The position numbers and the translations under genes are program-made. A model generated the notes under the pieces. It was not told the DNA's origin, searched no databases, and saw only the letters and a list, made by a program, of their open reading frames with translations. Shown here one piece after another: positions 1 to 64,000 of a DNA stretch of 64,000 nucleotides; the stretch's first letter is position 1; each line of letters starts with the position of its first letter. The DNA is from Candidatus Berkelbacteria bacterium (lineage in GTDB: Bacteria; Patescibacteriota; UBA1384; UBA12157): the NCBI GenBank assembly GCA_037127955.1, contig JBAXXI010000001.1:9217-73216 (forward strand). The letters are read 5' to 3'.

Positions 1-302
1 AACTTATTATTTCCGGTTTTTGCCTTAAGACCTGCCAAGCCGCGACCTATACATAAATCACAAGGAGCAAAATTGAGATCGCCTACCGGTGCTCTCACGC
101 TCATTAAAACGTCACCTTTATTTGCAAGTTTTGTAACCTTTTTTGTATATGTGTCGAAGCTAGGATATAAAATACCGAATGTTCTGTTTCCTTGTAAAAA
201 TGGAACACCTTCAAAATCAGAATAATAAATAGATTCTGGCGATTGCCCTTGCACTACAAGAGCAACATTTGAAAGCTTGGTTTTGAAACCCACTCTAGTC
301 AT
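1..302 (-). CDS. hsdS: Type I restriction-modification specificity subunit HsdS, N-terminal part; gene continues past the window start
   Basis: Manual translation of the minus strand from the ATG at 302..300 gives MTRVGFKTKLSNVALVVQGQSPESIYYSDFEGVPFLQGNRTFGIL...LMSVRAPVGDLNF. The QGQSP...PFLQG and SVRAPVG blocks are typical of HsdS target-recognition domains. The ATG overlaps the hsdM stop (ATGACTAG). It is not in the ORF track because it is under 60 aa and partial. Confidence 0.75.
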   Translation of the reverse strand, partial: MTRVGFKTKLSNVALVVQGQSPESIYYSDFEGVPFLQGNRTFGILYPSFDTYTKKVTKLANKGDVLMSVRAPVGDLNFAPCDLCIGRGLAGLKAKTGNNK

Positions 303-1905
303 ATTTTAATCCATTTAACTGTTTTTTAATTTCAGATTCTAGATTTTTTGAGTCGGTGAAAAGCTCATTCAAATTCTTTTTATAGTCATCGATCTTACTA
401 GAAAATTGTTCTGGTGTGATATCTACATACTCAATTTTGACATCAAAATATTGCCCGGCTGATAACGAATAATTCTTTTCTTTAATCTCGCTATATTCAA
501 TAACAACAGAAAAATTTTCGATTGGCTCTTTAGTCTTGAAAGCAGAAATAATTTTTGATTCATCTTCACAGCTAAGTAGAGTTTTCTGATTTTTGCCATC
601 TTTTACTTTTTTCCCAAGTTTCGAAGCATCGACTAGCACAACTTTATCAGTGTTAGTTTTGTCGATAAAAAGAATGGACACATTCGTACCGGTAGTCGCA
701 AATATATTCGATGGCATCGAAACAACACCCTTAAGCCATTTCTTTTCTACTAATTTCTCACGAATCTTTTTTTCAATCCCGCTCTGCGCGGTAATAAAGC
801 CGGTAGGCACAACAATGGCCGCTTTTCCGGTATCATTCAGGCTCCGCATAATGTGTTGAATAAACAGTAAATAAATTGACATTTTGTCTTTGTCTTTATT
901 TGGGGTATTCGGTATGCCGGCAAAAAAACGCTCATTAAACTGTGGCAGTGATTCTAGATCATCACGCCAATCCGAGAAGTCCAATTTGAAAGGCGGATTG
1001 CTTACAATGAAATCCATCTTCTGTGGATGGCGATTGTTAAGAATTGTGTTACCTTGCACAATATTGTTGATACTATGGCTGAGACCATTTAGAATCAGGT
1101 TTAACCGTAAAAGGTTTGATGATTTCTGGCTGATGTCTTGGCTGTAAATCGTGCTTTTATCTGTGCCGATTTTACTCGCAATATTCATAAGCAGTGTTCC
1201 AGAGCCGGCACCTGGGTCGTAAACCTTCACATTTGTTGGCTTTGAATTACCTACAAGAATTTCCGCCATAACTTTAGCGACTGAATGAGGGGTGAAATAT
1301 TCGGCATATTTGCCGCCGCCGTCCTTGTTATAGTCCTTAATCATATACTCAAAAAGCGTTGAGAAGAAATCGAAGCCAGCTGAAAAAATGTCATCAAAGT
1401 TAAACTTGCTGTCGGCCAGTTTGTTGATAATGGATTTTGCAACAGCGTTGTGTTTTGAACGATCGGAAACAGCACTCTGTATGAGCTGTTCTTCAAACAA
1501 ACGAATCTCTGTTTTGCCATCTGTATGAACTGAGAAAACTGCGGAGTTAGTTACAGCAATATCGTTGAGCGTATCGTCAAATTTTTTAGCAAAATCAGAG
1601 TCTTCTTGATGTTTAAAAAGATAAGATAGCAGATGTTCCGGTTTTAAATGGGCTGAATTGTTTCCAAGTTTCATTAATAACAAACCGTATTCATTATTAC
1701 TCAGCTTTTTTAAGTCATCATATGTTTGAAGCGATGAATCAATTTTTGAAACTTCGTAAATGAATCTATCGTTTAAAAACTTGTAGAGGAAACATTGCGT
1801 TACAATTTTATATTCATTCGCATCACCACCAAGACCATTGTGAGCACAAATAGCCTTTATATCATCAACTAATTGTTTCGTTTTATTGTTATACTCTGTT
1901 TCCAT
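295..1905 (-). CDS. hsdM: Type I restriction-modification DNA methyltransferase subunit HsdM (N6-adenine)
   Basis: 536 aa. SAM-binding motif DPGAGSGTLL, catalytic NPPF (FIVSNPPFKLDFSDW), and a HsdM-type N-terminal domain. Start overlaps the hsdR stop (TAATG at 1905). Confidence 0.92.
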   Translation of the reverse strand: METEYNNKTKQLVDDIKAICAHNGLGGDANEYKIVTQCFLYKFLNDRFIYEVSKIDSSLQTYDDLKKLSNNEYGLLLMKLGNNSAHLKPEHLLSYLFKHQEDSDFAKKFDDTLNDIAVTNSAVFSVHTDGKTEIRLFEEQLIQSAVSDRSKHNAVAKSIINKLADSKFNFDDIFSAGFDFFSTLFEYMIKDYNKDGGGKYAEYFTPHSVAKVMAEILVGNSKPTNVKVYDPGAGSGTLLMNIASKIGTDKSTIYSQDISQKSSNLLRLNLILNGLSHSINNIVQGNTILNNRHPQKMDFIVSNPPFKLDFSDWRDDLESLPQFNERFFAGIPNTPNKDKDKMSIYLLFIQHIMRSLNDTGKAAIVVPTGFITAQSGIEKKIREKLVEKKWLKGVVSMPSNIFATTGTNVSILFIDKTNTDKVVLVDASKLGKKVKDGKNQKTLLSCEDESKIISAFKTKEPIENFSVVIEYSEIKEKNYSLSAGQYFDVKIEYVDITPEQFSSKIDDYKKNLNELFTDSKNLESEIKKQLNGLKYD

Positions 1906-4900
1906 TAGTTTTCTCCTTTATATTCGCTAGTATACTCATCAGCCAGAATATCTCTTATCCGGCCTGCATTTGCGACATCAAGAACTGGGACTTGTGAATT
2001 CTCAAAACTATCGACTGTAGCCTGACCGATAAAATTAGAGAAATAACCATCATTATCAACCAAGTTTTTGTTTTTACCAAGTTTCTCGGCTATCAATTTT
2101 TTAATATCTGATAGCACATCGAACAAAGGCTGATTTTGGTTGACACGACCAGTCGGTTCAAGCAATTTGAAGGTGCGGGCATACTTACGGTCACCGTCAA
2201 ATTTCTCAAGTACGACTTGATTCTTGCGGTTTAGCTCTCGGATTCGATCGTAAATGTGTTTTAACTCGGTTGAAGCATATTCCATCTTTTCTTTATTGCC
2301 ACTAGCTTCACTTTCATTGTATTCAGAAAGCAGGCGAGTGAATTCCTCGTATAAGGTTACCCATTCTGGGTCTTTCTGATTATAGTTCCTATCCAGTTCC
2401 AAGCGAGTGTTCCGGGCAATCTCCTGTAAATCATTTGCCAACAGCTTTAACTCTTCTTCGCCAGTCTTAGTAAATTCAAAAATTACTCCCTCGATAGCAG
2501 TATTGAGTAGTTCCTTACTATTAATATCATTTGTAGCATCCTTTAAATTGAGGAGCTTCAAGCGATTACTAACTTCGGTAAGCAATTTGGCAATGAGTTT
2601 AAAATCAATTTTTTCAAGGATTTCTGTGTAACCTAGCAGCCTCGCAATATTATATATATCGCGTGCCGACTCTAGCGATTTCTTTAATTGATTTATTGTT
2701 TCTTTGTCGTTAATTGCACTTATTTGACGACTGAAGGTTTCAAGATTATCTGTTGAGAATTCGGAAAGCATACTTAAAACAATAGCGATCTCTTCATCAA
2801 TTTCAGACTTACTCATAAAAAGTGAACCAAAAATGTTGTTTGGATCATCGTTTTCATCCATACCTTCGCTATATTCACGATTCAATTCGTCAAAGTAGGC
2901 CTGGTTGGTGACTTCGAACTCTTTGCTGATATCAGCAAAATCCACTACATAGCCAATGCGAAAATCACGGTATGGTCGGTTGACGCGTGTGAGTGTCTGT
3001 AATAGATTATGGGCGCGTATTTTTCTACCGAGATAGAGTTTCTTAAGTCTTGGAGCATCAAAACCGGTTAGAAGCATTGAATATACAAACAATAAATCCA
3101 GTTTACCGTCTTTAAAGTCTTTGATTTCCGTTTCGCGTGTTTCTTTATCATCTTCATCATGGAGAATAAGGGCTGCTTTAAGACCATGTTCACTAGATTT
3201 TTCATTAAACTGTCGAAACATTTCGCGCGCTTGATCAGAGCTATCTGCTACAACCATACCCCCAATAGTTTTGTCCCCGAAACGAATGCGAGAATTTTTG
3301 AAATCCTTAATAATGTATTCGAGCATTGGATCGACAAAGTTACTATGAGATCGTATTTCTTTACGATCAATCGAACCGAGTTTAGTTTCTATTTCATGAA
3401 CAATCTCGTTTAACTTGGCCTTGTAACTCGTTTCAATTTCTTCGCGCAGTAGCTTTAAAGTATATCCATCTTTGATCGAATTATTATAATAATATTTATG
3501 AATGTAGTTACCAAAAATATTGCGAGTAGTTCTTACATCTTGCTTATCACTTAGCTCTTCGTCATCTTCTTTATGTTCACCGTAAACTATTAGCGGTGTA
3601 CCGGTAAGCGCAATTTTAACAGCTGATTTGTCGGAATTATATAGATTAGCGAGAAATGATCCTTTTGGATCATAGCTTCGATGGGCTTCATCGATAAAAA
3701 ATATACGTTGAACATTAATATCATAGCCAGAATTGTTAAATGCGGTAGTGTCATCTTTAAATTTTTGTATATTCACGACCGTAATACCGGCTGTAGTAGT
3801 GTTTGAGGCAAAATCACGCACTAGTGATTCTTTGTTGTCGATAGTCTGTACTTCAAGACCGCGCTTTCTAAATTCATTGCGAGCTTGTTTTGCTAAATCT
3901 AGGCGGTCAACTATAAAATAGAATTTTGAAATAACACCTTTTTTGGCGTAGTAATCGGTCAAATATTTAACACCATAGTAACTCAAAGCGGTTTTTCCAG
4001 ATCCTTGGGTGTGCCATATAATACCGCGATCATTGCCTGCGTCCAAATAGCGTGCAATAGCTTTTGTTGCAAAAAATTGCGGGTAGCGCATAATGTGCTT
4101 TTGAATAACCGTCTCGCCGGTTATTTCGTCAATCTCATCAACATACGCGATACCATATCGAAGAATCATGATGAGACGTTTCTTTTCGAATAAAGAGCTA
4201 ATAACTCGATTGGTTGGAGCATCAATATCTTTATTACTGATAAACTCTGGCGAGTGTTTTATAACTTCGAGATTAGTGTCTCTTAATACAAAATCTTCGA
4301 CTACTTCGTCGAGGTTGTGAATTTCATCAATAATCTCGCTCTTTCGTTCTTCGCGAAAATTGTTAAACTTTGCACGAGAGTTCTTGGCAGTAGTCGCGTA
4401 GAATGCACCCTGAAGCTGATCGGCAGTTGTATCGTCGTATTCCATATTGTTTGAAAATACGAGCAATTGGGTAATATTGATAAACTTACGAAACTTTTCG
4501 TTTGCAAACCGCATGTTGATACGGTCACGCTCAGCCTTGATACCTTCTGGGTTGTTTGGTTTCTTCACCTCTATGAAAGCCAGCGGCAAACCGTTAATAA
4601 AGATTGTGATATCTGGTCGGAACTCATCTTCTCCATTTTTATTGGCGAGTTCGGTCGTAACAAGATATGAGTTTTTTTCTGGATTTTCAAAATCTACTAG
4701 CTTATAATTTCCTCCGTCCGTGCCGATGAGTTTTTTGTAAAATTCTCGCCCCAAGTCATCATTGCCAAGAGATTGCTTTACATCAGAAAAAAATCCATCG
4801 AACTCACCATTTTGCGAGTCTGTGATGTTATTTATTTTATTAAACTGATCACGAAACTCATTCACAATAATACTTGTTTCGGGATCAATATTATAATTTT

Positions 4901-5000
4901 TGTCTTTCAGAGAGAAGTATTTGTAGCCTAAACGAGTAAAATGAAGTAACGATGGAATCTTTACTCTAGAATCCTCTGAAAATGAATTATCTTTTGCCAT
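1905..5000 (-). CDS. hsdR: Type I restriction enzyme R subunit HsdR (SF2 helicase-nuclease)
   Basis: 1031 aa. Walker A HTQGSGKTALS, DEAH box (FFIDEAHRS), an N-terminal nuclease region and a long C-terminal helical domain. It sits directly upstream of hsdM with a 1-nt overlap. Confidence 0.92.
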   Translation of the reverse strand: MAKDNSFSEDSRVKIPSLLHFTRLGYKYFSLKDKNYNIDPETSIIVNEFRDQFNKINNITDSQNGEFDGFFSDVKQSLGNDDLGREFYKKLIGTDGGNYKLVDFENPEKNSYLVTTELANKNGEDEFRPDITIFINGLPLAFIEVKKPNNPEGIKAERDRINMRFANEKFRKFINITQLLVFSNNMEYDDTTADQLQGAFYATTAKNSRAKFNNFREERKSEIIDEIHNLDEVVEDFVLRDTNLEVIKHSPEFISNKDIDAPTNRVISSLFEKKRLIMILRYGIAYVDEIDEITGETVIQKHIMRYPQFFATKAIARYLDAGNDRGIIWHTQGSGKTALSYYGVKYLTDYYAKKGVISKFYFIVDRLDLAKQARNEFRKRGLEVQTIDNKESLVRDFASNTTTAGITVVNIQKFKDDTTAFNNSGYDINVQRIFFIDEAHRSYDPKGSFLANLYNSDKSAVKIALTGTPLIVYGEHKEDDEELSDKQDVRTTRNIFGNYIHKYYYNNSIKDGYTLKLLREEIETSYKAKLNEIVHEIETKLGSIDRKEIRSHSNFVDPMLEYIIKDFKNSRIRFGDKTIGGMVVADSSDQAREMFRQFNEKSSEHGLKAALILHDEDDKETRETEIKDFKDGKLDLLFVYSMLLTGFDAPRLKKLYLGRKIRAHNLLQTLTRVNRPYRDFRIGYVVDFADISKEFEVTNQAYFDELNREYSEGMDENDDPNNIFGSLFMSKSEIDEEIAIVLSMLSEFSTDNLETFSRQISAINDKETINQLKKSLESARDIYNIARLLGYTEILEKIDFKLIAKLLTEVSNRLKLLNLKDATNDINSKELLNTAIEGVIFEFTKTGEEELKLLANDLQEIARNTRLELDRNYNQKDPEWVTLYEEFTRLLSEYNESEASGNKEKMEYASTELKHIYDRIRELNRKNQVVLEKFDGDRKYARTFKLLEPTGRVNQNQPLFDVLSDIKKLIAEKLGKNKNLVDNDGYFSNFIGQATVDSFENSQVPVLDVANAGRIRDILADEYTSEYKGEN

Positions 5001-5002
5001 TT

Positions 5003-7105
5003 TTATTCCTCACTTATTTCGTCTGATTCCCTATTTTTTTGAAAAGATTGTTCTATTAAAGTCATCAAATAATCAATTTGAGTTTCGGAATTAATTTTTG
5101 CTTCTACATTGCCATTACCCCAATGGCCAAGACCAGTTACATCATAAGACATCTTCTCCGGATCGATAATTTCGTTATAATCCATGTTCATACAAACCTT
5201 TAATTGGTTTTTCTGCGGTATAATGTCGACAAAATTCGTACTATTTTTGTAAGCAATATACTTGGCTTTTATAACCTCTTTTACAGAAGAATCAATGTTT
5301 AATATACGCTGTCTCAGTTTATTAAAAAGATCCAAAATATTTCCTTGCAAATATTCCTTATAAATATCTAGTGTATATATTTGTTCCGTTTCATCAGTAT
5401 CGACTTGCTTATATTTTTGAATAATTTCACTTGGCAAGGATGGGGCAATCCAAATTTTCACCGCTTTCACCGCGAGTTCTTTACCTCTTTTGGTAATCTC
5501 TTCTTCGTTCCATGACGGCAAATTTGCTAATGAATAATTCAATCTAATAGGGCTATCTTTGAATCCTCCCTCCATCGATTGTTTATCCGCAAAAGCTTTG
5601 TCGCTCAGTTCGGGATTATAGCCTGTCAATGTTAGGTTTCCGATCGTATGAAGATACTTCTCCTGAATCTCTTTCCAATTATCACCCAAATTGGCCTGCC
5701 ACTCGCTTGATAACTTCGGATTTTGTGGCATTATATGTTCAATTGTGAAGGTATCGACAGATACCTTTTCTTTTCGGCCAAAATTTTCTAATTTGTCTAA
5801 AAGATAATTGCGTCTAGAAAAGTTATATACATCTTTTATAAGAAGTTCGCTCATAAATTCTTCGTCATTTGGGAATCTCCGGTAGGAATCTTTCGCCAGC
5901 AATACCGCCTTAACGCTTTCTAAATAATTATCTCGATCAATAAACTTGGCCAAATTGCCGAAAGTTTTATTCATTGAATTTGTTGGGATACCACAAACTC
6001 CACGTCTAAACACATACGATTCGACTAAACGCAATATCTCGATTAGCTCTTCTTTTATAATTCTATTTTGATCATAATCTTCTAAGACCACCATTAGAAA
6101 TGGATACGCAACATCAACCTTTAGCGTATTAATGTCTTTAATCGTACCCCTTATTTCAGTATCGTTAACTCTCTCAAATGCAAGTTCAACAAAACGCTTG
6201 GAGTGATGATAGACATCGGCAACTATCTCGGAAATCGTTAATTTACAACTACTAGCGTAAACTTTAAAATTTTCATAAATTTGGTTTATATTAGGAATTC
6301 TTCCAGTTTTGATTGTTAAATAATCGCGCATAAATCTATCAAAAAGAACTGAATATTCAGCGTGACCAAAACTTTGTTCCATCGGGTACCATGACTTTTC
6401 ATACACTTCCACTTGATCATCTTGTTCAAGTCCCATTAAAACATAATTACGAATTAAATCAGCTTGGGATAAATCTAGTCCAGTTGAATTGAGACTTTCA
6501 AATATTAATTGTGGATTGTCTCTATCCCTATCAAGAGCTATATCCACGATAATTAGCTTGCTGATTCCCTTGTATAATTCTTCAACATCAATATTCAATT
6601 CTTTTATTTTGTTTATAAAAAAATTATAATTTTCATTTATTCTGCCAGATTGATTTTCTACAGCGCTTCTACCTTCAAGCAAATTAATAAAAGCTTCTCT
6701 GTCGCTTTTGGTTAACATTAATCTGTATTTTAGGTCGCCTTCTTCTTCACTATTAATCAAATAGTAGTTATTTATTTTTCTTTTTGACATATCCGAGGTT
6801 TCATCTTGATCTGCGATAGAATCACGGATTGCCATCATCAATAAAGAAAGGGTGGTTAGCCTTTGCTGGCCGTCAATCACTAGAAGTTTAGAAACAGCTG
6901 CGACCTGATATAGTCCATTTTCAATATAAACGATCGATCCAATAAAATGACCGCCGGTTTCTTCACTTTTTACCGCGCGCAAGATGTCGCTCCAGAGTTC
7001 ATCGCATTGTTTAGTCGTCCAGCTATAGGTTCTCTGGTAAATAGGTATAATAAATTGTTTCGTGCCTTGTAAAAATTTCGTTAGACTTGTTTCTACTGCT
7101 TTCAT
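5003..7105 (-). CDS. DUF262/DUF1524 fusion protein (GmrSD / BrxU / SspE-like type IV modification-dependent nuclease family)
   Basis: 700 aa. N-terminal DUF262 motifs IPIYQRTYSW and DGQQRLTT. C-terminal DUF1524 His-Me-finger motif FTIEHIMPQNP ... NLTLTGYNPELSDKAF. The stop lies 2 nt from the hsdR ATG. Confidence 0.8.
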   Translation of the reverse strand: MKAVETSLTKFLQGTKQFIIPIYQRTYSWTTKQCDELWSDILRAVKSEETGGHFIGSIVYIENGLYQVAAVSKLLVIDGQQRLTTLSLLMMAIRDSIADQDETSDMSKRKINNYYLINSEEEGDLKYRLMLTKSDREAFINLLEGRSAVENQSGRINENYNFFINKIKELNIDVEELYKGISKLIIVDIALDRDRDNPQLIFESLNSTGLDLSQADLIRNYVLMGLEQDDQVEVYEKSWYPMEQSFGHAEYSVLFDRFMRDYLTIKTGRIPNINQIYENFKVYASSCKLTISEIVADVYHHSKRFVELAFERVNDTEIRGTIKDINTLKVDVAYPFLMVVLEDYDQNRIIKEELIEILRLVESYVFRRGVCGIPTNSMNKTFGNLAKFIDRDNYLESVKAVLLAKDSYRRFPNDEEFMSELLIKDVYNFSRRNYLLDKLENFGRKEKVSVDTFTIEHIMPQNPKLSSEWQANLGDNWKEIQEKYLHTIGNLTLTGYNPELSDKAFADKQSMEGGFKDSPIRLNYSLANLPSWNEEEITKRGKELAVKAVKIWIAPSLPSEIIQKYKQVDTDETEQIYTLDIYKEYLQGNILDLFNKLRQRILNIDSSVKEVIKAKYIAYKNSTNFVDIIPQKNQLKVCMNMDYNEIIDPEKMSYDVTGLGHWGNGNVEAKINSETQIDYLMTLIEQSFQKNRESDEISEE

Positions 7106-7108
7106 ATT

Positions 7109-7408
7109 TTATTCCTCAATTTTCGCCCGATTAATAATATTTTCAATGACCCAATATTTATAGCCAGCAATCTCTAAGTATTTATATTCTTTGTCATAAA
7201 ATGGCTTAATGTAACCATTTGAATCTATTTCTCTTACGAACATTTTTATTTCGTCTGATTTGTCTGGATAATCATCGATAACAACATATTCATGCGGAAT
7301 TTCCGGCATGGTTTTGGCAAATGTCCAAGCTAAATGAGAAATTAGTTTTGTAATTTCTTTTTGCAAATTCATTAGCTTTATTTTACGCTTCTGGAGGGAT
7401 TTATTCAA
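7109..7408 (-). CDS. Hypothetical 99-aa protein, first gene of the defense operon
   Basis: ORF track entry with an unrecognised conserved-looking core (WTFAKTMPEIPHEYVVIDDYPDKSDEI...GYKYWVIENI). It ends 3 nt before the DUF262/DUF1524 start codon, so it is likely co-transcribed. An alternative start at MNLQKE is 12 codons downstream. Confidence 0.5.
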   Translation of the reverse strand: MNKSLQKRKIKLMNLQKEITKLISHLAWTFAKTMPEIPHEYVVIDDYPDKSDEIKMFVREIDSNGYIKPFYDKEYKYLEIAGYKYWVIENIINRAKIEE

Positions 7409-7493
7409 GTTTACAAAAACACCTGGTCAAGAATTCCAAGAATTATCAATATTTTTTTGGGAAAGAGTTAATTATTTAGGAATCAATACAAGA

Positions 7494-7712
7494 TTAATCT
7501 CGTCTTTCTTCATTTAGATTGAAACTAACATTTTTATTGTTTATTTGAATTCGGTTTTTGGTTTGCAACTCATTAAAAGCCTGCTGGAAGGTCATTCGTT
7601 TTTCTTTAACCATTCTTTCCAATGTAAAATAAAGAGCCAGCGGCACAGTGTAGCCATCTGCTTTCATTTTTTTATACCATTCGGCAACAGTTTTAAATTC
7701 ATTAATATCCAT
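7494..7712 (-). CDS. Hypothetical small protein (72 aa)
   Basis: ORF track only. Sits in the defense-island gap between the 99-aa gene and the PLD-like gene. No recognisable motif. Confidence 0.3.
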   Translation of the reverse strand: MDINEFKTVAEWYKKMKADGYTVPLALYFTLERMVKEKRMTFQQAFNELQTKNRIQINNKNVSFNLNEERRD

Positions 7713-7796
7713 ATCTTGATTATATCAGAAAGTGGTAAATTATTAATTCAAAAAGTCCATATTTCACAGCAAGCATAGTATGACAAAATCACACTT

Positions 7797-8522
7797 TTAT
7801 TTGTAAAGAAAACTTATCAAGCCGAAAACAAATTTTGCTCCTTTCAACGATACTATTAATACTTTAACGATGGCAAATAACCACCACGCGAGAAACGGAA
7901 CAACTACTCCCAAAAAGAACAATTTGATCTTAGCCAGTTTATTCTCTTCAAGATTCTTGGCCATATTGCGATATAGCCGCTCATACTGAAACTTGTAGGC
8001 TTCAGCCAGCTTTTTGCTTAGCCCCAGATAAGACATAGTTTCTTGCACCAATATCTCATCCGAGATTCGCCTCATCATTTCACGACTTTGTCTTTGCGAA
8101 AGAATATTTAAGCTCCCTTCCCAAAGTATTTCGCGATCAATAATGGCTAATTTTTCATGAACAAATCCTGGCAGATGAGTAATATGGGCGCCGGACTCTT
8201 CATAATCCTTAAGTGCACAAGAAATTTCCGCTTTCATGAAATAATCATGTTCTTCAAGCGGTCTGGTAAAAATAAAAACCGGTATGTTTCTTTTCCGAAG
8301 TTCAATAAGCGTCCGTCTGAAAAATTCCGATCGAAACTTTGAAACAAACGGGCTGTAAATAACCACTTCTTTTTTGGCGGCCAACATATCTTTAACGAAT
8401 GCCTGATAAAAACTCTTTTCATTAAAAAGATTGCCTTTTTGCATTTCTTTCAATTTCTTGGCATCAACTTCATTTTGGATATTTGTAAGATGCTGCCTAT
8501 ATGCCGGTGATTGTCGTAACAT
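7797..8522 (-). CDS. PLD-superfamily single-HKD protein (Nuc/BfiI-like nuclease fold) with a C-terminal transmembrane anchor
   Basis: 241 aa. Canonical HKD motif HEKLAIIDREILWEGSLN (HxKxxxxDx6GSxN). Only one HKD copy, implying a dimer like Nuc. The C-terminal hydrophobic helix is LFFLGVVVPFLAWWLFAIVKVLIVSL. Confidence 0.7.
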   Translation of the reverse strand: MLRQSPAYRQHLTNIQNEVDAKKLKEMQKGNLFNEKSFYQAFVKDMLAAKKEVVIYSPFVSKFRSEFFRRTLIELRKRNIPVFIFTRPLEEHDYFMKAEISCALKDYEESGAHITHLPGFVHEKLAIIDREILWEGSLNILSQRQSREMMRRISDEILVQETMSYLGLSKKLAEAYKFQYERLYRNMAKNLEENKLAKIKLFFLGVVVPFLAWWLFAIVKVLIVSLKGAKFVFGLISFLYK

Positions 8523-8597
8523 TGTGCCCTCCTTAATTTATTTTGATATAGATTATGACTTTGTGTTATACTCGCCTTGTAATATGAAAGGAATAAT

Positions 8598-8816
8598 ATG
8601 AACGAAAAAGAACTTGAAGAAATGTTTGCCAACCCGTTTTATGCTGTTAATATTTTGCCGTCACTTTGCTTGGAACATGAGCCGATGGTCTCCAAGGAAA
8701 CTTGGGTCAAGGCTAACGCTAAGATGATTGACGAAATCGGCAAAGTAGAATGGCTAAAACGACTTCTTGATGTCTTGGAATCCGGCGGCCCGCAGAGCGA
8801 TCAAACGGCTGAATAG
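8598..8816 (+). CDS. Hypothetical small protein (72 aa)
   Basis: ORF track. An upstream TATACT -10-like element at 8562..8567. No recognisable domain. Confidence 0.3.
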   Translation: MNEKELEEMFANPFYAVNILPSLCLEHEPMVSKETWVKANAKMIDEIGKVEWLKRLLDVLESGGPQSDQTAE

Positions 8817-8870
8817 CTAGTTTTCTCTTACTCACTGGCGTTTAGGTGTAAAATCTGCTAAAATAACAGC

Positions 8871-9086
8871 ATGGGTACTGATAATTCTCTAAAAATGAAT
8901 CAAACAATCGGCGAACAGTTCAAAGCAGCTAGGGAAAAACTTCACCTGACCCAATTGGAGGTAGCCGAAAAAGCTGAAATAAGCACTAATTACTACGCGC
9001 AGATGGAACGCGATGAAGTTAATCCCTCAGTTGAAAAGGTGCGAGAAGTTAAAGAAGTTTTAAAAATAAAAGAGATCAAGATATAA
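8871..9086 (+). CDS. XRE-family helix-turn-helix transcriptional regulator
   Basis: 71 aa. LHLTQLEVAEKAEISTNYYAQMERDEVNPSVEKV matches the Cro/C1 HTH pattern. Followed by a hairpin plus T-run at 9208..9227. Confidence 0.7.
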   Translation: MGTDNSLKMNQTIGEQFKAAREKLHLTQLEVAEKAEISTNYYAQMERDEVNPSVEKVREVKEVLKIKEIKI

Positions 9087-9207
9087 ATTTATCCTGATCT
9101 TTGGGTAGATATGCTCTCATAATTTGATCGAGCCACTTCAAAAGGTGTTCGAAGGAAAGTGCATTAAGTCTACCATTCAACCAGCTCATGACGAGCTAAA
9201 TGAAAAT

Positions 9208-9227
9208 GACCTTTTAAGGTCTTTTTT
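9208..9227 (+). terminator. Weak Rho-independent terminator after the XRE gene
   Basis: gacc-ttttaa-ggtc followed by TTTTTT. Confidence 0.35.
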
Positions 9228-9232
9228 AGTAT

Positions 9233-9266
9233 TAAAAAATACGATCCAATTGGGTCGTATTTTTTA
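9233..9266 (-). terminator. Rho-independent terminator downstream of the DEAD-box helicase gene (bidirectional)
   Basis: aaaaaat-ACGATCC-aatt-GGGTCGT-attttttaa. A 7-bp stem with one G-U pair, flanked by A-run and T-run. Confidence 0.6.
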
Positions 9267-9280
9267 ATTTAATTTATTTT

Positions 9281-10534
9281 TTAAGCTTGAACAAAAGTTA
9301 AAGCTTTACCAGAACTCGCTCCACGACCAGTTCGACCAATACGGTGAACATAATCATTATAGGTCTGAGGAATAGTATAATTAATCACATGGGTAACATC
9401 TTTAATATCAAGTCCACGAGCAGCTACATCGGTTGCAACCATAATATTAATTGCACCAGTCTTAAACTGACTCAAAGTACGTGATCGCTGTGACTGATTT
9501 TTATTCGAATGAATCGATTCAACCTTAAATCCACCAACCAACAAACTTGAAGTTAAACGCTCAACCTCCATTTTAGTTTCAGCAAAAACTAAAACTCGTT
9601 GAAAATCAGGCGATTTTAAAAGATTGGAAAGATGATCAAATTTAGTTGTTTCATTTTCAAAGCGAACCACATCTTGATCAATATTTTCAGCCGTATCACC
9701 CGTTTTAACCTCAATCGTCACCGGATTTTTCAAAAACTGACCAATAAATCCACGGATTTTGATTGGCAAAGTTGCCGAAAAGAACAATGATTGTCGTTCA
9801 ACCGGCATAACCTTTAACATTTCTGTGATTGTATTAATGAAACCCATATCCAACATACGATCAACTTCGTCCAAAACAATATTATTGAATTCTGGAAGTT
9901 TAATATATCCACGATCAATTAAATCATTTAATCTACCTGGCGTACCAATTACAAAATTTGGCTCACGACGCAAATTACCCATTTGCTTATGGATTGGCGC
10001 GCCGCCAACGCAACAAGCAAAAAAGATACGCATGCCCCAAGAAAATTTACGTAATTCTTCTTCAATTTGAAAGGCCAATTCTCTAGTTGGCGTAATAATC
10101 AAAACTTTTTGGCTTCGATCATTATAAACCTTATTAATTAATGGCAATAAAAAAGCGGCGGTTTTACCGGTTCCGGTATTAGCCAAACCAATCAAATCGC
10201 GTCCATCAAGAATATAATTAATTGACTGATCCTGAATTGGAGTTGGCGATAAATAATTTCTCTGCTTTAAATTGTCTTGTAATTCTTTACAAAACGGGAA
10301 ATCACTAAAAGCATTTTTAATCTCAACGGCAACTACTGGTTTTTTATCAATTGATTTGTTTATAAACTTAGAGACATCGATTCGTTCACCTCTAAATTTC
10401 TGTCTACCAGAATTGCCTCGATTATTTGATCGAGAAAAAGATGGTCTACTATTACCATTAGACATTCCGCTATTAGATCTAAATTTTGAACCTGGTCTAC
10501 GACCGAAATTACCAGCTGAACTGTTTCGTTGCAT
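9281..10534 (-). CDS. DEAD-box ATP-dependent RNA helicase
   Basis: Motifs TGTGKTAAF (I), PTRELA (Ia), DEVDRML (II), SAT (III), HRIGRTGR (VI). The most probable start is the ATG at 10534 (MQRNSS), preceded by AAAGGA 7 nt upstream. The track ORF starts at an upstream TTG. The N-terminal ~60 aa is an S/R/G/N-rich low-complexity tail. Confidence 0.9.
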   Translation of the reverse strand: MQRNSSAGNFGRRPGSKFRSNSGMSNGNSRPSFSRSNNRGNSGRQKFRGERIDVSKFINKSIDKKPVVAVEIKNAFSDFPFCKELQDNLKQRNYLSPTPIQDQSINYILDGRDLIGLANTGTGKTAAFLLPLINKVYNDRSQKVLIITPTRELAFQIEEELRKFSWGMRIFFACCVGGAPIHKQMGNLRREPNFVIGTPGRLNDLIDRGYIKLPEFNNIVLDEVDRMLDMGFINTITEMLKVMPVERQSLFFSATLPIKIRGFIGQFLKNPVTIEVKTGDTAENIDQDVVRFENETTKFDHLSNLLKSPDFQRVLVFAETKMEVERLTSSLLVGGFKVESIHSNKNQSQRSRTLSQFKTGAINIMVATDVAARGLDIKDVTHVINYTIPQTYNDYVHRIGRTGRGASSGKALTFVQA

Positions 10535-10763
10535 GTTTTTTCCTTTGGCACACAAAAAGTGTGCAATTAATTAATTTCACAATTGCAATAATAAAACTTC
10601 GAAATTAATCGGAAATAATATGCAATGCGAGACGCTTACCAACTTACTGGCAAACGATTTGCTCGCAAAATTCTTTTTAAAACTTGAGAGCAAGATATTG
10701 ACTAAAGTATACTATAACACATTTTCAACTAAATGTAAAGAGATAAAGAGTATTTATTTATTT

Positions 10764-11228
10764 TTATTGCGAAACAGAAATAATATTGTTTTCCGCATCA
10801 CAAGCTTTAACGGTTACGATCCCATTTGAATCAATTGAAATTGAATAGCCAGTTAAAGCAGACGTCCCATTTGGATCAATAGGAATAGATTTTAAATATT
10901 TTGACAAGGAAGAAGTTAAATCTATAGCAGATGTTGCAGTAACATTACAACCACCTTTAGAGATCATGGCACCACTTTCAGCGGTACCAATCTGTCTTTC
11001 GGCCATACCAACCAAAAGACCAGTTGGATAAGAACCCTTATTATCTATAAAATATGAATGAACAGCCACTAAAATATTTTGAATATCACTAGCCCGTCGA
11101 GAATCATTGGAATCTTTTAATATTTTTGTCGGCTTAAAAACAATAAAAATTACTACAACCAAAACAGCAACCACGGCGACCGTTAAAATTAGCTCGATAA
11201 GCGTAAAAGCTTTTTTATTCTTGATCAT
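10764..11228 (-). CDS. Type IV pilin / pseudopilin-like protein with prepilin N-terminus
   Basis: Internal start MIKNKKAFTLIELILTVAVVAVL gives the class III signal motif (KA|FTLIEL with Glu+5) and a hydrophobic helix. The track ORF is extended 14 codons upstream. Confidence 0.75.
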   Translation of the reverse strand: MIKNKKAFTLIELILTVAVVAVLVVVIFIVFKPTKILKDSNDSRRASDIQNILVAVHSYFIDNKGSYPTGLLVGMAERQIGTAESGAMISKGGCNVTATSAIDLTSSLSKYLKSIPIDPNGTSALTGYSISIDSNGIVTVKACDAENNIISVSQ

Positions 11229-11395
11229 CAACCCTCCTCTAACTCTTATAATACCTTGACTCAAAATCAATATGAATTTAATATCTAATATAATAATACG
11301 CCAAAATTAACAAAAAATATATACAATCCAATCTGTTTTAGTATTTTAAGCTCTTTAGAGTTTAAAATTAAAAGAAAACCTGTTAAAATATAAAT

Positions 11396-12112
11396 ATGAA
11401 TTACTTGATTATTGTTGTTACAATTATAAGCACTTTTTTAGGTGGTTTATTCGCCATTCGTTTTCGCGACAAACTCCACTTAATTTTAGGCTTCAGTGCT
11501 GGCGCTGTTATCGGTGTAACATTTTTCGATTTGCTGCCGGAATCGATTAATCTGACCGCCGGTTTCTACCCCACGCAAACCATAACCCTTCTAATAGTCA
11601 TTGGTTTTATACTATACCTTATTGTTGACCGTTTTTTCTCGATTCATTCTCACGAAGACGATCATTGTGAAAATCCAAACCATCAAAATAAACTTGGCGC
11701 ATTCACTCTTTGCGTCCATAGTTTCTTGGATGGTCTTGGTATTGGTTTAGCCTTTAAAGTTTCTCCAACCGTTGGCTGGATCGTTGCTGCCGCGGTTTTA
11801 ACGCATGATTTTTCCGATGGTATCAATACAGTTAATATGATCTTAAAAAATAAAAACAATAAAAAAGAAGCTTATAAATGGCTTATTATCGACGCGTTAG
11901 CACCAGCACTTGGCATTACGACTGCGATATTTTTAACTGTATCTCAACCAGTTTTAGGTTTAATCTTATCTGTTTTTACCGGACTCTTTCTTTATATCGG
12001 CGCTAGTGAATTAATACCAGAAAGTCATCACCGTCACCCAACGATTTGGACAACAGTCATGACCGTTCTTGGTGTATCAACTTTATATTTAATTATTAAT
12101 TTTATAAAATAA
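11396..12112 (+). CDS. zupT: ZIP-family divalent metal (zinc) transporter
   Basis: 238 aa polytopic membrane protein with ZIP signature helices (HSFLDGLGIGLAF, HDFSDGINT, HHRHP). Confidence 0.8.
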   Translation: MNYLIIVVTIISTFLGGLFAIRFRDKLHLILGFSAGAVIGVTFFDLLPESINLTAGFYPTQTITLLIVIGFILYLIVDRFFSIHSHEDDHCENPNHQNKLGAFTLCVHSFLDGLGIGLAFKVSPTVGWIVAAAVLTHDFSDGINTVNMILKNKNNKKEAYKWLIIDALAPALGITTAIFLTVSQPVLGLILSVFTGLFLYIGASELIPESHHRHPTIWTTVMTVLGVSTLYLIINFIK

Positions 12113-12128
12113 TCAAAAAGGAGTTTTT

Positions 12129-13160
12129 TTGAAAAAAATCTTATTAACCCTGTCTATTTTATTAACTTTTAGCCTTGTCTTATTTGTAAACCCTGGTCAA
12201 ACTTTTGCCGCGTCAATTCCAACCACCTTTCAATGGGGCGTGACCATGAGACCTTATGCTCTTGGTAGCTACAGTAAGAGTGGCTGGACTAAACAAATTG
12301 TTAAAGCTAAAAGCCTCGGCGCTGGCTGGGCCAGAATCACCTGGGACTACAACGGCAAGCCTTTCGTCAGGAATACCGAAGTCATTAACACTTTGATTCA
12401 AAATAAAATCAATGTCGTCTTGGTCATTGAACACAACCCAAATGATGGAAACAACAATCTTTATAAAAACGGTTATAATGATGGTAAATGTATTGCTAAA
12501 TACTACAAGAAAAAAGTTGCCTACTACCAATTAATGAATGAAGGTGGCGCTCAATCACTCAAAAACGGTACATCTAATGGTCAAACCATGACCGATTATA
12601 ACGTTAATGAATACAATAAAGTTCGCGACTATATGAAAGGTTTGTCGGACGGTATTTCTGCTGGCGACCCATCTGCCAAAAAGATTGTCACAATCAGCTG
12701 GACCCATGTTGGATTTTTAGATAGACTCGTCAAAGATGGTGTTAAATTTGATATGATTGGCATCGATTGGTACGACTGGATGGGCGATTTTGGTAGCAGT
12801 AAATTATCTAACGGTCAATCGCTTTATGAAAAATTAAAAAGTTACGGAAAACCATTAACTTTTATGGAAGTTGCCGCTATGCCTAAAGGTGCTAATGCCT
12901 CGAGTAAATCTAAAACTATTGTCGACGAGACTAAACAAAATAGTTTTACCATGCAAACTGCCCAATGGGCCTGGGACCATCGCGACACAGTTAAAGGCTT
13001 CTACGCTTTCGAATTAGTCGACAATATTAGCAACCCAAGCCAATACAAAGATTATTATGGTTTAATCCAAGGTGTTAAAAAAGGCTCGAATTACACTTTT
13101 GGTAAACTCAGAAAAGTTTTTACTTCTTATAAAACTTTTATTAAAGCTCATAAAAAATAA
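12129..13160 (+). CDS. Secreted protein, putative TIM-barrel glycoside hydrolase-like
   Basis: TTG start 8 nt after an AAAGGAG Shine-Dalgarno. Signal peptide MKKILLTLSILLTFSLVLFVNPGQTFA. No firm family assignment. Confidence 0.45.
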   Translation: MKKILLTLSILLTFSLVLFVNPGQTFAASIPTTFQWGVTMRPYALGSYSKSGWTKQIVKAKSLGAGWARITWDYNGKPFVRNTEVINTLIQNKINVVLVIEHNPNDGNNNLYKNGYNDGKCIAKYYKKKVAYYQLMNEGGAQSLKNGTSNGQTMTDYNVNEYNKVRDYMKGLSDGISAGDPSAKKIVTISWTHVGFLDRLVKDGVKFDMIGIDWYDWMGDFGSSKLSNGQSLYEKLKSYGKPLTFMEVAAMPKGANASSKSKTIVDETKQNSFTMQTAQWAWDHRDTVKGFYAFELVDNISNPSQYKDYYGLIQGVKKGSNYTFGKLRKVFTSYKTFIKAHKK

Positions 13161-13162
13161 TT

Positions 13163-14164
13163 ATGAACAAAAGGATCGATTGGGTTGATACAGCCAAAGG
13201 CATTACTATTTTTCTAGTGGTTTTGGGCCATACTATTTTGCCATATAACTGGTTGATTTACGTTTTTTCTTTTCACATGCCGATGTTTTTCTTTTTATCA
13301 GGCTATCTTTATAATCCAGAAAAATATCAGAATTTATGGTCGTTAATTAAGCGAAAGGCAGGCACTTTACTTTGGCCATATTTATTCTTCTTCATATTTA
13401 ATTTTATTTACTGGGTTTTATTTTTTAACTCCAAGCAGTACTTTGACCCAATTATCAAAATGATCTACTCTACAGATACTCTGTCTGCCCCATTTATTCC
13501 GCTTTGGTTTCTAACCTGTCTTTTTGCCCTTGAAATAATTTTTTTCACATTAGAGCGACAATTTAAATCTTTTAAATTGTTTTTAGCAATAATTGTCTGT
13601 ACAATTACCGGGTTTATTTTGGCCAATAATCATTACCATCTACCATGGGGAATCGATATTGCCCTAGTATCAACGAGTTTTTACTATCTTGGCTTTATTA
13701 TCAAAAAGAATGATTTAATCGAAAAAACACAAAATGTATGGCTGTATTTGTTGGGTCTAATATTTATTATCATCAACTATTTTCTAGCTTTTCTCCTTGA
13801 TATTCAAGCCAGCATGTTCTATCGAGCCTACGGTCAAGAATGGCTATTTGTCTTAACGGCTATTTTTGGCATTTTAGGCTACATAATTTTAGCTAAATTC
13901 TTAAAACAAACTATACTCAAAAACAATACTATCATAGAATTTTTAGGTCAAAATTCTTTAATCATTTTAGGCTTACATACAGTTTTTTATTATTATGTTT
14001 CCGATTTTTTTCGAATATTTTTACATATCTATCCAAAAACCAGCACTATTTTTGCTTTTATTTATACTATTATTACCATATTATTAATTTGTCCATTTAT
14101 AATTTTTATTAACAAAAAAGCGCCTTTCTTAATCGGTCGAAAACCAACTAGTAAAAACGCTTAA
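13163..14164 (+). CDS. Acyltransferase family 3 membrane protein (OatA-like)
   Basis: N-terminal RIDWVDTAKGITIFLVVLGHT motif typical of acyltransferase_3, with roughly 10 TM helices. Confidence 0.75.
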   Translation: MNKRIDWVDTAKGITIFLVVLGHTILPYNWLIYVFSFHMPMFFFLSGYLYNPEKYQNLWSLIKRKAGTLLWPYLFFFIFNFIYWVLFFNSKQYFDPIIKMIYSTDTLSAPFIPLWFLTCLFALEIIFFTLERQFKSFKLFLAIIVCTITGFILANNHYHLPWGIDIALVSTSFYYLGFIIKKNDLIEKTQNVWLYLLGLIFIIINYFLAFLLDIQASMFYRAYGQEWLFVLTAIFGILGYIILAKFLKQTILKNNTIIEFLGQNSLIILGLHTVFYYYVSDFFRIFLHIYPKTSTIFAFIYTIITILLICPFIIFINKKAPFLIGRKPTSKNA

Positions 14165-14173
14165 AAAAATTAA

Positions 14174-14671
14174 TTATTTTTCTTCATCCTCTTCGGTCTC
14201 GTCCTCAATTTCTTCATCATCAGCCTCTTCAACAATCTCTGTAATACTCGGATTGATCTGAGCGGCATATTTTCCATCCGTATCTCGTGACTCATCATCA
14301 GTTTTGTTTTTCTTTGGCAAAAGTTTAGCAACAACCTTAAATTTTCTCACTTCACCTTTTTGATCTTCGATCTCATTGGTTTTGTGATCACTAAAGTACT
14401 CCATTAGCTCAGAAGATAAAATTTCCTCAAGTGTGCCTAACTCATCACGATTTTCTTTAATATCTGAAATTAATTTCTGAGTTTCTGCCTTAGCCCAAAT
14501 CGCGTCTTTAATCCTTTTTTTCTTATCCATCAAAGCTTTGATCTCTTCGCAAACCGCCAAGTAATCAGTATCGTTCTCTAATTCATTCTTCAGGGCCTCA
14601 CGAGCAATTTTGTTCTCATTTTTAAAAGTCTCTAATTGCTCCATTCTCTCTTTAATAATCGAAACGTCCAT
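14174..14671 (-). CDS. Hypothetical coiled-coil protein with an acidic C-terminal tail
   Basis: 165 aa, K/E-rich, poly-D/E C-terminus (EEADDEEIEDETEEDEEK). Confidence 0.4.
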   Translation of the reverse strand: MDVSIIKERMEQLETFKNENKIAREALKNELENDTDYLAVCEEIKALMDKKKRIKDAIWAKAETQKLISDIKENRDELGTLEEILSSELMEYFSDHKTNEIEDQKGEVRKFKVVAKLLPKKNKTDDESRDTDGKYAAQINPSITEIVEEADDEEIEDETEEDEEK

Positions 14672-14754
14672 GTTCTCCTTTTTTATTATTTGTTTTTTAT
14701 TTCAATTGATTAAATATTTCGGATTACTGAAATTCTGTGAATTTACAATAAAAT

Positions 14755-15354
14755 TTATTTAATAATAATAGATTCTATTTTATCGCCCATTTGGATTTTT
14801 TTAACCACATCCATACCAGAAGTCACTTGACCGAAAAGATTATAAAGCTTTGGTAGAGTCGGCAAATCTTCTAAACAAATGAAAAATTGTGACCCATTTG
14901 TATTTGGACCAGCGTTAGCCATAGCCAACGTTCCTTCTTTGTAATCACCTACTACCTTTTCGTCTTCAAACTTGTAGCCAGGACCACCTGCGCCGGTACC
15001 GGTCGGATCGCCACCCTGAATCACAAAACCTGGCACTACTCGATGAAAGTTCAAACCATTATAGTAGCCAAGTTCGGCCAAGTAAATAAAGTTACTGACA
15101 GTTTTTGGTGCCCTGTCAGCATAAAGATCTAATTCGATTACACCTTTACTGGTTGTAATGACGGCTTTTTTATTTTTAATTTTGTCGTCTGGCAAAATGC
15201 CAGGAAATTTGTAGTTAGACACTGTTTCTTCCTTTTTAGCTGGTTCAGACGTTTTTTCTTGAACTTTGTTCGTTCTTGAAAAACCAAAAAAACCAATTAC
15301 AATCAAAACAATAATGATTGGTAAAATTAATTTATTCATGTTTTCACTGTACAA
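14755..15354 (-). CDS. ppiB: Cyclophilin-type peptidyl-prolyl cis-trans isomerase, N-terminally membrane anchored
   Basis: HRVVPGFVIQGGDP and GTLAMANAGPNTNGSQFFI motifs. N-terminal hydrophobic anchor LILPIIIVLIVIGFFGF. Confidence 0.9.
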   Translation of the reverse strand: MYSENMNKLILPIIIVLIVIGFFGFSRTNKVQEKTSEPAKKEETVSNYKFPGILPDDKIKNKKAVITTSKGVIELDLYADRAPKTVSNFIYLAELGYYNGLNFHRVVPGFVIQGGDPTGTGAGGPGYKFEDEKVVGDYKEGTLAMANAGPNTNGSQFFICLEDLPTLPKLYNLFGQVTSGMDVVKKIQMGDKIESIIIK

Positions 15355-15471
15355 TAAAATACGATTTTTGCCAAGAGTAAATGGAAAAAATTTGACATAT
15401 ATTTAATACAAAGTTATGCTAAATATATATTAAATACCCCTACCATAGGTATGGGTCAATAAAGGAATATT

Positions 15472-15744
15472 TTGGACCAAAACCGTAAAAATATCATCAC
15501 TAATTTTAAAAAAGCCAAAAGCCACTTGGATAAAATTATCAAAATGACTGAAGATGGCGAGTATTGTATTAACATTATGCAACAAAACCTGGCCGTAATC
15601 GGTCTATTAAAATCGGCTCACCAAATATTAATGGAAGGACACCTTAATACTTGCTTTAAAAGCGCTATGAATTCAGCTAGTGAAAAAAGAAAACAAGAAA
15701 TGATTGAGGAAATTTTAAAAGTCTCAAAACTTGCAAACAAATAA
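15472..15744 (+). CDS. csoR: CsoR/RcnR-family metal-sensing transcriptional repressor (DUF156)
   Basis: 90 aa. Helices with the conserved C/H/C ligand pattern (EYCINIM ... H ... C). Heads a copA operon. Confidence 0.8.
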   Translation: MDQNRKNIITNFKKAKSHLDKIIKMTEDGEYCINIMQQNLAVIGLLKSAHQILMEGHLNTCFKSAMNSASEKRKQEMIEEILKVSKLANK

Positions 15745-15771
15745 TTACTTACTGATTTTTAGGAGGAAGAT

Positions 15772-16740
15772 TTGAACTATTGGATCATATTTTTTACTGG
15801 ATTAACCACCGGCGGACTTTCCTGTCTAGCACTTCAAGGCGGATTGCTTACCTCAACCATGGTTGAGAGTCAAACCAAATCAGCCCGTATTCGCAGCATC
15901 ATACTTTTTTTAATTTCTAAGCTCACTGCCTATACCATACTTGGATTAATATTAGGATTTTTGGGCGAAGTTTTTACACTTTCGCCAAAAGTTTTAGGCG
16001 GACTCAATATTTTTATTGCCCTATTTATGCTTGGGGTCGCTTTGGAAACCTTAAAAGTTCACCCGATTTTTAAGTTTTTTCTTTTGCAGCCACCGAAATT
16101 TTTACGCCGTCTAATCTTTAAGCAAGAAAACGAAAAAAGCAGTTTCACTGCCATCATCTTAGGCATATTTACAGTTTTAATTCCTTGCGGTGTGACTCAA
16201 GCTATGATGGCGCTCGCTGTCAGTACCGGCAGACCTCTGGTCGGTGCTACCACCATGTTTTTCTTTATCCTTGGTACTATTCCAGTTTTCTTTATTCTAG
16301 CTTATTTTGCCAGCGAAATTGGTGAAAAATTCAAAAACATATTCTACAAAATTGTAGCCGTATTTTTAATCATTCTATCGATTTATACTTTTAATCATGG
16401 CCTGCGCTTAAGTGGGATCAACTTGAGTACCCCAAAAAACAGTATCAGTCGAAACAGCGTGATTGATGATAACACTCAAAAAGTCACCATTAAACTCGAC
16501 AACAAAATTGGTTATACTCCAAATTCTATTATTCTTAAAAAAGATGTGCCCGTTGAACTTTCGGTTTACGCCAATAGTGCCACTACTTGCGTCAGAGTTT
16601 TCGTCATTCCAAGTCTCAAAGTCAATAAAGTCGTGCCAGAGAAAGAACCATTGATTATTAAATTTACCCCGACCAAACTAGGCAAAATTCCATTTACCTG
16701 CTCCATGGGCATGTATCAAGGCGAATTTGTTGTCGAGTAA
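15772..16740 (+). CDS. Membrane protein: DsbD_2/CcdA-like six-helix core with two membrane-embedded Cys, fused to a C-terminal cupredoxin-like beta-sandwich
   Basis: TM1 [11 protein letters not shown] and TM4 [10 protein letters not shown] mimic the CcdA/DsbD two-Cys topology. The C-terminal ~100 aa ends [17 protein letters not shown], which resembles the plastocyanin Y-x-F-x-C-x-x-H-x-x-x-G-M-x-G tail but with Cys/Met only. Located between csoR and copA. Confidence 0.55.
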
Positions 16741-16757
16741 TTTATAAAGGAGCTATC

Positions 16758-18953
16758 ATGAAAAAACAAATTCAAATCATTGGTATGCACTGTACCAGTT
16801 GTGCCGCCAACATCGAAAATAGTTTACTTAAAATACCGGGCGTCATCGATGCTGACGTTAATTATGCTTCAGAAAAAGCCACGATTGATGTTAAAGAAGA
16901 TTTTTCTGACGATAACACTCTAATTAAAACTATTGTAAATGGTGGCTATAAAGCCGTATTGATAAATAAAAAAAATGATAATCAAATGGATCACATGCAC
17001 CACGATCACGACAAAATGGTTTGGCGAAACTTTCTTTGGGCCGCCAGCCTTAGCTTGCCATTAATCATATTTATGTTTTTACCGATGAATCCTTACATTA
17101 GAATCATCTCCTTGATTTTAGCCACGCCAGTTCAGTTTATTATTGGCGCCAGCTTTTACAAAGGCATGTGGCAAGGATTAAAAAATAAAACTTTCAATAT
17201 GGATTCTTTGGTAGCTATCGGCACTTCGGCTGCCTACTTTTTCTCTATTTATAATTTTTTCCATGACGGTGCGCTTTACTTTGAAACCTCCGCCCTTTTA
17301 ATTACATTTGTCTTACTTGGTAAATTCCTTGAAGCCAAGGCTAAAGCTCGGACAAATGATTCAGTTAAAAAACTGGTTGGTTTACAGGCCAAAACGGCCC
17401 GAATTATCACAAATGGCAAAATTCAAGATATCCCGATTGAGGAAGTAAAAATTGGTGATATAATTTTAGTCAGACCGGGCGAAAAAGTCCCAGTCGACGG
17501 CGTCATTACCAAAGGCAGTTCGACTCTTGATGAATCAATGGTGACTGGCGAAAGTTTACCAGTTGATAAAACTATTGGCAATAATGTCATAGGTGCGACA
17601 ATAAACGAAACTGGCTCATTTGAATTTCGCGCCGAAAAAGTTGGCAGCGACACATTAATCGCTCAAATCATCAAATTTGTTGAGGAGGCGCAAGGGGCTA
17701 AAGCGCCAATTCAAGCTTTTGCCGACAAGGTGTCAAGTTGGTTTGTTCCAGCAGTTATTGTTATTGCGATTTTAACTTTTTGTATTTGGTTTTTTGCACT
17801 TAATATTGGTTTTGAAAAATCTCTTTTGTTTGCCACGGCCGTCTTAGTCATTGCTTGCCCTTGCGCCTTGGGCCTAGCTACACCAACCGCGATCATGGTT
17901 GGGGTTGGACTGGGTGCTAAATACGGTATTTTAATTAAAGGTGGGGAACCGCTCGAAATCGCCCAAAAGGTAAACACCATAGTTTTTGATAAAACTGGAA
18001 CACTGACTGAGGGAAAATTAGTCGTAACTGATATTGAGTTAAATCCAAAATCCGAATTACGAAATCCGAATGAAATACTAAAAATAGCTGCATCGCTCGA
18101 ATTTGGATCTGAACACCCGATTGCCGAGGCAATTATCAATAAAGCCAAAAAAGATAATATCAAATTAGTTGAAGTTACAAATTTCAAGGCAATTGCCGGT
18201 CATGGCATTACCGGCGAAATTGATGATAAAAAATATTATTTAGGTAATCGAAAATTAATGATAGATAATAAAATTAAAATTGATGATTTTAATGATAAAA
18301 TCGAAGCATTAGAAAGCCAAGGCAAGACCGTTATGATTTTAGCAAGTGATACTATCATTGGCCTAATCGCGGTGGCCGATACCATTAAAACTACAACCAA
18401 GCAGGCAATTGCTAAATTAAGATCGATAGGCTTAACCATTTACATGATGACTGGTGATAATGCAAGGACCGCCAATGCCATTGCTAAAGAAATCGGTATT
18501 AATCATATTTTGGCCGAAATTTTACCAGAACAAAAGGCGCAAGAAATTAAAAAAATACAAAATGGAAATCATATTGTCGCCATGGTAGGAGATGGTATTA
18601 ATGACGCACCGGCCCTGGCCCAAGCCGATCTAGGTATTGCTATGGGCTCTGGCACCGATGTCGCCCTTGAAAACGGCCAAATAGTTATTATAAAAAATGA
18701 CTTAATAAACATAATTACGGCGATCGAACTTTCGCGCAAAACATTTTCTAAAGTTAAACAAAATCTTTTCTTTGCCCTGTTTTACAACACTTTAGGTATC
18801 CCAATCGCCGCTGGCGCTTTTGCGGGTCTCGGACTGGTTTTACGACCGGAATTTGCCGGTCTCGCCATGGCCCTAAGCTCTATATCGGTCGTGACTAGTT
18901 CCATTCTTTTAAAATCTTTTAAGCCAAAGAATACTTTAATTGACAAGATATGA
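16758..18953 (+). CDS. copA: Copper-translocating P1B-type ATPase
   Basis: N-terminal HMA domain [14 protein letters not shown]6 CPC motif ([12 protein letters not shown]), DKTGTLT phosphorylation site, GDGINDAP hinge. Confidence 0.92.
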
Positions 18954-18986
18954 TATGATATATTTAAATTCAATAGAAAGGATTTT

Positions 18987-19289
18987 ATGAGTTTCGAAGA
19001 AAGAATTATTAAAGTTCCCGGGCAAGATAAAGGTAAAATCTTTATATTTGCCTTAAGCACCTGCGTATGGTGCAAGAAAACTAAACAACTACTAAATGAT
19101 TTAGGCGTAATGTACGATTACATTGATGTTGATTTAGTTTCAGGCAATGCTGAACAAGAGTTAATGGATGAATTTAAAAAATACACAAATAATATTTCTT
19201 TTCCAACTATCATCATCGAAGATGGTCAAGAAGTTATTACCGGTTTTGACGAAGCTAGAATAAAGGAACTATTTGAAAATGGAAAATAA
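18987..19289 (+). CDS. Glutaredoxin-like thioredoxin-fold protein (CxxC)
   Basis: 100 aa. ALSTCVWCKKTKQLL active-site CxxC. Overlaps the next gene by 17 nt. Confidence 0.7.
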   Translation: MSFEERIIKVPGQDKGKIFIFALSTCVWCKKTKQLLNDLGVMYDYIDVDLVSGNAEQELMDEFKKYTNNISFPTIIIEDGQEVITGFDEARIKELFENGK

Positions 19290-19566
19290 ACCAAAATCCT
19301 TACTTAATCCAGACAAATCATTTACCGACGAGGTCTTAAAAAACCTTAAAGTCAATGTAGAGCGCTACGGTTATGCGGCTTGCCCTTGCAGATTGGCTTC
19401 TGGCAAAAAAACTGAAGATGCCGATATTATTTGCCCATGCGAATATCGCGGCCAAGATGTGGCCGAATATGACACTTGTTTTTGCGGACTTTATGTCAGC
19501 CAAAAAGCCATCGACGAAAATATTCCCGTCAAACCAATCCCAGATCGCCGATTGGATAAAATTTAA
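19273..19566 (+). CDS. Ferredoxin:thioredoxin reductase catalytic-subunit-like [4Fe-4S] protein
   Basis: 97 aa with CPC-x16-CPC-x12-CFC (CPCRLASG...ICPCEYRG...CFCGLY). This matches the FTR catalytic CPC/CPC/CHC pattern with His replaced by Phe. Confidence 0.7.
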   Translation: MKMENKPKSLLNPDKSFTDEVLKNLKVNVERYGYAACPCRLASGKKTEDADIICPCEYRGQDVAEYDTCFCGLYVSQKAIDENIPVKPIPDRRLDKI

Positions 19567-19572
19567 AATATC

Positions 19573-19609
19573 AAAAAAGCCCGGTATTTAATCGTACCGG
19601 GCTTTTTTA
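19573..19609. terminator. Bidirectional Rho-independent terminator between the copper operon and bipA
   Basis: aaaaaa-GCCCGGTA-tttaatcg-TACCGGGC-tttttt. A perfect 8-bp GC-rich stem flanked by A-run and T-run. Confidence 0.85.
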
Positions 19610-19615
19610 TTTCAA

Positions 19616-21430
19616 TTATTTTCGATTTTTAGCACGCGCACTGCCATTTAAAATCTTTTTTCGAAGTCGAATACTTTTTGGTGTTGCCTCTAAAAGTTCA
19701 TCGTCTTCCAAAAAGTCTAAAGATTGCTCAAGAGATAAAATGGTTGGCGGCGTTAAAATAACTGAGAAATCTGAGCTCGATGCACGAACGTTAGTTTGCT
19801 TCTTTTCTTTTGCGACATTAATTTCAATATCTTCTTCACGAGAATTAATACCAATAATCATACCTTCATAAACTTCGGTTTGTGGCGGAATAAAGGTAAT
19901 ACCGCGACCCTGAGCAATATCTAAACCATAAGTAACAGCCTTGCCCGGACCAGAAGCGATTAAAACACCGTTTCTTAATTTTGGAATATCGGCACCAACA
20001 GGATCAAACCTTAAAAACATGGAGTTCATAATAGCTGTACCTTTAGTTAAAGTCAAAAGCTGATTACGAAGTCCTAATAAACCACGAGTTGAAATTTCAA
20101 ACAAAATACGAGTCGAGCCATCAGCGTTTTCATCTTGACTAAGCATAATACCTTTACGACGACCGACTTCAGCCACCACCGGACCAACCTTATCGGTATC
20201 AACATCAATCGTCAATTCCTCAACTGGCTCAGAAAGAACGCCGTCAATCATTTTATTGATAACTTGAGGCTTAGAAACTTGCATTTCAAAACCCTCACGA
20301 CGAAGCGTTTCAATGAAAACCGAAAGATGAAGCTCACCACGACCTGACAAAATAAATTCACCGTCTTTTTCTTCTAATTTTAAAGCCACATTAGTTTGTA
20401 ATTCTTTTTTAATTCGATCTAAAATCTGGCGACCAGTCACAAATTGACCTTCACGACCAGCAAACGGTGAGGTATTGGCTGAAAGCGCCATTCTTAAAGT
20501 CGGCTCTTCAATTTTAATAGTTGGCAAAGCTTCAGGATTTTGCGCATCAGCAATCGTATTACCAATACCAGCGTTTTTTACACCGGTAATAGAAACGATA
20601 TCGCCTGAAGTCGCTTGAGGTAATTCAATTCTTTTTAAACCCTGACTTGAATAAACTTTTTCAATTCTGGCGGTTTCTTTCTCACCGTCTTTATTGATCA
20701 GAACAACACTTAAGCCAGGCTTGGCAATGCCGCGATTAATACGACCGATTGCATATTTGCCCTGAAAATTATCCCAATCAAGTGCGCTGACCAACATCTG
20801 GAAAGGTTCGTCATCAGCTTCTTTTGGTGCTGGCACGTATTCTAAAATAGCTTCGAAAATACAAGTTAAATCGGCTGGTTCAGTTGGATCGACCGGCATT
20901 TCATGCCAGGCTTTACCTTCACGACCAATGGCATAATAAACCGGAAATTCTAATTGATCGTCGGTTGTAGCCAAATCTAAAAACAAATCATGGATTTTAT
21001 TAATCGTACTTGGAATATCAGCGTCACGTTTGTCAATTTTATTAATAACGACTATCAGTCTTAAACCAAGTTCCATCGCTTTTTTAAGTACAAATTTAGT
21101 CTGTGGCATTGGCCCTTCTTGAGCATCAACCACTAAAATGGCGCCATCGGCCATATTAAGAGTTCGTTCGACTTCTCCACCAAAATCAGCATGTCCTGGA
21201 GTGTCGATAATATTAATTTTTGTATCATTAAAATTTACAGCTGTATTTTTAGCTAAAATTGTAATACCGCGTTCGCGCTCTTGATCATTTGAATCCATAA
21301 TCAAAACCTGAGACATTTCTGCCTCATTATCACGGAAAGTTTTAGATTGTTTTAATAGCCCATCGACTAGAGTAGTTTTACCATGGTCAACGTGAGCAAT
21401 AATCGCAACGTTTCTTATGTTCATAAACAC
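19616..21430 (-). CDS. typA: Translational GTPase BipA/TypA
   Basis: 604 aa. G-domain AIIAHVDHGKTTLVD, DTPGHADF, NKID. EF-G-like domain order with the BipA-specific C-terminal domain. Confidence 0.92.
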   Translation of the reverse strand: MFMNIRNVAIIAHVDHGKTTLVDGLLKQSKTFRDNEAEMSQVLIMDSNDQERERGITILAKNTAVNFNDTKINIIDTPGHADFGGEVERTLNMADGAILVVDAQEGPMPQTKFVLKKAMELGLRLIVVINKIDKRDADIPSTINKIHDLFLDLATTDDQLEFPVYYAIGREGKAWHEMPVDPTEPADLTCIFEAILEYVPAPKEADDEPFQMLVSALDWDNFQGKYAIGRINRGIAKPGLSVVLINKDGEKETARIEKVYSSQGLKRIELPQATSGDIVSITGVKNAGIGNTIADAQNPEALPTIKIEEPTLRMALSANTSPFAGREGQFVTGRQILDRIKKELQTNVALKLEEKDGEFILSGRGELHLSVFIETLRREGFEMQVSKPQVINKMIDGVLSEPVEELTIDVDTDKVGPVVAEVGRRKGIMLSQDENADGSTRILFEISTRGLLGLRNQLLTLTKGTAIMNSMFLRFDPVGADIPKLRNGVLIASGPGKAVTYGLDIAQGRGITFIPPQTEVYEGMIIGINSREEDIEINVAKEKKQTNVRASSSDFSVILTPPTILSLEQSLDFLEDDELLEATPKSIRLRKKILNGSARAKNRK

Positions 21431-21527
21431 CTTTAGATAAATTAAAAAACACTGGTGAGTGTTTGCCGAAAATCGACTTTTGATTTTTACGAGGTCAATA
21501 GTTGAATTTTACTCCTTTTTTCTTCAT

Positions 21528-21556
21528 TTGTCAATGATTTTAAGATATAATATAAT
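21528..21556 (+). promoter_or_regulatory. Sigma-70-like promoter for the small membrane protein gene
   Basis: TTGTCA (21528..21533), a 17-nt spacer, then TATAAT (21551..21556). AAAGGAG at 21565..21571, ATG at 21575. Confidence 0.6.
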
Positions 21557-21574
21557 TAATAGTAAAAGGAGCGT

Positions 21575-21826
21575 ATGCAAGAATACAATCAAAAAACACT
21601 TGAAGATAAGCTTGATCGACATCATAAGCTTATGCATCAAAACATTAAAACTATGGCTTGGTACAGAGTTTTTGGTCGAGGCGTTATTGCCGGTCTCGGA
21701 GCCTCTATTGGCGCCGCTATCGTTATATCAGGCTTGATCTACATACTTAACCATCTTGAATTTGTACCATTCATGAATCAGTTTGTAGAGAAAACTAAAA
21801 TAATTCTCGAACACGCCAGAAGATAA
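21575..21826 (+). CDS. Hypothetical small membrane protein (83 aa)
   Basis: Consensus promoter, strong SD and a terminator all present. One TM helix VIAGLGASIGAAIVISGLIYIL. Confidence 0.5.
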   Translation: MQEYNQKTLEDKLDRHHKLMHQNIKTMAWYRVFGRGVIAGLGASIGAAIVISGLIYILNHLEFVPFMNQFVEKTKIILEHARR

Positions 21827-21841
21827 ATAAAAATTGATATT

Positions 21842-21871
21842 AAAAAAGTCCGTAGAAACTCTACGGACTTG
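21842..21871. terminator. Bidirectional Rho-independent terminator (glgC-like gene and the 83-aa gene)
   Basis: aaaaaa-GTCCGTAGA-aact-CTACGGAC-ttgtt. Confidence 0.7.
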
Positions 21872-21875
21872 TTAG

Positions 21876-23033
21876 TTATGCGATCATAGTGATTCCATGT
21901 TCGCGACGATACTCTCCCTGATAATCGATTTTTTCAGGAGTAATGATTGTGTTTGGCGGAATAACAATTCCGCTGCCAATAATCACTTGTTCTAAATGGG
22001 ACCCATGCCCAATTTTCGAATTATAATGGACAATCGCTCCATTTAAATTCACGTCGGTTTCGATCACTACGCCAGGCGACAACACCACTTTAGTCAACAT
22101 GCTTTTACTCACCGTACAACCACTGGAGATAATAGCTCCATCGGTTACTACAGCATCATGAATATTGGCCGGCGGCAAAACTAATTGTCTAAAGCATAAA
22201 TCCGAATTAAATGGATTTATATAAGGATTAAAAACCGGTTTACTACCAAGTAAATCCTTAATATGAAAATTATAGTATGATTTGAAATCACCTAAATCTT
22301 CCCAGTAACCGGTAAAATAATAGGCAAACACTTTAGCGCCTTGCTCTAAAATCATCGGAATAACATCTTTGCCAAAATCATCACGACCATTACCATTAGC
22401 ACAAATTGACTCTAATGCTTTGATCAGAAAATCAGCTTTAAAAACATATATCCCCATCGAAGCTAAAGCCTTTTCAGGGTGACCAGGCATTGATTTTGGT
22501 TCATCTGGTTTTTCGTCGAAATGACGAACCTTATGATCCTCATCCACTTCCAGTACACCTAAACTTTTGGCGGCACGTTCTCTTGGGACAGGCATAGCCA
22601 TAATGACAACATCAGCATGTTTTGAAAGACAAAACTTCCAAACTTTTTCATAGTCAATCCAAGTGGCATGGTCGGCAGCCGTTATAATCACGTGACTACA
22701 ACCACTGGCCTTAATTTTTGCCAAATTACAAAAAGCCGCATGAGCCGTACCCTTATAGGTATGACCCTTAGTCGACGGCACAGTTTGCAAACTCACCGAA
22801 TGATCCAGAATTGGTCGCCAATACTTCTGTATATAATCCTCGATCGATTGATGTTGATACTGAGTATAAACATCAATTTGCTGAAAATTACAACCCAAGA
22901 GAGCACCAAGCGCTAACGAAAGTGTATTGGTTGTCCCAGCAATTGGTACAACCGGTTTGGCCATATTCTGAGTCAGCAACTTCAAACGCGTGCCGGTACC
23001 TCCGGCTAGAACTGCTGCAAAAACTGATTTCAT
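21876..23033 (-). CDS. glgC: Sugar-1-phosphate nucleotidyltransferase, glucose-1-phosphate adenylyltransferase-like
   Basis: N-terminal AVLAGGTGTRL...PVVPIAG nucleotidyltransferase motif and a C-terminal left-handed beta-helix region. 385 aa. Confidence 0.65.
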   Translation of the reverse strand: MKSVFAAVLAGGTGTRLKLLTQNMAKPVVPIAGTTNTLSLALGALLGCNFQQIDVYTQYQHQSIEDYIQKYWRPILDHSVSLQTVPSTKGHTYKGTAHAAFCNLAKIKASGCSHVIITAADHATWIDYEKVWKFCLSKHADVVIMAMPVPRERAAKSLGVLEVDEDHKVRHFDEKPDEPKSMPGHPEKALASMGIYVFKADFLIKALESICANGNGRDDFGKDVIPMILEQGAKVFAYYFTGYWEDLGDFKSYYNFHIKDLLGSKPVFNPYINPFNSDLCFRQLVLPPANIHDAVVTDGAIISSGCTVSKSMLTKVVLSPGVVIETDVNLNGAIVHYNSKIGHGSHLEQVIIGSGIVIPPNTIITPEKIDYQGEYRREHGITMIA

Positions 23034-23130
23034 TTTTGCCCCCCTTTTTTTTCTATACTAAATTTTTCACGTACGAATGTCTATTTTACACGATTTTTGT
23101 CAAATTGTCAAGACAAAATCAAGATAATAC

Positions 23131-23160
23131 AAAAAACCAGCGCTTTCACGCTGATTTTTT
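23131..23160 (-). terminator. Rho-independent terminator downstream of tRNA-His/pyk
   Basis: aaaaaac-CAGCG-ctttca-CGCTG-atttttt. T-run on both strands. Confidence 0.55.
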
Positions 23161-23203
23161 GATAAATTACACTTCTTTTAAATCTGATAGTATTAGAAGT
23201 TAA

Positions 23204-23280
23204 TGGGGTGGCTGACCGGACTCGGACCGGCGACAGCTTGGACCACAACCAAGTGCTCTACCAACTGAGCTACAGCCACC
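23204..23280 (-). tRNA. tRNA-His (anticodon GTG) with encoded G-1 and 3' CCA
   Basis: Manual fold: G-1, acceptor GTGGCTG/CAGCCAC, D-arm GCTC-AGTTGGTA-GAGC, anticodon arm CTTGG-TTGTGGT-CCAAG, T-arm GCCGG-TCCGAGT-CCGGT, discriminator C, CCA. Confidence 0.85.
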
Positions 23281-23342
23281 ATACGATATGACCTAAATAT
23301 CTATTAAATCATACCATAAATTTACGTTTTTATCAAGAAATA

Positions 23343-24368
23343 CTAAATATTATTTGACCGATGGTAAATATAATTTTCAGTTTCTTCGACAATTTTTTTC
23401 ATGGTTTTCAAAGCTTCGACAGGATACTCACCAATTGTAGTTTCATTTGAAAGCATCACGGCATCGGTTCCGTCAAAAACCGCATTAGCAATATCAGTCA
23501 CTTCGGCACGAGTTGGAAAAGCACAATGAGTCATAGTCGAAAGCATATGAGTAGCAGTTACAACCGGTGTACCATCATAATTGCAACGTTTAATGATTTG
23601 TTTTTGAATAATCGGCAATCTTTCGATTGGCATTTCCACACCCAAATCACCGCGAGCCACCATAATTCCATCGGATAAAGTAATGATCGAATCAATATTA
23701 TCTAGCGCTACAGCAGTTTCAATCTTGCACATAATTTTAGCTTTGCTTTTACCCATCAAACTCTTCAAAAGCTTAACATCTTCCACGGTTTGAACAAACG
23801 AAATAGCAATCCACTCTGGTTCTTTGGTTAAGATAAACTCTAAATCGGCTCGGTCTTTATCGGTCAAGCTTGAAGTTGTAGTCACGGTTAAAGGCAAATT
23901 AACACCTTTTTTAGGATAGATTTCACCACCATGCAAAACTTTGCAAGTAATTTTATGATTTTCCACACTCAAAACTATCAATTCGATCGTACCATCATCA
24001 ATCAAAATTAAATCTTTTGGCTTAACATCAGTATGAATATATGGATCCATAATCATGATTTCTTTTGATTTACAATCATTACAAACAGAGCTGGTCAAAA
24101 CAACGATATCGCCATCGTGAACCTTTCTTGGCGCGTTTTCAAAAGGGGCCGTTCTGATTTTTGGACCCTGTAAATCACAAAGAATAGCCACTTTTTTATC
24201 GAGTTTTTTAGCCCATTTTCGAATATTATCAATTCTCTTGGCATGATTTTCATGACTATCGTGAGAAAAGTTAAGTCTGGCAATATTCATGCCATTCTCG
24301 ATTAACTCTTTGATTTTTTCTTCTGATTCAGTATTTGGACCAATTGTGCAAATAATTTTTGTACGCAT
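23343..24368 (-). CDS. pyk: Pyruvate kinase, short form lacking the C-terminal regulatory domain
   Basis: Real start MRTKIICTIGP at 24368. RLNFSHDSHENH motif. About 341 aa, covering PK domains A and B only. Confidence 0.85.
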   Translation of the reverse strand: MRTKIICTIGPNTESEEKIKELIENGMNIARLNFSHDSHENHAKRIDNIRKWAKKLDKKVAILCDLQGPKIRTAPFENAPRKVHDGDIVVLTSSVCNDCKSKEIMIMDPYIHTDVKPKDLILIDDGTIELIVLSVENHKITCKVLHGGEIYPKKGVNLPLTVTTTSSLTDKDRADLEFILTKEPEWIAISFVQTVEDVKLLKSLMGKSKAKIMCKIETAVALDNIDSIITLSDGIMVARGDLGVEMPIERLPIIQKQIIKRCNYDGTPVVTATHMLSTMTHCAFPTRAEVTDIANAVFDGTDAVMLSNETTIGEYPVEALKTMKKIVEETENYIYHRSNNI

Positions 24369-24438
24369 ATTTACCTTTCTCAATATTAACCTTATGTGAT
24401 ACAAAAAATCAGCCAATGCTGTTTCTTTGTAAATTTTA

Positions 24439-24515
24439 TGGTGCCCCAGGAGGGATTCGAACCCCCGACCTAAACGTTAGAACCGTCCCGCTCTAATCCA
24501 CTGAGCTACTGGGGC
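24439..24515 (-). tRNA. tRNA-Arg (anticodon TCT), CCA encoded
   Basis: Acceptor GCCCCAG/CTGGGGC, D-arm GCTC-AGTGGATTA-GAGC, anticodon arm GGACG-GTTCTAA-CGTTT (two G-U pairs, G32), T-arm GGGGG-TTCGAAT-CCCTC, A73, CCA. Confidence 0.65.
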
Positions 24516-24519
24516 ATTT

Positions 24520-24593
24520 TGGAGCGGGTGAAGAGAATCGAACTCTCGTAGCAAGTTTGGAAAACTTGTGCTCTACCATTGAGCTACACCCGC
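24520..24593 (-). tRNA. tRNA-Gly (anticodon TCC), CCA encoded
   Basis: Acceptor GCGGGTG/CACCCGC, anticodon arm CAAGT-TTTCCAA-ACTTG, T-loop TTCGATT, U73, CCA. Confidence 0.85.
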
Positions 24594-24626
24594 CCGCACA
24601 CTTCATATATTTCTATTTAATTTTAA

Positions 24627-24705
<79 letters not shown>

Positions 24706-24750
24706 ACACTTTTATATTATACCTTAAAAAACTAAAAAAATCAACAATTT

Positions 24751-26244
24751 TTAAACAGCCTTCTTTTCGGTTACTCGAAAAGTTAAATATTTCCCTAGCA
24801 TCAAACGAGTTTGTGCATCAATTGCTGGAAAACTTGAGAATAAAACTGCTTGAACTGGCACTAAAAACCACTGTAAAACCATTTCGGCCATTTTACTTTT
24901 ACCATATTGCGCTGGTCGAGGCGGCAACAACAATAACGAAATCCAAACCGAAACCACAATACCAGCCCAGGTAAACGACATTAAGGTTCTGATTAAAACT
25001 AACAAATTCGCACCTAACACTGTATGACTAAACCCTGGACCAAACAATAATGGAAACCAAGCCATGATGGCAATAAAAATCGAAGCAGTTGCCCAAGAAT
25101 AATTACCCTCTAATAATCGATAAATCTTTACTGTCTTATCCCAAAATGCAATTTTTCTGTTTTTATATGATTCAATTACGACGTATGGCACATGTTCTAC
25201 ACCATAAGCCCAACGTTGTTTTTGCAAATACTGATTCTTGATCGTCCCCCAAAAATCATGAGCCAAAACTGCATCCATATACACTGGTATAAAAAGTGGC
25301 ACAGCCTTATGATCGCCATCAAAGGTAAAATAAGCTCGCCAAAATTGCCTTGAATCCTCATTAACCACACCAACTTCCCAATAATTAATCTGAATCAACA
25401 TTTTCATACTCATGGCATGCGTCGCAAAATTGACTAAACGCCATGGCCGACTTGCCTCAATCATTTGCCAAAAAGAGTTACCAAAGGCAATAATCCTACA
25501 AATCGCTGGCGCCTGCCAAATATTATTTGAATAAAGCGTAATTGGCTGGAAGCTACGTCGATCACGATTTGGCTCAATACAATAATTATAAGATAAACAT
25601 GCCAAGTATTGACGATGAATCCTAGTATCGGCATCGGCTGTTGTGACCACGGCATTATCGTAAGCAATACTTTTTTCATCTAAAAATAATCTTAATTTTT
25701 TAGCCGCCCAGGTCACATTTGCACCCTTTGCCTTATGCTCGCCAATAATTCCATCCGGGTGTTCGGTTACCAAAAACTTATAAAATTTACTACCGTATTT
25801 ATCCACCAATCTCTTAGCAATTTGACGAGCATTAGCCTTATCACGCTCCTCTGTTGCCAAAACCAAAATGACTTTTTTTAAATTATAATGCGAATCGGCT
25901 AGAGCCTGAATTGAAGTGTCTAGGGTCTCAAAACTTTCTTTATAAGTAGCCAAAATCACCACTTGATAAATCTCCCGCCAGTCCTTAATCACCTCTGTCG
26001 GCTTAACCGATTCCATTCGCCTAACCCAGTCGACATGAAGATCGTGTTTTAAATTTCGATAACCGATAATTAAATTCACGCCAATCACCAAAGATCTGTA
26101 CATCCAATAAATATCTAAAAGCAAAATGTACGTGGCCACAACTACCGGAATGAAAAAAGATAGTACGATTGGTGCAATAAAAGAAAACCATGTCGCCGCA
26201 CCTGGCAAAATTTCCAATGATCGCCATAAAAATGTTTTCTTCAT
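24751..26244 (-). CDS. Family 2 glycosyltransferase, membrane-integrated (processive-type topology)
   Basis: 497 aa. N-terminal TM hairpin, GT-A core (VILATYKE...ADADTRI D-x-D-like, QxxRW-like QKQRWAYG) and C-terminal TM helices. Confidence 0.65.
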   Translation of the reverse strand: MKKTFLWRSLEILPGAATWFSFIAPIVLSFFIPVVVATYILLLDIYWMYRSLVIGVNLIIGYRNLKHDLHVDWVRRMESVKPTEVIKDWREIYQVVILATYKESFETLDTSIQALADSHYNLKKVILVLATEERDKANARQIAKRLVDKYGSKFYKFLVTEHPDGIIGEHKAKGANVTWAAKKLRLFLDEKSIAYDNAVVTTADADTRIHRQYLACLSYNYCIEPNRDRRSFQPITLYSNNIWQAPAICRIIAFGNSFWQMIEASRPWRLVNFATHAMSMKMLIQINYWEVGVVNEDSRQFWRAYFTFDGDHKAVPLFIPVYMDAVLAHDFWGTIKNQYLQKQRWAYGVEHVPYVVIESYKNRKIAFWDKTVKIYRLLEGNYSWATASIFIAIMAWFPLLFGPGFSHTVLGANLLVLIRTLMSFTWAGIVVSVWISLLLLPPRPAQYGKSKMAEMVLQWFLVPVQAVLFSSFPAIDAQTRLMLGKYLTFRVTEKKAV

Positions 26245-26277
26245 AGATTCAGCCTCGATTTACCACTAAATCAAACC

Positions 26278-26607
26278 TTAAAAAGCCTGACTCATGGCAA
26301 ATAGTCTTAAAAATATAATAAATAATATTTGAACTAAAGCACTACCGCCAAGCAAGATAAAACAAATCAACGTTTGTTTTCGATAAATAATATTTGATAA
26401 AAAAATGTTCAATATTAATACTGCCAAAGCGTAACTAATCGGTATAATTCCAATTAATTCCCGATAAAATTTAATATAAAGAAACCAAATGGCGCTGTTG
26501 GTCAAGAGCGATACGCCCACCAATAACCAAACCATTTTTGAACTCCAAAATGGATTTACAAAAAAATACTTGATTTGATTAGCGATAAATTTAAAAACTT
26601 TTTTCAT
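26278..26607 (-). CDS. Small hydrophobic membrane protein (109 aa)
   Basis: ORF track. Three predicted TM helices. Immediately downstream of the GT2 gene on the same strand. Confidence 0.35.
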   Translation of the reverse strand: MKKVFKFIANQIKYFFVNPFWSSKMVWLLVGVSLLTNSAIWFLYIKFYRELIGIIPISYALAVLILNIFLSNIIYRKQTLICFILLGGSALVQILFIIFLRLFAMSQAF

Positions 26608-26618
26608 ATTTTTTTATT

Positions 26619-26692
26619 TGGAGCCAATGGGCAGAATCGGACTGCCGTCGACGATTTACGAAACCGCTGCTTTACCACTAAGCTACATTGGC
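26619..26692 (-). tRNA. tRNA-Thr (anticodon CGT), CCA encoded
   Basis: Acceptor GCCAATG/CATTGGC, D-arm GCTT-AGTGGTA-AAGC, anticodon arm GCGGT-TTCGTAA-ATCGT, T-arm GGCAG-TCCGATT-CTGCC, U73, CCA. Confidence 0.8.
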
Positions 26693-26717
26693 ATTTTTTT
26701 CATCCTACAATTTATTT

Positions 26718-26892
26718 TGGAGCAGATAGCGGGAATCGAACCCGCATCCCATCCTAAGAATCTGATTTCCCAGAGCGGGATACCAGAATCGAACTGGCAT
26801 CTTATCCTTGGGAAGGACACGTTCTACCACTGAACCAATCCCGCTCTGGGAAATCATGGGAAGGATGTGTTCTGCCACTAAACCATATCTGC
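26718..26892 (-). tRNA. Interrupted tRNA-Gly(CCC)-like gene with a ~100-nt insertion after the anticodon loop. Putative exons ~26856..26892 and ~26718..26755.
   Basis: 5' part GCAGATA-TG-GTTT-AGTGGCA-GAAC-A-CATCC-TTCCCA(T) and 3' part (A)-GGATG-GGAT-GCGGG-TTCGATT-CCCGC-TATCTGC-T-CCA join into a perfect cloverleaf. The acceptor stem (7 bp), anticodon stem (CATCC/GGATG), T-arm and encoded CCA are all intact. Confidence 0.5.
26774..26844 (-). tRNA. tRNA-Gly (anticodon CCC), nested inside the insertion of the outer tRNA-like gene; no encoded CCA
   Basis: GCGGGAT-TG-GTTC-AGTGGTA-GAAC-G-TGTCC-TTCCCAA-GGATA-AGAT-GCCAG-TTCGATT-CTGGT-ATCCCGC-T. The acceptor stem continues into a perfect 12-bp extension (GATTTCCCAGA+A / T+TCTGGGAAATC). 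Confidence 0.7.
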
Positions 26893-26944
26893 AAAATTTC
26901 TTATATTAACACTATTATAGCAAATTTTAACCTAAAATAAAAGG

Positions 26945-28522
26945 TTAAAAATCCAAATCGTCCTGTTTTTGCTTAATAAAACGAAACCATGAATTACTAA
27001 TTTTAATAATACTTTTAAGCGGTGCTTCGATCAAAAAATCCAAAGTAATAGTAAATGGATTTTGCTTCGTAATCGCGTTAGACAAAAATTTACCAATCAA
27101 AATAAATGGTAAAAACGCGAATTCTACCATTGAAACCAAAAAACTATCCCGAGTTTTCTGCATCGCTAGTTCCAATGCAATATTTCGAATTCTAAATGAA
27201 AAAAACGAAACCGCGGAAATAAAAATAAAAAACAAAGATATACTAACAACATTGAACCCTAACTTTGTCAGCAATATTATCACCCCGATAATAATTGCAA
27301 TATTGAAAATAACATAAAGGGTGTCAAAAAACATTTCGATATGAGTTTTTTTACGCTCACCAATAAAAAATGGTTTTGATTCAATTTTTCGGTAAGTTAA
27401 AATATTATTAATAGAATTTAAAACTGTTTGCCGATTTGCCTGAGACGGGGTCTTGACCGACAATCCGGCAAACAACATGATGATCGGTGGGGCAAATATA
27501 TTAATTGCTAATGGTAAATAATCGATCGATTTCCTTAAAATCTGATCAAAAGGCATTTCAATAATAAAAGCTAATGAAACCTTAGTTAACAGAATAAAAA
27601 TTAAAGCTCGAAACGTACCTCGCCAAACCTTTGTTTTGGTTTTATCGATCAATTTGTCATAAACTCCCATCAACCAATCAACCAACTTTTCTCTATTACC
27701 ACTAATTAAGGTTAAATTACTCTGATAATTAGGCAATTCCTTAATTAGAACAAAAGGCGCAATGTATTTTTTCGAGTAAGCAAAATAATCCTTACTATAT
27801 GGATTTTTAAAAACCTGGTCTGCCTGACCAACAATATTATCAAAATGATGACCAATTTCCTTTGCATGATCAAGACTAAAATCTACAAAATAAGGAAAAA
27901 TTTTCCTAATCAACCAATATTGCGCATAAGAGTAATCTGGTTTAAAAATCAAAGTTAAAATAGAAAGTTTTAATTGAATTTCACTGATCTTTTCTTGAGA
28001 AACACTTGCAAACTTTAAATTATCTTTTAGGCAATTATAGGCAAAATCGACCATAATTTCTTGACGCTTACGACAAAAAAATATTTCATCAATCTCGCAA
28101 GCCATCCAGCCAATAACGATCTTTTGAGCGTCATATTTAGCCATATTTCTTGACCGAAGCGAGCTAAGTAATACCAAATAACGGTTAATGACTTTTTTGA
28201 CTTTAGCGACTTCGTCATCAGTTAAAGTATCAATATTAATATAATCAGCCCAAGCCAATTCGTTTAATAAATCATTAAATAACATTTCGGCATCAAGCGA
28301 GACAGACAAAGCATATTTGCGACGAATAATTCGACTAACGGCATTTTTAAAAATCAAATGGTCTTCCTGATATTCTACAGCTGTCCGAAATTTTTCATAC
28401 AAAAAAGCCGAGTGCATCATTTTGTCATTGCCCTTATTCAAATGCTTTTCGCCGGTCGCAAGTATAATAAATTTCTCCAGAAACTTTTCAACTTCCAGAG
28501 AGTACTGACTGTCTTTTTCCAT
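26945..28522 (-). CDS. Hypothetical protein with a C-terminal polytopic membrane region (525 aa)
   Basis: ORF track. Large soluble N-terminal domain and about four C-terminal TM helices. No confident family. Confidence 0.4.
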   Translation of the reverse strand: MEKDSQYSLEVEKFLEKFIILATGEKHLNKGNDKMMHSAFLYEKFRTAVEYQEDHLIFKNAVSRIIRRKYALSVSLDAEMLFNDLLNELAWADYINIDTLTDDEVAKVKKVINRYLVLLSSLRSRNMAKYDAQKIVIGWMACEIDEIFFCRKRQEIMVDFAYNCLKDNLKFASVSQEKISEIQLKLSILTLIFKPDYSYAQYWLIRKIFPYFVDFSLDHAKEIGHHFDNIVGQADQVFKNPYSKDYFAYSKKYIAPFVLIKELPNYQSNLTLISGNREKLVDWLMGVYDKLIDKTKTKVWRGTFRALIFILLTKVSLAFIIEMPFDQILRKSIDYLPLAINIFAPPIIMLFAGLSVKTPSQANRQTVLNSINNILTYRKIESKPFFIGERKKTHIEMFFDTLYVIFNIAIIIGVIILLTKLGFNVVSISLFFIFISAVSFFSFRIRNIALELAMQKTRDSFLVSMVEFAFLPFILIGKFLSNAITKQNPFTITLDFLIEAPLKSIIKISNSWFRFIKQKQDDLDF

Positions 28523-28563
28523 AAATTTATAATATGGTAATTAAAATATTTTATCAAGGAAAA

Positions 28564-29067
28564 TTACATTTTTCGACTATCATAAGCCCAGTGCAACAAA
28601 GCCTGTCGTTGTTTTTTTCGACACAACCAATCACCTTTATGACAATTTCTGACCACTTGCGCAACATGCCTTTTCATTGCCTTCCAGCGCTTAATTTGCC
28701 TATCATCTTCCTCTTGCAAACGTCGTCCCATAAAATATCGACAATACCACTGGAACCAACCCCTGGGATCATCTTTGTAAATCCAACCTTTTTCACACCA
28801 AACCGAAAGCGGTTGACTCGCATTAACTCCAAAGAAATTTAACTTTGCCTCATGAAAATTAGAATTCAATTTTGCCTTAGCAAACCAATCGTCAGGAAAT
28901 TCTTGCAAACAATCGGTCATATATTTACCGCCAAAAACACCTAATTCAAGCATATCTTTAGGGGTCAAATCTGGCTTAAATTCCGAATGAAAATTCTTAC
29001 CCATTGGCTCAACTAACTCATAACTATAATTTTTTTGCATCTTGTCGTTAACATGAACTTTTTTCAC
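28564..29067 (-). CDS. Hypothetical conserved protein (167 aa), Trp/Cys-rich
   Basis: ORF track, with a GWFQWYCRYFMGRR block. No confident assignment. Confidence 0.4.
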   Translation of the reverse strand: MKKVHVNDKMQKNYSYELVEPMGKNFHSEFKPDLTPKDMLELGVFGGKYMTDCLQEFPDDWFAKAKLNSNFHEAKLNFFGVNASQPLSVWCEKGWIYKDDPRGWFQWYCRYFMGRRLQEEDDRQIKRWKAMKRHVAQVVRNCHKGDWLCRKKQRQALLHWAYDSRKM

Positions 29068-29181
29068 TTTTACTCCATTTTTTAATTCGAATTGTTACAC
29101 TCTTAGTATAAACGATGATAATCTATAAAAAAATATCATCGAATCATTTAAACCTTGATAGCTAGCATCTAAATCTAACTA

Positions 29182-29210
29182 TTGATACTGCTCTAGATTC
29201 ATGTTAAAAT
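29182..29210 (+). promoter_or_regulatory. Sigma-70-like promoter for the 104-aa gene
   Basis: TTGATA (29182..29187), a 17-nt spacer, then TAAAAT (29205..29210). Strong SD AAGGGGG about 7 nt before the ATG at 29239. Confidence 0.55.
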
Positions 29211-29238
29211 CGTATTACAATTATTCAAGGGGGTAAAT

Positions 29239-29553
29239 ATGAATAATACAAAAGAAATCAATGTCCAAAATTTGATTTTTTTGGTTTTTGCTGCTAATCC
29301 ATGTTATATCAAAGTGACAGACAAAAAACCAAAAGACGTCACCATTAATCTGGTAACCAAAACTTGGTTTAGAAATGGTGACCATGAACCTCATCGTAGC
29401 AACAGAATCGGCTCAGCCATTCGCCAACCTATTAAAGATGGCGGCGCCATTATCGGTGTTTACGACCGAACAAACATCAACCATTTAAATGCGATGGCTG
29501 GTGATATCAGAGATGCAACCTACTCTGATTCTGGCTCAATCGACTGCGGCTAA
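29239..29553 (+). CDS. Hypothetical protein (104 aa)
   Basis: Strong SD and promoter. Followed by a canonical terminator. Confidence 0.45.
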   Translation: MNNTKEINVQNLIFLVFAANPCYIKVTDKKPKDVTINLVTKTWFRNGDHEPHRSNRIGSAIRQPIKDGGAIIGVYDRTNINHLNAMAGDIRDATYSDSGSIDCG

Positions 29554-29560
29554 ACCCCAA

Positions 29561-29582
29561 CCTCCTTTACAGGAGGTTTTTT
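29561..29582 (+). terminator. Rho-independent terminator
   Basis: CCTCCT-ttac-AGGAGG-TTTTTT. Confidence 0.8.
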
Positions 29583-29676
29583 AATATAAATTTAACCTTA
29601 ACCTTAAACGCCTCAATGGACTGAGGCGTTTAAAAATAGCCACGAAAAAACACCAGTTTCCTGGTGTATTTTCGTG

Positions 29677-29699
29677 GCGGACCGGACGGGACTCGAAGG
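29677..29699 (-). repeat. 23-nt duplicate of the tRNA-Asp 3' end (direct repeat of 29862..29884)
   Basis: tggcggaccggacgggactcgaa is present identically at 29677..29699 and at the 3' end of the intact tRNA-Asp. The upstream copy cannot fold into a tRNA. It is a putative att-site remnant. Confidence 0.6.
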
Positions 29700-29823
29700 A
29701 CGGGACCCTGCCCGTCTTCTACTCTACCTTTTACACTAAATCTTGGCTTTAAAGAGTGCTTCCAACTTTTTAATAATTATCTTGGATTAACTTTTGCCTC
29801 GCGGCTTCATCAACCCATCTACC

Positions 29824-29861
29824 AAAAAGAGAATTTATCACTTTGTGACAAACTCTCTTTT
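29824..29861 (-). terminator. Hairpin plus T-run immediately 3' of tRNA-Asp
   Basis: Minus strand aaaaagagag-tttgtcacaaagtgataaa-ttctcttttt. Confidence 0.45.
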
Positions 29862-29938
29862 TGGCGGACCGGACGGGACTCGAACCCGCGACCTCCTCCG
29901 TGACAGGGAGGCGCTCTAGCCAACTGAGCTACCGGTCC
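29862..29938 (-). tRNA. tRNA-Asp (anticodon GTC), CCA encoded
   Basis: GGACCGG-TA-GCTC-AGTTGGCTA-GAGC-G-CCTCC-CTGTCAC-GGAGG-AGGTC-GCGGG-TTCGAGT-CCCGT-CCGGTCC-G-CCA. Confidence 0.85.
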
Positions 29939-30009
29939 ATATGATAATATTATTATAAACTAAAACCAGGATTTTTTCAACCCTTTGGCGAGTTTTAGCT
30001 CACGATCTT

Positions 30010-30945
30010 CTACTTAATAAAACGCCATGTTCGAGTTTGTTTTTTTAAATTAGCCAACCAATTATCAAAACTATCGTTAATCACACCTTTTTTGGCCTCA
30101 ACCTTAACAACCTCGAATCCTGCCGAAGTCTTAACGGGACCAACGATATCGCCAACCTTTGCACCAAAAACCGCATTATCAAACTCTGGCAAGGAACTAC
30201 CATCGGCCACTAATTGACCTTTACCCAACCAACCTAACTCACCATTGTTATCTCGAGACTTAGTGTCTTCCGAAAACTGCTTGGCTAAGCCTGCAAAATC
30301 CTCGCCTTTTTGAGCTCTAGCTGCCACATCTTTAGCCCGATTTTCATCTTTTGTAAAAACATGAGCAACCTGAACTTGAACCATTAAATTATTACGAATC
30401 GCCTCTTTAATCAATTTTTGTCTAACCAATGTTTTAAATTCACGCTCGCTCATACCGTATAAGTCATTCAAAACTTTTTTAACTTCGGTACGACCACCAG
30501 CCTGATCAATCACTTGCTGATAAGCATCATTAAAATCTTTATTACTAACCTTGATATTATAACGCAAGGCCTGAAATTGCAAAATTTGATCTTCGGTCAA
30601 TTGATCAATAATTTTTTTTCTTAAATCGGTTTGATCAGAAAAGGTTTGTTTAGTTTTCGATGAAAATTGCTGAATATAATTTAATTGTTGATAATAAGCA
30701 CTGGCCCAAACCACTTTACCATTAACAAAGGCGGCCGGGAACGGGTAAAAATAAGTCGAAGTTTTGATGATCGGACTATCATTTTTTTTGCCATAAATTT
30801 CTATGCCAAAATAAATACCAAAACCGATATAGATCAAAATGAGAGTACAAAAAACCGCTGAAAAAATCCAACGAAAAGTTTTTCTAGGCTTCAATCTATT
30901 TAATAAATTAAGCCAAAGATTTTTCAAAATTTCTAAAAATTTCAT
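30010..30945 (-). CDS. Parvulin-type peptidyl-prolyl isomerase (PrsA/SurA-like), N-terminally membrane anchored
   Basis: PpiC domain (VAHVFTK...GELGWLGKGQLV...FDNAVF...GDIVGPVKTSAGFEVVKV). N-terminal TM FRWIFSAVFCTLILIYIGFGIYF. Confidence 0.75.
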   Translation of the reverse strand: MKFLEILKNLWLNLLNRLKPRKTFRWIFSAVFCTLILIYIGFGIYFGIEIYGKKNDSPIIKTSTYFYPFPAAFVNGKVVWASAYYQQLNYIQQFSSKTKQTFSDQTDLRKKIIDQLTEDQILQFQALRYNIKVSNKDFNDAYQQVIDQAGGRTEVKKVLNDLYGMSEREFKTLVRQKLIKEAIRNNLMVQVQVAHVFTKDENRAKDVAARAQKGEDFAGLAKQFSEDTKSRDNNGELGWLGKGQLVADGSSLPEFDNAVFGAKVGDIVGPVKTSAGFEVVKVEAKKGVINDSFDNWLANLKKQTRTWRFIK

Positions 30946-31556
30946 TGTCCTCCTTTAAAACCAAGCCAAGTACTTAAAATCAATAAACCCAAAATTAAAA
31001 CACTCACCACGAAATAGCCTAAAACCTTTTTAAATCTTAACACATTGTGTGTATACAAGTAAATCAGGTTTGTAATTAGATAAAAAACTACCACTAAAAT
31101 TAAACTTTTAATTTTTGGGTCAACTGGCCAAAAAGCCAGACTTAAAAATACTTCCAAAACCACTAACCCATTTAGACTGGCAAATAACCAAAATAACGCC
31201 CGTCTCATGAGTGTATCAATTTTGTCCAAAATCAACATACAGAGAAATAAAAGTGTCACCAGTAGCCAAACCGCAATCATAATCAAATAAAGCTGAATAC
31301 CAAGACCATAGAGTAAATTATAAAGCGTAAAAACAGCTAAATACAAAACAAATAAAATTAAAAACTCTCTATGACTGGTCAAAGGCGGCTTTTCGGCCTC
31401 ATGGCGGATCCCCATATAAAAGCTTACTCCTGCAATCACCACTACTAAAACTTTCAAAATGATCGATGTTTCAAAATAGAAAAAACCGTAAACAGACACA
31501 GCTAAAATAGCTGCTAAAATCAATTTTCCTCTTAATAACCACTGATCATTCAACAT
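30942..31556 (-). CDS. Hypothetical polytopic membrane protein (204 aa)
   Basis: ORF track. About six TM helices. 4-nt overlap with the downstream parvulin gene. Confidence 0.4.
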   Translation of the reverse strand: MLNDQWLLRGKLILAAILAVSVYGFFYFETSIILKVLVVVIAGVSFYMGIRHEAEKPPLTSHREFLILFVLYLAVFTLYNLLYGLGIQLYLIMIAVWLLVTLLFLCMLILDKIDTLMRRALFWLFASLNGLVVLEVFLSLAFWPVDPKIKSLILVVVFYLITNLIYLYTHNVLRFKKVLGYFVVSVLILGLLILSTWLGFKGGQ

Positions 31557-31577
31557 GGCGACCTTTTATTAAATATT

Positions 31578-32924
31578 TTATAGACTAGAAGTTGACCGTT
31601 GATCTAATACTCTATCCTGACCTAATATAACCTGAATATCATAGTTTGTACAACTAGTTTTAGTTTTTACCGTAGCTTGCAAGATTTTAGCAATACTAAT
31701 CGCCGTCGATTCACCTGTTGTACCGGTACAATTATAAACAATCGTACTCGGAATTGAACCTGTTGCTGAATTACCAACTGACGACACTGAATAATTATAT
31801 GTTTTTAATAATTGTGAAGCTTCGGTTGCAATACCGGCTTTACCAGTACTATTTAGAACTTGAATTTTTAAAACTGGCGCTAAAGTCACTTCTGGCACAA
31901 AAATATTTTGAGCGATCTTTTGCATATCCGAATAATTATCAATGCCTTTTTTAGGCAAAATAATATAACCGCGTTCATCTTGTAACGCCACCAAAACACT
32001 GCCTGGCGCCGTATCGAAAACTTTATTTGTCATATTCGCCGTATCGATTGTCTTAATCCCGCTCCAAAGAGTCATAATTTCATTAACCGACATATTTGTT
32101 CGAATATGCGTCCCTAAAATATTCAACAATTCTGTGATTTTTTTAATATTTGATAAAGTTTCGAGTGAAAATATTTTTTCCTTAACCGCTGTTAAAACTT
32201 GTTGTTGGCGTCTGGCTCGATCAAAATCAGAAGTAGTTTCACGGGAACGAGCATATTTAAGCGCGGTTGCGCCATCCATATGATGAAGCCCGACCGTAAT
32301 CTTAAACGGATCGTAATCAACCATATTGGCTGCTGGATAATAAGGGTCATACAAAGCCTTGTCAACATAAATATCGACTCCGCCGAGCGCATCAACAGTT
32401 TTGCGAAAGCCATCAAAATCCAGACTGACATAATAATGAATCGGTATACCCAAAACTTCGCTAATCACGGTTGAGGCAACTTTACCACCGCCGCCAGAAA
32501 TTTTCGGATTCTGGTTTCCAGCAAAAAAGGCCTCGTTAATCTTAGAATAATGATAATTTGGCACTTTAACCCATAAATCTCTTGGTACAGAAATCATGGC
32601 CATCTTTTTTTCCTGCCAATTGATCGATAAAACCATCATGGTATCAGTTAAACCGCCACCAGGGTGATTCAACCCGCCATTACCAAGTAGCAAAATATTA
32701 GTTCTACCTTCGCTTTGACCTTTGATCGTCTTACCATCAAACAAAGACAATAGAGAATTCTTTTTCGAATCCGATGTGATATTTTTAATCGAATGGAAAA
32801 TATCATAACCAAGCCAAGAACCGACGCCAACGATCAAGACCACAACAGCAAACACAATCCACCAAATTGTTTTTGATTTAGTTTTAACTAAATCTGAGAC
32901 ATTTCTTTTATTTCTATAAACCAT
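31578..32924 (-). CDS. LytR-CpsA-Psr (LCP) family cell-envelope phosphotransferase
   Basis: N-terminal TM, LCP core NILLLGNGG...DTMMVLSIN...VPRDLWV. Confidence 0.85.
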   Translation of the reverse strand: MVYRNKRNVSDLVKTKSKTIWWIVFAVVVLIVGVGSWLGYDIFHSIKNITSDSKKNSLLSLFDGKTIKGQSEGRTNILLLGNGGLNHPGGGLTDTMMVLSINWQEKKMAMISVPRDLWVKVPNYHYSKINEAFFAGNQNPKISGGGGKVASTVISEVLGIPIHYYVSLDFDGFRKTVDALGGVDIYVDKALYDPYYPAANMVDYDPFKITVGLHHMDGATALKYARSRETTSDFDRARRQQQVLTAVKEKIFSLETLSNIKKITELLNILGTHIRTNMSVNEIMTLWSGIKTIDTANMTNKVFDTAPGSVLVALQDERGYIILPKKGIDNYSDMQKIAQNIFVPEVTLAPVLKIQVLNSTGKAGIATEASQLLKTYNYSVSSVGNSATGSIPSTIVYNCTGTTGESTAISIAKILQATVKTKTSCTNYDIQVILGQDRVLDQRSTSSL

Positions 32925-32987
32925 TTATTCCTCTTAAATTAAAAAATCCCCTTAAGCTTTAAACATAGTGTATCATTTTTTCTCTTG

Positions 32988-33016
32988 CTTGACAAAAAAA
33001 TCTCGGTTGTTAAGAT
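32988..33016 (+). promoter_or_regulatory. Putative sigma-70 promoter of pyrB
   Basis: TTGACA (32988..32993), a 17-nt spacer, then TAAGAT (33011..33016). AAAGGAG at 33038..33044, ATG at 33052. Confidence 0.45.
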
Positions 33017-33051
33017 AAGGCTAGTAACTTAACAATCAAAGGAGACTTATT

Positions 33052-33981
33052 ATGCCAGAAAAATTGAAGCACTTAGTCAGTGTCGATGACCTAAGTAAAG
33101 AATGGATCGACCTGATTTTCAAACGAGCCGACATTCATAAAAAGTATAAAGCCGAACCAATTGACCAGATTTTAACCAACAAAATCATTGGTAGTCTGTT
33201 TTATGAACCCAGTACCAGAACGAAATTCTCTTTTGAATCAGCCATCTATCGATTTGGCGGTCACGTTATCGGCACCGAAGACGCAAGTAAATTTTCCTCC
33301 GCCGTTAAAGGTGAAAATTTACAAGATACAATTAAGGTTTTGGGGAACTATGTTCATGCAATTGTCTTACGTCATAACCAAACTGGATCGGCTCAAAAAG
33401 CTGCTGAAATTTCTACTGTTCCAATCATCAATGCCGGCGATGGCAAGGGCGAACATCCAACTCAAACTTTAGGCGACTTATACACAATCCAAGAGAAAAA
33501 GGGTACCATCGACAATCTGACAATCGGTATGGCTGGAGACTTAGCCAATGGTCGCACAGTTCATTCGCTTGCCAATGGCTTAAGCCAATTTTACAAAAAT
33601 GTTAACATGTTTTTAGTTTCACCACCGAGTTTACAAATGCCTGAATATATTAAAAAAATGCTAAATGATCGCAATATCAACTATTATGAATACGAGGCCT
33701 TAGATGATATCGAGCCTGATCAACTTGACGTTCTTTATATGACCAGAATTCAAAAAGAACGTTTTAAAAAGAAGGAGGATTTTTTGGCGGTTAAAGATAG
33801 TTGCATTCTTGGCATGGATTTTGTCAATAAAATGAAAAAGGATGCTATTATTATGCATCCTTTACCCAAAATTAACGAAATTAAACTTGCAGTCGACGAC
33901 GACTCGAGAGCCGTCTACTTTGACCAAGCCAATTACGGCCTATTTATTCGCATGGCGATCTTAGAACTCATCCTAAGCTAA
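33052..33981 (+). CDS. pyrB: Aspartate carbamoyltransferase catalytic subunit
   Basis: STRTKFSFE carbamoyl-phosphate motif, HPTQTL and IMHPLP motifs. 309 aa. Confidence 0.85.
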   Translation: MPEKLKHLVSVDDLSKEWIDLIFKRADIHKKYKAEPIDQILTNKIIGSLFYEPSTRTKFSFESAIYRFGGHVIGTEDASKFSSAVKGENLQDTIKVLGNYVHAIVLRHNQTGSAQKAAEISTVPIINAGDGKGEHPTQTLGDLYTIQEKKGTIDNLTIGMAGDLANGRTVHSLANGLSQFYKNVNMFLVSPPSLQMPEYIKKMLNDRNINYYEYEALDDIEPDQLDVLYMTRIQKERFKKKEDFLAVKDSCILGMDFVNKMKKDAIIMHPLPKINEIKLAVDDDSRAVYFDQANYGLFIRMAILELILS

Positions 33982-33988
33982 CCTATTT

Positions 33989-34013
33989 CCCCTGATTATT
34001 CAGGGGATTTTTT
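33989..34013. terminator. Rho-independent terminator after pyrB
   Basis: CCCCTG-attatt-CAGGGG-ATTTTTT. Confidence 0.8.
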
Positions 34014-34368
34014 AATTTGAATAATCTGGTAATGCTATTTTAGAAAACTTTTGATCAAGGTTTTGCGATAAAACCTTTTCTAATTCATCTTTATTATAAG
34101 CCAAAACCGGAATGTCCAAAGACCAAGCCATAACATTAGCCACAGCCATTGCCACTCTCAAACCAGTATAAGAACCAGGACCGGCACAAACTAAAATTGC
34201 AATCAAATCTCGAGATTCAATTTTGGCTTTCACTATTACTTGATTAATTTTTGACAAAATATCAGCCGATTGATCCTGAGTTTCAAATTCTGAAAAATCT
34301 AAATTATTATTAACAAATAATCCGATTTTTAATTTATTTCGATCGGTTGTATCAATTATTAGCTTCAT
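34012..34368 (-). CDS. tsaB: Minimal TsaB (YeaZ)-like protein, N-terminal half only
   Basis: LIIDTTDRNKLKIGLF ... ILVCAGPGSYTGLRVAMAVANVMAWSLDIPVLAY (GPGSYTGLR hallmark). About 118 aa. Directly downstream of tsaE. Confidence 0.6.
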   Translation of the reverse strand: MKLIIDTTDRNKLKIGLFVNNNLDFSEFETQDQSADILSKINQVIVKAKIESRDLIAILVCAGPGSYTGLRVAMAVANVMAWSLDIPVLAYNKDELEKVLSQNLDQKFSKIALPDYSN

Positions 34369-34828
34369 CGCATCCTTTAATTTCAATTTTTCTGGTTTTT
34401 TCATCGATAAATGCAAAATCAATATTAATCATATTTTTTGGCAAAATTTTCATAATTTTTTCAGCCCATTCGACAGCCATCACAACATCATCACGACCCA
34501 AATAATCCTCAATACCAACTGATTTAATATCTTCAATATTTTCACACCTATACGCGTCGATATGCACAAATTCAATTTTTTTATCACCGATTTTACCAGG
34601 ATAAACCTTCATAATGACAAAGGTTGGTGAAGTCACGATCTCTTCAACCCTGAGCGCCTCAGCCAAACCTTTAGTAAACGTAGTTTTACCGCCACCTAAA
34701 TCTCCATGCAGCGCCAAAATTTCCCCACCGACAAGAGAACTGGCAAAGCTCTGCGCCAGCTCAATTGTCTCTAAAGTATTAAGTGTCGTCGTCACCAAAA
34801 TGGCCTCCGGTAATATTAATTCTTTCAA
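34352..34828 (-). CDS. tsaE: tRNA t6A37 biosynthesis ATPase TsaE (YjeE)
   Basis: LHGDLGGGKTTFTKGLAEAL P-loop and the conserved HIDAYR block. Confidence 0.85.
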   Translation of the reverse strand: MKELILPEAILVTTTLNTLETIELAQSFASSLVGGEILALHGDLGGGKTTFTKGLAEALRVEEIVTSPTFVIMKVYPGKIGDKKIEFVHIDAYRCENIEDIKSVGIEDYLGRDDVVMAVEWAEKIMKILPKNMINIDFAFIDEKTRKIEIKGCDEANN

Positions 34829-36734
34829 ATCCTTTTATTTTAATAACTAATAATAACATAAAAATTACACCAAGTCCAATCAAAAACTTCGCAATCTGCA
34901 CCAAAACCGGATTCGAATTATCCTGATTTTCACTCAAATTAGACTGTGTCTCGGTATTTACTGAAGCCGCTTTAGCTTGACCAATAAAATCAGTGGCCGC
35001 CGGGGCCCGAGGCTTATTTGCACCAGTATTCTTTTGCACAGAACTCGCCACAACCGATTTTTTAACTGTTTTTGGCTTTGGTTCAGATTCGTTTTTAGTA
35101 GTCGCATCTTTTTTAATAATCCAAATATCATCTTGAACTCTAGGTAAAATTCGCCAAGTCTCACGATATAAATTGACCACTCCAATTACGCCAAAAATAT
35201 CGCCCTTACGCATTGGCGGTTTTTTTATTTCGGTTTTGGCTTGAATATAAATTTTAACCTGACCGGAACCATCATTTAAATAAAAAGTATTACCCGCAGT
35301 TTGCGTCACCTCACCTTCAACTTCAACTAATTTATCTTTATTATGCTTATAATCTTTAGTTTTTATTTTGATTGGTTTTTTATTAATAACCGGCTTTTCT
35401 TCTTCGTCAGCACTTGTCACTTCTACGGCCGGTAAATAAAAAATATTTTCTTCACCAGACGTCGCCTTACTTGTCCAAGCCCAATCATTGCTACTATTCC
35501 TGGCCCAAGTATAAGTTTCTTTTCCGCCACTAAAAACTGGTGTTTCATACGCGATTTTATCATTTGGATAGTACAATCTAACACCGTCTTTATCATTATT
35601 TAGCGTAATACCAGTTTTACTACGAGCGAAAATTAAATAACCCAACGGCTCGATCTGACCATCTGTAATCTGATAACGTTTAATTGCACCTTCCATGTCC
35701 TCAAGATACCAACCAGATAAATCAACTTTTTCATCTGATTTATTATAAAGCTCAATCCATTCATAAGTCGTCTCGTCACCTGAAGGATCAGCCATTAATT
35801 CATTAACCGCAATTGCATCGGAATAAACCGGTTCAACTAATGAAATTTTGTAAATTTCTGACTCGGTCTTATCGGTGTCATTCGTTGCAATCACTTGCCA
35901 ATAATAATCACCCCAGGTTAAATCAGGAATATTATATTCAAGTTTTGATAATTTCACTTCATCGACAATCGGATCAGAAAGATCTTCATTCTTTGATAAT
36001 AAAAATTCATAAGTTAAATTTTGAGTATCTTTTTCCTGCCAAGAAAAAGTAATATTTTGAGTATTTTCAATTGATTTATTGTCAGGCAAAAGTTCTGTTG
36101 GCGCTAAAGGTTTTAACATTTTTGGCTTACTGGAATTTTCTTCACCAGGCGTTCCAAGGTAAGAAACTGTATCAGAAGCCAATAAATTTACTAACTTCAC
36201 GGCCGTTTGCCAACTATCACTCAAACTACCGTCGTCATAGTCACTGGTTCTTTCCATAGAAAATTTTTCCGAACTTGTATTTTTTCCAGCTAAAGGCGTC
36301 TTACCATCGCCAGCTACATCAACCAATAAAGTTTTATCCTGCCAATCACCCTTATAAAGCTTTATTTGCAAAGTATCATTAGACAAACTTACGCCCTTAT
36401 CAACTAAATCAGGACTTATGTCTAAAATCGAACTTGAGCCTTTTGCATAATGTGAGATTAAAAAATATGAATCTGATTCAATCTTACTATCCGCAGGAAA
36501 AGTCAACATTAGCTTCTCCGTACCACCACTTAAATAGGTTATTTGCCAACCAGAGATGTCAACATCAGTATCGCCAGCATTATAAAGCTCAACCCATTCA
36601 TCATAAGATGTTTTACCACCAGACCACATTAATTCATTTATAAAAATAGACTGACTAGCAGCCTGAACTTTTGAGAAATTTAAAAATAGAACAAAAAAAG
36701 AAAAAATGAAAAAAATAAAAAAACGTCTAAACAT
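34779..36734 (-). CDS. Secreted protein with two lamin-tail domains (LTD) and a C-terminal membrane anchor
   Basis: Signal peptide. LTD signatures INELMWSGG...EWVELYNAGDTDVDISGWQI and AVNELMADPSGD...EWIELYNKSDEKVDLSGWYLED. C-terminal TM FLIGLGVIFMLLLVI. Confidence 0.65.
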   Translation of the reverse strand: MFRRFFIFFIFSFFVLFLNFSKVQAASQSIFINELMWSGGKTSYDEWVELYNAGDTDVDISGWQITYLSGGTEKLMLTFPADSKIESDSYFLISHYAKGSSSILDISPDLVDKGVSLSNDTLQIKLYKGDWQDKTLLVDVAGDGKTPLAGKNTSSEKFSMERTSDYDDGSLSDSWQTAVKLVNLLASDTVSYLGTPGEENSSKPKMLKPLAPTELLPDNKSIENTQNITFSWQEKDTQNLTYEFLLSKNEDLSDPIVDEVKLSKLEYNIPDLTWGDYYWQVIATNDTDKTESEIYKISLVEPVYSDAIAVNELMADPSGDETTYEWIELYNKSDEKVDLSGWYLEDMEGAIKRYQITDGQIEPLGYLIFARSKTGITLNNDKDGVRLYYPNDKIAYETPVFSGGKETYTWARNSSNDWAWTSKATSGEENIFYLPAVEVTSADEEEKPVINKKPIKIKTKDYKHNKDKLVEVEGEVTQTAGNTFYLNDGSGQVKIYIQAKTEIKKPPMRKGDIFGVIGVVNLYRETWRILPRVQDDIWIIKKDATTKNESEPKPKTVKKSVVASSVQKNTGANKPRAPAATDFIGQAKAASVNTETQSNLSENQDNSNPVLVQIAKFLIGLGVIFMLLLVIKIKGFERINITGGHFGDDDT

Positions 36735-36744
36735 TTTAAGGTTT

Positions 36745-37575
36745 CTAGAATTTTATTTCACCACCCTTGGCTAAATCATCATTTGAAATATCACCTTCTT
36801 TGACAACAGTATCTTTTTTTACTTCATGTCTTGACTCAATCAGTGGCGGACAAATTGGCGGTGGCGGACAAACACACTCTTTTTCCACTGATTTTGTTGT
36901 ATCTACTTGGCCAGTACTGATTAAAGATTTATTTCTAACGATCAAACCGCCGCGAAAATCTCCATCAGCAATAGCCGCCTCACCAATTCTCTCTTCTTTG
37001 GCAATATGCTCATTATGTAAATCTAAAATTTTATCAGCAATAGAAGCCGGATCAGGAATACTCTCAACCACATATGTTCGGGTATTCTCACCCGCACTTT
37101 CAGCAATCAAATCACCGTAATTAAACAAAGTTGGTAACAAACCTTTAACCCTAGCCGAAACATCTTGAATCCGAAGAAGCGATATTTCCGTAATCCTTCG
37201 ATCAAATAAACCACTTTGATCGATATCAATCACCTCGTTGTCGGTAATTACAAAAACATTATAATAATAGCTAATCCAGGTAGTGAAGAAAAAAGACAAG
37301 AAAACTAGATAGTAAATTGAACCAAAAATAGTTAGAATATTAGCCCAAAGTGTTGAAAAAATTTCTGGATTGAGCGATTTTAAAACAGAAATGATAAAAA
37401 TTGGCATTAGAAACATTACCAAACTCATAAAAATAGGCTTGATCATTGAAGCTATATGTCTTCTGGTGATCACGATCACATGATCTTTTTCGTGACCCGG
37501 AATAGAATTAATTGATAAACTCATATTAAACCTTATTGGCTTTGAATCAAATTGATATTTAAATTGGTATTCCAA
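36745..37575 (-). CDS. Membrane protein with a bacterial PH domain (bPH_2 / YdbT-like) and a Cys/Pro-rich C-terminal segment
   Basis: Two TM helices then NEVIDIDQSGLFDRRITEISLLRIQDVSARVKG, matching the DUF304 pattern. C-terminal CVCPPPPICPPL. Confidence 0.55.
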   Translation of the reverse strand: MEYQFKYQFDSKPIRFNMSLSINSIPGHEKDHVIVITRRHIASMIKPIFMSLVMFLMPIFIISVLKSLNPEIFSTLWANILTIFGSIYYLVFLSFFFTTWISYYYNVFVITDNEVIDIDQSGLFDRRITEISLLRIQDVSARVKGLLPTLFNYGDLIAESAGENTRTYVVESIPDPASIADKILDLHNEHIAKEERIGEAAIADGDFRGGLIVRNKSLISTGQVDTTKSVEKECVCPPPPICPPLIESRHEVKKDTVVKEGDISNDDLAKGGEIKF

Positions 37576-37760
37576 TCAAGATTGGCCATAATTGATAAAG
37601 AAATAATGATAATTAGAACCATCATTACAGCATAAACAACCAAAAGCAATCTGGTTCGATCATGCTTTAGTCTCATTGAGTAAACACGAAAAATAGCATA
37701 TACATTAAAAATGATATACAGTACTAGAAAAATAAAATATAAATCTAAAAATATTTTCAT
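37533..37760 (-). CDS. Small membrane protein (75 aa)
   Basis: ORF track. Two hydrophobic helices. Confidence 0.3.
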   Translation of the reverse strand: MKIFLDLYFIFLVLYIIFNVYAIFRVYSMRLKHDRTRLLLVVYAVMMVLIIIISLSIMANLDWNTNLNINLIQSQ

Positions 37761-37796
37761 AATTAAATCATAACAGATTAAATTACAAATAAAAGA

Positions 37797-39005
37797 CTAG
37801 GATGGTCTAACTATCTTCATTGATCGAACTTGGTTCAAATTATAACTTCGACCAGGGCCAATCGGGTCATGCATTAAATATTTCCCACCAGATACACCTT
37901 TGATCACAATAAAATGCGACGAACCATCTCTATTAATGGCTCCGACCGACGGTAAATAAATACTGACAATAACCGGGTGTTTAGAGCTAAGTTCACTATT
38001 AACTGTATTCCAGTCAATTGGCTGACTCGGACCGACACTTACACCAGGAATAGCGGTTGAATTCAAGTAGCCTTCACGATCAAATAACCACCACATTTGA
38101 GCAATATTGGTTGGAGTCATTTTTTTGCCATAATAGGTATCAATCATGGCAATTGAAGTAATTAAACAACCATAGCTACTAACCGTATATGGGCTACGAC
38201 CCAATCTGGTATAATTACCGGTTTGCATATAATACCAGCTGCTAGCCTCTTGAGAAACAATTTGACTACCCCAATTACTCTTACCGGTTAAGACAGCCAT
38301 CTGATTATTAATTTCATCAATTCTAGCTTGAGCCGCTTTTTGCTGATTCTGTAAATCGGCAATTGCACTTTTGGTATTACTCAAAATGCCAGCCTTATTT
38401 TGCTGCTCTATCTGAATTCCATTTTGTTGTTGAACTAAAATGTCTTTTTGAGTCTCTAAATCAGACTTTTGGCTTTCCAAGTCTACTTTTTGTGCCTGAA
38501 GGTCTGACATTGTTTTATTAATACTGGTAATTTGCTTATTCAAATCTTCCGAAATTGAGTCTAAATACTGACTTTTATTTAAAATATCTGATAAAGAATT
38601 GGAGCTAACTACAATTTCTAAAGTCGATGGACTTTGATTCTCATAATAAGCCCTGATCGTTTCATAAAGACTATCTTTTTGCTTTTTTAGTTCAACCATA
38701 TTCGCATCAATACTGGACTCGGTCGCCGAAATCTGCTGATTAGTTAAATTAATTTTACTTAAACTGTAATCAATATCTTTCTGCATGCCATCAATTTGAT
38801 CGCTCAAGTTATTGATTGTTCCTTGAATATCATTAGCCTGTATCTGTTTCGATGAAATCGCTGAACGGTTGGCTTGAATTTGCCGATCTAAAGCAGCCTG
38901 CTCCTTTTTCAAATCAGAAAGTGTACTAGCAAAAACAGGCGTCTTAAATAAAAACCCAGACGTCGCGACCAACAAAAGTAAAATTATATAAAACGTTTTT
39001 TTCAT
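37797..39005 (-). CDS. PcsB-like cell-wall hydrolase: signal peptide, long coiled-coil, C-terminal cysteine peptidase (CHAP/C39-like) domain
   Basis: About 230 aa of heptad-rich Q/L/K/D sequence, then SSYGCLITSIAMIDTYYG (catalytic Cys) and HFIVIKG...HDP (His). Immediately downstream of ftsX. Confidence 0.6.
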   Translation of the reverse strand: MKKTFYIILLLLVATSGFLFKTPVFASTLSDLKKEQAALDRQIQANRSAISSKQIQANDIQGTINNLSDQIDGMQKDIDYSLSKINLTNQQISATESSIDANMVELKKQKDSLYETIRAYYENQSPSTLEIVVSSNSLSDILNKSQYLDSISEDLNKQITSINKTMSDLQAQKVDLESQKSDLETQKDILVQQQNGIQIEQQNKAGILSNTKSAIADLQNQQKAAQARIDEINNQMAVLTGKSNWGSQIVSQEASSWYYMQTGNYTRLGRSPYTVSSYGCLITSIAMIDTYYGKKMTPTNIAQMWWLFDREGYLNSTAIPGVSVGPSQPIDWNTVNSELSSKHPVIVSIYLPSVGAINRDGSSHFIVIKGVSGGKYLMHDPIGPGRSYNLNQVRSMKIVRPS

Positions 39006-39017
39006 TATTACAAAAAA

Positions 39018-39932
39018 CTAAAACTTTAAGTATTTTTTAATACTAATTAAACTACAAAATACACCAATCGCCATACCAACAAGCAAATCCAATCCCAACA
39101 TTGCCCAAAAATTACCACTAAAGAAAACCAACAAAAGCTGACTATTAGCTTGACCCAAATAATGAGTTGTACGTGGCAATATCATAAACAAACCAATCCA
39201 AACAATCGACATTGACATAATTGTAGCCAAAAGACCGTAAATCAAACCCTCTAAAACAAAAGGATATTTAATAAAAGCATCACTTGCCCCAACTAGACGC
39301 ATGATTTCGATTTCGTCTTTTCTTGTAAACATTGCCAAGCGAGTGGTGTTAATGACAACCAATATAGAAATTAAAATAAAAATCCCGCATAGCATCCAAC
39401 CAAATTCACGAGTGAAGGCTGTGATAGCCACCAGTCGATCGATTAAATCTTTATTATCTTGATAACTAATATTATGAATAATCGGTTTTAAGGACTCTTG
39501 CTTCAAGGACTCGGCTATGACCGGTATACTTTCGGCCTGAATCGCTTTGATCTCTAAACTGCGTGGCAGAGGATTATCGTTTGGATCAATCACACTGGCA
39601 ATTTGTTTATTTTGAGTTTGTTTTTCAAAAGCCATGAGAGCGTCTTCTTTTGATATATAGGTGACGGTTTTAACATCGGTTCTGGCCGCAAGCTGTTTTT
39701 GTAAATCCGTAATTTGCGATGTCGAAGCCGAGTCATTAAAATAGACGCTAACGTCCATTTTAGCTCTAACTTTATCGGTAATTTTGTTAATCGCCACTGA
39801 CGAAATCACAAAAAAACCGACTACCAACAAGGTTAAAGTCATAATTAAAGTTGCCGCAAAAGACAACCAGCTATTACGCCAAAAATTGGTCAAGCCTAAC
39901 TTAAAAATTCTTTTGGCTGATTCTATTCTCAT
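39018..39932 (-). CDS. ftsX: Cell division permease-like protein FtsX
   Basis: 304 aa. TM1, a large extracytoplasmic loop, then three C-terminal TM helices. 4-nt overlap with ftsE. Confidence 0.85.
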   Translation of the reverse strand: MRIESAKRIFKLGLTNFWRNSWLSFAATLIMTLTLLVVGFFVISSVAINKITDKVRAKMDVSVYFNDSASTSQITDLQKQLAARTDVKTVTYISKEDALMAFEKQTQNKQIASVIDPNDNPLPRSLEIKAIQAESIPVIAESLKQESLKPIIHNISYQDNKDLIDRLVAITAFTREFGWMLCGIFILISILVVINTTRLAMFTRKDEIEIMRLVGASDAFIKYPFVLEGLIYGLLATIMSMSIVWIGLFMILPRTTHYLGQANSQLLLVFFSGNFWAMLGLDLLVGMAIGVFCSLISIKKYLKF

Positions 39933-40606
39933 ATGGCGTATCCCCCTTTAATTCGATCTGAAACAATTTTGCCTGCCTTCATCAGGATCACTCTGCGTTT
40001 TAATCGATCAACAATACTTTTATTATGCGTCGCAAAAATTAAAGTTGTACCTAAACTATTCACCTTCTCCAATAAATCAACGATTTCCCAAGCATTAACC
40101 GGATCAAGATTACCAGTCGGCTCATCGGCAATTAAAATTTTTGGGTTATGAATCAAAGCACGGGCGATACTCACACGCTGTCGCTCACCACCAGAAAGCT
40201 CATGAGGCAAATTATTGCGGCGTTTAAGCATACCAACTAAATCCAAAATTTTAGGGACTTTATCTTCAATTTCTTCAATTGGCGCTTCACAAACCTCAAG
40301 TGCAAACGCCACGTTTTCATAAACAGTTTTTTGAGGCAATAATTTAAAATCTTGAAAAACTACCCCGACTTTTCGGCGATAATAAGGGAGTTCAGCTGGC
40401 AAAAGTTTAGCAATATTTCGATCAGCCACAATAATTTTTCCAGAGGTCGGACGTTCTTCACAGACTAAAAGTTTAATCAAAGTAGATTTACCTGCTCCAG
40501 ATGGACCAACTAAAAATACAAACTCGCCGCGTTCAATATTCAAATTAATATTATCAACGGCTAAAGTATTCCCATATTGTTTAGATAATCCAATAGCTTC
40601 TATCAA
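39929..40606 (-). CDS. ftsE: Cell division ABC ATPase FtsE
   Basis: GPSGAGKST Walker A, LSGGERQRVSIARAL signature, ILIADEPTGNLD Walker B. Confidence 0.9.
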   Translation of the reverse strand: MIEAIGLSKQYGNTLAVDNINLNIERGEFVFLVGPSGAGKSTLIKLLVCEERPTSGKIIVADRNIAKLLPAELPYYRRKVGVVFQDFKLLPQKTVYENVAFALEVCEAPIEEIEDKVPKILDLVGMLKRRNNLPHELSGGERQRVSIARALIHNPKILIADEPTGNLDPVNAWEIVDLLEKVNSLGTTLIFATHNKSIVDRLKRRVILMKAGKIVSDRIKGGYAI

Positions 40607-40751
40607 TAAATCTCCTTTTTTTCTTAGTCAAATGTCTAAATTTATTATACCATTTTTCTTAATTGGTTCCAAATCAATCTGACAAAACCGGTTGACAGGT
40701 TCAAAATTTTCTGATACAATCTGACTATCATTTTCTGAGGAGGAAATTACC

Positions 40752-41507
40752 TTGAAAACTAAGTCCTTTGGACAAAAATTGAACGACTTATTTTTAGGCT
40801 TAATGAATATCATTATCCCTATAGCCAGCTACTTCTTTCCATTTGTCTTGATTTATTTTAATCACTGGATCGGCCTATACGCAAGATTAATATTTATCAT
40901 TATTCTTGCTATAGAATTCTATCTAATAACTCGACTGATTAAAAATATCTGTGACGGCTACAGCCCTTTTTATAAGGATAGCTATACTTATCTTGGTAAA
41001 TACTTACTTTTGGCGGGTTTAATTTTCGGCTTAGCTGGATTAACTATTCATATTAAATGGCCAGGTGATCCAACAAGCAACATAATCTACAATGTTAAAT
41101 CCGGCTCTATAACCCTCTATGACAATCAAATACGTTGGTATAATCCTTTTAGTCAGACTACAGTCTTGATGAATGATTTGCGAAAAAAGTATGATTGCGA
41201 ATCAATTTTATTTGAAAAACCATTGTTAATTAGTTTTAAACAGGCTCAAATAAAAATTGGTGTGTCACGCAATGAATTAATTAATAGTGACATTATCGGC
41301 CCGAATGGCACACTACTCTATAACGAAGAAATTACCAAAAGTATCGAACGCGCCAAAGAAAAAACTTTATTAAAAATGATTGATGGTATTAAAAATCATG
41401 GGTTAACCCATGACCAAAAACTCATTTTTATCTCCATGTTTAAAGATGAAATCAAGGAAAACCTACCAGCTTACCTTGAAACAGGCGAAATCCTCATCGA
41501 ACAATAA
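40752..41507 (+). CDS. Hypothetical membrane protein (251 aa)
   Basis: ORF track. Three N-terminal TM helices and a soluble C-terminal domain. Confidence 0.4.
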   Translation: MKTKSFGQKLNDLFLGLMNIIIPIASYFFPFVLIYFNHWIGLYARLIFIIILAIEFYLITRLIKNICDGYSPFYKDSYTYLGKYLLLAGLIFGLAGLTIHIKWPGDPTSNIIYNVKSGSITLYDNQIRWYNPFSQTTVLMNDLRKKYDCESILFEKPLLISFKQAQIKIGVSRNELINSDIIGPNGTLLYNEEITKSIERAKEKTLLKMIDGIKNHGLTHDQKLIFISMFKDEIKENLPAYLETGEILIEQ

Positions 41508-41514
41508 TCACTCA

Positions 41515-41542
41515 AACCCGAATCAACATTCGGGTTTTAAAT
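41515..41542. terminator. Hairpin terminator between convergent genes
   Basis: AACCCGAAT-caac-ATTCGGGTT-ttaaatt. Confidence 0.5.
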
Positions 41543-41553
41543 TACTTAATTTT

Positions 41554-43272
41554 TTACCGATCATGAGTCCATTTAACCAGATCAACTAAACTCATTGTAT
41601 TAATAATGTCTGATTTTTCACACCAACCACGACGCGCCACCGATACGCCATAACGCATTAAAGAAAAATGATTAGTGTGGTGCGAATCAGTATTAATTGC
41701 GAATTTAACACCCATTTTACAAGCAGATTGGACCAAAACATCAGCTAAATCTAAACGATTTGGAAATGAGGAAATCTCTAAAGCTGTTCCGGTCTGAGCA
41801 GCTTTAGCAAAAATTTGTGGCCAATCTAAATTACAAGGCTCTCGAACTCCAATTATTCTTCCTGACGGATGACCGATAATATCAACATGAGGATTTTCAA
41901 TCGCCTTAATCATTCTGGCTGTCACAATTTCTTTTTCTTGATTAAAACTTGTATGAATAGAAGCAATTACTAGATCCATTTTTTCGAGCATTTCATTTTT
42001 TATGTCTAAATCACCGTTCGCCTTAATATTAACTTCAACCGCGGAAAGAACTTTAATTTTATGGTTTTTCTGAACCTTTTCAATTTCTTTTTGACGTTCC
42101 TCCAGAGCTTTCTCGTCCAAGCCATTAGCAATCCCTAGGCCGACCGTATGATCAGAAATCGCCACATACTCATAACCCATTTTTTCGGCTTGTGTTACCA
42201 TTTCCTCAATCGTCATGAGCCCATCAGACCAGGTCGAATGAGTATGTAAATCACCTTTAATATCTTTTTGTTCAACTAATTTTGGTAAACTGTGTGACAA
42301 CGCCGCCTCAATCTCACCCCTGTCCTCACGAAGTTCTGGGGTAATAAAATCCATGTTTAAAAATTCATATACACCTTTTTCTGTTTTAAAAGTATGAACT
42401 TTATCCCTAAATTTAATCCCATGTTCTGAAACAGATTTGTTTTGAGTTTGAGCATAAGTTCTGAGTGCCACGTTATGTTCTTTACTTCCAGTAAAATGTT
42501 GCAACAAGGAACCGTATTCAGTCTCTGGCACAATTTCCAAATCGACCTGCACTCCCTGCCAATGAATAATAGTCGACTTGGTTTTACCCTGAGTCACTAC
42601 ATGATCGACAAATGGCAGTTTCACAAATTGATCGATAACCATTTTGGGCTTTTTGCTGGTCGCCACAATATCGATATCGCCAATGGTTTCTTTCATTCTC
42701 CTTAAACTACCAACAAAATCAACCTGAACGGTTTCAGGAAATTTTTTAATTGCTTCAACAATTTCTTCAGCAATTGGCAAGGCTTCAGTGATCAAAAGCT
42801 TACCTGATAATTTTCCTAAAATTTCAATACCACGTAAAATATTTTGAGCGGTTTTTTCTTGAAAAACTTCTTTGGCCTTACCGGCTTCAATTTTCTTTTT
42901 CAAATCACTAATATTTTTAGCCTTTAATTCTCTGGCGATTTTAACAGCCATTTTTGGCCCCACACCAGGAATTTGCAAAAATTCTATTTCCGAAACCGGC
43001 ACTTCTTTCTTAAGTTCTAAAAGATACTCAAGTTTACCAGTTTTTAAAAGCTCTTCAATCGCGCTCGCAATCGATTCACCTACACCATCGATTTCATTTA
43101 ACGCTTTGATACCACCTTCAAGATAAATATTTCTGAGTTCATGAGCCAAGTTTTCAATCACTTGAGCTGATTTTCGATAAGCTAAAATCCGAAATCGATT
43201 TTTTTCTGGATCCAAAATTTCCAGAATCGAAGCGATCTGGTTTAAGTTATGCGCAATTTCTTTATTTGTCAT
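41554..43272 (-). CDS. polX: Family X DNA polymerase with C-terminal PHP phosphoesterase domain
   Basis: Pol-beta-like N-terminus with Hh[15 protein letters not shown]. Nucleotidyltransferase GSLRR...DIDIV. PHP motifs [11 protein letters not shown] and VAISDHT. Confidence 0.85.
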
Positions 43273-43282
43273 TTTACCCCTC

Positions 43283-43831
43283 CTAGAGTAAACGTTTGCT
43301 TAGCATGATTTTATCAGAAAATCTCTTATTTCTATAAAGTCCATCAGGCAAAATTCCATATTCTTTCATACCGACTTTAGCATATAACGCTCTAGCCGGT
43401 TCATTATCAGAAAAAACATCAAGTATAGCGGTTCGAAGACCCATTTTCCGACCACAATCAAAAATCATTTCCATTAAAAATGTACCAAGTCCCTCGCCAC
43501 GAAAATCACGATCAACCATAATACCGATCGTCCCGATATGATACTCACGCACATTCATGCCATGATAAATATCAACTGAACCGATAATTTTTCCATCAAA
43601 AATAACCCAACGAAGAGAAGAGATGCCTTTAGTATTTCTTTCAATTTGCGTCGCCAACCATTTTTCCTCGTCCTCACGCATAATTTTTTTACCTGGATCA
43701 AAACTCAAAAATGTATTTTCTTTGGCTAACTTATTAGCAAAAGCCAAAACTTCATCGAGCAAATCCATGGTCGGTTCAACAATTTGAACCTTACGATTTT
43801 TCTTGGTTGTAAACTCTTGAATTATTTTCAT
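43283..43831 (-). CDS. GNAT-family N-acetyltransferase
   Basis: Acetyl-CoA motif FRGEGLGTFLM and the general GNAT fold pattern. Confidence 0.8.
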   Translation of the reverse strand: MKIIQEFTTKKNRKVQIVEPTMDLLDEVLAFANKLAKENTFLSFDPGKKIMREDEEKWLATQIERNTKGISSLRWVIFDGKIIGSVDIYHGMNVREYHIGTIGIMVDRDFRGEGLGTFLMEMIFDCGRKMGLRTAILDVFSDNEPARALYAKVGMKEYGILPDGLYRNKRFSDKIMLSKRLL

Positions 43832-44262
43832 ATTTCCTCATTTTCTACAAAGAATGCTTTGAAAAAGTTTTTGACTGGTAAAAATAATGGTTTTGGCAAT
43901 TTTTTTATGTGGAACCAACCCAAATCAGTCATTTTGTCTGGCTCCATGATTTTTGGTTTACCAGATCTTATTTCGGCACGCATCGCAATGGTTATATAGT
44001 GTTTCCCATCATCGAATATATCATTAGTTAGACCGAAGAATTTAACATTTTTAATTTTAACACCAACTTCTTCCAGAACTTCCCTCTTAGCGCAATCGAC
44101 AAAAGATTCACCGAACTCCAAATGCCCGCCGGGTGGACACCACGTACCCTCACCGTGAGTGCCTTGTCGACGCAATAAGAGTATCTCATTTTTAGAATTG
44201 AAAATATAAACCCCAACCCCAACTTTCGGCCGCAAATCACTTTGTTGTTGTATATGGTTCAT
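43828..44262 (-). CDS. NUDIX hydrolase
   Basis: Nudix box GGHLEFGESFVDCAKREVLEEVGV. The start is taken at MNHIQQ (ATG 44262), directly after the stop of the upstream DUF1653-like gene. Confidence 0.8.
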   Translation of the reverse strand: MNHIQQQSDLRPKVGVGVYIFNSKNEILLLRRQGTHGEGTWCPPGGHLEFGESFVDCAKREVLEEVGVKIKNVKFFGLTNDIFDDGKHYITIAMRAEIRSGKPKIMEPDKMTDLGWFHIKKLPKPLFLPVKNFFKAFFVENEEI

Positions 44263-44263
44263 T

Positions 44264-44473
44264 TTACTCTCCAATATAGTCAAATCTTGGAATTTTTTGA
44301 CCATCGATTTCGACAAATTCTTCAAACATTTTAGCCGGCCGAACCCACAAATCATAATCACCATAAAGCGCCCGATACACAACCATATCTTCTAAAGTTT
44401 CTGAATCACGAGCTGTACCAATAACCTCATAATCTTTATCTTTATAATGTTTATATCTGCCAATTTTAATCAT
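44264..44473 (-). CDS. DUF1653-like small protein (69 aa)
   Basis: GRYKHYKDKDYEVIGTARDSETLEDMVVYRALYGDYDLWVRP resembles the DUF1653 pattern. Confidence 0.5.
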   Translation of the reverse strand: MIKIGRYKHYKDKDYEVIGTARDSETLEDMVVYRALYGDYDLWVRPAKMFEEFVEIDGQKIPRFDYIGE

Positions 44474-44482
44474 AAAAATTTA

Positions 44483-44908
44483 TTATTTATTTAAAATTTT
44501 TTCGAGAGTTGGGATTATCTCTTCCGAATGAAACGCTAATTTAAGTTTTTTGATATCGGCAAGCGTCATCCACTCAATGGCGGCACCCTCATGTAACTCG
44601 ACTTTTACATCCTGTTTAACACGACAAAGGAAAACTCTATCCCGAACATTTTCGTCATGCATAAATTCAAAGATGAATTCACATTCGCTTAATAAAACTT
44701 CTAAATCCAATTCTTCTTTAATTTCCCTAACAATTCCTTCGACATCACTTTCACCTGCATCTTGGCCACCACCGGGAATCGTCCACATATTTGGATATAA
44801 AATATTTTTACCATTACCATCGTCTCTTAATTGCATCAAAATTTTGCTATCTTCCCGCAAAAGAACAAAAGTTAAACCGAACTGAATTTTAGAATCTTTT
44901 TTATTCAT
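44483..44908 (-). CDS. NUDIX hydrolase (second copy)
   Basis: Nudix box GGGQDAGESDVEGIVREIKEELDLEV. Confidence 0.8.
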   Translation of the reverse strand: MNKKDSKIQFGLTFVLLREDSKILMQLRDDGNGKNILYPNMWTIPGGGQDAGESDVEGIVREIKEELDLEVLLSECEFIFEFMHDENVRDRVFLCRVKQDVKVELHEGAAIEWMTLADIKKLKLAFHSEEIIPTLEKILNK

Positions 44909-44923
44909 AGTATTATAACGGTA

Positions 44924-47473
44924 TTATTTCCCGTGACACTTTTTAAATTTCTTGCCAGATCCACATGGACATTCATCATTACGACCAACATGACCGAAAG
45001 CTGACGAGACAGATGGCGAGTTAACATCGTTGGTCTGTGTTTTTTGCCTCACCGTCACTTCAACTCCATTTTTAGAATTCCCAGGTTTTGATTCGTTGTG
45101 AACTACCGGACGAGCCGACGCAATAGCTCCTCCAGCCATATTTTCATCAGCGCCCTGCATCTTCATTTTTCGCTGAGGCTGACGCTCAATACTCAATGGT
45201 CGTGGATTAATTTCTGCTTTGAGCAAAATCTCCACGGCCTGATTGTCAATACTTGTCATTAATCTTTGAAACAAATGATAAGCCTCAGCCTTATACTCAA
45301 CCAAAGGATCACGTTGGCCATAACCGCGCAAACCAATCCCATCACGCAAAACTTCCAAAGCATTTAAGTGCTCCACCCAGATCGTATCAATTGAACGCAA
45401 ATAAACCATACGCTCCACTTCGTCCATTACTTCGGCGCCAATCGAATTATATTTTTTTTCATAAACTGACCGAGTGTCATCATCAAGTAAATTTAATATG
45501 TCTTCATGAATACTTTTTGATTGTAAAATATGTTTTCGCTTAGTGTAAATTGCCTGTCTATGCTTATTAGCGACATCGTCATATTCAACAAGTTGTTTGC
45601 GAATATCAAAGTTATGGCCTTCAACTTTTTTCTGAGCCGATTCAATCGAACGAGAAATTAAACCATGTTCAATTGGCATATCGTCTGGCAATTTTAGACT
45701 ATCCATTAATTTTTTCATCTTGTCGCCCCCAAAAATACGCATCAAATCGTCGTCCATCGAAACATAAAATTGACTTGAGCCTGGATCACCTTGACGACCA
45801 GCTCGACCTCGAAGCTGATTATCAATTCGTCGAGACTCGTGACGTTCGGTACCAATAATATGCAAACCGCCTAACCTTGCCACTTCAGCACGTTTTTCAT
45901 TATCAACTGGCACGCCGCCGAGCAAAATATCAACACCACGACCAGCCATGTTTGTAGCCACAGTCACTGCGCCGGCCCGGCCCGCTTGCTCGATAATTTT
46001 AGCTTCACGTTCATGGTGTTTGGCATTTAAAACTTCATGACGAACACCACGACGGGTCAACATTTGTGATAATTTTTCTGATTTTTCAATCGAAATAGTA
46101 CCAACCAAAACTGGTTGACCAAGTGCATTTTTCTTTTTCACTTCTTCGACCACAGCTAAAAATTTGGCTTCTTCTGACTTATAAATTAGATCCTGTAAAT
46201 CTTGACGTACAGCCGGCTTATTAGTTGGAATCTCCACCACATCAAGTTTATAAATTTTATAAAATTCTTCAGCTTCAGTGGCGGCCGTTCCGGTCATACC
46301 AGCTAATTTTTTATACATTCGAAATAAATTTTGAAACGAAATAGTCGCCAAAGTATCTGACTCGCGTTGAACTTCAACCTTTTCTTTGGCTTCGATTGCC
46401 TGGTGTAAACCCTCAGAGTAACGGCGACCGGGCATGAGTCGTCCAGTAAACTCATCGACAATTACCACCTCACCATCTTTGACCACGTAATCTTTATCTT
46501 TTTTATAAATCACATTGGCAACCAAAGCTTGCTCTAAATGATGAACTAATTCGATCGAATTTGCATCATAAATATTTTTAATACCCAGTAATTTTTCAAT
46601 TTTATCCATACCAGCATCGGTCAAGGTAACAGCTCGCATTTTTTCATCTAAAGTATAATCTGTTTCAGAAACTAATTGTGGTACGATTTGAGCAAATTTT
46701 CGATAGAGCCCAGCCGATTCTTCGGCTGCCGCCGAAATAATCAAAGGCGTTCTAGCCTCATCAATCAAAATTGAATCGACTTCATCTACAATCGCAAAGT
46801 TTAATTCACGTTGCGCCATTTGACTAGCATTTTGAACCATATTATCACGCAAATAATCGAAACCGAATTCATTATTTGTACCATAAGTAATATCGGCCAC
46901 ATAAGCTTCCTGACGAGTAATCGGACGTAAATTTTCATATTCGATATTAACCGGGTCTGACTCAGGATTAAGCTTAACTGGATTGAAAATATATGAACTT
47001 TCATGATTAATAACTGCAGTTGAAAGACCAAGTTTGGCATAAATTTGCCCCATCCAGGCACAATGAAAACGCGCCAAGTAATCATTAACTGTAATCAAAT
47101 GAACACCTTTGCCCTCTAAAGCGTTCAAGTAAAGCGGAGCCGTCGCCACCAAAGTCTTACCTTCACCAGTTTTCATTTCGGCAATCTTGCCCTGATGCAG
47201 AACAATTCCGCCGACCAACTGAACATCAAAATGTCGTTGACCGATCGTTCTTTTTGCCGCTTCACGAACAGCAGCAAAAGCCTCTGGTAAAAGATCATCA
47301 AGCGTCTCACCCTTAGTCAGTCTTTCTTTAAATTCAACGGTTTTCTCTTTTAATTCTTTATCGGTTAATTTTTCGAATTCTGGTTCTTGAGAATTAATCT
47401 CATTAATCAAAGGCTGAAGCTGATTAATTACACCTTGATTTGAACCAAACATATTTCCTAAAAATTCAAACAT
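44924..47473 (-). CDS. secA: Preprotein translocase ATPase SecA
   Basis: Start [17 protein letters not shown]-like motor, PPXD and HSD regions. C-terminal zinc-binding [14 protein letters not shown]. Confidence 0.93.
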
Positions 47474-47594
47474 TTTTCGCCTTTCTTTAATTCCTGACTC
47501 AATATAATAATTATACCAGATCAAACAGATAAAGCTAGACTAAAATAAGATCGTAAATTGCGATATTTAGTCACTTAGCGTAAAATATAATTAT

Positions 47595-48197
47595 ATGAAA
47601 AATATTTTAATTGGTATTATAATTGTTGGTTTGATCGGCATACTAATTATGTTCGGTTTAAAATCAACTAAAAAATCAACACCAACAAATACGACCACTA
47701 CAACCACCGCAAACACCAAAACAGAGAATACTATCTTAAAGCCGAAATCCAGCACTACTAACAATGTCTATTACGGCTTCAAATTACCAGTAAAACTAAA
47801 TGACACCGATGTAACAAATAGTTTAGCCAATAAAACCAGGATAAACATCAGTGGAAATAATTTTTGCGAAGAAACTTTATCCATGGCCGAACAAGACGCC
47901 TGGCAAATCGTCAGCCAAGAAAATTTTACAACCGGAGATGGCGAAAGTTTTGTTACCGATTATTTTAAAACAAAAGATTCGCCAGCCATTGAATTTTACT
48001 GTCATTGGGATAGTCCAAGCCAAACTTTTGACAGAGGTACTATCACTTTCATTAGTACTGAAAAAATTGGTTCATGGCTTTTAAAGATAAAAAATAACCC
48101 GAATGCAATTTTAGCCGAATATTTAAATGTCGCCGAACTCATGGATTGCAATGGCACTATCGTCGAGACATCGCCTGGCATCACCGAATGCAAATAA
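47595..48197 (+). CDS. Hypothetical secreted/anchored protein with a Thr-rich linker (200 aa)
   Basis: N-terminal TM or signal sequence, TNTTTTTTANT linker, four Cys in the C-terminal half. Confidence 0.4.
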   Translation: MKNILIGIIIVGLIGILIMFGLKSTKKSTPTNTTTTTTANTKTENTILKPKSSTTNNVYYGFKLPVKLNDTDVTNSLANKTRINISGNNFCEETLSMAEQDAWQIVSQENFTTGDGESFVTDYFKTKDSPAIEFYCHWDSPSQTFDRGTITFISTEKIGSWLLKIKNNPNAILAEYLNVAELMDCNGTIVETSPGITECK

Positions 48198-48214
48198 GTA
48201 TAATTATTCTACTT

Positions 48215-48243
48215 AAAAAAGTCCTGACTTCAGGACTTTTTTT
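48215..48243. terminator. Bidirectional Rho-independent terminator
   Basis: aaaaaa-GTCCTGA-cttc-AGGAC(T)-ttttttt. Confidence 0.85.
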
Positions 48244-48264
48244 AAATATAAATTTATTTTTGAA

Positions 48265-48600
48265 TTAGATTATTTCATCGTCGATATGACGATCGCCAAT
48301 CTTAATTTTTTCTTTATACTTCACAATTTCTCGTTCTAATTTTTCTTGAGCCAAATCAATCGAGCCAAAAAAATCATCGGTTTGCGCCTCAACATGCAAA
48401 GCATTTTTCTCACCAGGCAAAGTCAAAGTAATTCGTACCAATTTATCTTCACCACCTTTTGGACCAAATTCATTAGATAAAGTAATATCGCAAATTGCTG
48501 GCTCAACAATCATCTCGATAAATTTCAAAACTTTCTCTTGAGCATAACTTTTCAAATCTTCGTTTAATTCAACATTGTGACCGGAAATATTAATTGTCAT
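48265..48600 (-). CDS. hpf: Ribosome hibernation promoting factor (HPF/RaiA family)
   Basis: 111 aa. MTINISGHNVELNEDLKSYAQEKV...IDLAQEKLEREI matches the S30AE/HPF fold pattern. Confidence 0.85.
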   Translation of the reverse strand: MTINISGHNVELNEDLKSYAQEKVLKFIEMIVEPAICDITLSNEFGPKGGEDKLVRITLTLPGEKNALHVEAQTDDFFGSIDLAQEKLEREIVKYKEKIKIGDRHIDDEII

Positions 48601-49871
48601 TTTACGCTCCTTTTGATTTCCTTAAAATTACAATATTTATGCAAAACTTTAGGTAAACGCACGGAACCATCTTTTTGCTGAAAATTTTCCAAAATAGCAA
48701 TTAAAGCTCTTGAAATCGCAATTGCCGTACCATTCAAAGTATGAACAAAATCCTTATTACCATTTTCATCTTGATACTTAATATTTAAACCGCGAGACTG
48801 ATAGTCGGTACAATTGGAAGTCGAGGTTATCTCCGCCCAATCGCCCATACCGTTTTTCGTATTCGGTTTACCAGGCATCCAAGCCTCTAAATCAAAAGTT
48901 CTAAAACTTGGCCCACCTAAATCAGCAGTACAATGATCCACAACTCTAAACGGAATTTCTAATTTTTTGAATATTTCTTTTTCTACAGCCAAAAGCTCTA
49001 AGTGCATTTTTTCTGAATCTTCAGGTTTTGTATAACTAAACATCTCAATCTTAGTAAACTGATGAACTCGGAATAAACCTTTGGAAAATTTAGAATAGCT
49101 ACCAGCTTCAGTCCGAAAACAGTGAGAAACAGCCGCATATTTCTTCGGCAATTCCTTCTCGTCTAAAACCTCATTCATATGATAACCACCCATGGTAATT
49201 TCGGCCGTACCAATTAAACTTAAATCGGTATTTTCCACATTGTAGATCTGGGTCGATTCACCTCTTGGATTAAAACCCAAACCTTCCAAAACTTCTTTTT
49301 TAGCCAAGTCTGGCGTAGTAAAAGGCGTAAAACCTTTTTTAACCAAAATATCCAAAGCAAAACCAATTAAAGCTTGTTCCAAAAGAGCTAATTCATTTTT
49401 TAAATAATAAAATTTAGCACCACTAACCTTAGTTGCACGCTCAAAATCAATTAAATCTAAACTTTCCGCCAGCTGTAAATGATCTTTTGGTTCAAAATTA
49501 AAATTAGTTGGCTTTAAGTAAATTTCTAAAACCGGATTATCGCACTCATCAGAACTTATTTTAACTTCAGAGTGAGTTAAATTCGGCACCTTCAGTAATA
49601 TTTCGCGAATCTTAACGGCCAAAGGGTCAACTTCTTTTTCAAGTTCAGAAATTTCCTCGCCAACTTTTTTCATCTGCAATATAATTTCTGGGGTTGGTTT
49701 GGTTTTTGAAGCTTCATTTCTTTTGGCACGCAGAGTCTCGATCTTAGTTTCAAAATCACGTTTTTTTTCGTCGAGTTTAACCAATTCATCAAGATCGACT
49801 TCGACCAATCGGTTTTTGGTATTGGTTTTAACTTGATCCAAGTTCTCTCTAATGAATTTAATGTCTAACAT
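48597..49871 (-). CDS. serS: Seryl-tRNA synthetase
   Basis: N-terminal coiled-coil arm (MLDIKFIRENLD). Class II motifs including FRTEAGS and GSGLAIGRT-like. Confidence 0.92.
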   Translation of the reverse strand: MLDIKFIRENLDQVKTNTKNRLVEVDLDELVKLDEKKRDFETKIETLRAKRNEASKTKPTPEIILQMKKVGEEISELEKEVDPLAVKIREILLKVPNLTHSEVKISSDECDNPVLEIYLKPTNFNFEPKDHLQLAESLDLIDFERATKVSGAKFYYLKNELALLEQALIGFALDILVKKGFTPFTTPDLAKKEVLEGLGFNPRGESTQIYNVENTDLSLIGTAEITMGGYHMNEVLDEKELPKKYAAVSHCFRTEAGSYSKFSKGLFRVHQFTKIEMFSYTKPEDSEKMHLELLAVEKEIFKKLEIPFRVVDHCTADLGGPSFRTFDLEAWMPGKPNTKNGMGDWAEITSTSNCTDYQSRGLNIKYQDENGNKDFVHTLNGTAIAISRALIAILENFQQKDGSVRLPKVLHKYCNFKEIKRSVK

Positions 49872-49872
49872 A

Positions 49873-50466
49873 TTACTCCTTTATAATTTGCTCTACTCGA
49901 AATATCTTTTTACCTAAAACTGCAAAAATTAATAATATATTAATAATAACAAGATATATTGGAAAAGCATATGCTGTAAAAACCCATGATTTTATTGCAA
50001 AAAAACTAGTTATCGAGCTAAATAATCCAGTAACATAAGGGTCAATTGTTTCGGTTGCTGGGTAATGCCAAGATTTAATAAGGGTTGGTATAGCTGCAAA
50101 AAAGTCACTAGCTACAGCAAAAATAATTGCAATCAATGGTTCTTTAGTAATCCACCATAATAATAAAGCTAAAACAGAACAAATACCACAAATATAATCG
50201 AAAGACTCTAATTTCCAATACGATTTTGGATTAATAAACGACGCCAGAAAAACTAATAAAGGGCCAAAACCAGACATAAAAACAGGTAAAACCGCCCATC
50301 TAATACCGTCAGAAAACGCTGCAACGCTCGCTATTAGAGGAGCTATCGCCCATAAAAGCCAACTAACCTTATTTGGTTTTGTCTCACCTTTAATGGTTTC
50401 TTTTATATATGAAGCGATGCCAATTAACTGGGCAACAGCCCCGATAATAACAACATACTGAAGCAT
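49873..50466 (-). CDS. Hypothetical polytopic membrane protein (197 aa)
   Basis: ORF track. About six TM helices. Immediately downstream of serS. Confidence 0.4.
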   Translation of the reverse strand: MLQYVVIIGAVAQLIGIASYIKETIKGETKPNKVSWLLWAIAPLIASVAAFSDGIRWAVLPVFMSGFGPLLVFLASFINPKSYWKLESFDYICGICSVLALLLWWITKEPLIAIIFAVASDFFAAIPTLIKSWHYPATETIDPYVTGLFSSITSFFAIKSWVFTAYAFPIYLVIINILLIFAVLGKKIFRVEQIIKE

Positions 50467-50486
50467 AAAATATTTCTCGATAATAA

Positions 50487-52043
50487 TTATATTGATTTTA
50501 ATCTATCAATAACAAATTTTTGATCTAAACTTGCCAGTAACCAGCCAGCCTGCGGGCCGGAATCTTTACCTAAAAATGATAAATAAATAGCGGAAAAAGC
50601 CTGTTTTGGCTCAATTTTCATATCATTTTTAATCTCGTGGATCTTGGCGTGCAAATCCTCACCCGTCCATTTTTCTTGAGCCGATATAGCCTCGGCGATT
50701 TTTGCTAAATAAGTTTTTTGCTCGTTGCTTAAATTCTTGGCAACCTCTGGAACAACATCGGAAATGGTAAATTTGACTGATTCTGGCGCGTACCCATCGA
50801 GCCACAATTTAGCCACTTTGATCCGATTTTCGATTTCTTCTTTTTCCACTTCAGTTAGCTCGCTACCCTTTTCTTCTTTAGCATAAGCTAAAATATCCAT
50901 TCTTGGCATTTGTAAAAAATTAGCCACTTTTGAAAATCTTAAGTAATAGCTTGGCAGTTTATCAAACAATCCTTTTTCTGTATAGAAAAACGCTCTAGCC
51001 ATGTCGGTATCAACCTTTTCCTGAAAATCCTTAGCGCAACGATCATATTCATCGTAAAGTAACGGAATAGTATCGCCTTCCGGGTTAAACTCAATTGCTC
51101 TTTTATATTTAGTTCTGGTAAATAAAAATTTCAAAATATTGGCAGGCAATAAATCGGCCATCTGTTTGGCCGTCACACCTAAGCCCTTGCTTGAACTCAT
51201 TTTGGCACCACCAATTAAAATGTGTTCATATGGCGCATCGTGAGGTGGGGTCTTGCCAAAAACTTCTCGATAAATTCGACTGGCGACATCACGAGTCCCG
51301 CCGGCGGCGGCATGATCTTTACCGGCACCTTCAACATCAATACCCATAAAGCTCCATTTACTCGGCCATTCAACCTTATAAGGCAGTTTTGCATTGCCGT
51401 CAAACGGACTAATTTTACCCTTATAACCACAACCTTTAGCCCAATCAACCATATTTTCCATACACTCAAATTCAACTTCGGTGCCGTCCCAACCATGGAC
51501 ACGAGTCGTACCAATTTTACCGCAATTTGGACAAACCACATTTAAAGCATACCAATCTTCACCTTTGTCGCTTCCCGAAACCTCTTTGTAAATCGCCCTA
51601 ATCTTATCGGCATGATCGAGCGTTAGCTTGATTGCATCATTGAACTTGCCTTCTTTATATAAAATTGAAGTATAATAATACTCTGGCTTTATCTTTAAAT
51701 AATCAATAATAGCCTTTAGTTCATTGGCATATTGAGCTGCAAAACTTTCCGACTGACCGTCAGGAGCTGGTACATTTGATAACGGCAATCCCATATATTT
51801 TTCAAAACTTTGATCAACATAAATCGGCAAGCCATCCATTGGATCAAAATCGTCAAAACCAAAAATAAACTTGGCTTTCTTACCATTCTCCACAAGACCT
51901 TCACGAATTAAATCGTGAATAATCAAACCACGCAAAGACCCGACATGGGCCTGACCAGACGGAGTAGTTGAGTCATTAATCAAATAGGAATCTTTATTTT
52001 CTTTGGCTATAATACTGTGTGTAATTTCATCTGTCCAAAACAT
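50487..52043 (-). CDS. lysK: Class I lysyl-tRNA synthetase (archaeal-type)
   Basis: PSGQAHVGSLRG (HIGH-like of class I LysRS) and KMSSSKG (KMSKS), about 518 aa. The architecture differs from class II LysS. Confidence 0.8.
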   Translation of the reverse strand: MFWTDEITHSIIAKENKDSYLINDSTTPSGQAHVGSLRGLIIHDLIREGLVENGKKAKFIFGFDDFDPMDGLPIYVDQSFEKYMGLPLSNVPAPDGQSESFAAQYANELKAIIDYLKIKPEYYYTSILYKEGKFNDAIKLTLDHADKIRAIYKEVSGSDKGEDWYALNVVCPNCGKIGTTRVHGWDGTEVEFECMENMVDWAKGCGYKGKISPFDGNAKLPYKVEWPSKWSFMGIDVEGAGKDHAAAGGTRDVASRIYREVFGKTPPHDAPYEHILIGGAKMSSSKGLGVTAKQMADLLPANILKFLFTRTKYKRAIEFNPEGDTIPLLYDEYDRCAKDFQEKVDTDMARAFFYTEKGLFDKLPSYYLRFSKVANFLQMPRMDILAYAKEEKGSELTEVEKEEIENRIKVAKLWLDGYAPESVKFTISDVVPEVAKNLSNEQKTYLAKIAEAISAQEKWTGEDLHAKIHEIKNDMKIEPKQAFSAIYLSFLGKDSGPQAGWLLASLDQKFVIDRLKSI

Positions 52044-52083
52044 GGTAATTTCCTCAATATATTTGGTTTGATTGTATCAAAAA

Positions 52084-52112
52084 AAAGACCTGTTCGCAAC
52101 CTGGTCTTTTTT
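52084..52112. terminator. Rho-independent terminator after greA
   Basis: aaaa-AGACC-tgttcgcaacc-TGGTCT-tttttc. Confidence 0.7.
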
Positions 52113-52136
52113 CTTTTCTAATATAAGCGACAATAT

Positions 52137-52595
52137 TTACTTAACGTCAACAATTAAATATGTGGTTGTTCCACCTGGAGTTTTAATATCAACCTTCTCA
52201 CCTTTAGCTTTTCCAATCAAAGAAAAACCAAGCGGTGATTCAGCAGAAATCTTACCCTTTAGCGGATCTGATTCATTGGCACCAACGATTTCATAAGAAA
52301 ATGAATCATTATCAAGCTTTAAAGTCACGGTTGAACCCATTTCAACCTTATTGCTAGAAGCAGATTTCACAACTACTTTGGCATTTTTAATCATTTCTTC
52401 TAAATCTTGGATTTTACCTTCAACAAAAGATTGTTCATTACGAGCATCATCATATTCACTATTTTCAGAAAGATCACCATATTCACGAGCAATTCGAATA
52501 CGCTCAGCTACGGTTTTACGTCGTTCTTTAAGTTCTTTTAATTCTTTTTTTAATTTTTCTAAACCTTGCTGGGTTAAAAGTGTTTCTTTTGGCAT
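52137..52595 (-). CDS. greA: Transcription elongation factor GreA
   Basis: N-terminal coiled-coil LTQQGLEKLKKELKEL and a C-terminal FKBP-like domain. Confidence 0.9.
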   Translation of the reverse strand: MPKETLLTQQGLEKLKKELKELKERRKTVAERIRIAREYGDLSENSEYDDARNEQSFVEGKIQDLEEMIKNAKVVVKSASSNKVEMGSTVTLKLDNDSFSYEIVGANESDPLKGKISAESPLGFSLIGKAKGEKVDIKTPGGTTTYLIVDVK

Positions 52596-52701
52596 TTTTT
52601 TCCTAAATTATTCTTAAATTTTTTCTGGACACTTCATACATTTTAATATAACTACAATTTATTGTCAATAGATCAATCTTAACAATTATTTAAAAATGAT
52701 T

Positions 52702-54597
52702 TTATTCTTCCGAAAAATATGACTTCATAGCACTCTTAATAACTGGGCCTGCGGCTGCATAACCTTCACCGCCACCTTCAACAATAACTGCAATCGCGAT
52801 TTGCGGATTTTTATAAGGCGCGAACGCCACCATCCAGGCATGAGTTTTATCTTGATCGCCAAACTGCGCTGTACCAGTTTTAGCCGCAACTTCTACCGAT
52901 AAGTCCTTCAGTGCCTGACCAGAGCCAGATGTAACAGTTTGGCGCATACCATCACGAACAATTCGTAAATTATTAGCATCAACTACATTAGACCTAGTCA
53001 CAACATTTGGAAAAGTTTGAATCGTATTACCATTATTATCAGTAATTTTTGAAACTAGATGCGGTTTTAATAAGTTTCCACCATTAGCAACCGTGGCTGT
53101 GGCCATCGCCATTTGGAGCGGAGTAGTTAAAACATCTCCTTGACCGATTGACATATGATAAGTATCACCCAAATACCACATTTCATTTTTAGTCTTTTTC
53201 TTCCAAGCTGGATCAGGCACCAGTCCTTTGGCTTCACCCGGTAAATCAATCCCACTCTTAGCGCCTAACCCAAATTTTTCATAATAGGCTTTCAACTTAT
53301 CTGGACCGATTCCTTTAATCTTATCGTAACCACCACCAACTGCATAAAAATAAATATTGACACTTTCGGCAATCGCTTTTTTTACATCAGTCAACCCGTG
53401 ATATTTCCAGTCTGGAAAAGTCCAACTTCCTACTTTAATTTCAGCCGGACAATCTAAAGTTGTATTTTCCGTAATCACCCCCTCTTGAAGACCAGCCGCC
53501 GCTACAATCGGCTTAACAGTTGAACCAGAAGGATATTCGCCAGAAATAGCCCGATTAAAAAGAGGTAAATTTTTATCTTTAAGAATCTTCTGGTAATCTT
53601 CAGCACTTATACCCTGAGCAAAAACATTATTGTCATAACTCGGCAAACTAACTAAGGCCAAAATTTCACCGGTTTGCGGATTAACGGCCACGGCTGCGCC
53701 CGCGCTTGAACCGGTTTTCTCAATTTCGCTCGCCATAGTTTCAGAAATCGCTTGTTCAAGATCAGCATTAAGCGACAAAACTAAATTATTCCCAGGTTCA
53801 GGCGAAAGCGAAGTTAGTAATCTCTGTGCTCTTCCACGAGAATCAACCTCGATTTCATTAATCCCATCTTTACCTTTCAAATATGACTGATAAATTTTTT
53901 CGAGACCATCTTTACCAATCATTTGATCTAACGTTAAAGTAATATCCTGATTATTTTTCAGGTCACTATCAGTCACCCGTCCAGTATAGCCTATGACCGG
54001 AGACAAACCACCAATCGTACTATACTGACGCACAGGTTGAGCCGCGACAACTACGCCAGACAAATCGACTATTTGAGTTTGCAATAAAAGCGCCGTATCC
54101 CGATCAAGTTTTTCTTTCAAAATAACCGCATTTGTCGAATAAGGGCCTTTTTCGTTAATCTTTGCTTTAATTTCGTCAGACGGGATTTGAGTAATCTGAC
54201 TTAAATGATCGTAAAATGCTTGACGCTCGCTAGTCTGACGCGGCAAATCAACCGGATAAACCTGTAAACTAAAAGAGGCATCATTCAAGACCAAAGGTTT
54301 ACCAGTATTATCATAAATCAAACCACGAGGTGCAGGAATCAATCTTGTTCGAATTCTATTGCCTTCAGCCAAAAATCGATTAAAACTACCTTGTTTTATT
54401 TGAAGGTTAAGAAGCTGGATGCCTAAACATAAAAAAACCAAAAATATCGCTAAATAAAAACTCCAAAAATGCTTTTCTTCCCTTGAAAATATCTCTTGTT
54501 CGGCCGGAAAAAGTTCGTATTCATCTTTATCTAATTCTACTCGTCTATAACCACGATCCCCTGGTAAACTCTTATCAAAACGATCAAAAATACTCAT
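52702..54597 (-). CDS. mrdA: Penicillin-binding protein 2 (elongasome transpeptidase)
   Basis: N-terminal TM. Transpeptidase motifs SGSTVKP (SxxK), SVN and KTGTAQ. 4-nt overlap with mreD. Confidence 0.88.
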   Translation of the reverse strand: MSIFDRFDKSLPGDRGYRRVELDKDEYELFPAEQEIFSREEKHFWSFYLAIFLVFLCLGIQLLNLQIKQGSFNRFLAEGNRIRTRLIPAPRGLIYDNTGKPLVLNDASFSLQVYPVDLPRQTSERQAFYDHLSQITQIPSDEIKAKINEKGPYSTNAVILKEKLDRDTALLLQTQIVDLSGVVVAAQPVRQYSTIGGLSPVIGYTGRVTDSDLKNNQDITLTLDQMIGKDGLEKIYQSYLKGKDGINEIEVDSRGRAQRLLTSLSPEPGNNLVLSLNADLEQAISETMASEIEKTGSSAGAAVAVNPQTGEILALVSLPSYDNNVFAQGISAEDYQKILKDKNLPLFNRAISGEYPSGSTVKPIVAAAGLQEGVITENTTLDCPAEIKVGSWTFPDWKYHGLTDVKKAIAESVNIYFYAVGGGYDKIKGIGPDKLKAYYEKFGLGAKSGIDLPGEAKGLVPDPAWKKKTKNEMWYLGDTYHMSIGQGDVLTTPLQMAMATATVANGGNLLKPHLVSKITDNNGNTIQTFPNVVTRSNVVDANNLRIVRDGMRQTVTSGSGQALKDLSVEVAAKTGTAQFGDQDKTHAWMVAFAPYKNPQIAIAVIVEGGGEGYAAAGPVIKSAMKSYFSEE

Positions 54598-55082
54598 CTT
54601 AAATCCAATCTAACCGTAGAAATATTAAATCGTTTTGACCTTAAATTTAAAATATAAAGAAAAAATTGAGCCCAAGCAATACTAAATAAAATATTAAAGA
54701 TAAAACCTATTAGATTAAATTCGTGACTAATTATAACAAAAATTGAATCATAAATAACAATACAAATAAAAATAATCACAGACATAACCAAAGGCGAAGT
54801 GCCGGTTAGGAATTTATTTACCAAAAACTTTGTCATTAAGGCAAAACCCATTAGTATCAAAGTAAAAAAACCAAAAAACATCGGACTGGCTAAATCGAGC
54901 ATTAACCCACCAAAACTGGCGGTCAAATATGCATCATAGTCATGATCGAAAATCACTAAAACTAGAACTAAAATGAAAACTAAATTCGGCCAAACATTGC
55001 CAATAGCAAAATAAGGTACCAGTGTAAGCTGAACAATAACTAAGAAAAAGATTGCAAAAATTTTAACAATATTTTTTATCAC
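54594..55082 (-). CDS. mreD: Rod shape-determining protein MreD
   Basis: 162 aa, five TM helices, positioned between mreC and pbp2. Confidence 0.6.
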   Translation of the reverse strand: MIKNIVKIFAIFFLVIVQLTLVPYFAIGNVWPNLVFILVLVLVIFDHDYDAYLTASFGGLMLDLASPMFFGFFTLILMGFALMTKFLVNKFLTGTSPLVMSVIIFICIVIYDSIFVIISHEFNLIGFIFNILFSIAWAQFFLYILNLRSKRFNISTVRLDLR

Positions 55083-55864
55083 TTTTTGACCACAAATAAA
55101 ACTTCTAAACGGGAAAAATCTATTGGCGAACCAATAGAAACTTTTTGAAAAATTTCACCTGGTTTTGAAATTAAATTTTGAACTTTTCCGATCACCAACC
55201 CGGCGGGGATCTGACCACCAAGTCCACTGGTTACTACTGACTCACCATTTTTTGTTCCAATATTGAGCGGAATATCCTCCACCACCAAACCCTCCAAGCC
55301 GCCACGCAATAAACCAGTTCCACGTGAATCCTGCAGTATAGCTGGCACTAAAGAATTGTAGTCAGTCACCAAAGTGACTTCAGCGCTATCTGCTTGAACC
55401 GACTTAATAATGCCAACTAGAAAACCTTCAGAAACTACTGCTTGACCCTTAACCACGCCGTCTTTCTCACCTTTGTCGATCACTACTGATTTCAAATAGC
55501 CCGAAGCACGACCAATTATCGCTGACGGCACCAAGGCCATATTTAATGATTGACTCTGCGAAAACTTTAATTCTTTTTTCAAAATTTCATTTTCGTAACT
55601 AACTTCATTTAATTGGGCTAACTGTGATTGTAAATTTAAATTCTCATTAATTAGATCGTGATTCTGTTTTAAAATTCGATTGATTTCAAATATATTAGTA
55701 AAAGTTTTTGGTACACGACCAAAAGAGACTTTCAACACTGCGCCAACTGGGCTAACAGTTCGCCAAAAGATATTTTTAGGAAAACTCAACCAACCAAACA
55801 GAGAACTGACGGCTAGCAATACAGTTAAAATTAAAATTATAATAATCGCTCGGTATCTTTTCAT
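55079..55864 (-). CDS. mreC: Rod shape-determining protein MreC
   Basis: N-terminal TM, coiled-coil, then Gly-rich beta domains (GLVVEDIPLNIGTKNGESVVTSGLGG). Confidence 0.75.
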   Translation of the reverse strand: MKRYRAIIIILILTVLLAVSSLFGWLSFPKNIFWRTVSPVGAVLKVSFGRVPKTFTNIFEINRILKQNHDLINENLNLQSQLAQLNEVSYENEILKKELKFSQSQSLNMALVPSAIIGRASGYLKSVVIDKGEKDGVVKGQAVVSEGFLVGIIKSVQADSAEVTLVTDYNSLVPAILQDSRGTGLLRGGLEGLVVEDIPLNIGTKNGESVVTSGLGGQIPAGLVIGKVQNLISKPGEIFQKVSIGSPIDFSRLEVLFVVKK

Positions 55865-55932
55865 AATCCCTCATTAATTAATTTTAATTACAACTCAAGT
55901 GCTCGAATTAAACGCAAAAATAAAACTCTATC

Positions 55933-56988
55933 TTAATTATTGAACTGAGTTGGTAATAAAACTTGTTTCAATGTTTCTAAATCTTCGAGAACAAAACCAG
56001 CTCCACGCACTACCGAAGTCAAAGGATCATCAGCAATATGAACCGAGGTCTGAGTACTCTCGGCGATCACTCGGTTCAACCCTTTAAGTAAAGCACCGCC
56101 GCCGGCCAAAACAATACCTTTATCCATAATGTCAGCTACCAATTCCGGCGGAGTTTCTTCCATAGTTTGACGCACCGCATCTACAATCTGACCAATCGAT
56201 TTCCTTAAAGCAGACCGAATCTGCTCGTCATCAACAATGATTTCTTTTGGTAAACCCGTCACCAAATCACGACCGCGCATCGGACAAGTCAAAACTTCTT
56301 TAAGCTCACAAGCTGAACCAATCTTCATTTTAATATCTTCGGCTGTACGCTCGCCTAACAACAAATTAAACTGATTACGTGCAAAATCAATAATATCTTG
56401 GTTAAGTTCATCGCCAGCGATACGCAAACTTCGACTAGCGACAATTCCACCAAGCGAAATGACCGCTACCTCAGTTGTACCGCCACCAATATCGACAATC
56501 ATATTACCGGTTGCCTCTTGAATCGGCAATCTAGCACCAATCGCCGCAGCCAAAGGCTCTTCGATTAAATAAACTTCGCGTGCCCCAGCATTAATTGCCG
56601 CTTCTTCCACGGCTCGTCGCTCCACCTCGGTCACGCCATAAGGAATACCAATCACCACTCGCGGTCTTGGTAGTAATGAAAATTTTTCATGATGAACTTT
56701 ATCAATAAAATATTTAAGCATCTGTTCGGTCACTTCAAAATCAGAAATAACACCATCAACCAATGGCCGAATAGCTACAATATGCGACGGAGTTCGACCA
56801 ACCATTTTTCGCGCTTCTTCACCAATAGCTAAAATTTGCTTAGTTTTTTGATTTATAGCCACAGTCGATGGTTCATTAATAACAATACCTTTATCTTTAA
56901 CATAAACCAAAGTATTGGCGGTACCTAAATCGATTCCGATATCATGACTAAAAGCGCTCCAAAATTTTTCTAAAAAATTGTATGCCAT
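55933..56988 (-). CDS. mreB: Actin-like rod shape-determining protein MreB
   Basis: GIDLGTANTLVYV, DIGGGTTEVAVIS, GGGALL motifs. 351 aa. Confidence 0.92.
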   Translation of the reverse strand: MAYNFLEKFWSAFSHDIGIDLGTANTLVYVKDKGIVINEPSTVAINQKTKQILAIGEEARKMVGRTPSHIVAIRPLVDGVISDFEVTEQMLKYFIDKVHHEKFSLLPRPRVVIGIPYGVTEVERRAVEEAAINAGAREVYLIEEPLAAAIGARLPIQEATGNMIVDIGGGTTEVAVISLGGIVASRSLRIAGDELNQDIIDFARNQFNLLLGERTAEDIKMKIGSACELKEVLTCPMRGRDLVTGLPKEIIVDDEQIRSALRKSIGQIVDAVRQTMEETPPELVADIMDKGIVLAGGGALLKGLNRVIAESTQTSVHIADDPLTSVVRGAGFVLEDLETLKQVLLPTQFNN

Positions 56989-57094
56989 ATTAATCTTTTC
57001 TATTTATCTATCATTTACCATACCAAAAAAATCGTGCTTCTTAAGGCCCCGCTCCTTAGATAAATCTTAACATCTATTCAATCAAATACCAAAT

Positions 57095-58078
57095 CTATTT
57101 GAGTTTAAAACTAGCAATAATCCCGGCGATATCTGAATCAAGCTTGAAATCTTCCGGAGCCCACTGAGCATGAGTCCAAGTAAAAACATATTTATCATTT
57201 TTTGTAATCAGAGAATCTTGCGGACCATCGCTTTTGACTACATCTTTCCATTGAGCCAAGGTATAAACACTTAAGGCAAATGGCGAATAATAATCTTTCA
57301 GATCAGTCGAATTACCATCTGTTGAAGACGGAAATTTAGTTGGCACATTAACATAGTAGGTTGCCGTAGCTCCCTCAATATTAGCCTCTTTGATTTTATA
57401 TTTTTCCCAACTTTTTGGAAAGGTTAAACTAAAACCATATTTTGAGTTAGTATAAATCTTAGAGGTTGTAGTAACAGAATCAATGAATTTAAAAGTGGAA
57501 AGAATTTGATTAAAATCTAAAATATCAACGCTGTTACTCGGGTTATCATACACACTAAAAAAATGCTCTTTATTAGGTGATTGAATTAAATATTCGCTCC
57601 TGCCCTCAATAGTCTTCAAAAACTTAGCGCTTATTTTACCATTTAAAGCTCTATCGACTACTTTAGTATTTTCGTTTTTTTCATTTTTACTAACCATATC
57701 GTCAAAAGAACTATAAATATCATTACCGGACATAATAGTTAGACCTAATTCACCACCGGCATGTTGAATAACTTTATGAGCCGAATCTAATATAATTATC
57801 TTTTTATTTATACTATCTTCTCTAATATCCCAATCACTTGGATACTCAAAACTAAAACCATATTTGTCGTTTTCATAAGTCTTTAAGTTGGAACTAGTCG
57901 CCCATTCATCGTTAAATTTTATATCAGTCGGTGCCGGGCTAATTGGCTCAAAATACACCGGTTCGTTAATTCTGCGGTAGACATAAAAGCCGCCAATCAG
58001 CACCAAGATTAACGATACAATTAACAGCCAAACTGGCAAGTGTAATTTATTTGGTTTTTGTTCCATTTTTTCCTCCAT
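57095..58078 (-). CDS. Hypothetical membrane-anchored extracytoplasmic protein with two repeated modules
   Basis: N-terminal TM, then two copies of a Y-x-N-x-KYGFS(F/L)x(Y/F)P-x-x-W module (YENDKYGFSFEYPSDW, YTNSKYGFSLTFPKSW). Confidence 0.4.
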   Translation of the reverse strand: MEEKMEQKPNKLHLPVWLLIVSLILVLIGGFYVYRRINEPVYFEPISPAPTDIKFNDEWATSSNLKTYENDKYGFSFEYPSDWDIREDSINKKIIILDSAHKVIQHAGGELGLTIMSGNDIYSSFDDMVSKNEKNENTKVVDRALNGKISAKFLKTIEGRSEYLIQSPNKEHFFSVYDNPSNSVDILDFNQILSTFKFIDSVTTTSKIYTNSKYGFSLTFPKSWEKYKIKEANIEGATATYYVNVPTKFPSSTDGNSTDLKDYYSPFALSVYTLAQWKDVVKSDGPQDSLITKNDKYVFTWTHAQWAPEDFKLDSDIAGIIASFKLK

Positions 58079-58087
58079 TATACAATA

Positions 58088-59341
58088 TTATTTTTTGACC
58101 ACACTGCTTTTAAAACTGTCGGCAATTTTTTGCGCTGTATCCAATTCGGCTTTAATTTTGCCTGAATAAGTACCTTTGATGATTTTATCAGATATCTCCT
58201 GGTAAGGCTCGCGAGTCGAGCAAACATCCTGATTAACCGAGGCCTGAAAATGCAAATAATCTAAAATTGACTGATCGCGATCAATTTCACTAGTCTCCAA
58301 ATTAATAATTAAGTTCGGGTAAATCGCATTGTTAGTCGGAACATAAATATTAATTTCAAAATCTGGGTAACAGGCATGATCAGCATGCGTAACAACTAAA
58401 AGCGCGTTATTGCCCAGCTTTTCATAACCAGTCACCCAGTCTTTCGGCTTCATGTTTGCCAAAAAATCTTCTTTAGCCCAAGCTAAATTCACTTTTTGAC
58501 CAACTGGCAAAGCTAGTACGCCATTGGCAAAATCGGCCGAATAAATATTAAAACCAAAAACATTGTCCGGATCGAAAAATACGGGCTGAGAACTGTCACT
58601 TCTGTACAAACTCGAAAAAGCAGAGCCTTTATTAATGGCATTTTTTTCAATTGGCGTTAAAACAATATCTTGCCATGAGCCAGGATAAGTAAATTCAAAA
58701 CCTAATTCTTTATTAATAAAAGTTTTTTGCTTAACCGGCAAAACTGAAGCTACAACAACAGGATTAATTTTAAAAGTTCCAAGCATGGCATTAAATTTAT
58801 CGGTTTTTAAATTAATATTTTGCTTTAAATGGTAAACTTTACCATCTTTCAAAATAAAACGTTCTTCAAGTCCACAATCAGAGCTAGCGCAACTAGTTTT
58901 AATCTTATAAGCCTTGTCGGAGCCAATCATGATTTCAGTTTTTTGATATTGAGTGTTTGGATAAAAAGCTTTAACAACATCGTCAATTGACCCAGTCCCA
59001 AAACCATCTTTTACCTCAATGGTCAAAGCGGCAATATGAACATTTTGATCATTTTGCGGTTGAATATAAACCTTGGCTGGATCACTATCGAGCACAAACC
59101 AATTATTCATATATTTAAGACTGTAATTATATTTTTGATTATTATAAATCTGCCAATCAGCTACATTATTTTCGTTCGGCACATTTACGATCATTCCAAC
59201 CGAATCAGCCTTAACTCGATTCTGTCGTAAAGATACCACGGTTAAAAACACTATAAAAATAGCAACGATTAAAACTAAAGTCCAAATCAGCCACTTTCTT
59301 ACCGGTTTAGATTGTTCTGGACCAAAAAACCCCTCTTCCAA
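58088..59341 (-). CDS. Hypothetical membrane-anchored extracytoplasmic protein, paralogous to the neighbouring gene
   Basis: N-terminal TM and related modules (YNNQKYNYSLKYMNNW, FINKELGFEFTYPGSW). Confidence 0.4.
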   Translation of the reverse strand: MEEGFFGPEQSKPVRKWLIWTLVLIVAIFIVFLTVVSLRQNRVKADSVGMIVNVPNENNVADWQIYNNQKYNYSLKYMNNWFVLDSDPAKVYIQPQNDQNVHIAALTIEVKDGFGTGSIDDVVKAFYPNTQYQKTEIMIGSDKAYKIKTSCASSDCGLEERFILKDGKVYHLKQNINLKTDKFNAMLGTFKINPVVVASVLPVKQKTFINKELGFEFTYPGSWQDIVLTPIEKNAINKGSAFSSLYRSDSSQPVFFDPDNVFGFNIYSADFANGVLALPVGQKVNLAWAKEDFLANMKPKDWVTGYEKLGNNALLVVTHADHACYPDFEINIYVPTNNAIYPNLIINLETSEIDRDQSILDYLHFQASVNQDVCSTREPYQEISDKIIKGTYSGKIKAELDTAQKIADSFKSSVVKK

Positions 59342-59352
59342 AATCCACTCCT

Positions 59353-60285
59353 TTAACGATATTTTTGTAAATTTGCTAAATGTTCGTCATAAGTCTTACT
59401 AAAAACTGATTGACCATCAGACTTATTAAAAAAATAAAAATAATTTGTTTTAGCCGGATTAATCACCGCTTTGATTGATTTTAATCCAGGATTAGAAATC
59501 GGAGTTGGCGGCAGCCCGGCATGTAAGTAAGTATTGTATGGCGATTGAAAATTTTTATAATCCACCTTTAAAATTGGCGCCCAATCACCTTTGCCATACT
59601 GAATAGTTGGATCGGAATCAAGTTTCATGCCAATCGACAAACGATTTAAATAAACACTAGCAATAGACGCTCGATCAGAATCTAATTTTGACTCTCGCTC
59701 AACAATAGATGCAATAATCAATGTCTGCTGATCGATTTTCAAACCTGATGTTTTCTTGGTAAAATTATCCAACATAATTTGTTCTATACCTTGAGCGGTC
59801 GAACCAACTGGCAATCTATAAGTATCTGGAAAAAGATAACCTTCCTTTGCACCAGCAACCTTTAGAAATTCGCCTTTTTTTAAAATATTTTTTTGAGCTA
59901 GCAATTCGTCTATTTGACTAGCACGCCAGCCTTCCGGAATCGTAATTAAATACTCTTCAACACGACCCGAATGAATCATAGTGGCAATTTGAGCAAGATT
60001 CATGTTTGCCTTAATACGATAAACACCATTTTGTAGATACCAGTGCCTCAAATAAACAAAACCCGAAAAAAATAAATCCGAACTAATCAATTTCTCTTTT
60101 TGCAAATTTTTAGCAATCTGCCTTGTACCGGTACCACTATCAACAATAAACAAGGTTTCACGTCCGGCTTTGTGCCAAAAAACAACATTCATGCACAATA
60201 AGATTAAGATTGTGCAAATCAAAACCACAACTATTGGCAATATCGTTTTTTTAGAAATTACAAATTTTAAAATTGGAATTTTCAT
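59353..60285 (-). CDS. mltG: Endolytic murein transglycosylase MltG (YceG-like)
   Basis: N-terminal TM. YceG domain with GLPPTPISNPG and the conserved EGYLFPDTY block. Confidence 0.85.
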   Translation of the reverse strand: MKIPILKFVISKKTILPIVVVLICTILILLCMNVVFWHKAGRETLFIVDSGTGTRQIAKNLQKEKLISSDLFFSGFVYLRHWYLQNGVYRIKANMNLAQIATMIHSGRVEEYLITIPEGWRASQIDELLAQKNILKKGEFLKVAGAKEGYLFPDTYRLPVGSTAQGIEQIMLDNFTKKTSGLKIDQQTLIIASIVERESKLDSDRASIASVYLNRLSIGMKLDSDPTIQYGKGDWAPILKVDYKNFQSPYNTYLHAGLPPTPISNPGLKSIKAVINPAKTNYFYFFNKSDGQSVFSKTYDEHLANLQKYR

Positions 60286-60677
60286 TGTCCTAAATATTGC
60301 TCAAGGATTAATTTAGCGCTAATCCTATCAATCTCTCGTTTATATTTAACTGATTTGATATCAATTTTTAAGCCACTTAAAATTCGCTCTGATTCCTTGC
60401 TAGTCAAAGTTTCATCTACAAACTCGATTGGAATAGGCAATAATTTATTAATCTCTAAAGCAAAACTTCTCACCATATCCTCGGCTTCTCCAGACTTGCT
60501 TTTTGGCAATCCTAATACGATCATCTCGATTTGTTCCTCACGACAAATTTTCAAAATCCGCTGAATCGCCTCATCCCGACTCCAATATTCAATTGTATCT
60601 TGAGAAGCAACGGTTTTTCCATCCGAAAGCGCTACGCCAATCCTTCTTAAACCTAAATCTAAACTCAATATTCTCAT
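60282..60677 (-). CDS. ruvX: Holliday-junction resolvase-like RNase RuvX/YqgF
   Basis: MRILSLDLGLRRIGVALSD N-terminus, RNase H-like fold. 131 aa. Confidence 0.88.
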   Translation of the reverse strand: MRILSLDLGLRRIGVALSDGKTVASQDTIEYWSRDEAIQRILKICREEQIEMIVLGLPKSKSGEAEDMVRSFALEINKLLPIPIEFVDETLTSKESERILSGLKIDIKSVKYKREIDRISAKLILEQYLGQ

Positions 60678-60679
60678 AA

Positions 60680-62335
60680 TTATTCTGTCCCGACTCCTGT
60701 TGTATAATTAATTTTCACTTTTACATTATTTGATAAACTCGATACCTTTTTCCAAAAAGCTGGTCTGAAATTAAACGTGACCTTCTCAACTCCCGGCTGA
60801 CTTGAAACAAAATCAGACGCCGCAGACTCACTCTTACCGATAATACCATTTTTTATAACATCTTGTGAAATTTTTGGAGCGATTTTAGCGATTACATTAG
60901 TCGTTACATCCAACTCACCCTTATCATAAGACTGCTTATCAATCACTAAATTAATATCATCAGTCGAATTAATTGCTACCATTTTATCTACAGTAACCTG
61001 CTTTGAAAGTGTTTGAATCAAGAAATCAACAAATTTAGAATTATCATAAGCCATAACTTGCTTTTTTAATTTCACAGTTAATTCAAATTCAGTCGCTTCC
61101 TGATCAATACTTGAACTACTCGACACTTCTGGATCAGGAATGACTGCAGCCTTATCGATCAAAACTAAGCCCTTACTTTTAGTTTTTAAATCTTGATCAA
61201 GACTAGCCGTCAAACTATCTGTCACAGATTTCAAGGCATTATTATAATCATCTTTGGAAACGACTTGAACTTCTTTAGTAAAGCCACCTTTTAGATCATT
61301 AGCAGACTGACCATAAATCGCGGCTTGTTGATTAGCTGGCAAGCCAGCAATAACAAATTTACCAGCTTTAATATTATAATCTTCACCAGCATTTTCAGCT
61401 TCTACGTCGACAGTTGCGCTACCAGGCACAACTTGTAAATTTTGAACGGTCGCGCCAGGCAATAAAATGGCTGTTTTAGTTAAGAAAGTTTTATTTTGTG
61501 CCAATAACTTTGTCCCAGCCGGATACTTATGATTTAACGAATCCAAACCGTTATAAAGCATTATTGTACCAGTTGCTTTACCACCAAGATTTTTTTTGCC
61601 AGTTGCCGTAAATTTCTGAGTATCGCTCACCTCTGCCTCAACCAAAACACCACTAAAAACGCCCTGATCTATATCTGAAGTTTTAGCCGAAGTTGTAAAA
61701 ACTACAGGTAAAGATTTTTTTAAGTCGTCCGATTTAACAAAAACCTGAACATCAACAGCCGGCCAAAGCAAATAAGCACCAAATAAACCTAAAATGGCGA
61801 TTATGACCAAAATCGGCCAAATAACAGCTTTAGCCCGATGATCTATCTCGTGGATTGGATTTTTTATTACATTTTTTTCAGACTTTTTTTCTTGTTGTAT
61901 CACCGGTTTTTGACGAGATTTCCATTTTATGATCGGTCTATCTTCTTGAAAATGACGAACATTTAATTCACGGCGAGCACTGGGTCGTTCCGCCGATTCG
62001 CTAGCAGGCGAATGACTGTCGATTTCCAAAACTTCATCTTGATTTTTATCTGGCTTGACAGACTGCATTACTGGTCTTTCTTGCTTAACTGAATTATAAA
62101 CCGGTAAACCGACTTGAGCGGCCAAATTACTACCGATTTGATCTGTTGTCACAATCGCAATTTCTTTACCTAAAACCTCGGCTTCTTTGGCTAGCAACCT
62201 TAAATTGACCACACTTTGCAAAAGTGTCGCTCCTCGAGGTACCACTAAACCTAAATGCTTATTTTGAGCATTTTTCATCTTGTCTATAACCGAGGTTATC
62301 TCTTCGTCTGGTTCTAGATAAATAATTTCATCCAT
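60680..62335 (-). CDS. Hypothetical bitopic membrane protein (551 aa) with a cytoplasmic N-terminal domain and a large extracytoplasmic region
   Basis: About 170-aa N-terminal domain, one TM (AVIWPILVIIAILGLFGAYLLW), and roughly 360 aa of beta-rich S/T/K-rich sequence. Sits between the ftsA-like gene and ruvX. Confidence 0.4.
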   Translation of the reverse strand: MDEIIYLEPDEEITSVIDKMKNAQNKHLGLVVPRGATLLQSVVNLRLLAKEAEVLGKEIAIVTTDQIGSNLAAQVGLPVYNSVKQERPVMQSVKPDKNQDEVLEIDSHSPASESAERPSARRELNVRHFQEDRPIIKWKSRQKPVIQQEKKSEKNVIKNPIHEIDHRAKAVIWPILVIIAILGLFGAYLLWPAVDVQVFVKSDDLKKSLPVVFTTSAKTSDIDQGVFSGVLVEAEVSDTQKFTATGKKNLGGKATGTIMLYNGLDSLNHKYPAGTKLLAQNKTFLTKTAILLPGATVQNLQVVPGSATVDVEAENAGEDYNIKAGKFVIAGLPANQQAAIYGQSANDLKGGFTKEVQVVSKDDYNNALKSVTDSLTASLDQDLKTKSKGLVLIDKAAVIPDPEVSSSSSIDQEATEFELTVKLKKQVMAYDNSKFVDFLIQTLSKQVTVDKMVAINSTDDINLVIDKQSYDKGELDVTTNVIAKIAPKISQDVIKNGIIGKSESAASDFVSSQPGVEKVTFNFRPAFWKKVSSLSNNVKVKINYTTGVGTE

Positions 62336-62359
62336 TCGATTAATTCTCCAACTAACAAT

Positions 62360-63646
62360 TTATTCTCTTAAACTAGCCACAATTCGATTTAAAACTGAAT
62401 CCATGGCCCCTTCTTGACCGACTAAATCGATCGCCATATTAGCCAAACTCATTGGTGTAATATCCCAAAGATGAGTCAAATCACCAGTCTGATCAATAAT
62501 ATTTTCTACATCTTGAGGCTTGATAAAATGAACCGTGGGTCGTCTAGCAAAAGGTAAATTTTTATTCCATTCGGCTTTTTCTAAGGTTCGAGCTAGATCT
62601 GGCAAATTTGAGCCACCACCGCACATTAAAATTCTTGAAGGCAAAAGTTCAATATTAGAAAATTCTTCTAAAGTTAGCTCGACACCCGAAAGCCAAACCT
62701 GACAATCTGTCTCCAAGCCTTTTTTAATTAATTTCATATCGCTTTCATCAAGCACGCCGGCAGAATATTTTATCTTTAAATCTTCCGCCTCTTCAAAAGA
62801 AACACCCATAATCGTGCCGATCCTTTTTGTAAAAGACCGACCACCGAGCGCGAACATTTTAGTCCCCTCAACACCACCTTGACGAACTACAGCGATGTCG
62901 GTAGTACCACCACCAATATCAACAAAAATAGCTGAAAATTCTGTCGATTCCTTTGGACCAACAGATTTAGCCAAAGCGTAAGGATCAGCCACCACGCTCA
63001 ATAAATCTAAACCAAGCTCATCCGCAATTGTTTGCATAGCTCCAAGATGAACAATCGGCGCAAAAGCATTAAAAACACCGACTTGCATCTCCCTACCCTG
63101 AAAACCCAACGGATTAGTTACTTTATAACCGTCAATTTTAACATCCACGACAGCCGCATTAACCAATTTGACATCAATTTCAGCGTGACCAGTTTCCCAA
63201 GAAAGAATCTGACGTGCCCGGTCAAAAGCCCGTCGTTGAACCTTGCTAATAATATCTTTTAGTTCTTCAAGTGTAATATTTGTCTTTGGATTAGGTCTGG
63301 TATATTTAATAGTTGTGGTATTACCCTTGACCAACTCGCCGGCAATTCCCATGATCACTTGGGTTGGCATCACTCCAGCCTGTTCGGCTGCACGTTCAAG
63401 AGATTTCTTGCAATTTTGGACTACACCATGAATATCAGTCACTGAACCACCCTGCATATCAGATAATCGCTGACGCTGACGGCCAGTACCCATGACCAAA
63501 CCCTTACCATCTTCAACCTTAAAAATCAGAGATTTTGCGTACTCTGTTCCTATATCGAGTGCAATCGCATAATTATCATCTGTATTTTGATTAGAAAAAA
63601 AATCGAAAATGCCCAATTGTCTCCTCCTTGAAAAGTATAAATACAC
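62360..63646 (-). CDS. ftsA: Actin-like ATPase, FtsA-like cell division protein
   Basis: ALDIGTEYAKSL (phosphate 1), DIGGGTTDIAVV (phosphate 2), MCGGGSNLP (adenosine motif). Confidence 0.65.
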   Translation of the reverse strand: MYLYFSRRRQLGIFDFFSNQNTDDNYAIALDIGTEYAKSLIFKVEDGKGLVMGTGRQRQRLSDMQGGSVTDIHGVVQNCKKSLERAAEQAGVMPTQVIMGIAGELVKGNTTTIKYTRPNPKTNITLEELKDIISKVQRRAFDRARQILSWETGHAEIDVKLVNAAVVDVKIDGYKVTNPLGFQGREMQVGVFNAFAPIVHLGAMQTIADELGLDLLSVVADPYALAKSVGPKESTEFSAIFVDIGGGTTDIAVVRQGGVEGTKMFALGGRSFTKRIGTIMGVSFEEAEDLKIKYSAGVLDESDMKLIKKGLETDCQVWLSGVELTLEEFSNIELLPSRILMCGGGSNLPDLARTLEKAEWNKNLPFARRPTVHFIKPQDVENIIDQTGDLTHLWDITPMSLANMAIDLVGQEGAMDSVLNRIVASLRE

Positions 63647-63748
63647 GAAAAATCGGAAATACTTCCCTTCTTTATTAGTATAACACGTTTCGCAAACAAC
63701 AAAAACCGACCATTTTGGTCGATTTTAATATTTACCTTGATTTTGAAT

Positions 63749-64000
63749 TTATTCGAGTATAGCCTTGATTCTACGAATACCAGATGAAGACGACTCTTCT
63801 TTCAAAATCTTAAAATGCCCTAAACCACCCGTATGTTCAACATGTGGACCGCCGCACATTTCAGTTGAAAAATCGCCAATTTTATAAACTTTCACTTCCT
63901 CGCCATATTTACTGGAAAATTCCCCCATAGCACCACAGGCTTGCGCATCTTCAAGTCTCATTTCGGTCATACTGACAGGCAAATCCTCTTGAATTTTTTG
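63749..64000 (-). CDS. alaS: Alanyl-tRNA synthetase C-terminal editing region, or AlaX-like, 3' end; gene continues past the window end
   Basis: KYGEEVKVYKIGDFSTEMCGGPHVEHTGGLGHFKILKEESSSSGIRRIKA matches the AlaRS/AlaX editing-domain block (CGGTHV...GxFKI...GVRRIEA). The reading frame stays open to the window edge; the track ORF begins at an internal TTG. Confidence 0.65.
   Translation of the reverse strand, partial: QKIQEDLPVSMTEMRLEDAQACGAMGEFSSKYGEEVKVYKIGDFSTEMCGGPHVEHTGGLGHFKILKEESSSSGIRRIKAILE

What the first reader, a model, noticed from the sequence alone, without database searches (positions are those of the whole stretch)
26718..26892. tRNA-within-a-tRNA: a tRNA-Gly(CCC)-like gene split after its anticodon loop by an insertion carrying a second complete tRNA-Gly(CCC) inside a 19-bp perfect helix
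Seen in sequence (minus strand). The outer 5' part is GCAGATA TG GTTT AGTGGCA GAAC A CATCC TTCCCA(T). The outer 3' part is (A) GGATG GGAT GCGGG TTCGATT CCCGC TATCTGC T CCA. Together they form a flawless cloverleaf with anticodon CCC and encoded CCA. Between them lies a complete 71-nt tRNA (GCGGGAT...TTCCCAA...TTCGATT...ATCCCGC-T, anticodon CCC, no CCA). Its acceptor stem continues without interruption into 12 more base pairs (5' A-GATTTCCCAGA-A / 3' T-TCTGGGAAATC-T). The insertion site is right after the anticodon loop, the canonical position for BHB and group I tRNA introns, but 100 nt is too small for a group I intron. Established knowledge: RNase P and RNase Z would release the inner tRNA and cut the outer precursor into two halves. 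These could stay paired through the anticodon and acceptor stems, as in the trans-assembled split tRNAs of Nanoarchaeum. Alternative inference: an ancestral tRNA-Gly gene was inactivated when a paralogous tRNA gene inserted. The two copies differ at many positions (acceptor stems GCAGATA versus GCGGGAT; anticodon stems CATCC versus TGTCC), so the duplication is not recent. This arrangement (nested or intron-borne tRNA, or split tRNA) in a bacterium is unusual, if I have folded it correctly by hand.
Basis: partly seen in the sequence, partly recalled or inferred. Interest (0 to 1): 0.8.

Follow-up and report, generated by a model that had tools for sequence, protein, structure and literature searches.

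The report
tRNA gene nested inside cognate tRNA
In this Berkelbacteria (candidate-phyla-radiation) genome a glycine tRNA gene has been split exactly in its anticodon loop by a 101-bp hairpin-flanked cassette carrying a second glycine tRNA with the same anticodon, and relatives show this is one snapshot of a recurrent, apparently undescribed way in which tRNA genes invade and replace each other.

Summary
On the minus strand, 26892-26718 holds a tRNA-Gly(CCC) cloverleaf with encoded CCA. It is interrupted between nt 37 and 38 by 101 nt: a 12-bp arm, a complete but different tRNA-Gly(CCC) without CCA, the complementary arm and a 7-nt tail.

The host is Candidatus Berkelbacteria (Patescibacteria). 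Orthologous loci decide the interpretation. One relative (L133) has the outer tRNA intact and uninterrupted, which is an exact empty site. Others are nested with a damaged outer (L122, L135), keep only a 5' or 3' remnant (L137, L139, L141, L143), keep only the inner type (L136, L162), or lack the gene (L159). These states are patchy on the host tree. tRNA-Thr(CGT) and tRNA-Pro(UGG) show the same nesting, always cognate-in-cognate and sometimes in several layers. Unrelated Patescibacteria contigs have it with unrelated arms.

Best reading (about 0.68): a helix-flanked tRNA cassette inserted into the resident gene. The inner tRNA is the working product and the outer halves are a still-intact remnant that will decay. 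It is not a group I or bulge-helix-bulge intron. Splicing of the outer is not excluded (about 0.1). How the cassette inserts is unknown. I found no description of this in the searchable literature.

The parts
26914..26922 (-). Extended -10 promoter element TGcTATAAT, 21 nt upstream of the first base of the outer tRNA; presumed promoter of the nested Gly unit and probably of tRNA-Thr
   Evidence: Read directly. The consensus scan does not list it because there is no -35 match. The same motif precedes the first tRNA of the orthologous cluster in L122, L133, L135 and L140-L142.
26857..26892 (-). Outer tRNA-Gly(CCC) 5' half: acceptor 5' strand, D arm, anticodon stem 5' strand, loop nt 32-37 (TTCCCA)
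   Evidence: 97% identical to positions 1-36 of the intact native tRNA-Gly(CCC) of L133.
26756..26856 (-). Inserted 101-nt cassette (arm + inner tRNA + arm + 7-nt tail), sitting exactly between nt 37 and 38 of the outer tRNA with no target duplication
   Evidence: Boundaries defined by comparison with the empty site in L133. Homologous cassettes at the same site in L122 and L135.
26845..26856 (-). 5' arm TGATTTCCCAGA
   Evidence: Pairs perfectly with 26774-26763. Four arm pairs change on both sides among W, L122 and L135.
26774..26844 (-). Inner tRNA-Gly(CCC), 71 nt with discriminator U, no encoded CCA; the presumed functional product
   Evidence: ARAGORN; Rfam RF00005 65.4 bits. Its stem differences from the L122 and L135 copies are compensatory. 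The same tRNA type is the only tRNA-Gly(CCC) at this locus in L136 and L162.
26763..26774 (-). 3' arm TCTGGGAAATCA (first base is the inner discriminator)
26756..26762 (-). Unpaired 7-nt tail GATTCTT of the cassette (GATGGC in L122, GATTCGT in L135)
   Evidence: The arm and tail form YGATT...AATCR-GAT... recurs as short cargo-less hairpins in dead tRNA halves of relatives.
26718..26755 (-). Outer tRNA-Gly(CCC) 3' half: nt 38, anticodon stem 3' strand, variable loop, T arm, acceptor 3' strand, discriminator U, encoded CCA (26720-26718)
   Evidence: 97% identical to positions 37-72 of the L133 native tRNA.
26619..26692 (-). tRNA-Thr(CGT), 25 nt downstream, probably co-transcribed; clean here but itself nested in relatives
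   Evidence: Nested Thr-in-Thr in L133, L135, L137 and L159.

Best explanation
The locus is the resident tRNA-Gly(CCC) gene of a Berkelbacteria genome, split between nucleotides 37 and 38 by a 101-bp cassette. The cassette is a second tRNA-Gly(CCC) gene of a different allelic lineage. It lacks CCA, its acceptor stem is prolonged by 12-bp inverted-repeat arms, and it ends in a 7-nt tail. Shown: the insertion, its exact boundaries, the empty site, the recurrence at three isoacceptors and in several lineages, and the decay series of the outer halves. Inferred: one promoter (TGcTATAAT) transcribes outer 5' half, cassette and outer 3' half, probably together with tRNA-Thr. The inner tRNA is cut out (RNase P at its 5' end, a 3' endo- or exonuclease, possibly after a double-strand-specific cut in the 19-bp helix) and receives CCA from the CCA-adding enzyme. 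It is the working tRNA-Gly(CCC). The two outer halves are not rejoined and are by-products. Because the cassette brings a replacement, killing the resident gene costs nothing. The outer halves then erode by point mutation, small hairpin insertions, and deletions between the similar inner and outer halves, until only the inner tRNA remains. In this window the outer is still perfect, so the nested allele is young here. Spread is horizontal. The most economical route is homologous recombination using the conserved tRNA halves as portable homology arms, which would also explain why nesting is always cognate-in-cognate. A dedicated site-specific insertion mechanism is equally open. The origin of the arms is unknown; a snap-back copy of a leader or trailer primed from the acceptor stem would fit arms that continue the acceptor stem and the missing CCA.
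For: The outer is an interrupted native gene: its halves match L133's uninterrupted tRNA-Gly(CCC) at positions 1-36 and 37-72, 97% each, and that tRNA scores 69.1 bits in Rfam. Across 14 Berkelbacteria loci (12 relatives fetched through the neighbouring p497 gene without regard to tRNA state, plus this window and L122) the states are: a single un-nested gene in L133, L136, L140, L142, L161 and L162 (native type in L133, L140, L142; inner type in L136, L162; a third type in L161); nested in W, L122 and L135; one-sided remnants in L137, L139, L141 and L143; gene absent in L159. Outer decay: L122 has A58U and no CCA; L135 has a mutated anticodon loop (TTCCAA) and an interrupted T loop; the outer tRNA-Pro of L122 and L133 has no anticodon left. 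States are patchy on the host tree: L141 and L142 are 93% identical in p497 yet differ, and empty-site L133 lies within the clade containing the nested W, L122 and L135. L141's tRNA-Thr is 96% identical to a clade-A type, which shows horizontal allele replacement. The inner is under tRNA-type constraint: its stem differences among W, L122 and L135 are compensatory. Generality: Thr(CGT)-in-Thr(CGT) in L133, L135, L137 and L159, up to three layers; Pro-in-Pro in L122 and L133; Gly-in-Gly with unrelated arms in other Patescibacteria (L071, L125, L127, L129 and others). Acceptor-stem extension of 6 bp or more is seen in 8 of 97 tRNAs of the Patescibacteria loci, 7 of them cassette tRNAs, and in 0 of 38 control tRNAs. 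CCA-less stand-alone tRNA genes in relatives (L133, L140, L142, L162) imply that CCA addition exists in the clade.
Against: Between W and L122 the outer halves differ at only 4 of 71 positions, including one compensatory pair. The arms differ at 8 of 24 and the flanking spacers cannot be aligned. If both descend from one old insertion, the outer has been under purifying selection while nested, which a dead remnant should not be. I explain this by recent or independent acquisition into a slowly evolving native gene, but that is an inference. Arms and the small hairpins in dead halves keep pairing through double changes, which hints at a function I cannot name; DNA-level quasi-palindrome correction is an alternative. 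A 19-bp helix that buries the inner 5' end should hinder RNase P. In this window all six other tRNAs and the outer encode CCA while the inner does not. No mobility gene was found in the 64 kb. No expression data exist.
Confidence: 0.68

Rival explanations
1. It is a genuine intron. The 101-nt tRNA-containing insert is removed at the RNA level (for example the inner tRNA released by RNase P and a 3' nuclease, tails trimmed, ends joined by an RNA ligase, or an unknown endonuclease acting at the two junctions), so that one transcript yields two different tRNA-Gly(CCC) species. This would be a new bacterial tRNA-splicing pathway.
For: The outer is flawless and carries CCA in this window. The site is the canonical 37/38. 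The outer halves are the slowest-evolving part of the locus between W and L122 (3% and 9%, against 11% for the inner tRNA and 25% for tRNA-Thr), with a compensatory change in the outer anticodon stem. The empty site in L133 could be a precise intron loss. Patescibacteria are known to keep introns in tRNA genes (PMC13011429).
Against: There is no bulge-helix-bulge: the two junctions face each other across a 6 x 8-nt internal loop. No ribozyme or intron family matches. RNase P and 3' cleavage sites lie 12 and 18 nt from the exon ends, so they cannot define the junctions. Junction positions differ between cassettes (37/38 for Gly here, 35/36 for Thr in L137). Most nested outers in relatives are broken (L135, L122/L133 Pro, L129, L123) or reduced to one half. 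No ligase or endonuclease candidate lies in the window.
Confidence: 0.1
2. The outer halves and arms are kept because the unspliced structure is useful. A tRNA-shaped scaffold whose anticodon arm is a long helix capped by the real tRNA could guide end-processing, protect the transcript, or time release of the inner tRNA through a double-strand-specific nuclease, much as processing stems do for rRNA.
For: The helices are maintained through double changes in arms and hairpins across genomes. The outer acceptor, D and T arms persist in several loci even where the anticodon arm is gone (L122 and L133 Pro). The same architecture appears in unrelated lineages with unrelated arm sequences.
Against: Many close relatives do without it: six have a single clean gene and one has no gene. 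One-sided remnants cannot form the scaffold. No precedent exists for such a tRNA scaffold.
Confidence: 0.12
3. After the inner tRNA is cut out, the two outer halves stay base-paired and act as an unligated split tRNA in translation.
Against: The anticodon would sit in an open internal loop with 12- and 18-nt tails. From established knowledge, tRNAs nicked in the anticodon loop are inactive, and the split tRNAs of Nanoarchaeum are ligated before use. The decay of outers in relatives argues against it as well.
Confidence: 0.03
4. Chance resemblance or assembly chimera.
For: None beyond the prior that hand-folded structures are often wrong.
Against: E = 2e-14 matches of both halves to a real tRNA. 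The same arrangement appears in independent assemblies. z = -5.2 for the fold.
Confidence: 0.01

Closest known systems
Protein-spliced tRNA introns of Archaea and Eukarya (bulge-helix-bulge, position 37/38; splicing endonuclease plus RtcB-type ligase)
   Same: Insert sits exactly at 37/38. A helix formed by the two ends of the insert abuts the anticodon stem. Patchy distribution among relatives.
   Different: No bulge-helix-bulge. The host is a bacterium. The insert carries a complete cognate tRNA. Host exons decay in relatives, so splicing is unlikely.
Group I introns in bacterial tRNA anticodon loops (cyanobacterial tRNA-Leu(UAA) and tRNA-fMet; Patescibacteria tRNA-Asn/Asp at 35/36, PMC13011429)
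   Same: Bacterial, in the anticodon loop, sporadic among relatives, same phylum.
   Different: 101 nt, of which 71 are a tRNA. No group I core and no Rfam intron hit.
Split and permuted tRNA genes (Nanoarchaeum equitans, Caldivirga, Cyanidioschyzon merolae)
   Same: 5' and 3' halves broken at or near 37/38, with complementary 12-14-nt sequences next to the break.
   Different: Here the halves are collinear in one transcription unit and separated by another tRNA. There is no bulge-helix-bulge and no evidence of joining.
Integrative elements (phages, ICEs) that insert into tRNA genes and carry a replacement tRNA segment
   Same: The resident tRNA gene is disrupted at the anticodon loop or T arm while function is preserved by incoming sequence. 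Displaced 3' halves ending in CCA lie downstream, as in L137, L139 and L141.
   Different: The insert is only 101 bp, has no integrase, brings a whole tRNA instead of the 3' part, and leaves a displaced 5' half as well.
Small palindromic non-autonomous elements (MITEs, REP/BIME, IS200/IS605-derived hairpin elements)
   Same: Tiny, hairpin-forming, no coding capacity. Related cargo-less hairpins (CGATT...AATCG-GATAGC) occur at fixed positions in dead tRNA halves.
   Different: No target-site duplication. Carries a tRNA as cargo. Targets tRNA genes. No cognate transposase identified.
Intervening sequences of bacterial rRNA (excised by RNase III without religation) and rRNA processing stems
   Same: A helix-flanked insert in a structural RNA gene. 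A leader-trailer helix of about 19 bp encloses a mature RNA.
   Different: In rRNA the fragments still work together. A tRNA broken in the anticodon loop should not.

Membership tests
tRNA (Rfam RF00005): inner element | Cloverleaf scoring above the 29-bit gathering threshold, with a 7-nt anticodon loop | tested here: met
   65.4 bits, model positions 1-71; ARAGORN tRNA-Gly(ccc).
tRNA: outer element | A continuous gene that folds as a cloverleaf | tested here: not met
   Standard ARAGORN and Rfam runs on the genomic sequence call only the inner tRNA. Only after deleting 26856-26756 in silico is a 74-nt tRNA-Gly(ccc) called.
tRNA: outer element | Orthology to a functional tRNA gene | tested here: met
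   Halves are 97% identical to positions 1-36 and 37-72 of the uninterrupted L133 tRNA-Gly(CCC), which scores 69.1 bits.
Group I intron | Conserved P3-P9 catalytic core, usually more than 200 nt; match to the Rfam group I model | tested here: not met
   No intron family at gathering or at E <= 5. Only 30 nt of the insert are not tRNA.
Bulge-helix-bulge (archaeal/eukaryal) tRNA intron | Two 3-nt bulges on opposite strands separated by a 4-bp helix, each holding a splice site | tested here: not met
   The junctions lie in a 6 x 8-nt internal loop directly opposite each other, and the arm helix is uninterrupted.
Bulge-helix-bulge (archaeal/eukaryal) tRNA intron | Insertion at canonical position 37/38 | tested here: met
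   Comparison with the empty site of L133.
Bulge-helix-bulge (archaeal/eukaryal) tRNA intron | Splicing endonuclease and RtcB-type ligase encoded in the genome | not testable with these tools
   Only 64 kb are available; none of its ORFs matches such families.
Split tRNA (Nanoarchaeum type) | Halves encoded as separate, separately transcribed genes and joined in trans | tested here: not met
   The halves are collinear, 101 nt apart, behind a single promoter-like element.
tRNA-targeting integrative element | Integrase gene and an element body between direct repeats of the tRNA segment | tested here: not met
   The insert is 101 bp and there is no recombinase in the window. A large serine recombinase lies near the cluster in one relative only (L139).
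MITE-like or other DNA transposon derivative | Terminal inverted repeats | tested here: met
   12-bp perfect inverted repeat, though followed by a 7-nt tail on one side.
MITE-like or other DNA transposon derivative | Target-site duplication | tested here: not met
   ...TTCCCA|insert|AGGATG... against TTCCCAAGGAT in L133 shows no duplication. A 4-nt CAAG repeat flanks the insert in other families (L071, L125, L127, L129).
MITE-like or other DNA transposon derivative | Multiple dispersed copies in the genome | tested here: inconclusive
   One copy in this 64 kb. Eight motif-plus-hairpin matches (six in tRNA contexts, five of them in relatives) in 144 kb, against 0.5 expected in shuffles.
RNase III processing stem / rRNA-type intervening sequence | Double-stranded stem of about two helical turns enclosing the mature RNA, cleaved by RNase III | not testable with these tools
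   A 19-bp perfect helix exists. Cleavage cannot be tested in silico.

The most novel reading that the evidence does not exclude
The cassette is an active member of a previously unknown kind of genetic element. It would be a hairpin-ended mini-element that targets tRNA genes and survives because it carries a working copy of the very tRNA it destroys (a self-rescuing, cognate-homing tRNA cassette). Cargo-less hairpin relatives would litter dead tRNA halves, and the arms would arise by snap-back synthesis primed from the acceptor stem. A still bolder variant, which I put at about 0.1, is that the insert is also removed at the RNA level, which would be a new bacterial tRNA-splicing pathway giving two tRNAs from one gene.
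Probability: 0.35. Interest if true: 0.9.

Novelty: new variant of a known kind. Interest (0 to 1): 0.8.

Why it matters
Disrupted tRNA genes (introns, split and permuted genes) have been treated as an archaeal and eukaryotic speciality, and bacterial tRNA genes are thought to carry only self-splicing introns. Here a bacterial lineage with a very small genome shows tRNA genes nested inside their own cognates, at three isoacceptors and sometimes in several layers, with every stage from fresh insertion to complete replacement visible among relatives. That offers a concrete, testable route for tRNA gene turnover and horizontal replacement. It also gives a possible new class of tiny tRNA-targeting element or intron, and a natural experiment on how RNase P and 3' processing cope with a tRNA buried in a 19-bp helix. 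There is a practical consequence too. Standard tRNA finders report only the inner gene, so such loci and their remnants are invisible in current annotations of Patescibacteria.

Tried and rejected
- **Group I or other ribozyme intron:** no Rfam family besides tRNA at gathering or at E <= 5; rejected.
- **Bulge-helix-bulge intron:** inspected the junctions and the MFE fold; no staggered 3-nt bulges; rejected.
- **First collection scan:** the genome contigs pattern CCTTCCCAN{5,30}GCGGRN{18,30}CCTTCCCA was too loose.
- **Partial tRNA matches in Rfam:** permissive Rfam mode does not report them, so I mapped remnants with short-word BLAST instead.
- **Phage vector:** the inner-type T arm occurs only in ordinary phage tRNA-Gly(UCC) genes. 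Hits to the hairpin motif in viral contigs were chance, and there were no nested Gly or Thr patterns there.
- **Mobility or splicing genes near the locus:** none among the 59 ORFs of the window. The three ORFs next to the locus have no family.
- **Arm as an antisense guide:** in W the 3' arm contains TGGGAA, complementary to the anticodon loop, but this is not conserved in L135 or in other cassettes; rejected.
- **Base 73 pairing with position -1 as a special signature:** most control tRNAs also show one extra pair, so only extensions of 6 bp or more are informative.
- **Deletion-scan with ARAGORN:** too permissive to define outer tRNAs in the degenerate families.
Full report
**1. The observation**

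The minus strand of 26892-26718 reads as the first-stage reader described. It consists of:
- a 36-nt tRNA 5' half ending in the anticodon-loop bases TTCCCA;
- a 12-nt arm;
- a complete 71-nt tRNA-Gly(CCC);
- the complementary 12-nt arm, whose first base is the inner discriminator;
- a 7-nt tail;
- a 38-nt tRNA 3' half that begins with A38 and ends in CCA.

ARAGORN and Rfam call only the inner tRNA (65.4 bits). When I delete the 101 nt in silico, ARAGORN calls the joined outer halves as a 74-nt tRNA-Gly(CCC) with every stem paired. The whole 175 nt folds at -76.1 kcal/mol (z = -5.2, 0 of 200 shuffles as stable), with the 19-bp arm-plus-acceptor helix in the minimum-energy structure. An extended -10 element, TGcTATAAT, lies at 26922-26914, 21 nt upstream of the outer tRNA. 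The consensus scan does not list it because it has no -35. tRNA-Thr(CGT) follows 25 nt downstream.

**2. The organism**

The neighbouring genes are bacterial housekeeping genes (BipA, pyruvate kinase, LytR, a SurA-like PPIase, ATCase) plus DUF5656, at about 36% G+C. The glycosyltransferase 0.5 kb downstream (p497) is 100% identical to a protein that NCBI names from a Candidatus Berkelbacteria MAG. So the host is a member of the Patescibacteria (candidate phyla radiation).

**3. What the outer tRNA is**

I used p497 as an anchor to fetch orthologous loci without regard to their tRNA content.
- In L133 (p497 86% identical), the first tRNA behind the same promoter motif is an uninterrupted tRNA-Gly(CCC): GCAGATATGG...TTCCCAAGGATAGG...TATCTGCT. 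It scores 69.1 bits in Rfam.
- The window's outer halves match its positions 1-36 and 37-72 at 97% each.
- The only differences are the two sides of one base pair in the anticodon stem.

The outer is therefore the resident tRNA-Gly(CCC) gene of this clade. L133 is an exact empty site, and the 101 nt sit between nt 37 and 38 with no target duplication.

**4. The inner tRNA and the cassette**

The inner tRNA belongs to a different allelic lineage (GCGGGAT...GCCAGTTCGATTCTGGTATCCCGC). It differs from native-type tRNAs at 14-30 of 71 positions, largely through compensatory changes. It is the only tRNA-Gly(CCC) at this locus in L136 and L162.

Homologous cassettes occupy the same site in L122 and L135. 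An alignment of the three with the named structure gives 98% paired cells, against 35-47% when the partners are slid. Nine pairs change on both sides: four in the arms, four in the inner tRNA and one in the outer anticodon stem.

**5. The series of states**

Across 14 Berkelbacteria loci the tRNA-Gly(CCC) site shows the following states.

| State | Loci |
|---|---|
| Single un-nested gene | L133, L136, L140, L142, L161, L162 |
| Nested, outer intact | W |
| Nested, outer with A58U and no CCA | L122 |
| Nested, outer with mutated anticodon loop and interrupted T loop | L135 |
| Complete tRNA plus only a 3' or 5' remnant of another | L137, L139, L141, L143 |
| Gene absent | L159 |

On a p497 tree the states are patchy. 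L141 and L142 are 93% identical in p497 yet differ in state, and the empty-site L133 lies within the clade containing the nested W, L122 and L135. L141's tRNA-Thr is 96% identical to a type found in the other clade. So alleles at this locus are exchanged horizontally.

**6. Generality**

The neighbouring tRNA-Thr(CGT) is nested Thr-in-Thr in several relatives.
- In L133 it has both halves.
- In L137 the two allele types have swapped roles, and there is a further outermost 3' half, making three layers.
- L135 and L159 are also affected.

tRNA-Pro(UGG) in L122 and L133 is a CCA-less tRNA flanked by 13-15-bp arms. It lies inside a second Pro gene that has its own promoter, hairpin insertions in the D loop and T stem, a CCA end, and no anticodon left.

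A pattern scan of metagenomes and genomes found Gly(CCC)-in-Gly(CCC) loci with unrelated arm sequences in other Patescibacteria contigs: L071; the family L125/L127/L129; probably L123 and L132.

In an unbiased measure over all 135 tRNAs in the sequences I hold, the acceptor stem continues as a perfect helix of 6-15 bp into the flanks for 8 of 97 tRNAs in the Patescibacteria loci. Seven of those are cassette tRNAs. No control tRNA out of 38 exceeds 2 bp. The Thr cassettes fit too if one or two mismatches are allowed. Every nested pair I could type is cognate.

**7. How it most likely works**

Shown:
- an insertion-disrupted resident gene;
- a structurally constrained inner tRNA;
- outers that decay.

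Inferred:
- One promoter transcribes the whole unit.
- The inner tRNA is released by RNase P and 3' processing, probably after the long helix is opened or cut.
- The inner tRNA receives CCA enzymatically. Stand-alone CCA-less tRNA genes in L133, L140, L142 and L162 imply the activity exists in the clade.
- The outer halves are not rejoined.

Because the cassette supplies the function it destroys, and because tRNA-Gly(CCC) is dispensable in at least one relative (L159), the insertion is tolerated. The outer then erodes, and recombination between the similar inner and outer halves can delete one side. That accounts for the one-sided remnants and for inner-type genes that have acquired a CCA end.

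Always-cognate nesting follows in either of two ways. The nested allele may spread by homologous recombination through the conserved tRNA halves. Alternatively, a tRNA-targeting insertion may be viable only where its cargo rescues the target.

**8. What does not fit comfortably**

- **Outer conservation.** Between W and L122 the outer halves are the most conserved part of the locus: 1 of 36 and 3 of 35 differences. The arms differ at 8 of 24, the inner tRNA at 11%, other shared tRNAs at 6-32%, and the spacers cannot be aligned. If the two cassettes descend from a single insertion in situ, the outer has been under purifying selection while nested. I favour recent or separate acquisition into a slowly evolving native gene, given the demonstrated horizontal turnover. 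This is the main reason I keep about 0.1 on genuine splicing and about 0.1 on a scaffold function.
- **Hairpins that stay paired.** The arms, and small hairpins inserted at fixed places in dead halves, stay paired through double changes between genomes. The fixed places are the D loop, the T stem between positions 52 and 53, and the T loop after TTCG. This could mean an RNA- or DNA-level function, repeated insertion of a mobile hairpin family, or quasi-palindrome correction during replication.
- **A shared hairpin form.** The T-stem hairpins (CGATT...AATCG-GATAGC) share their ends with the arms and tail of the Gly cassette (YGATT...AATCR-GAT...). The L159 copy has the same stem as the arms in this window. 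This suggests that cassette and hairpins belong to one family, with or without tRNA cargo.

**9. Comparison with known systems**

- It is not a group I intron: no core and no Rfam hit.
- It is not a bulge-helix-bulge intron: the junctions face each other across a 6 x 8-nt internal loop.
- It is not a split tRNA: the halves are collinear.
- It is not a classical integrative element: 101 bp, with no integrase in the window.
- It resembles small palindromic elements in size and shape, but it has no target duplication and it carries a tRNA.

Full-text searches found no description of nested cognate tRNA genes in bacteria. [quoted passage not shown]

**10. Verdict**

The locus is an unusually fresh example of a recurrent, apparently undescribed process of tRNA-in-tRNA nesting and replacement in Patescibacteria. 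The insertion mechanism is unknown.

Limits of this work:
- There are no expression data.
- Only 64 kb of the genome are available.
- The one genome-collection scan was lost to an over-loose pattern.
- The metagenome examples were found with a pattern that required a Gly(CCC) inner tRNA, so prevalence across isoacceptors is not measured.

Noticed in passing
L133:3460-3650; L137:3360-3620; L135:1290-1560; L159:2300-2640: tRNA-Thr(CGT) is itself nested inside a second tRNA-Thr(CGT) in relatives. In L137 the inner and outer allele types are swapped relative to L133, and a further outermost 3' half ending in CCA makes three layers. In L137 the insert sits between nt 35 and 36.
   Followed up: partly
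L122:5490-5715; L133:5590-5835: tRNA-Pro(UGG) without CCA, flanked by 13-15-bp arms that continue its acceptor stem. It lies inside a second Pro gene that has its own promoter, a hairpin in the D loop, a hairpin in the T stem and a CCA end, but no anticodon. The three hairpins differ between L122 and L133 by double (pair-preserving) changes. In this window tRNA-Pro (24630-24705) is the clean invading type with CCA.
   Followed up: partly
L122:5667-5690; L133:5787-5810; L135:1412-1437; L137:3577-3601; L159 around 2490-2515: Short hairpins of the form CGATT-(variable tip)-AATCG-GATAGC are inserted after the 4th base of the T-stem 5' strand in dead 3' halves of tRNA-Pro and tRNA-Thr. Their ends match the arms and tail of the Gly cassette, and the L159 stem (CGATTTC/GAAATCG) equals the arms in this window. 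With the cassettes there are 8 such matches in 144 kb, against 0.5 in shuffles.
   Followed up: partly
L122:5500-5530; L133:5610-5650; L159:2330-2375; L135 (three sites); L137 and L141 Gly remnants: Two more recurrent small inserts occur in dead tRNA halves. One is a D-loop hairpin of the form xCAGAy-stem-loop-stem-rTCAT just before AGAGC (tandemly duplicated in L159). The other is a T-loop insert after TTCG that begins CCTTTAG and ends AGC; it is present in the opposite orientation in L137 and L141.
   Followed up: no
L159:2240-2660: This relative (p497 82% identical) has no tRNA-Gly(CCC) at the locus at all, so the isoacceptor seems dispensable, presumably because tRNA-Gly(UCC) covers its codon.
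   Followed up: no
L139:1051-2406: A large serine recombinase (Resolvase + Recombinase + Zn-ribbon domains) lies just upstream of the tRNA-Asp/Gly/Thr cluster in one relative, next to about 1.6 kb without called genes. It is the only mobility-type gene seen near any of these loci.
   Followed up: no
L142:3330-3520: The promoter-bearing segment upstream of tRNA-Gly(CCC) (...TTCTCCTTAAATTTGCTATA...) is repeated about 2.5 times in tandem (unit of about 62 nt).
   Followed up: no
L144:2540-2640; L145:4840-4940: Two large IMG/VR phage contigs (114 and 120 kb) carry tRNA-Gly(UCC) genes whose acceptor stem and T arm are identical to those of the invading tRNA-Gly(CCC) type. They sit in ordinary tRNA arrays and are not nested.
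   Followed up: no
window 295-8522: Defence cluster: type I restriction-modification methylase and R subunit, a GmrSD-type endonuclease with DUF5655, and a PLD-like nuclease-family protein.
   Followed up: no
window 10764-11270: A small protein with a prepilin-type N-terminal methylation motif and weak similarity to competence pilins (ComGC/D/E). This is consistent with DNA uptake, which is relevant to horizontal replacement of tRNA alleles.
   Followed up: no
window 50487-52043 and 41554-43272: A class I (archaeal-type) lysyl-tRNA synthetase and a family X DNA polymerase with a PHP domain.
   Followed up: no
window 26278-26607, 26945-28522 and 28564-29067: The three ORFs flanking the nested tRNA (109, 525 and 167 aa) have no Pfam or NCBIfam match. 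The first two are conserved in position across Berkelbacteria whatever the tRNA state (48% and 58% identity to L122).
   Followed up: partly
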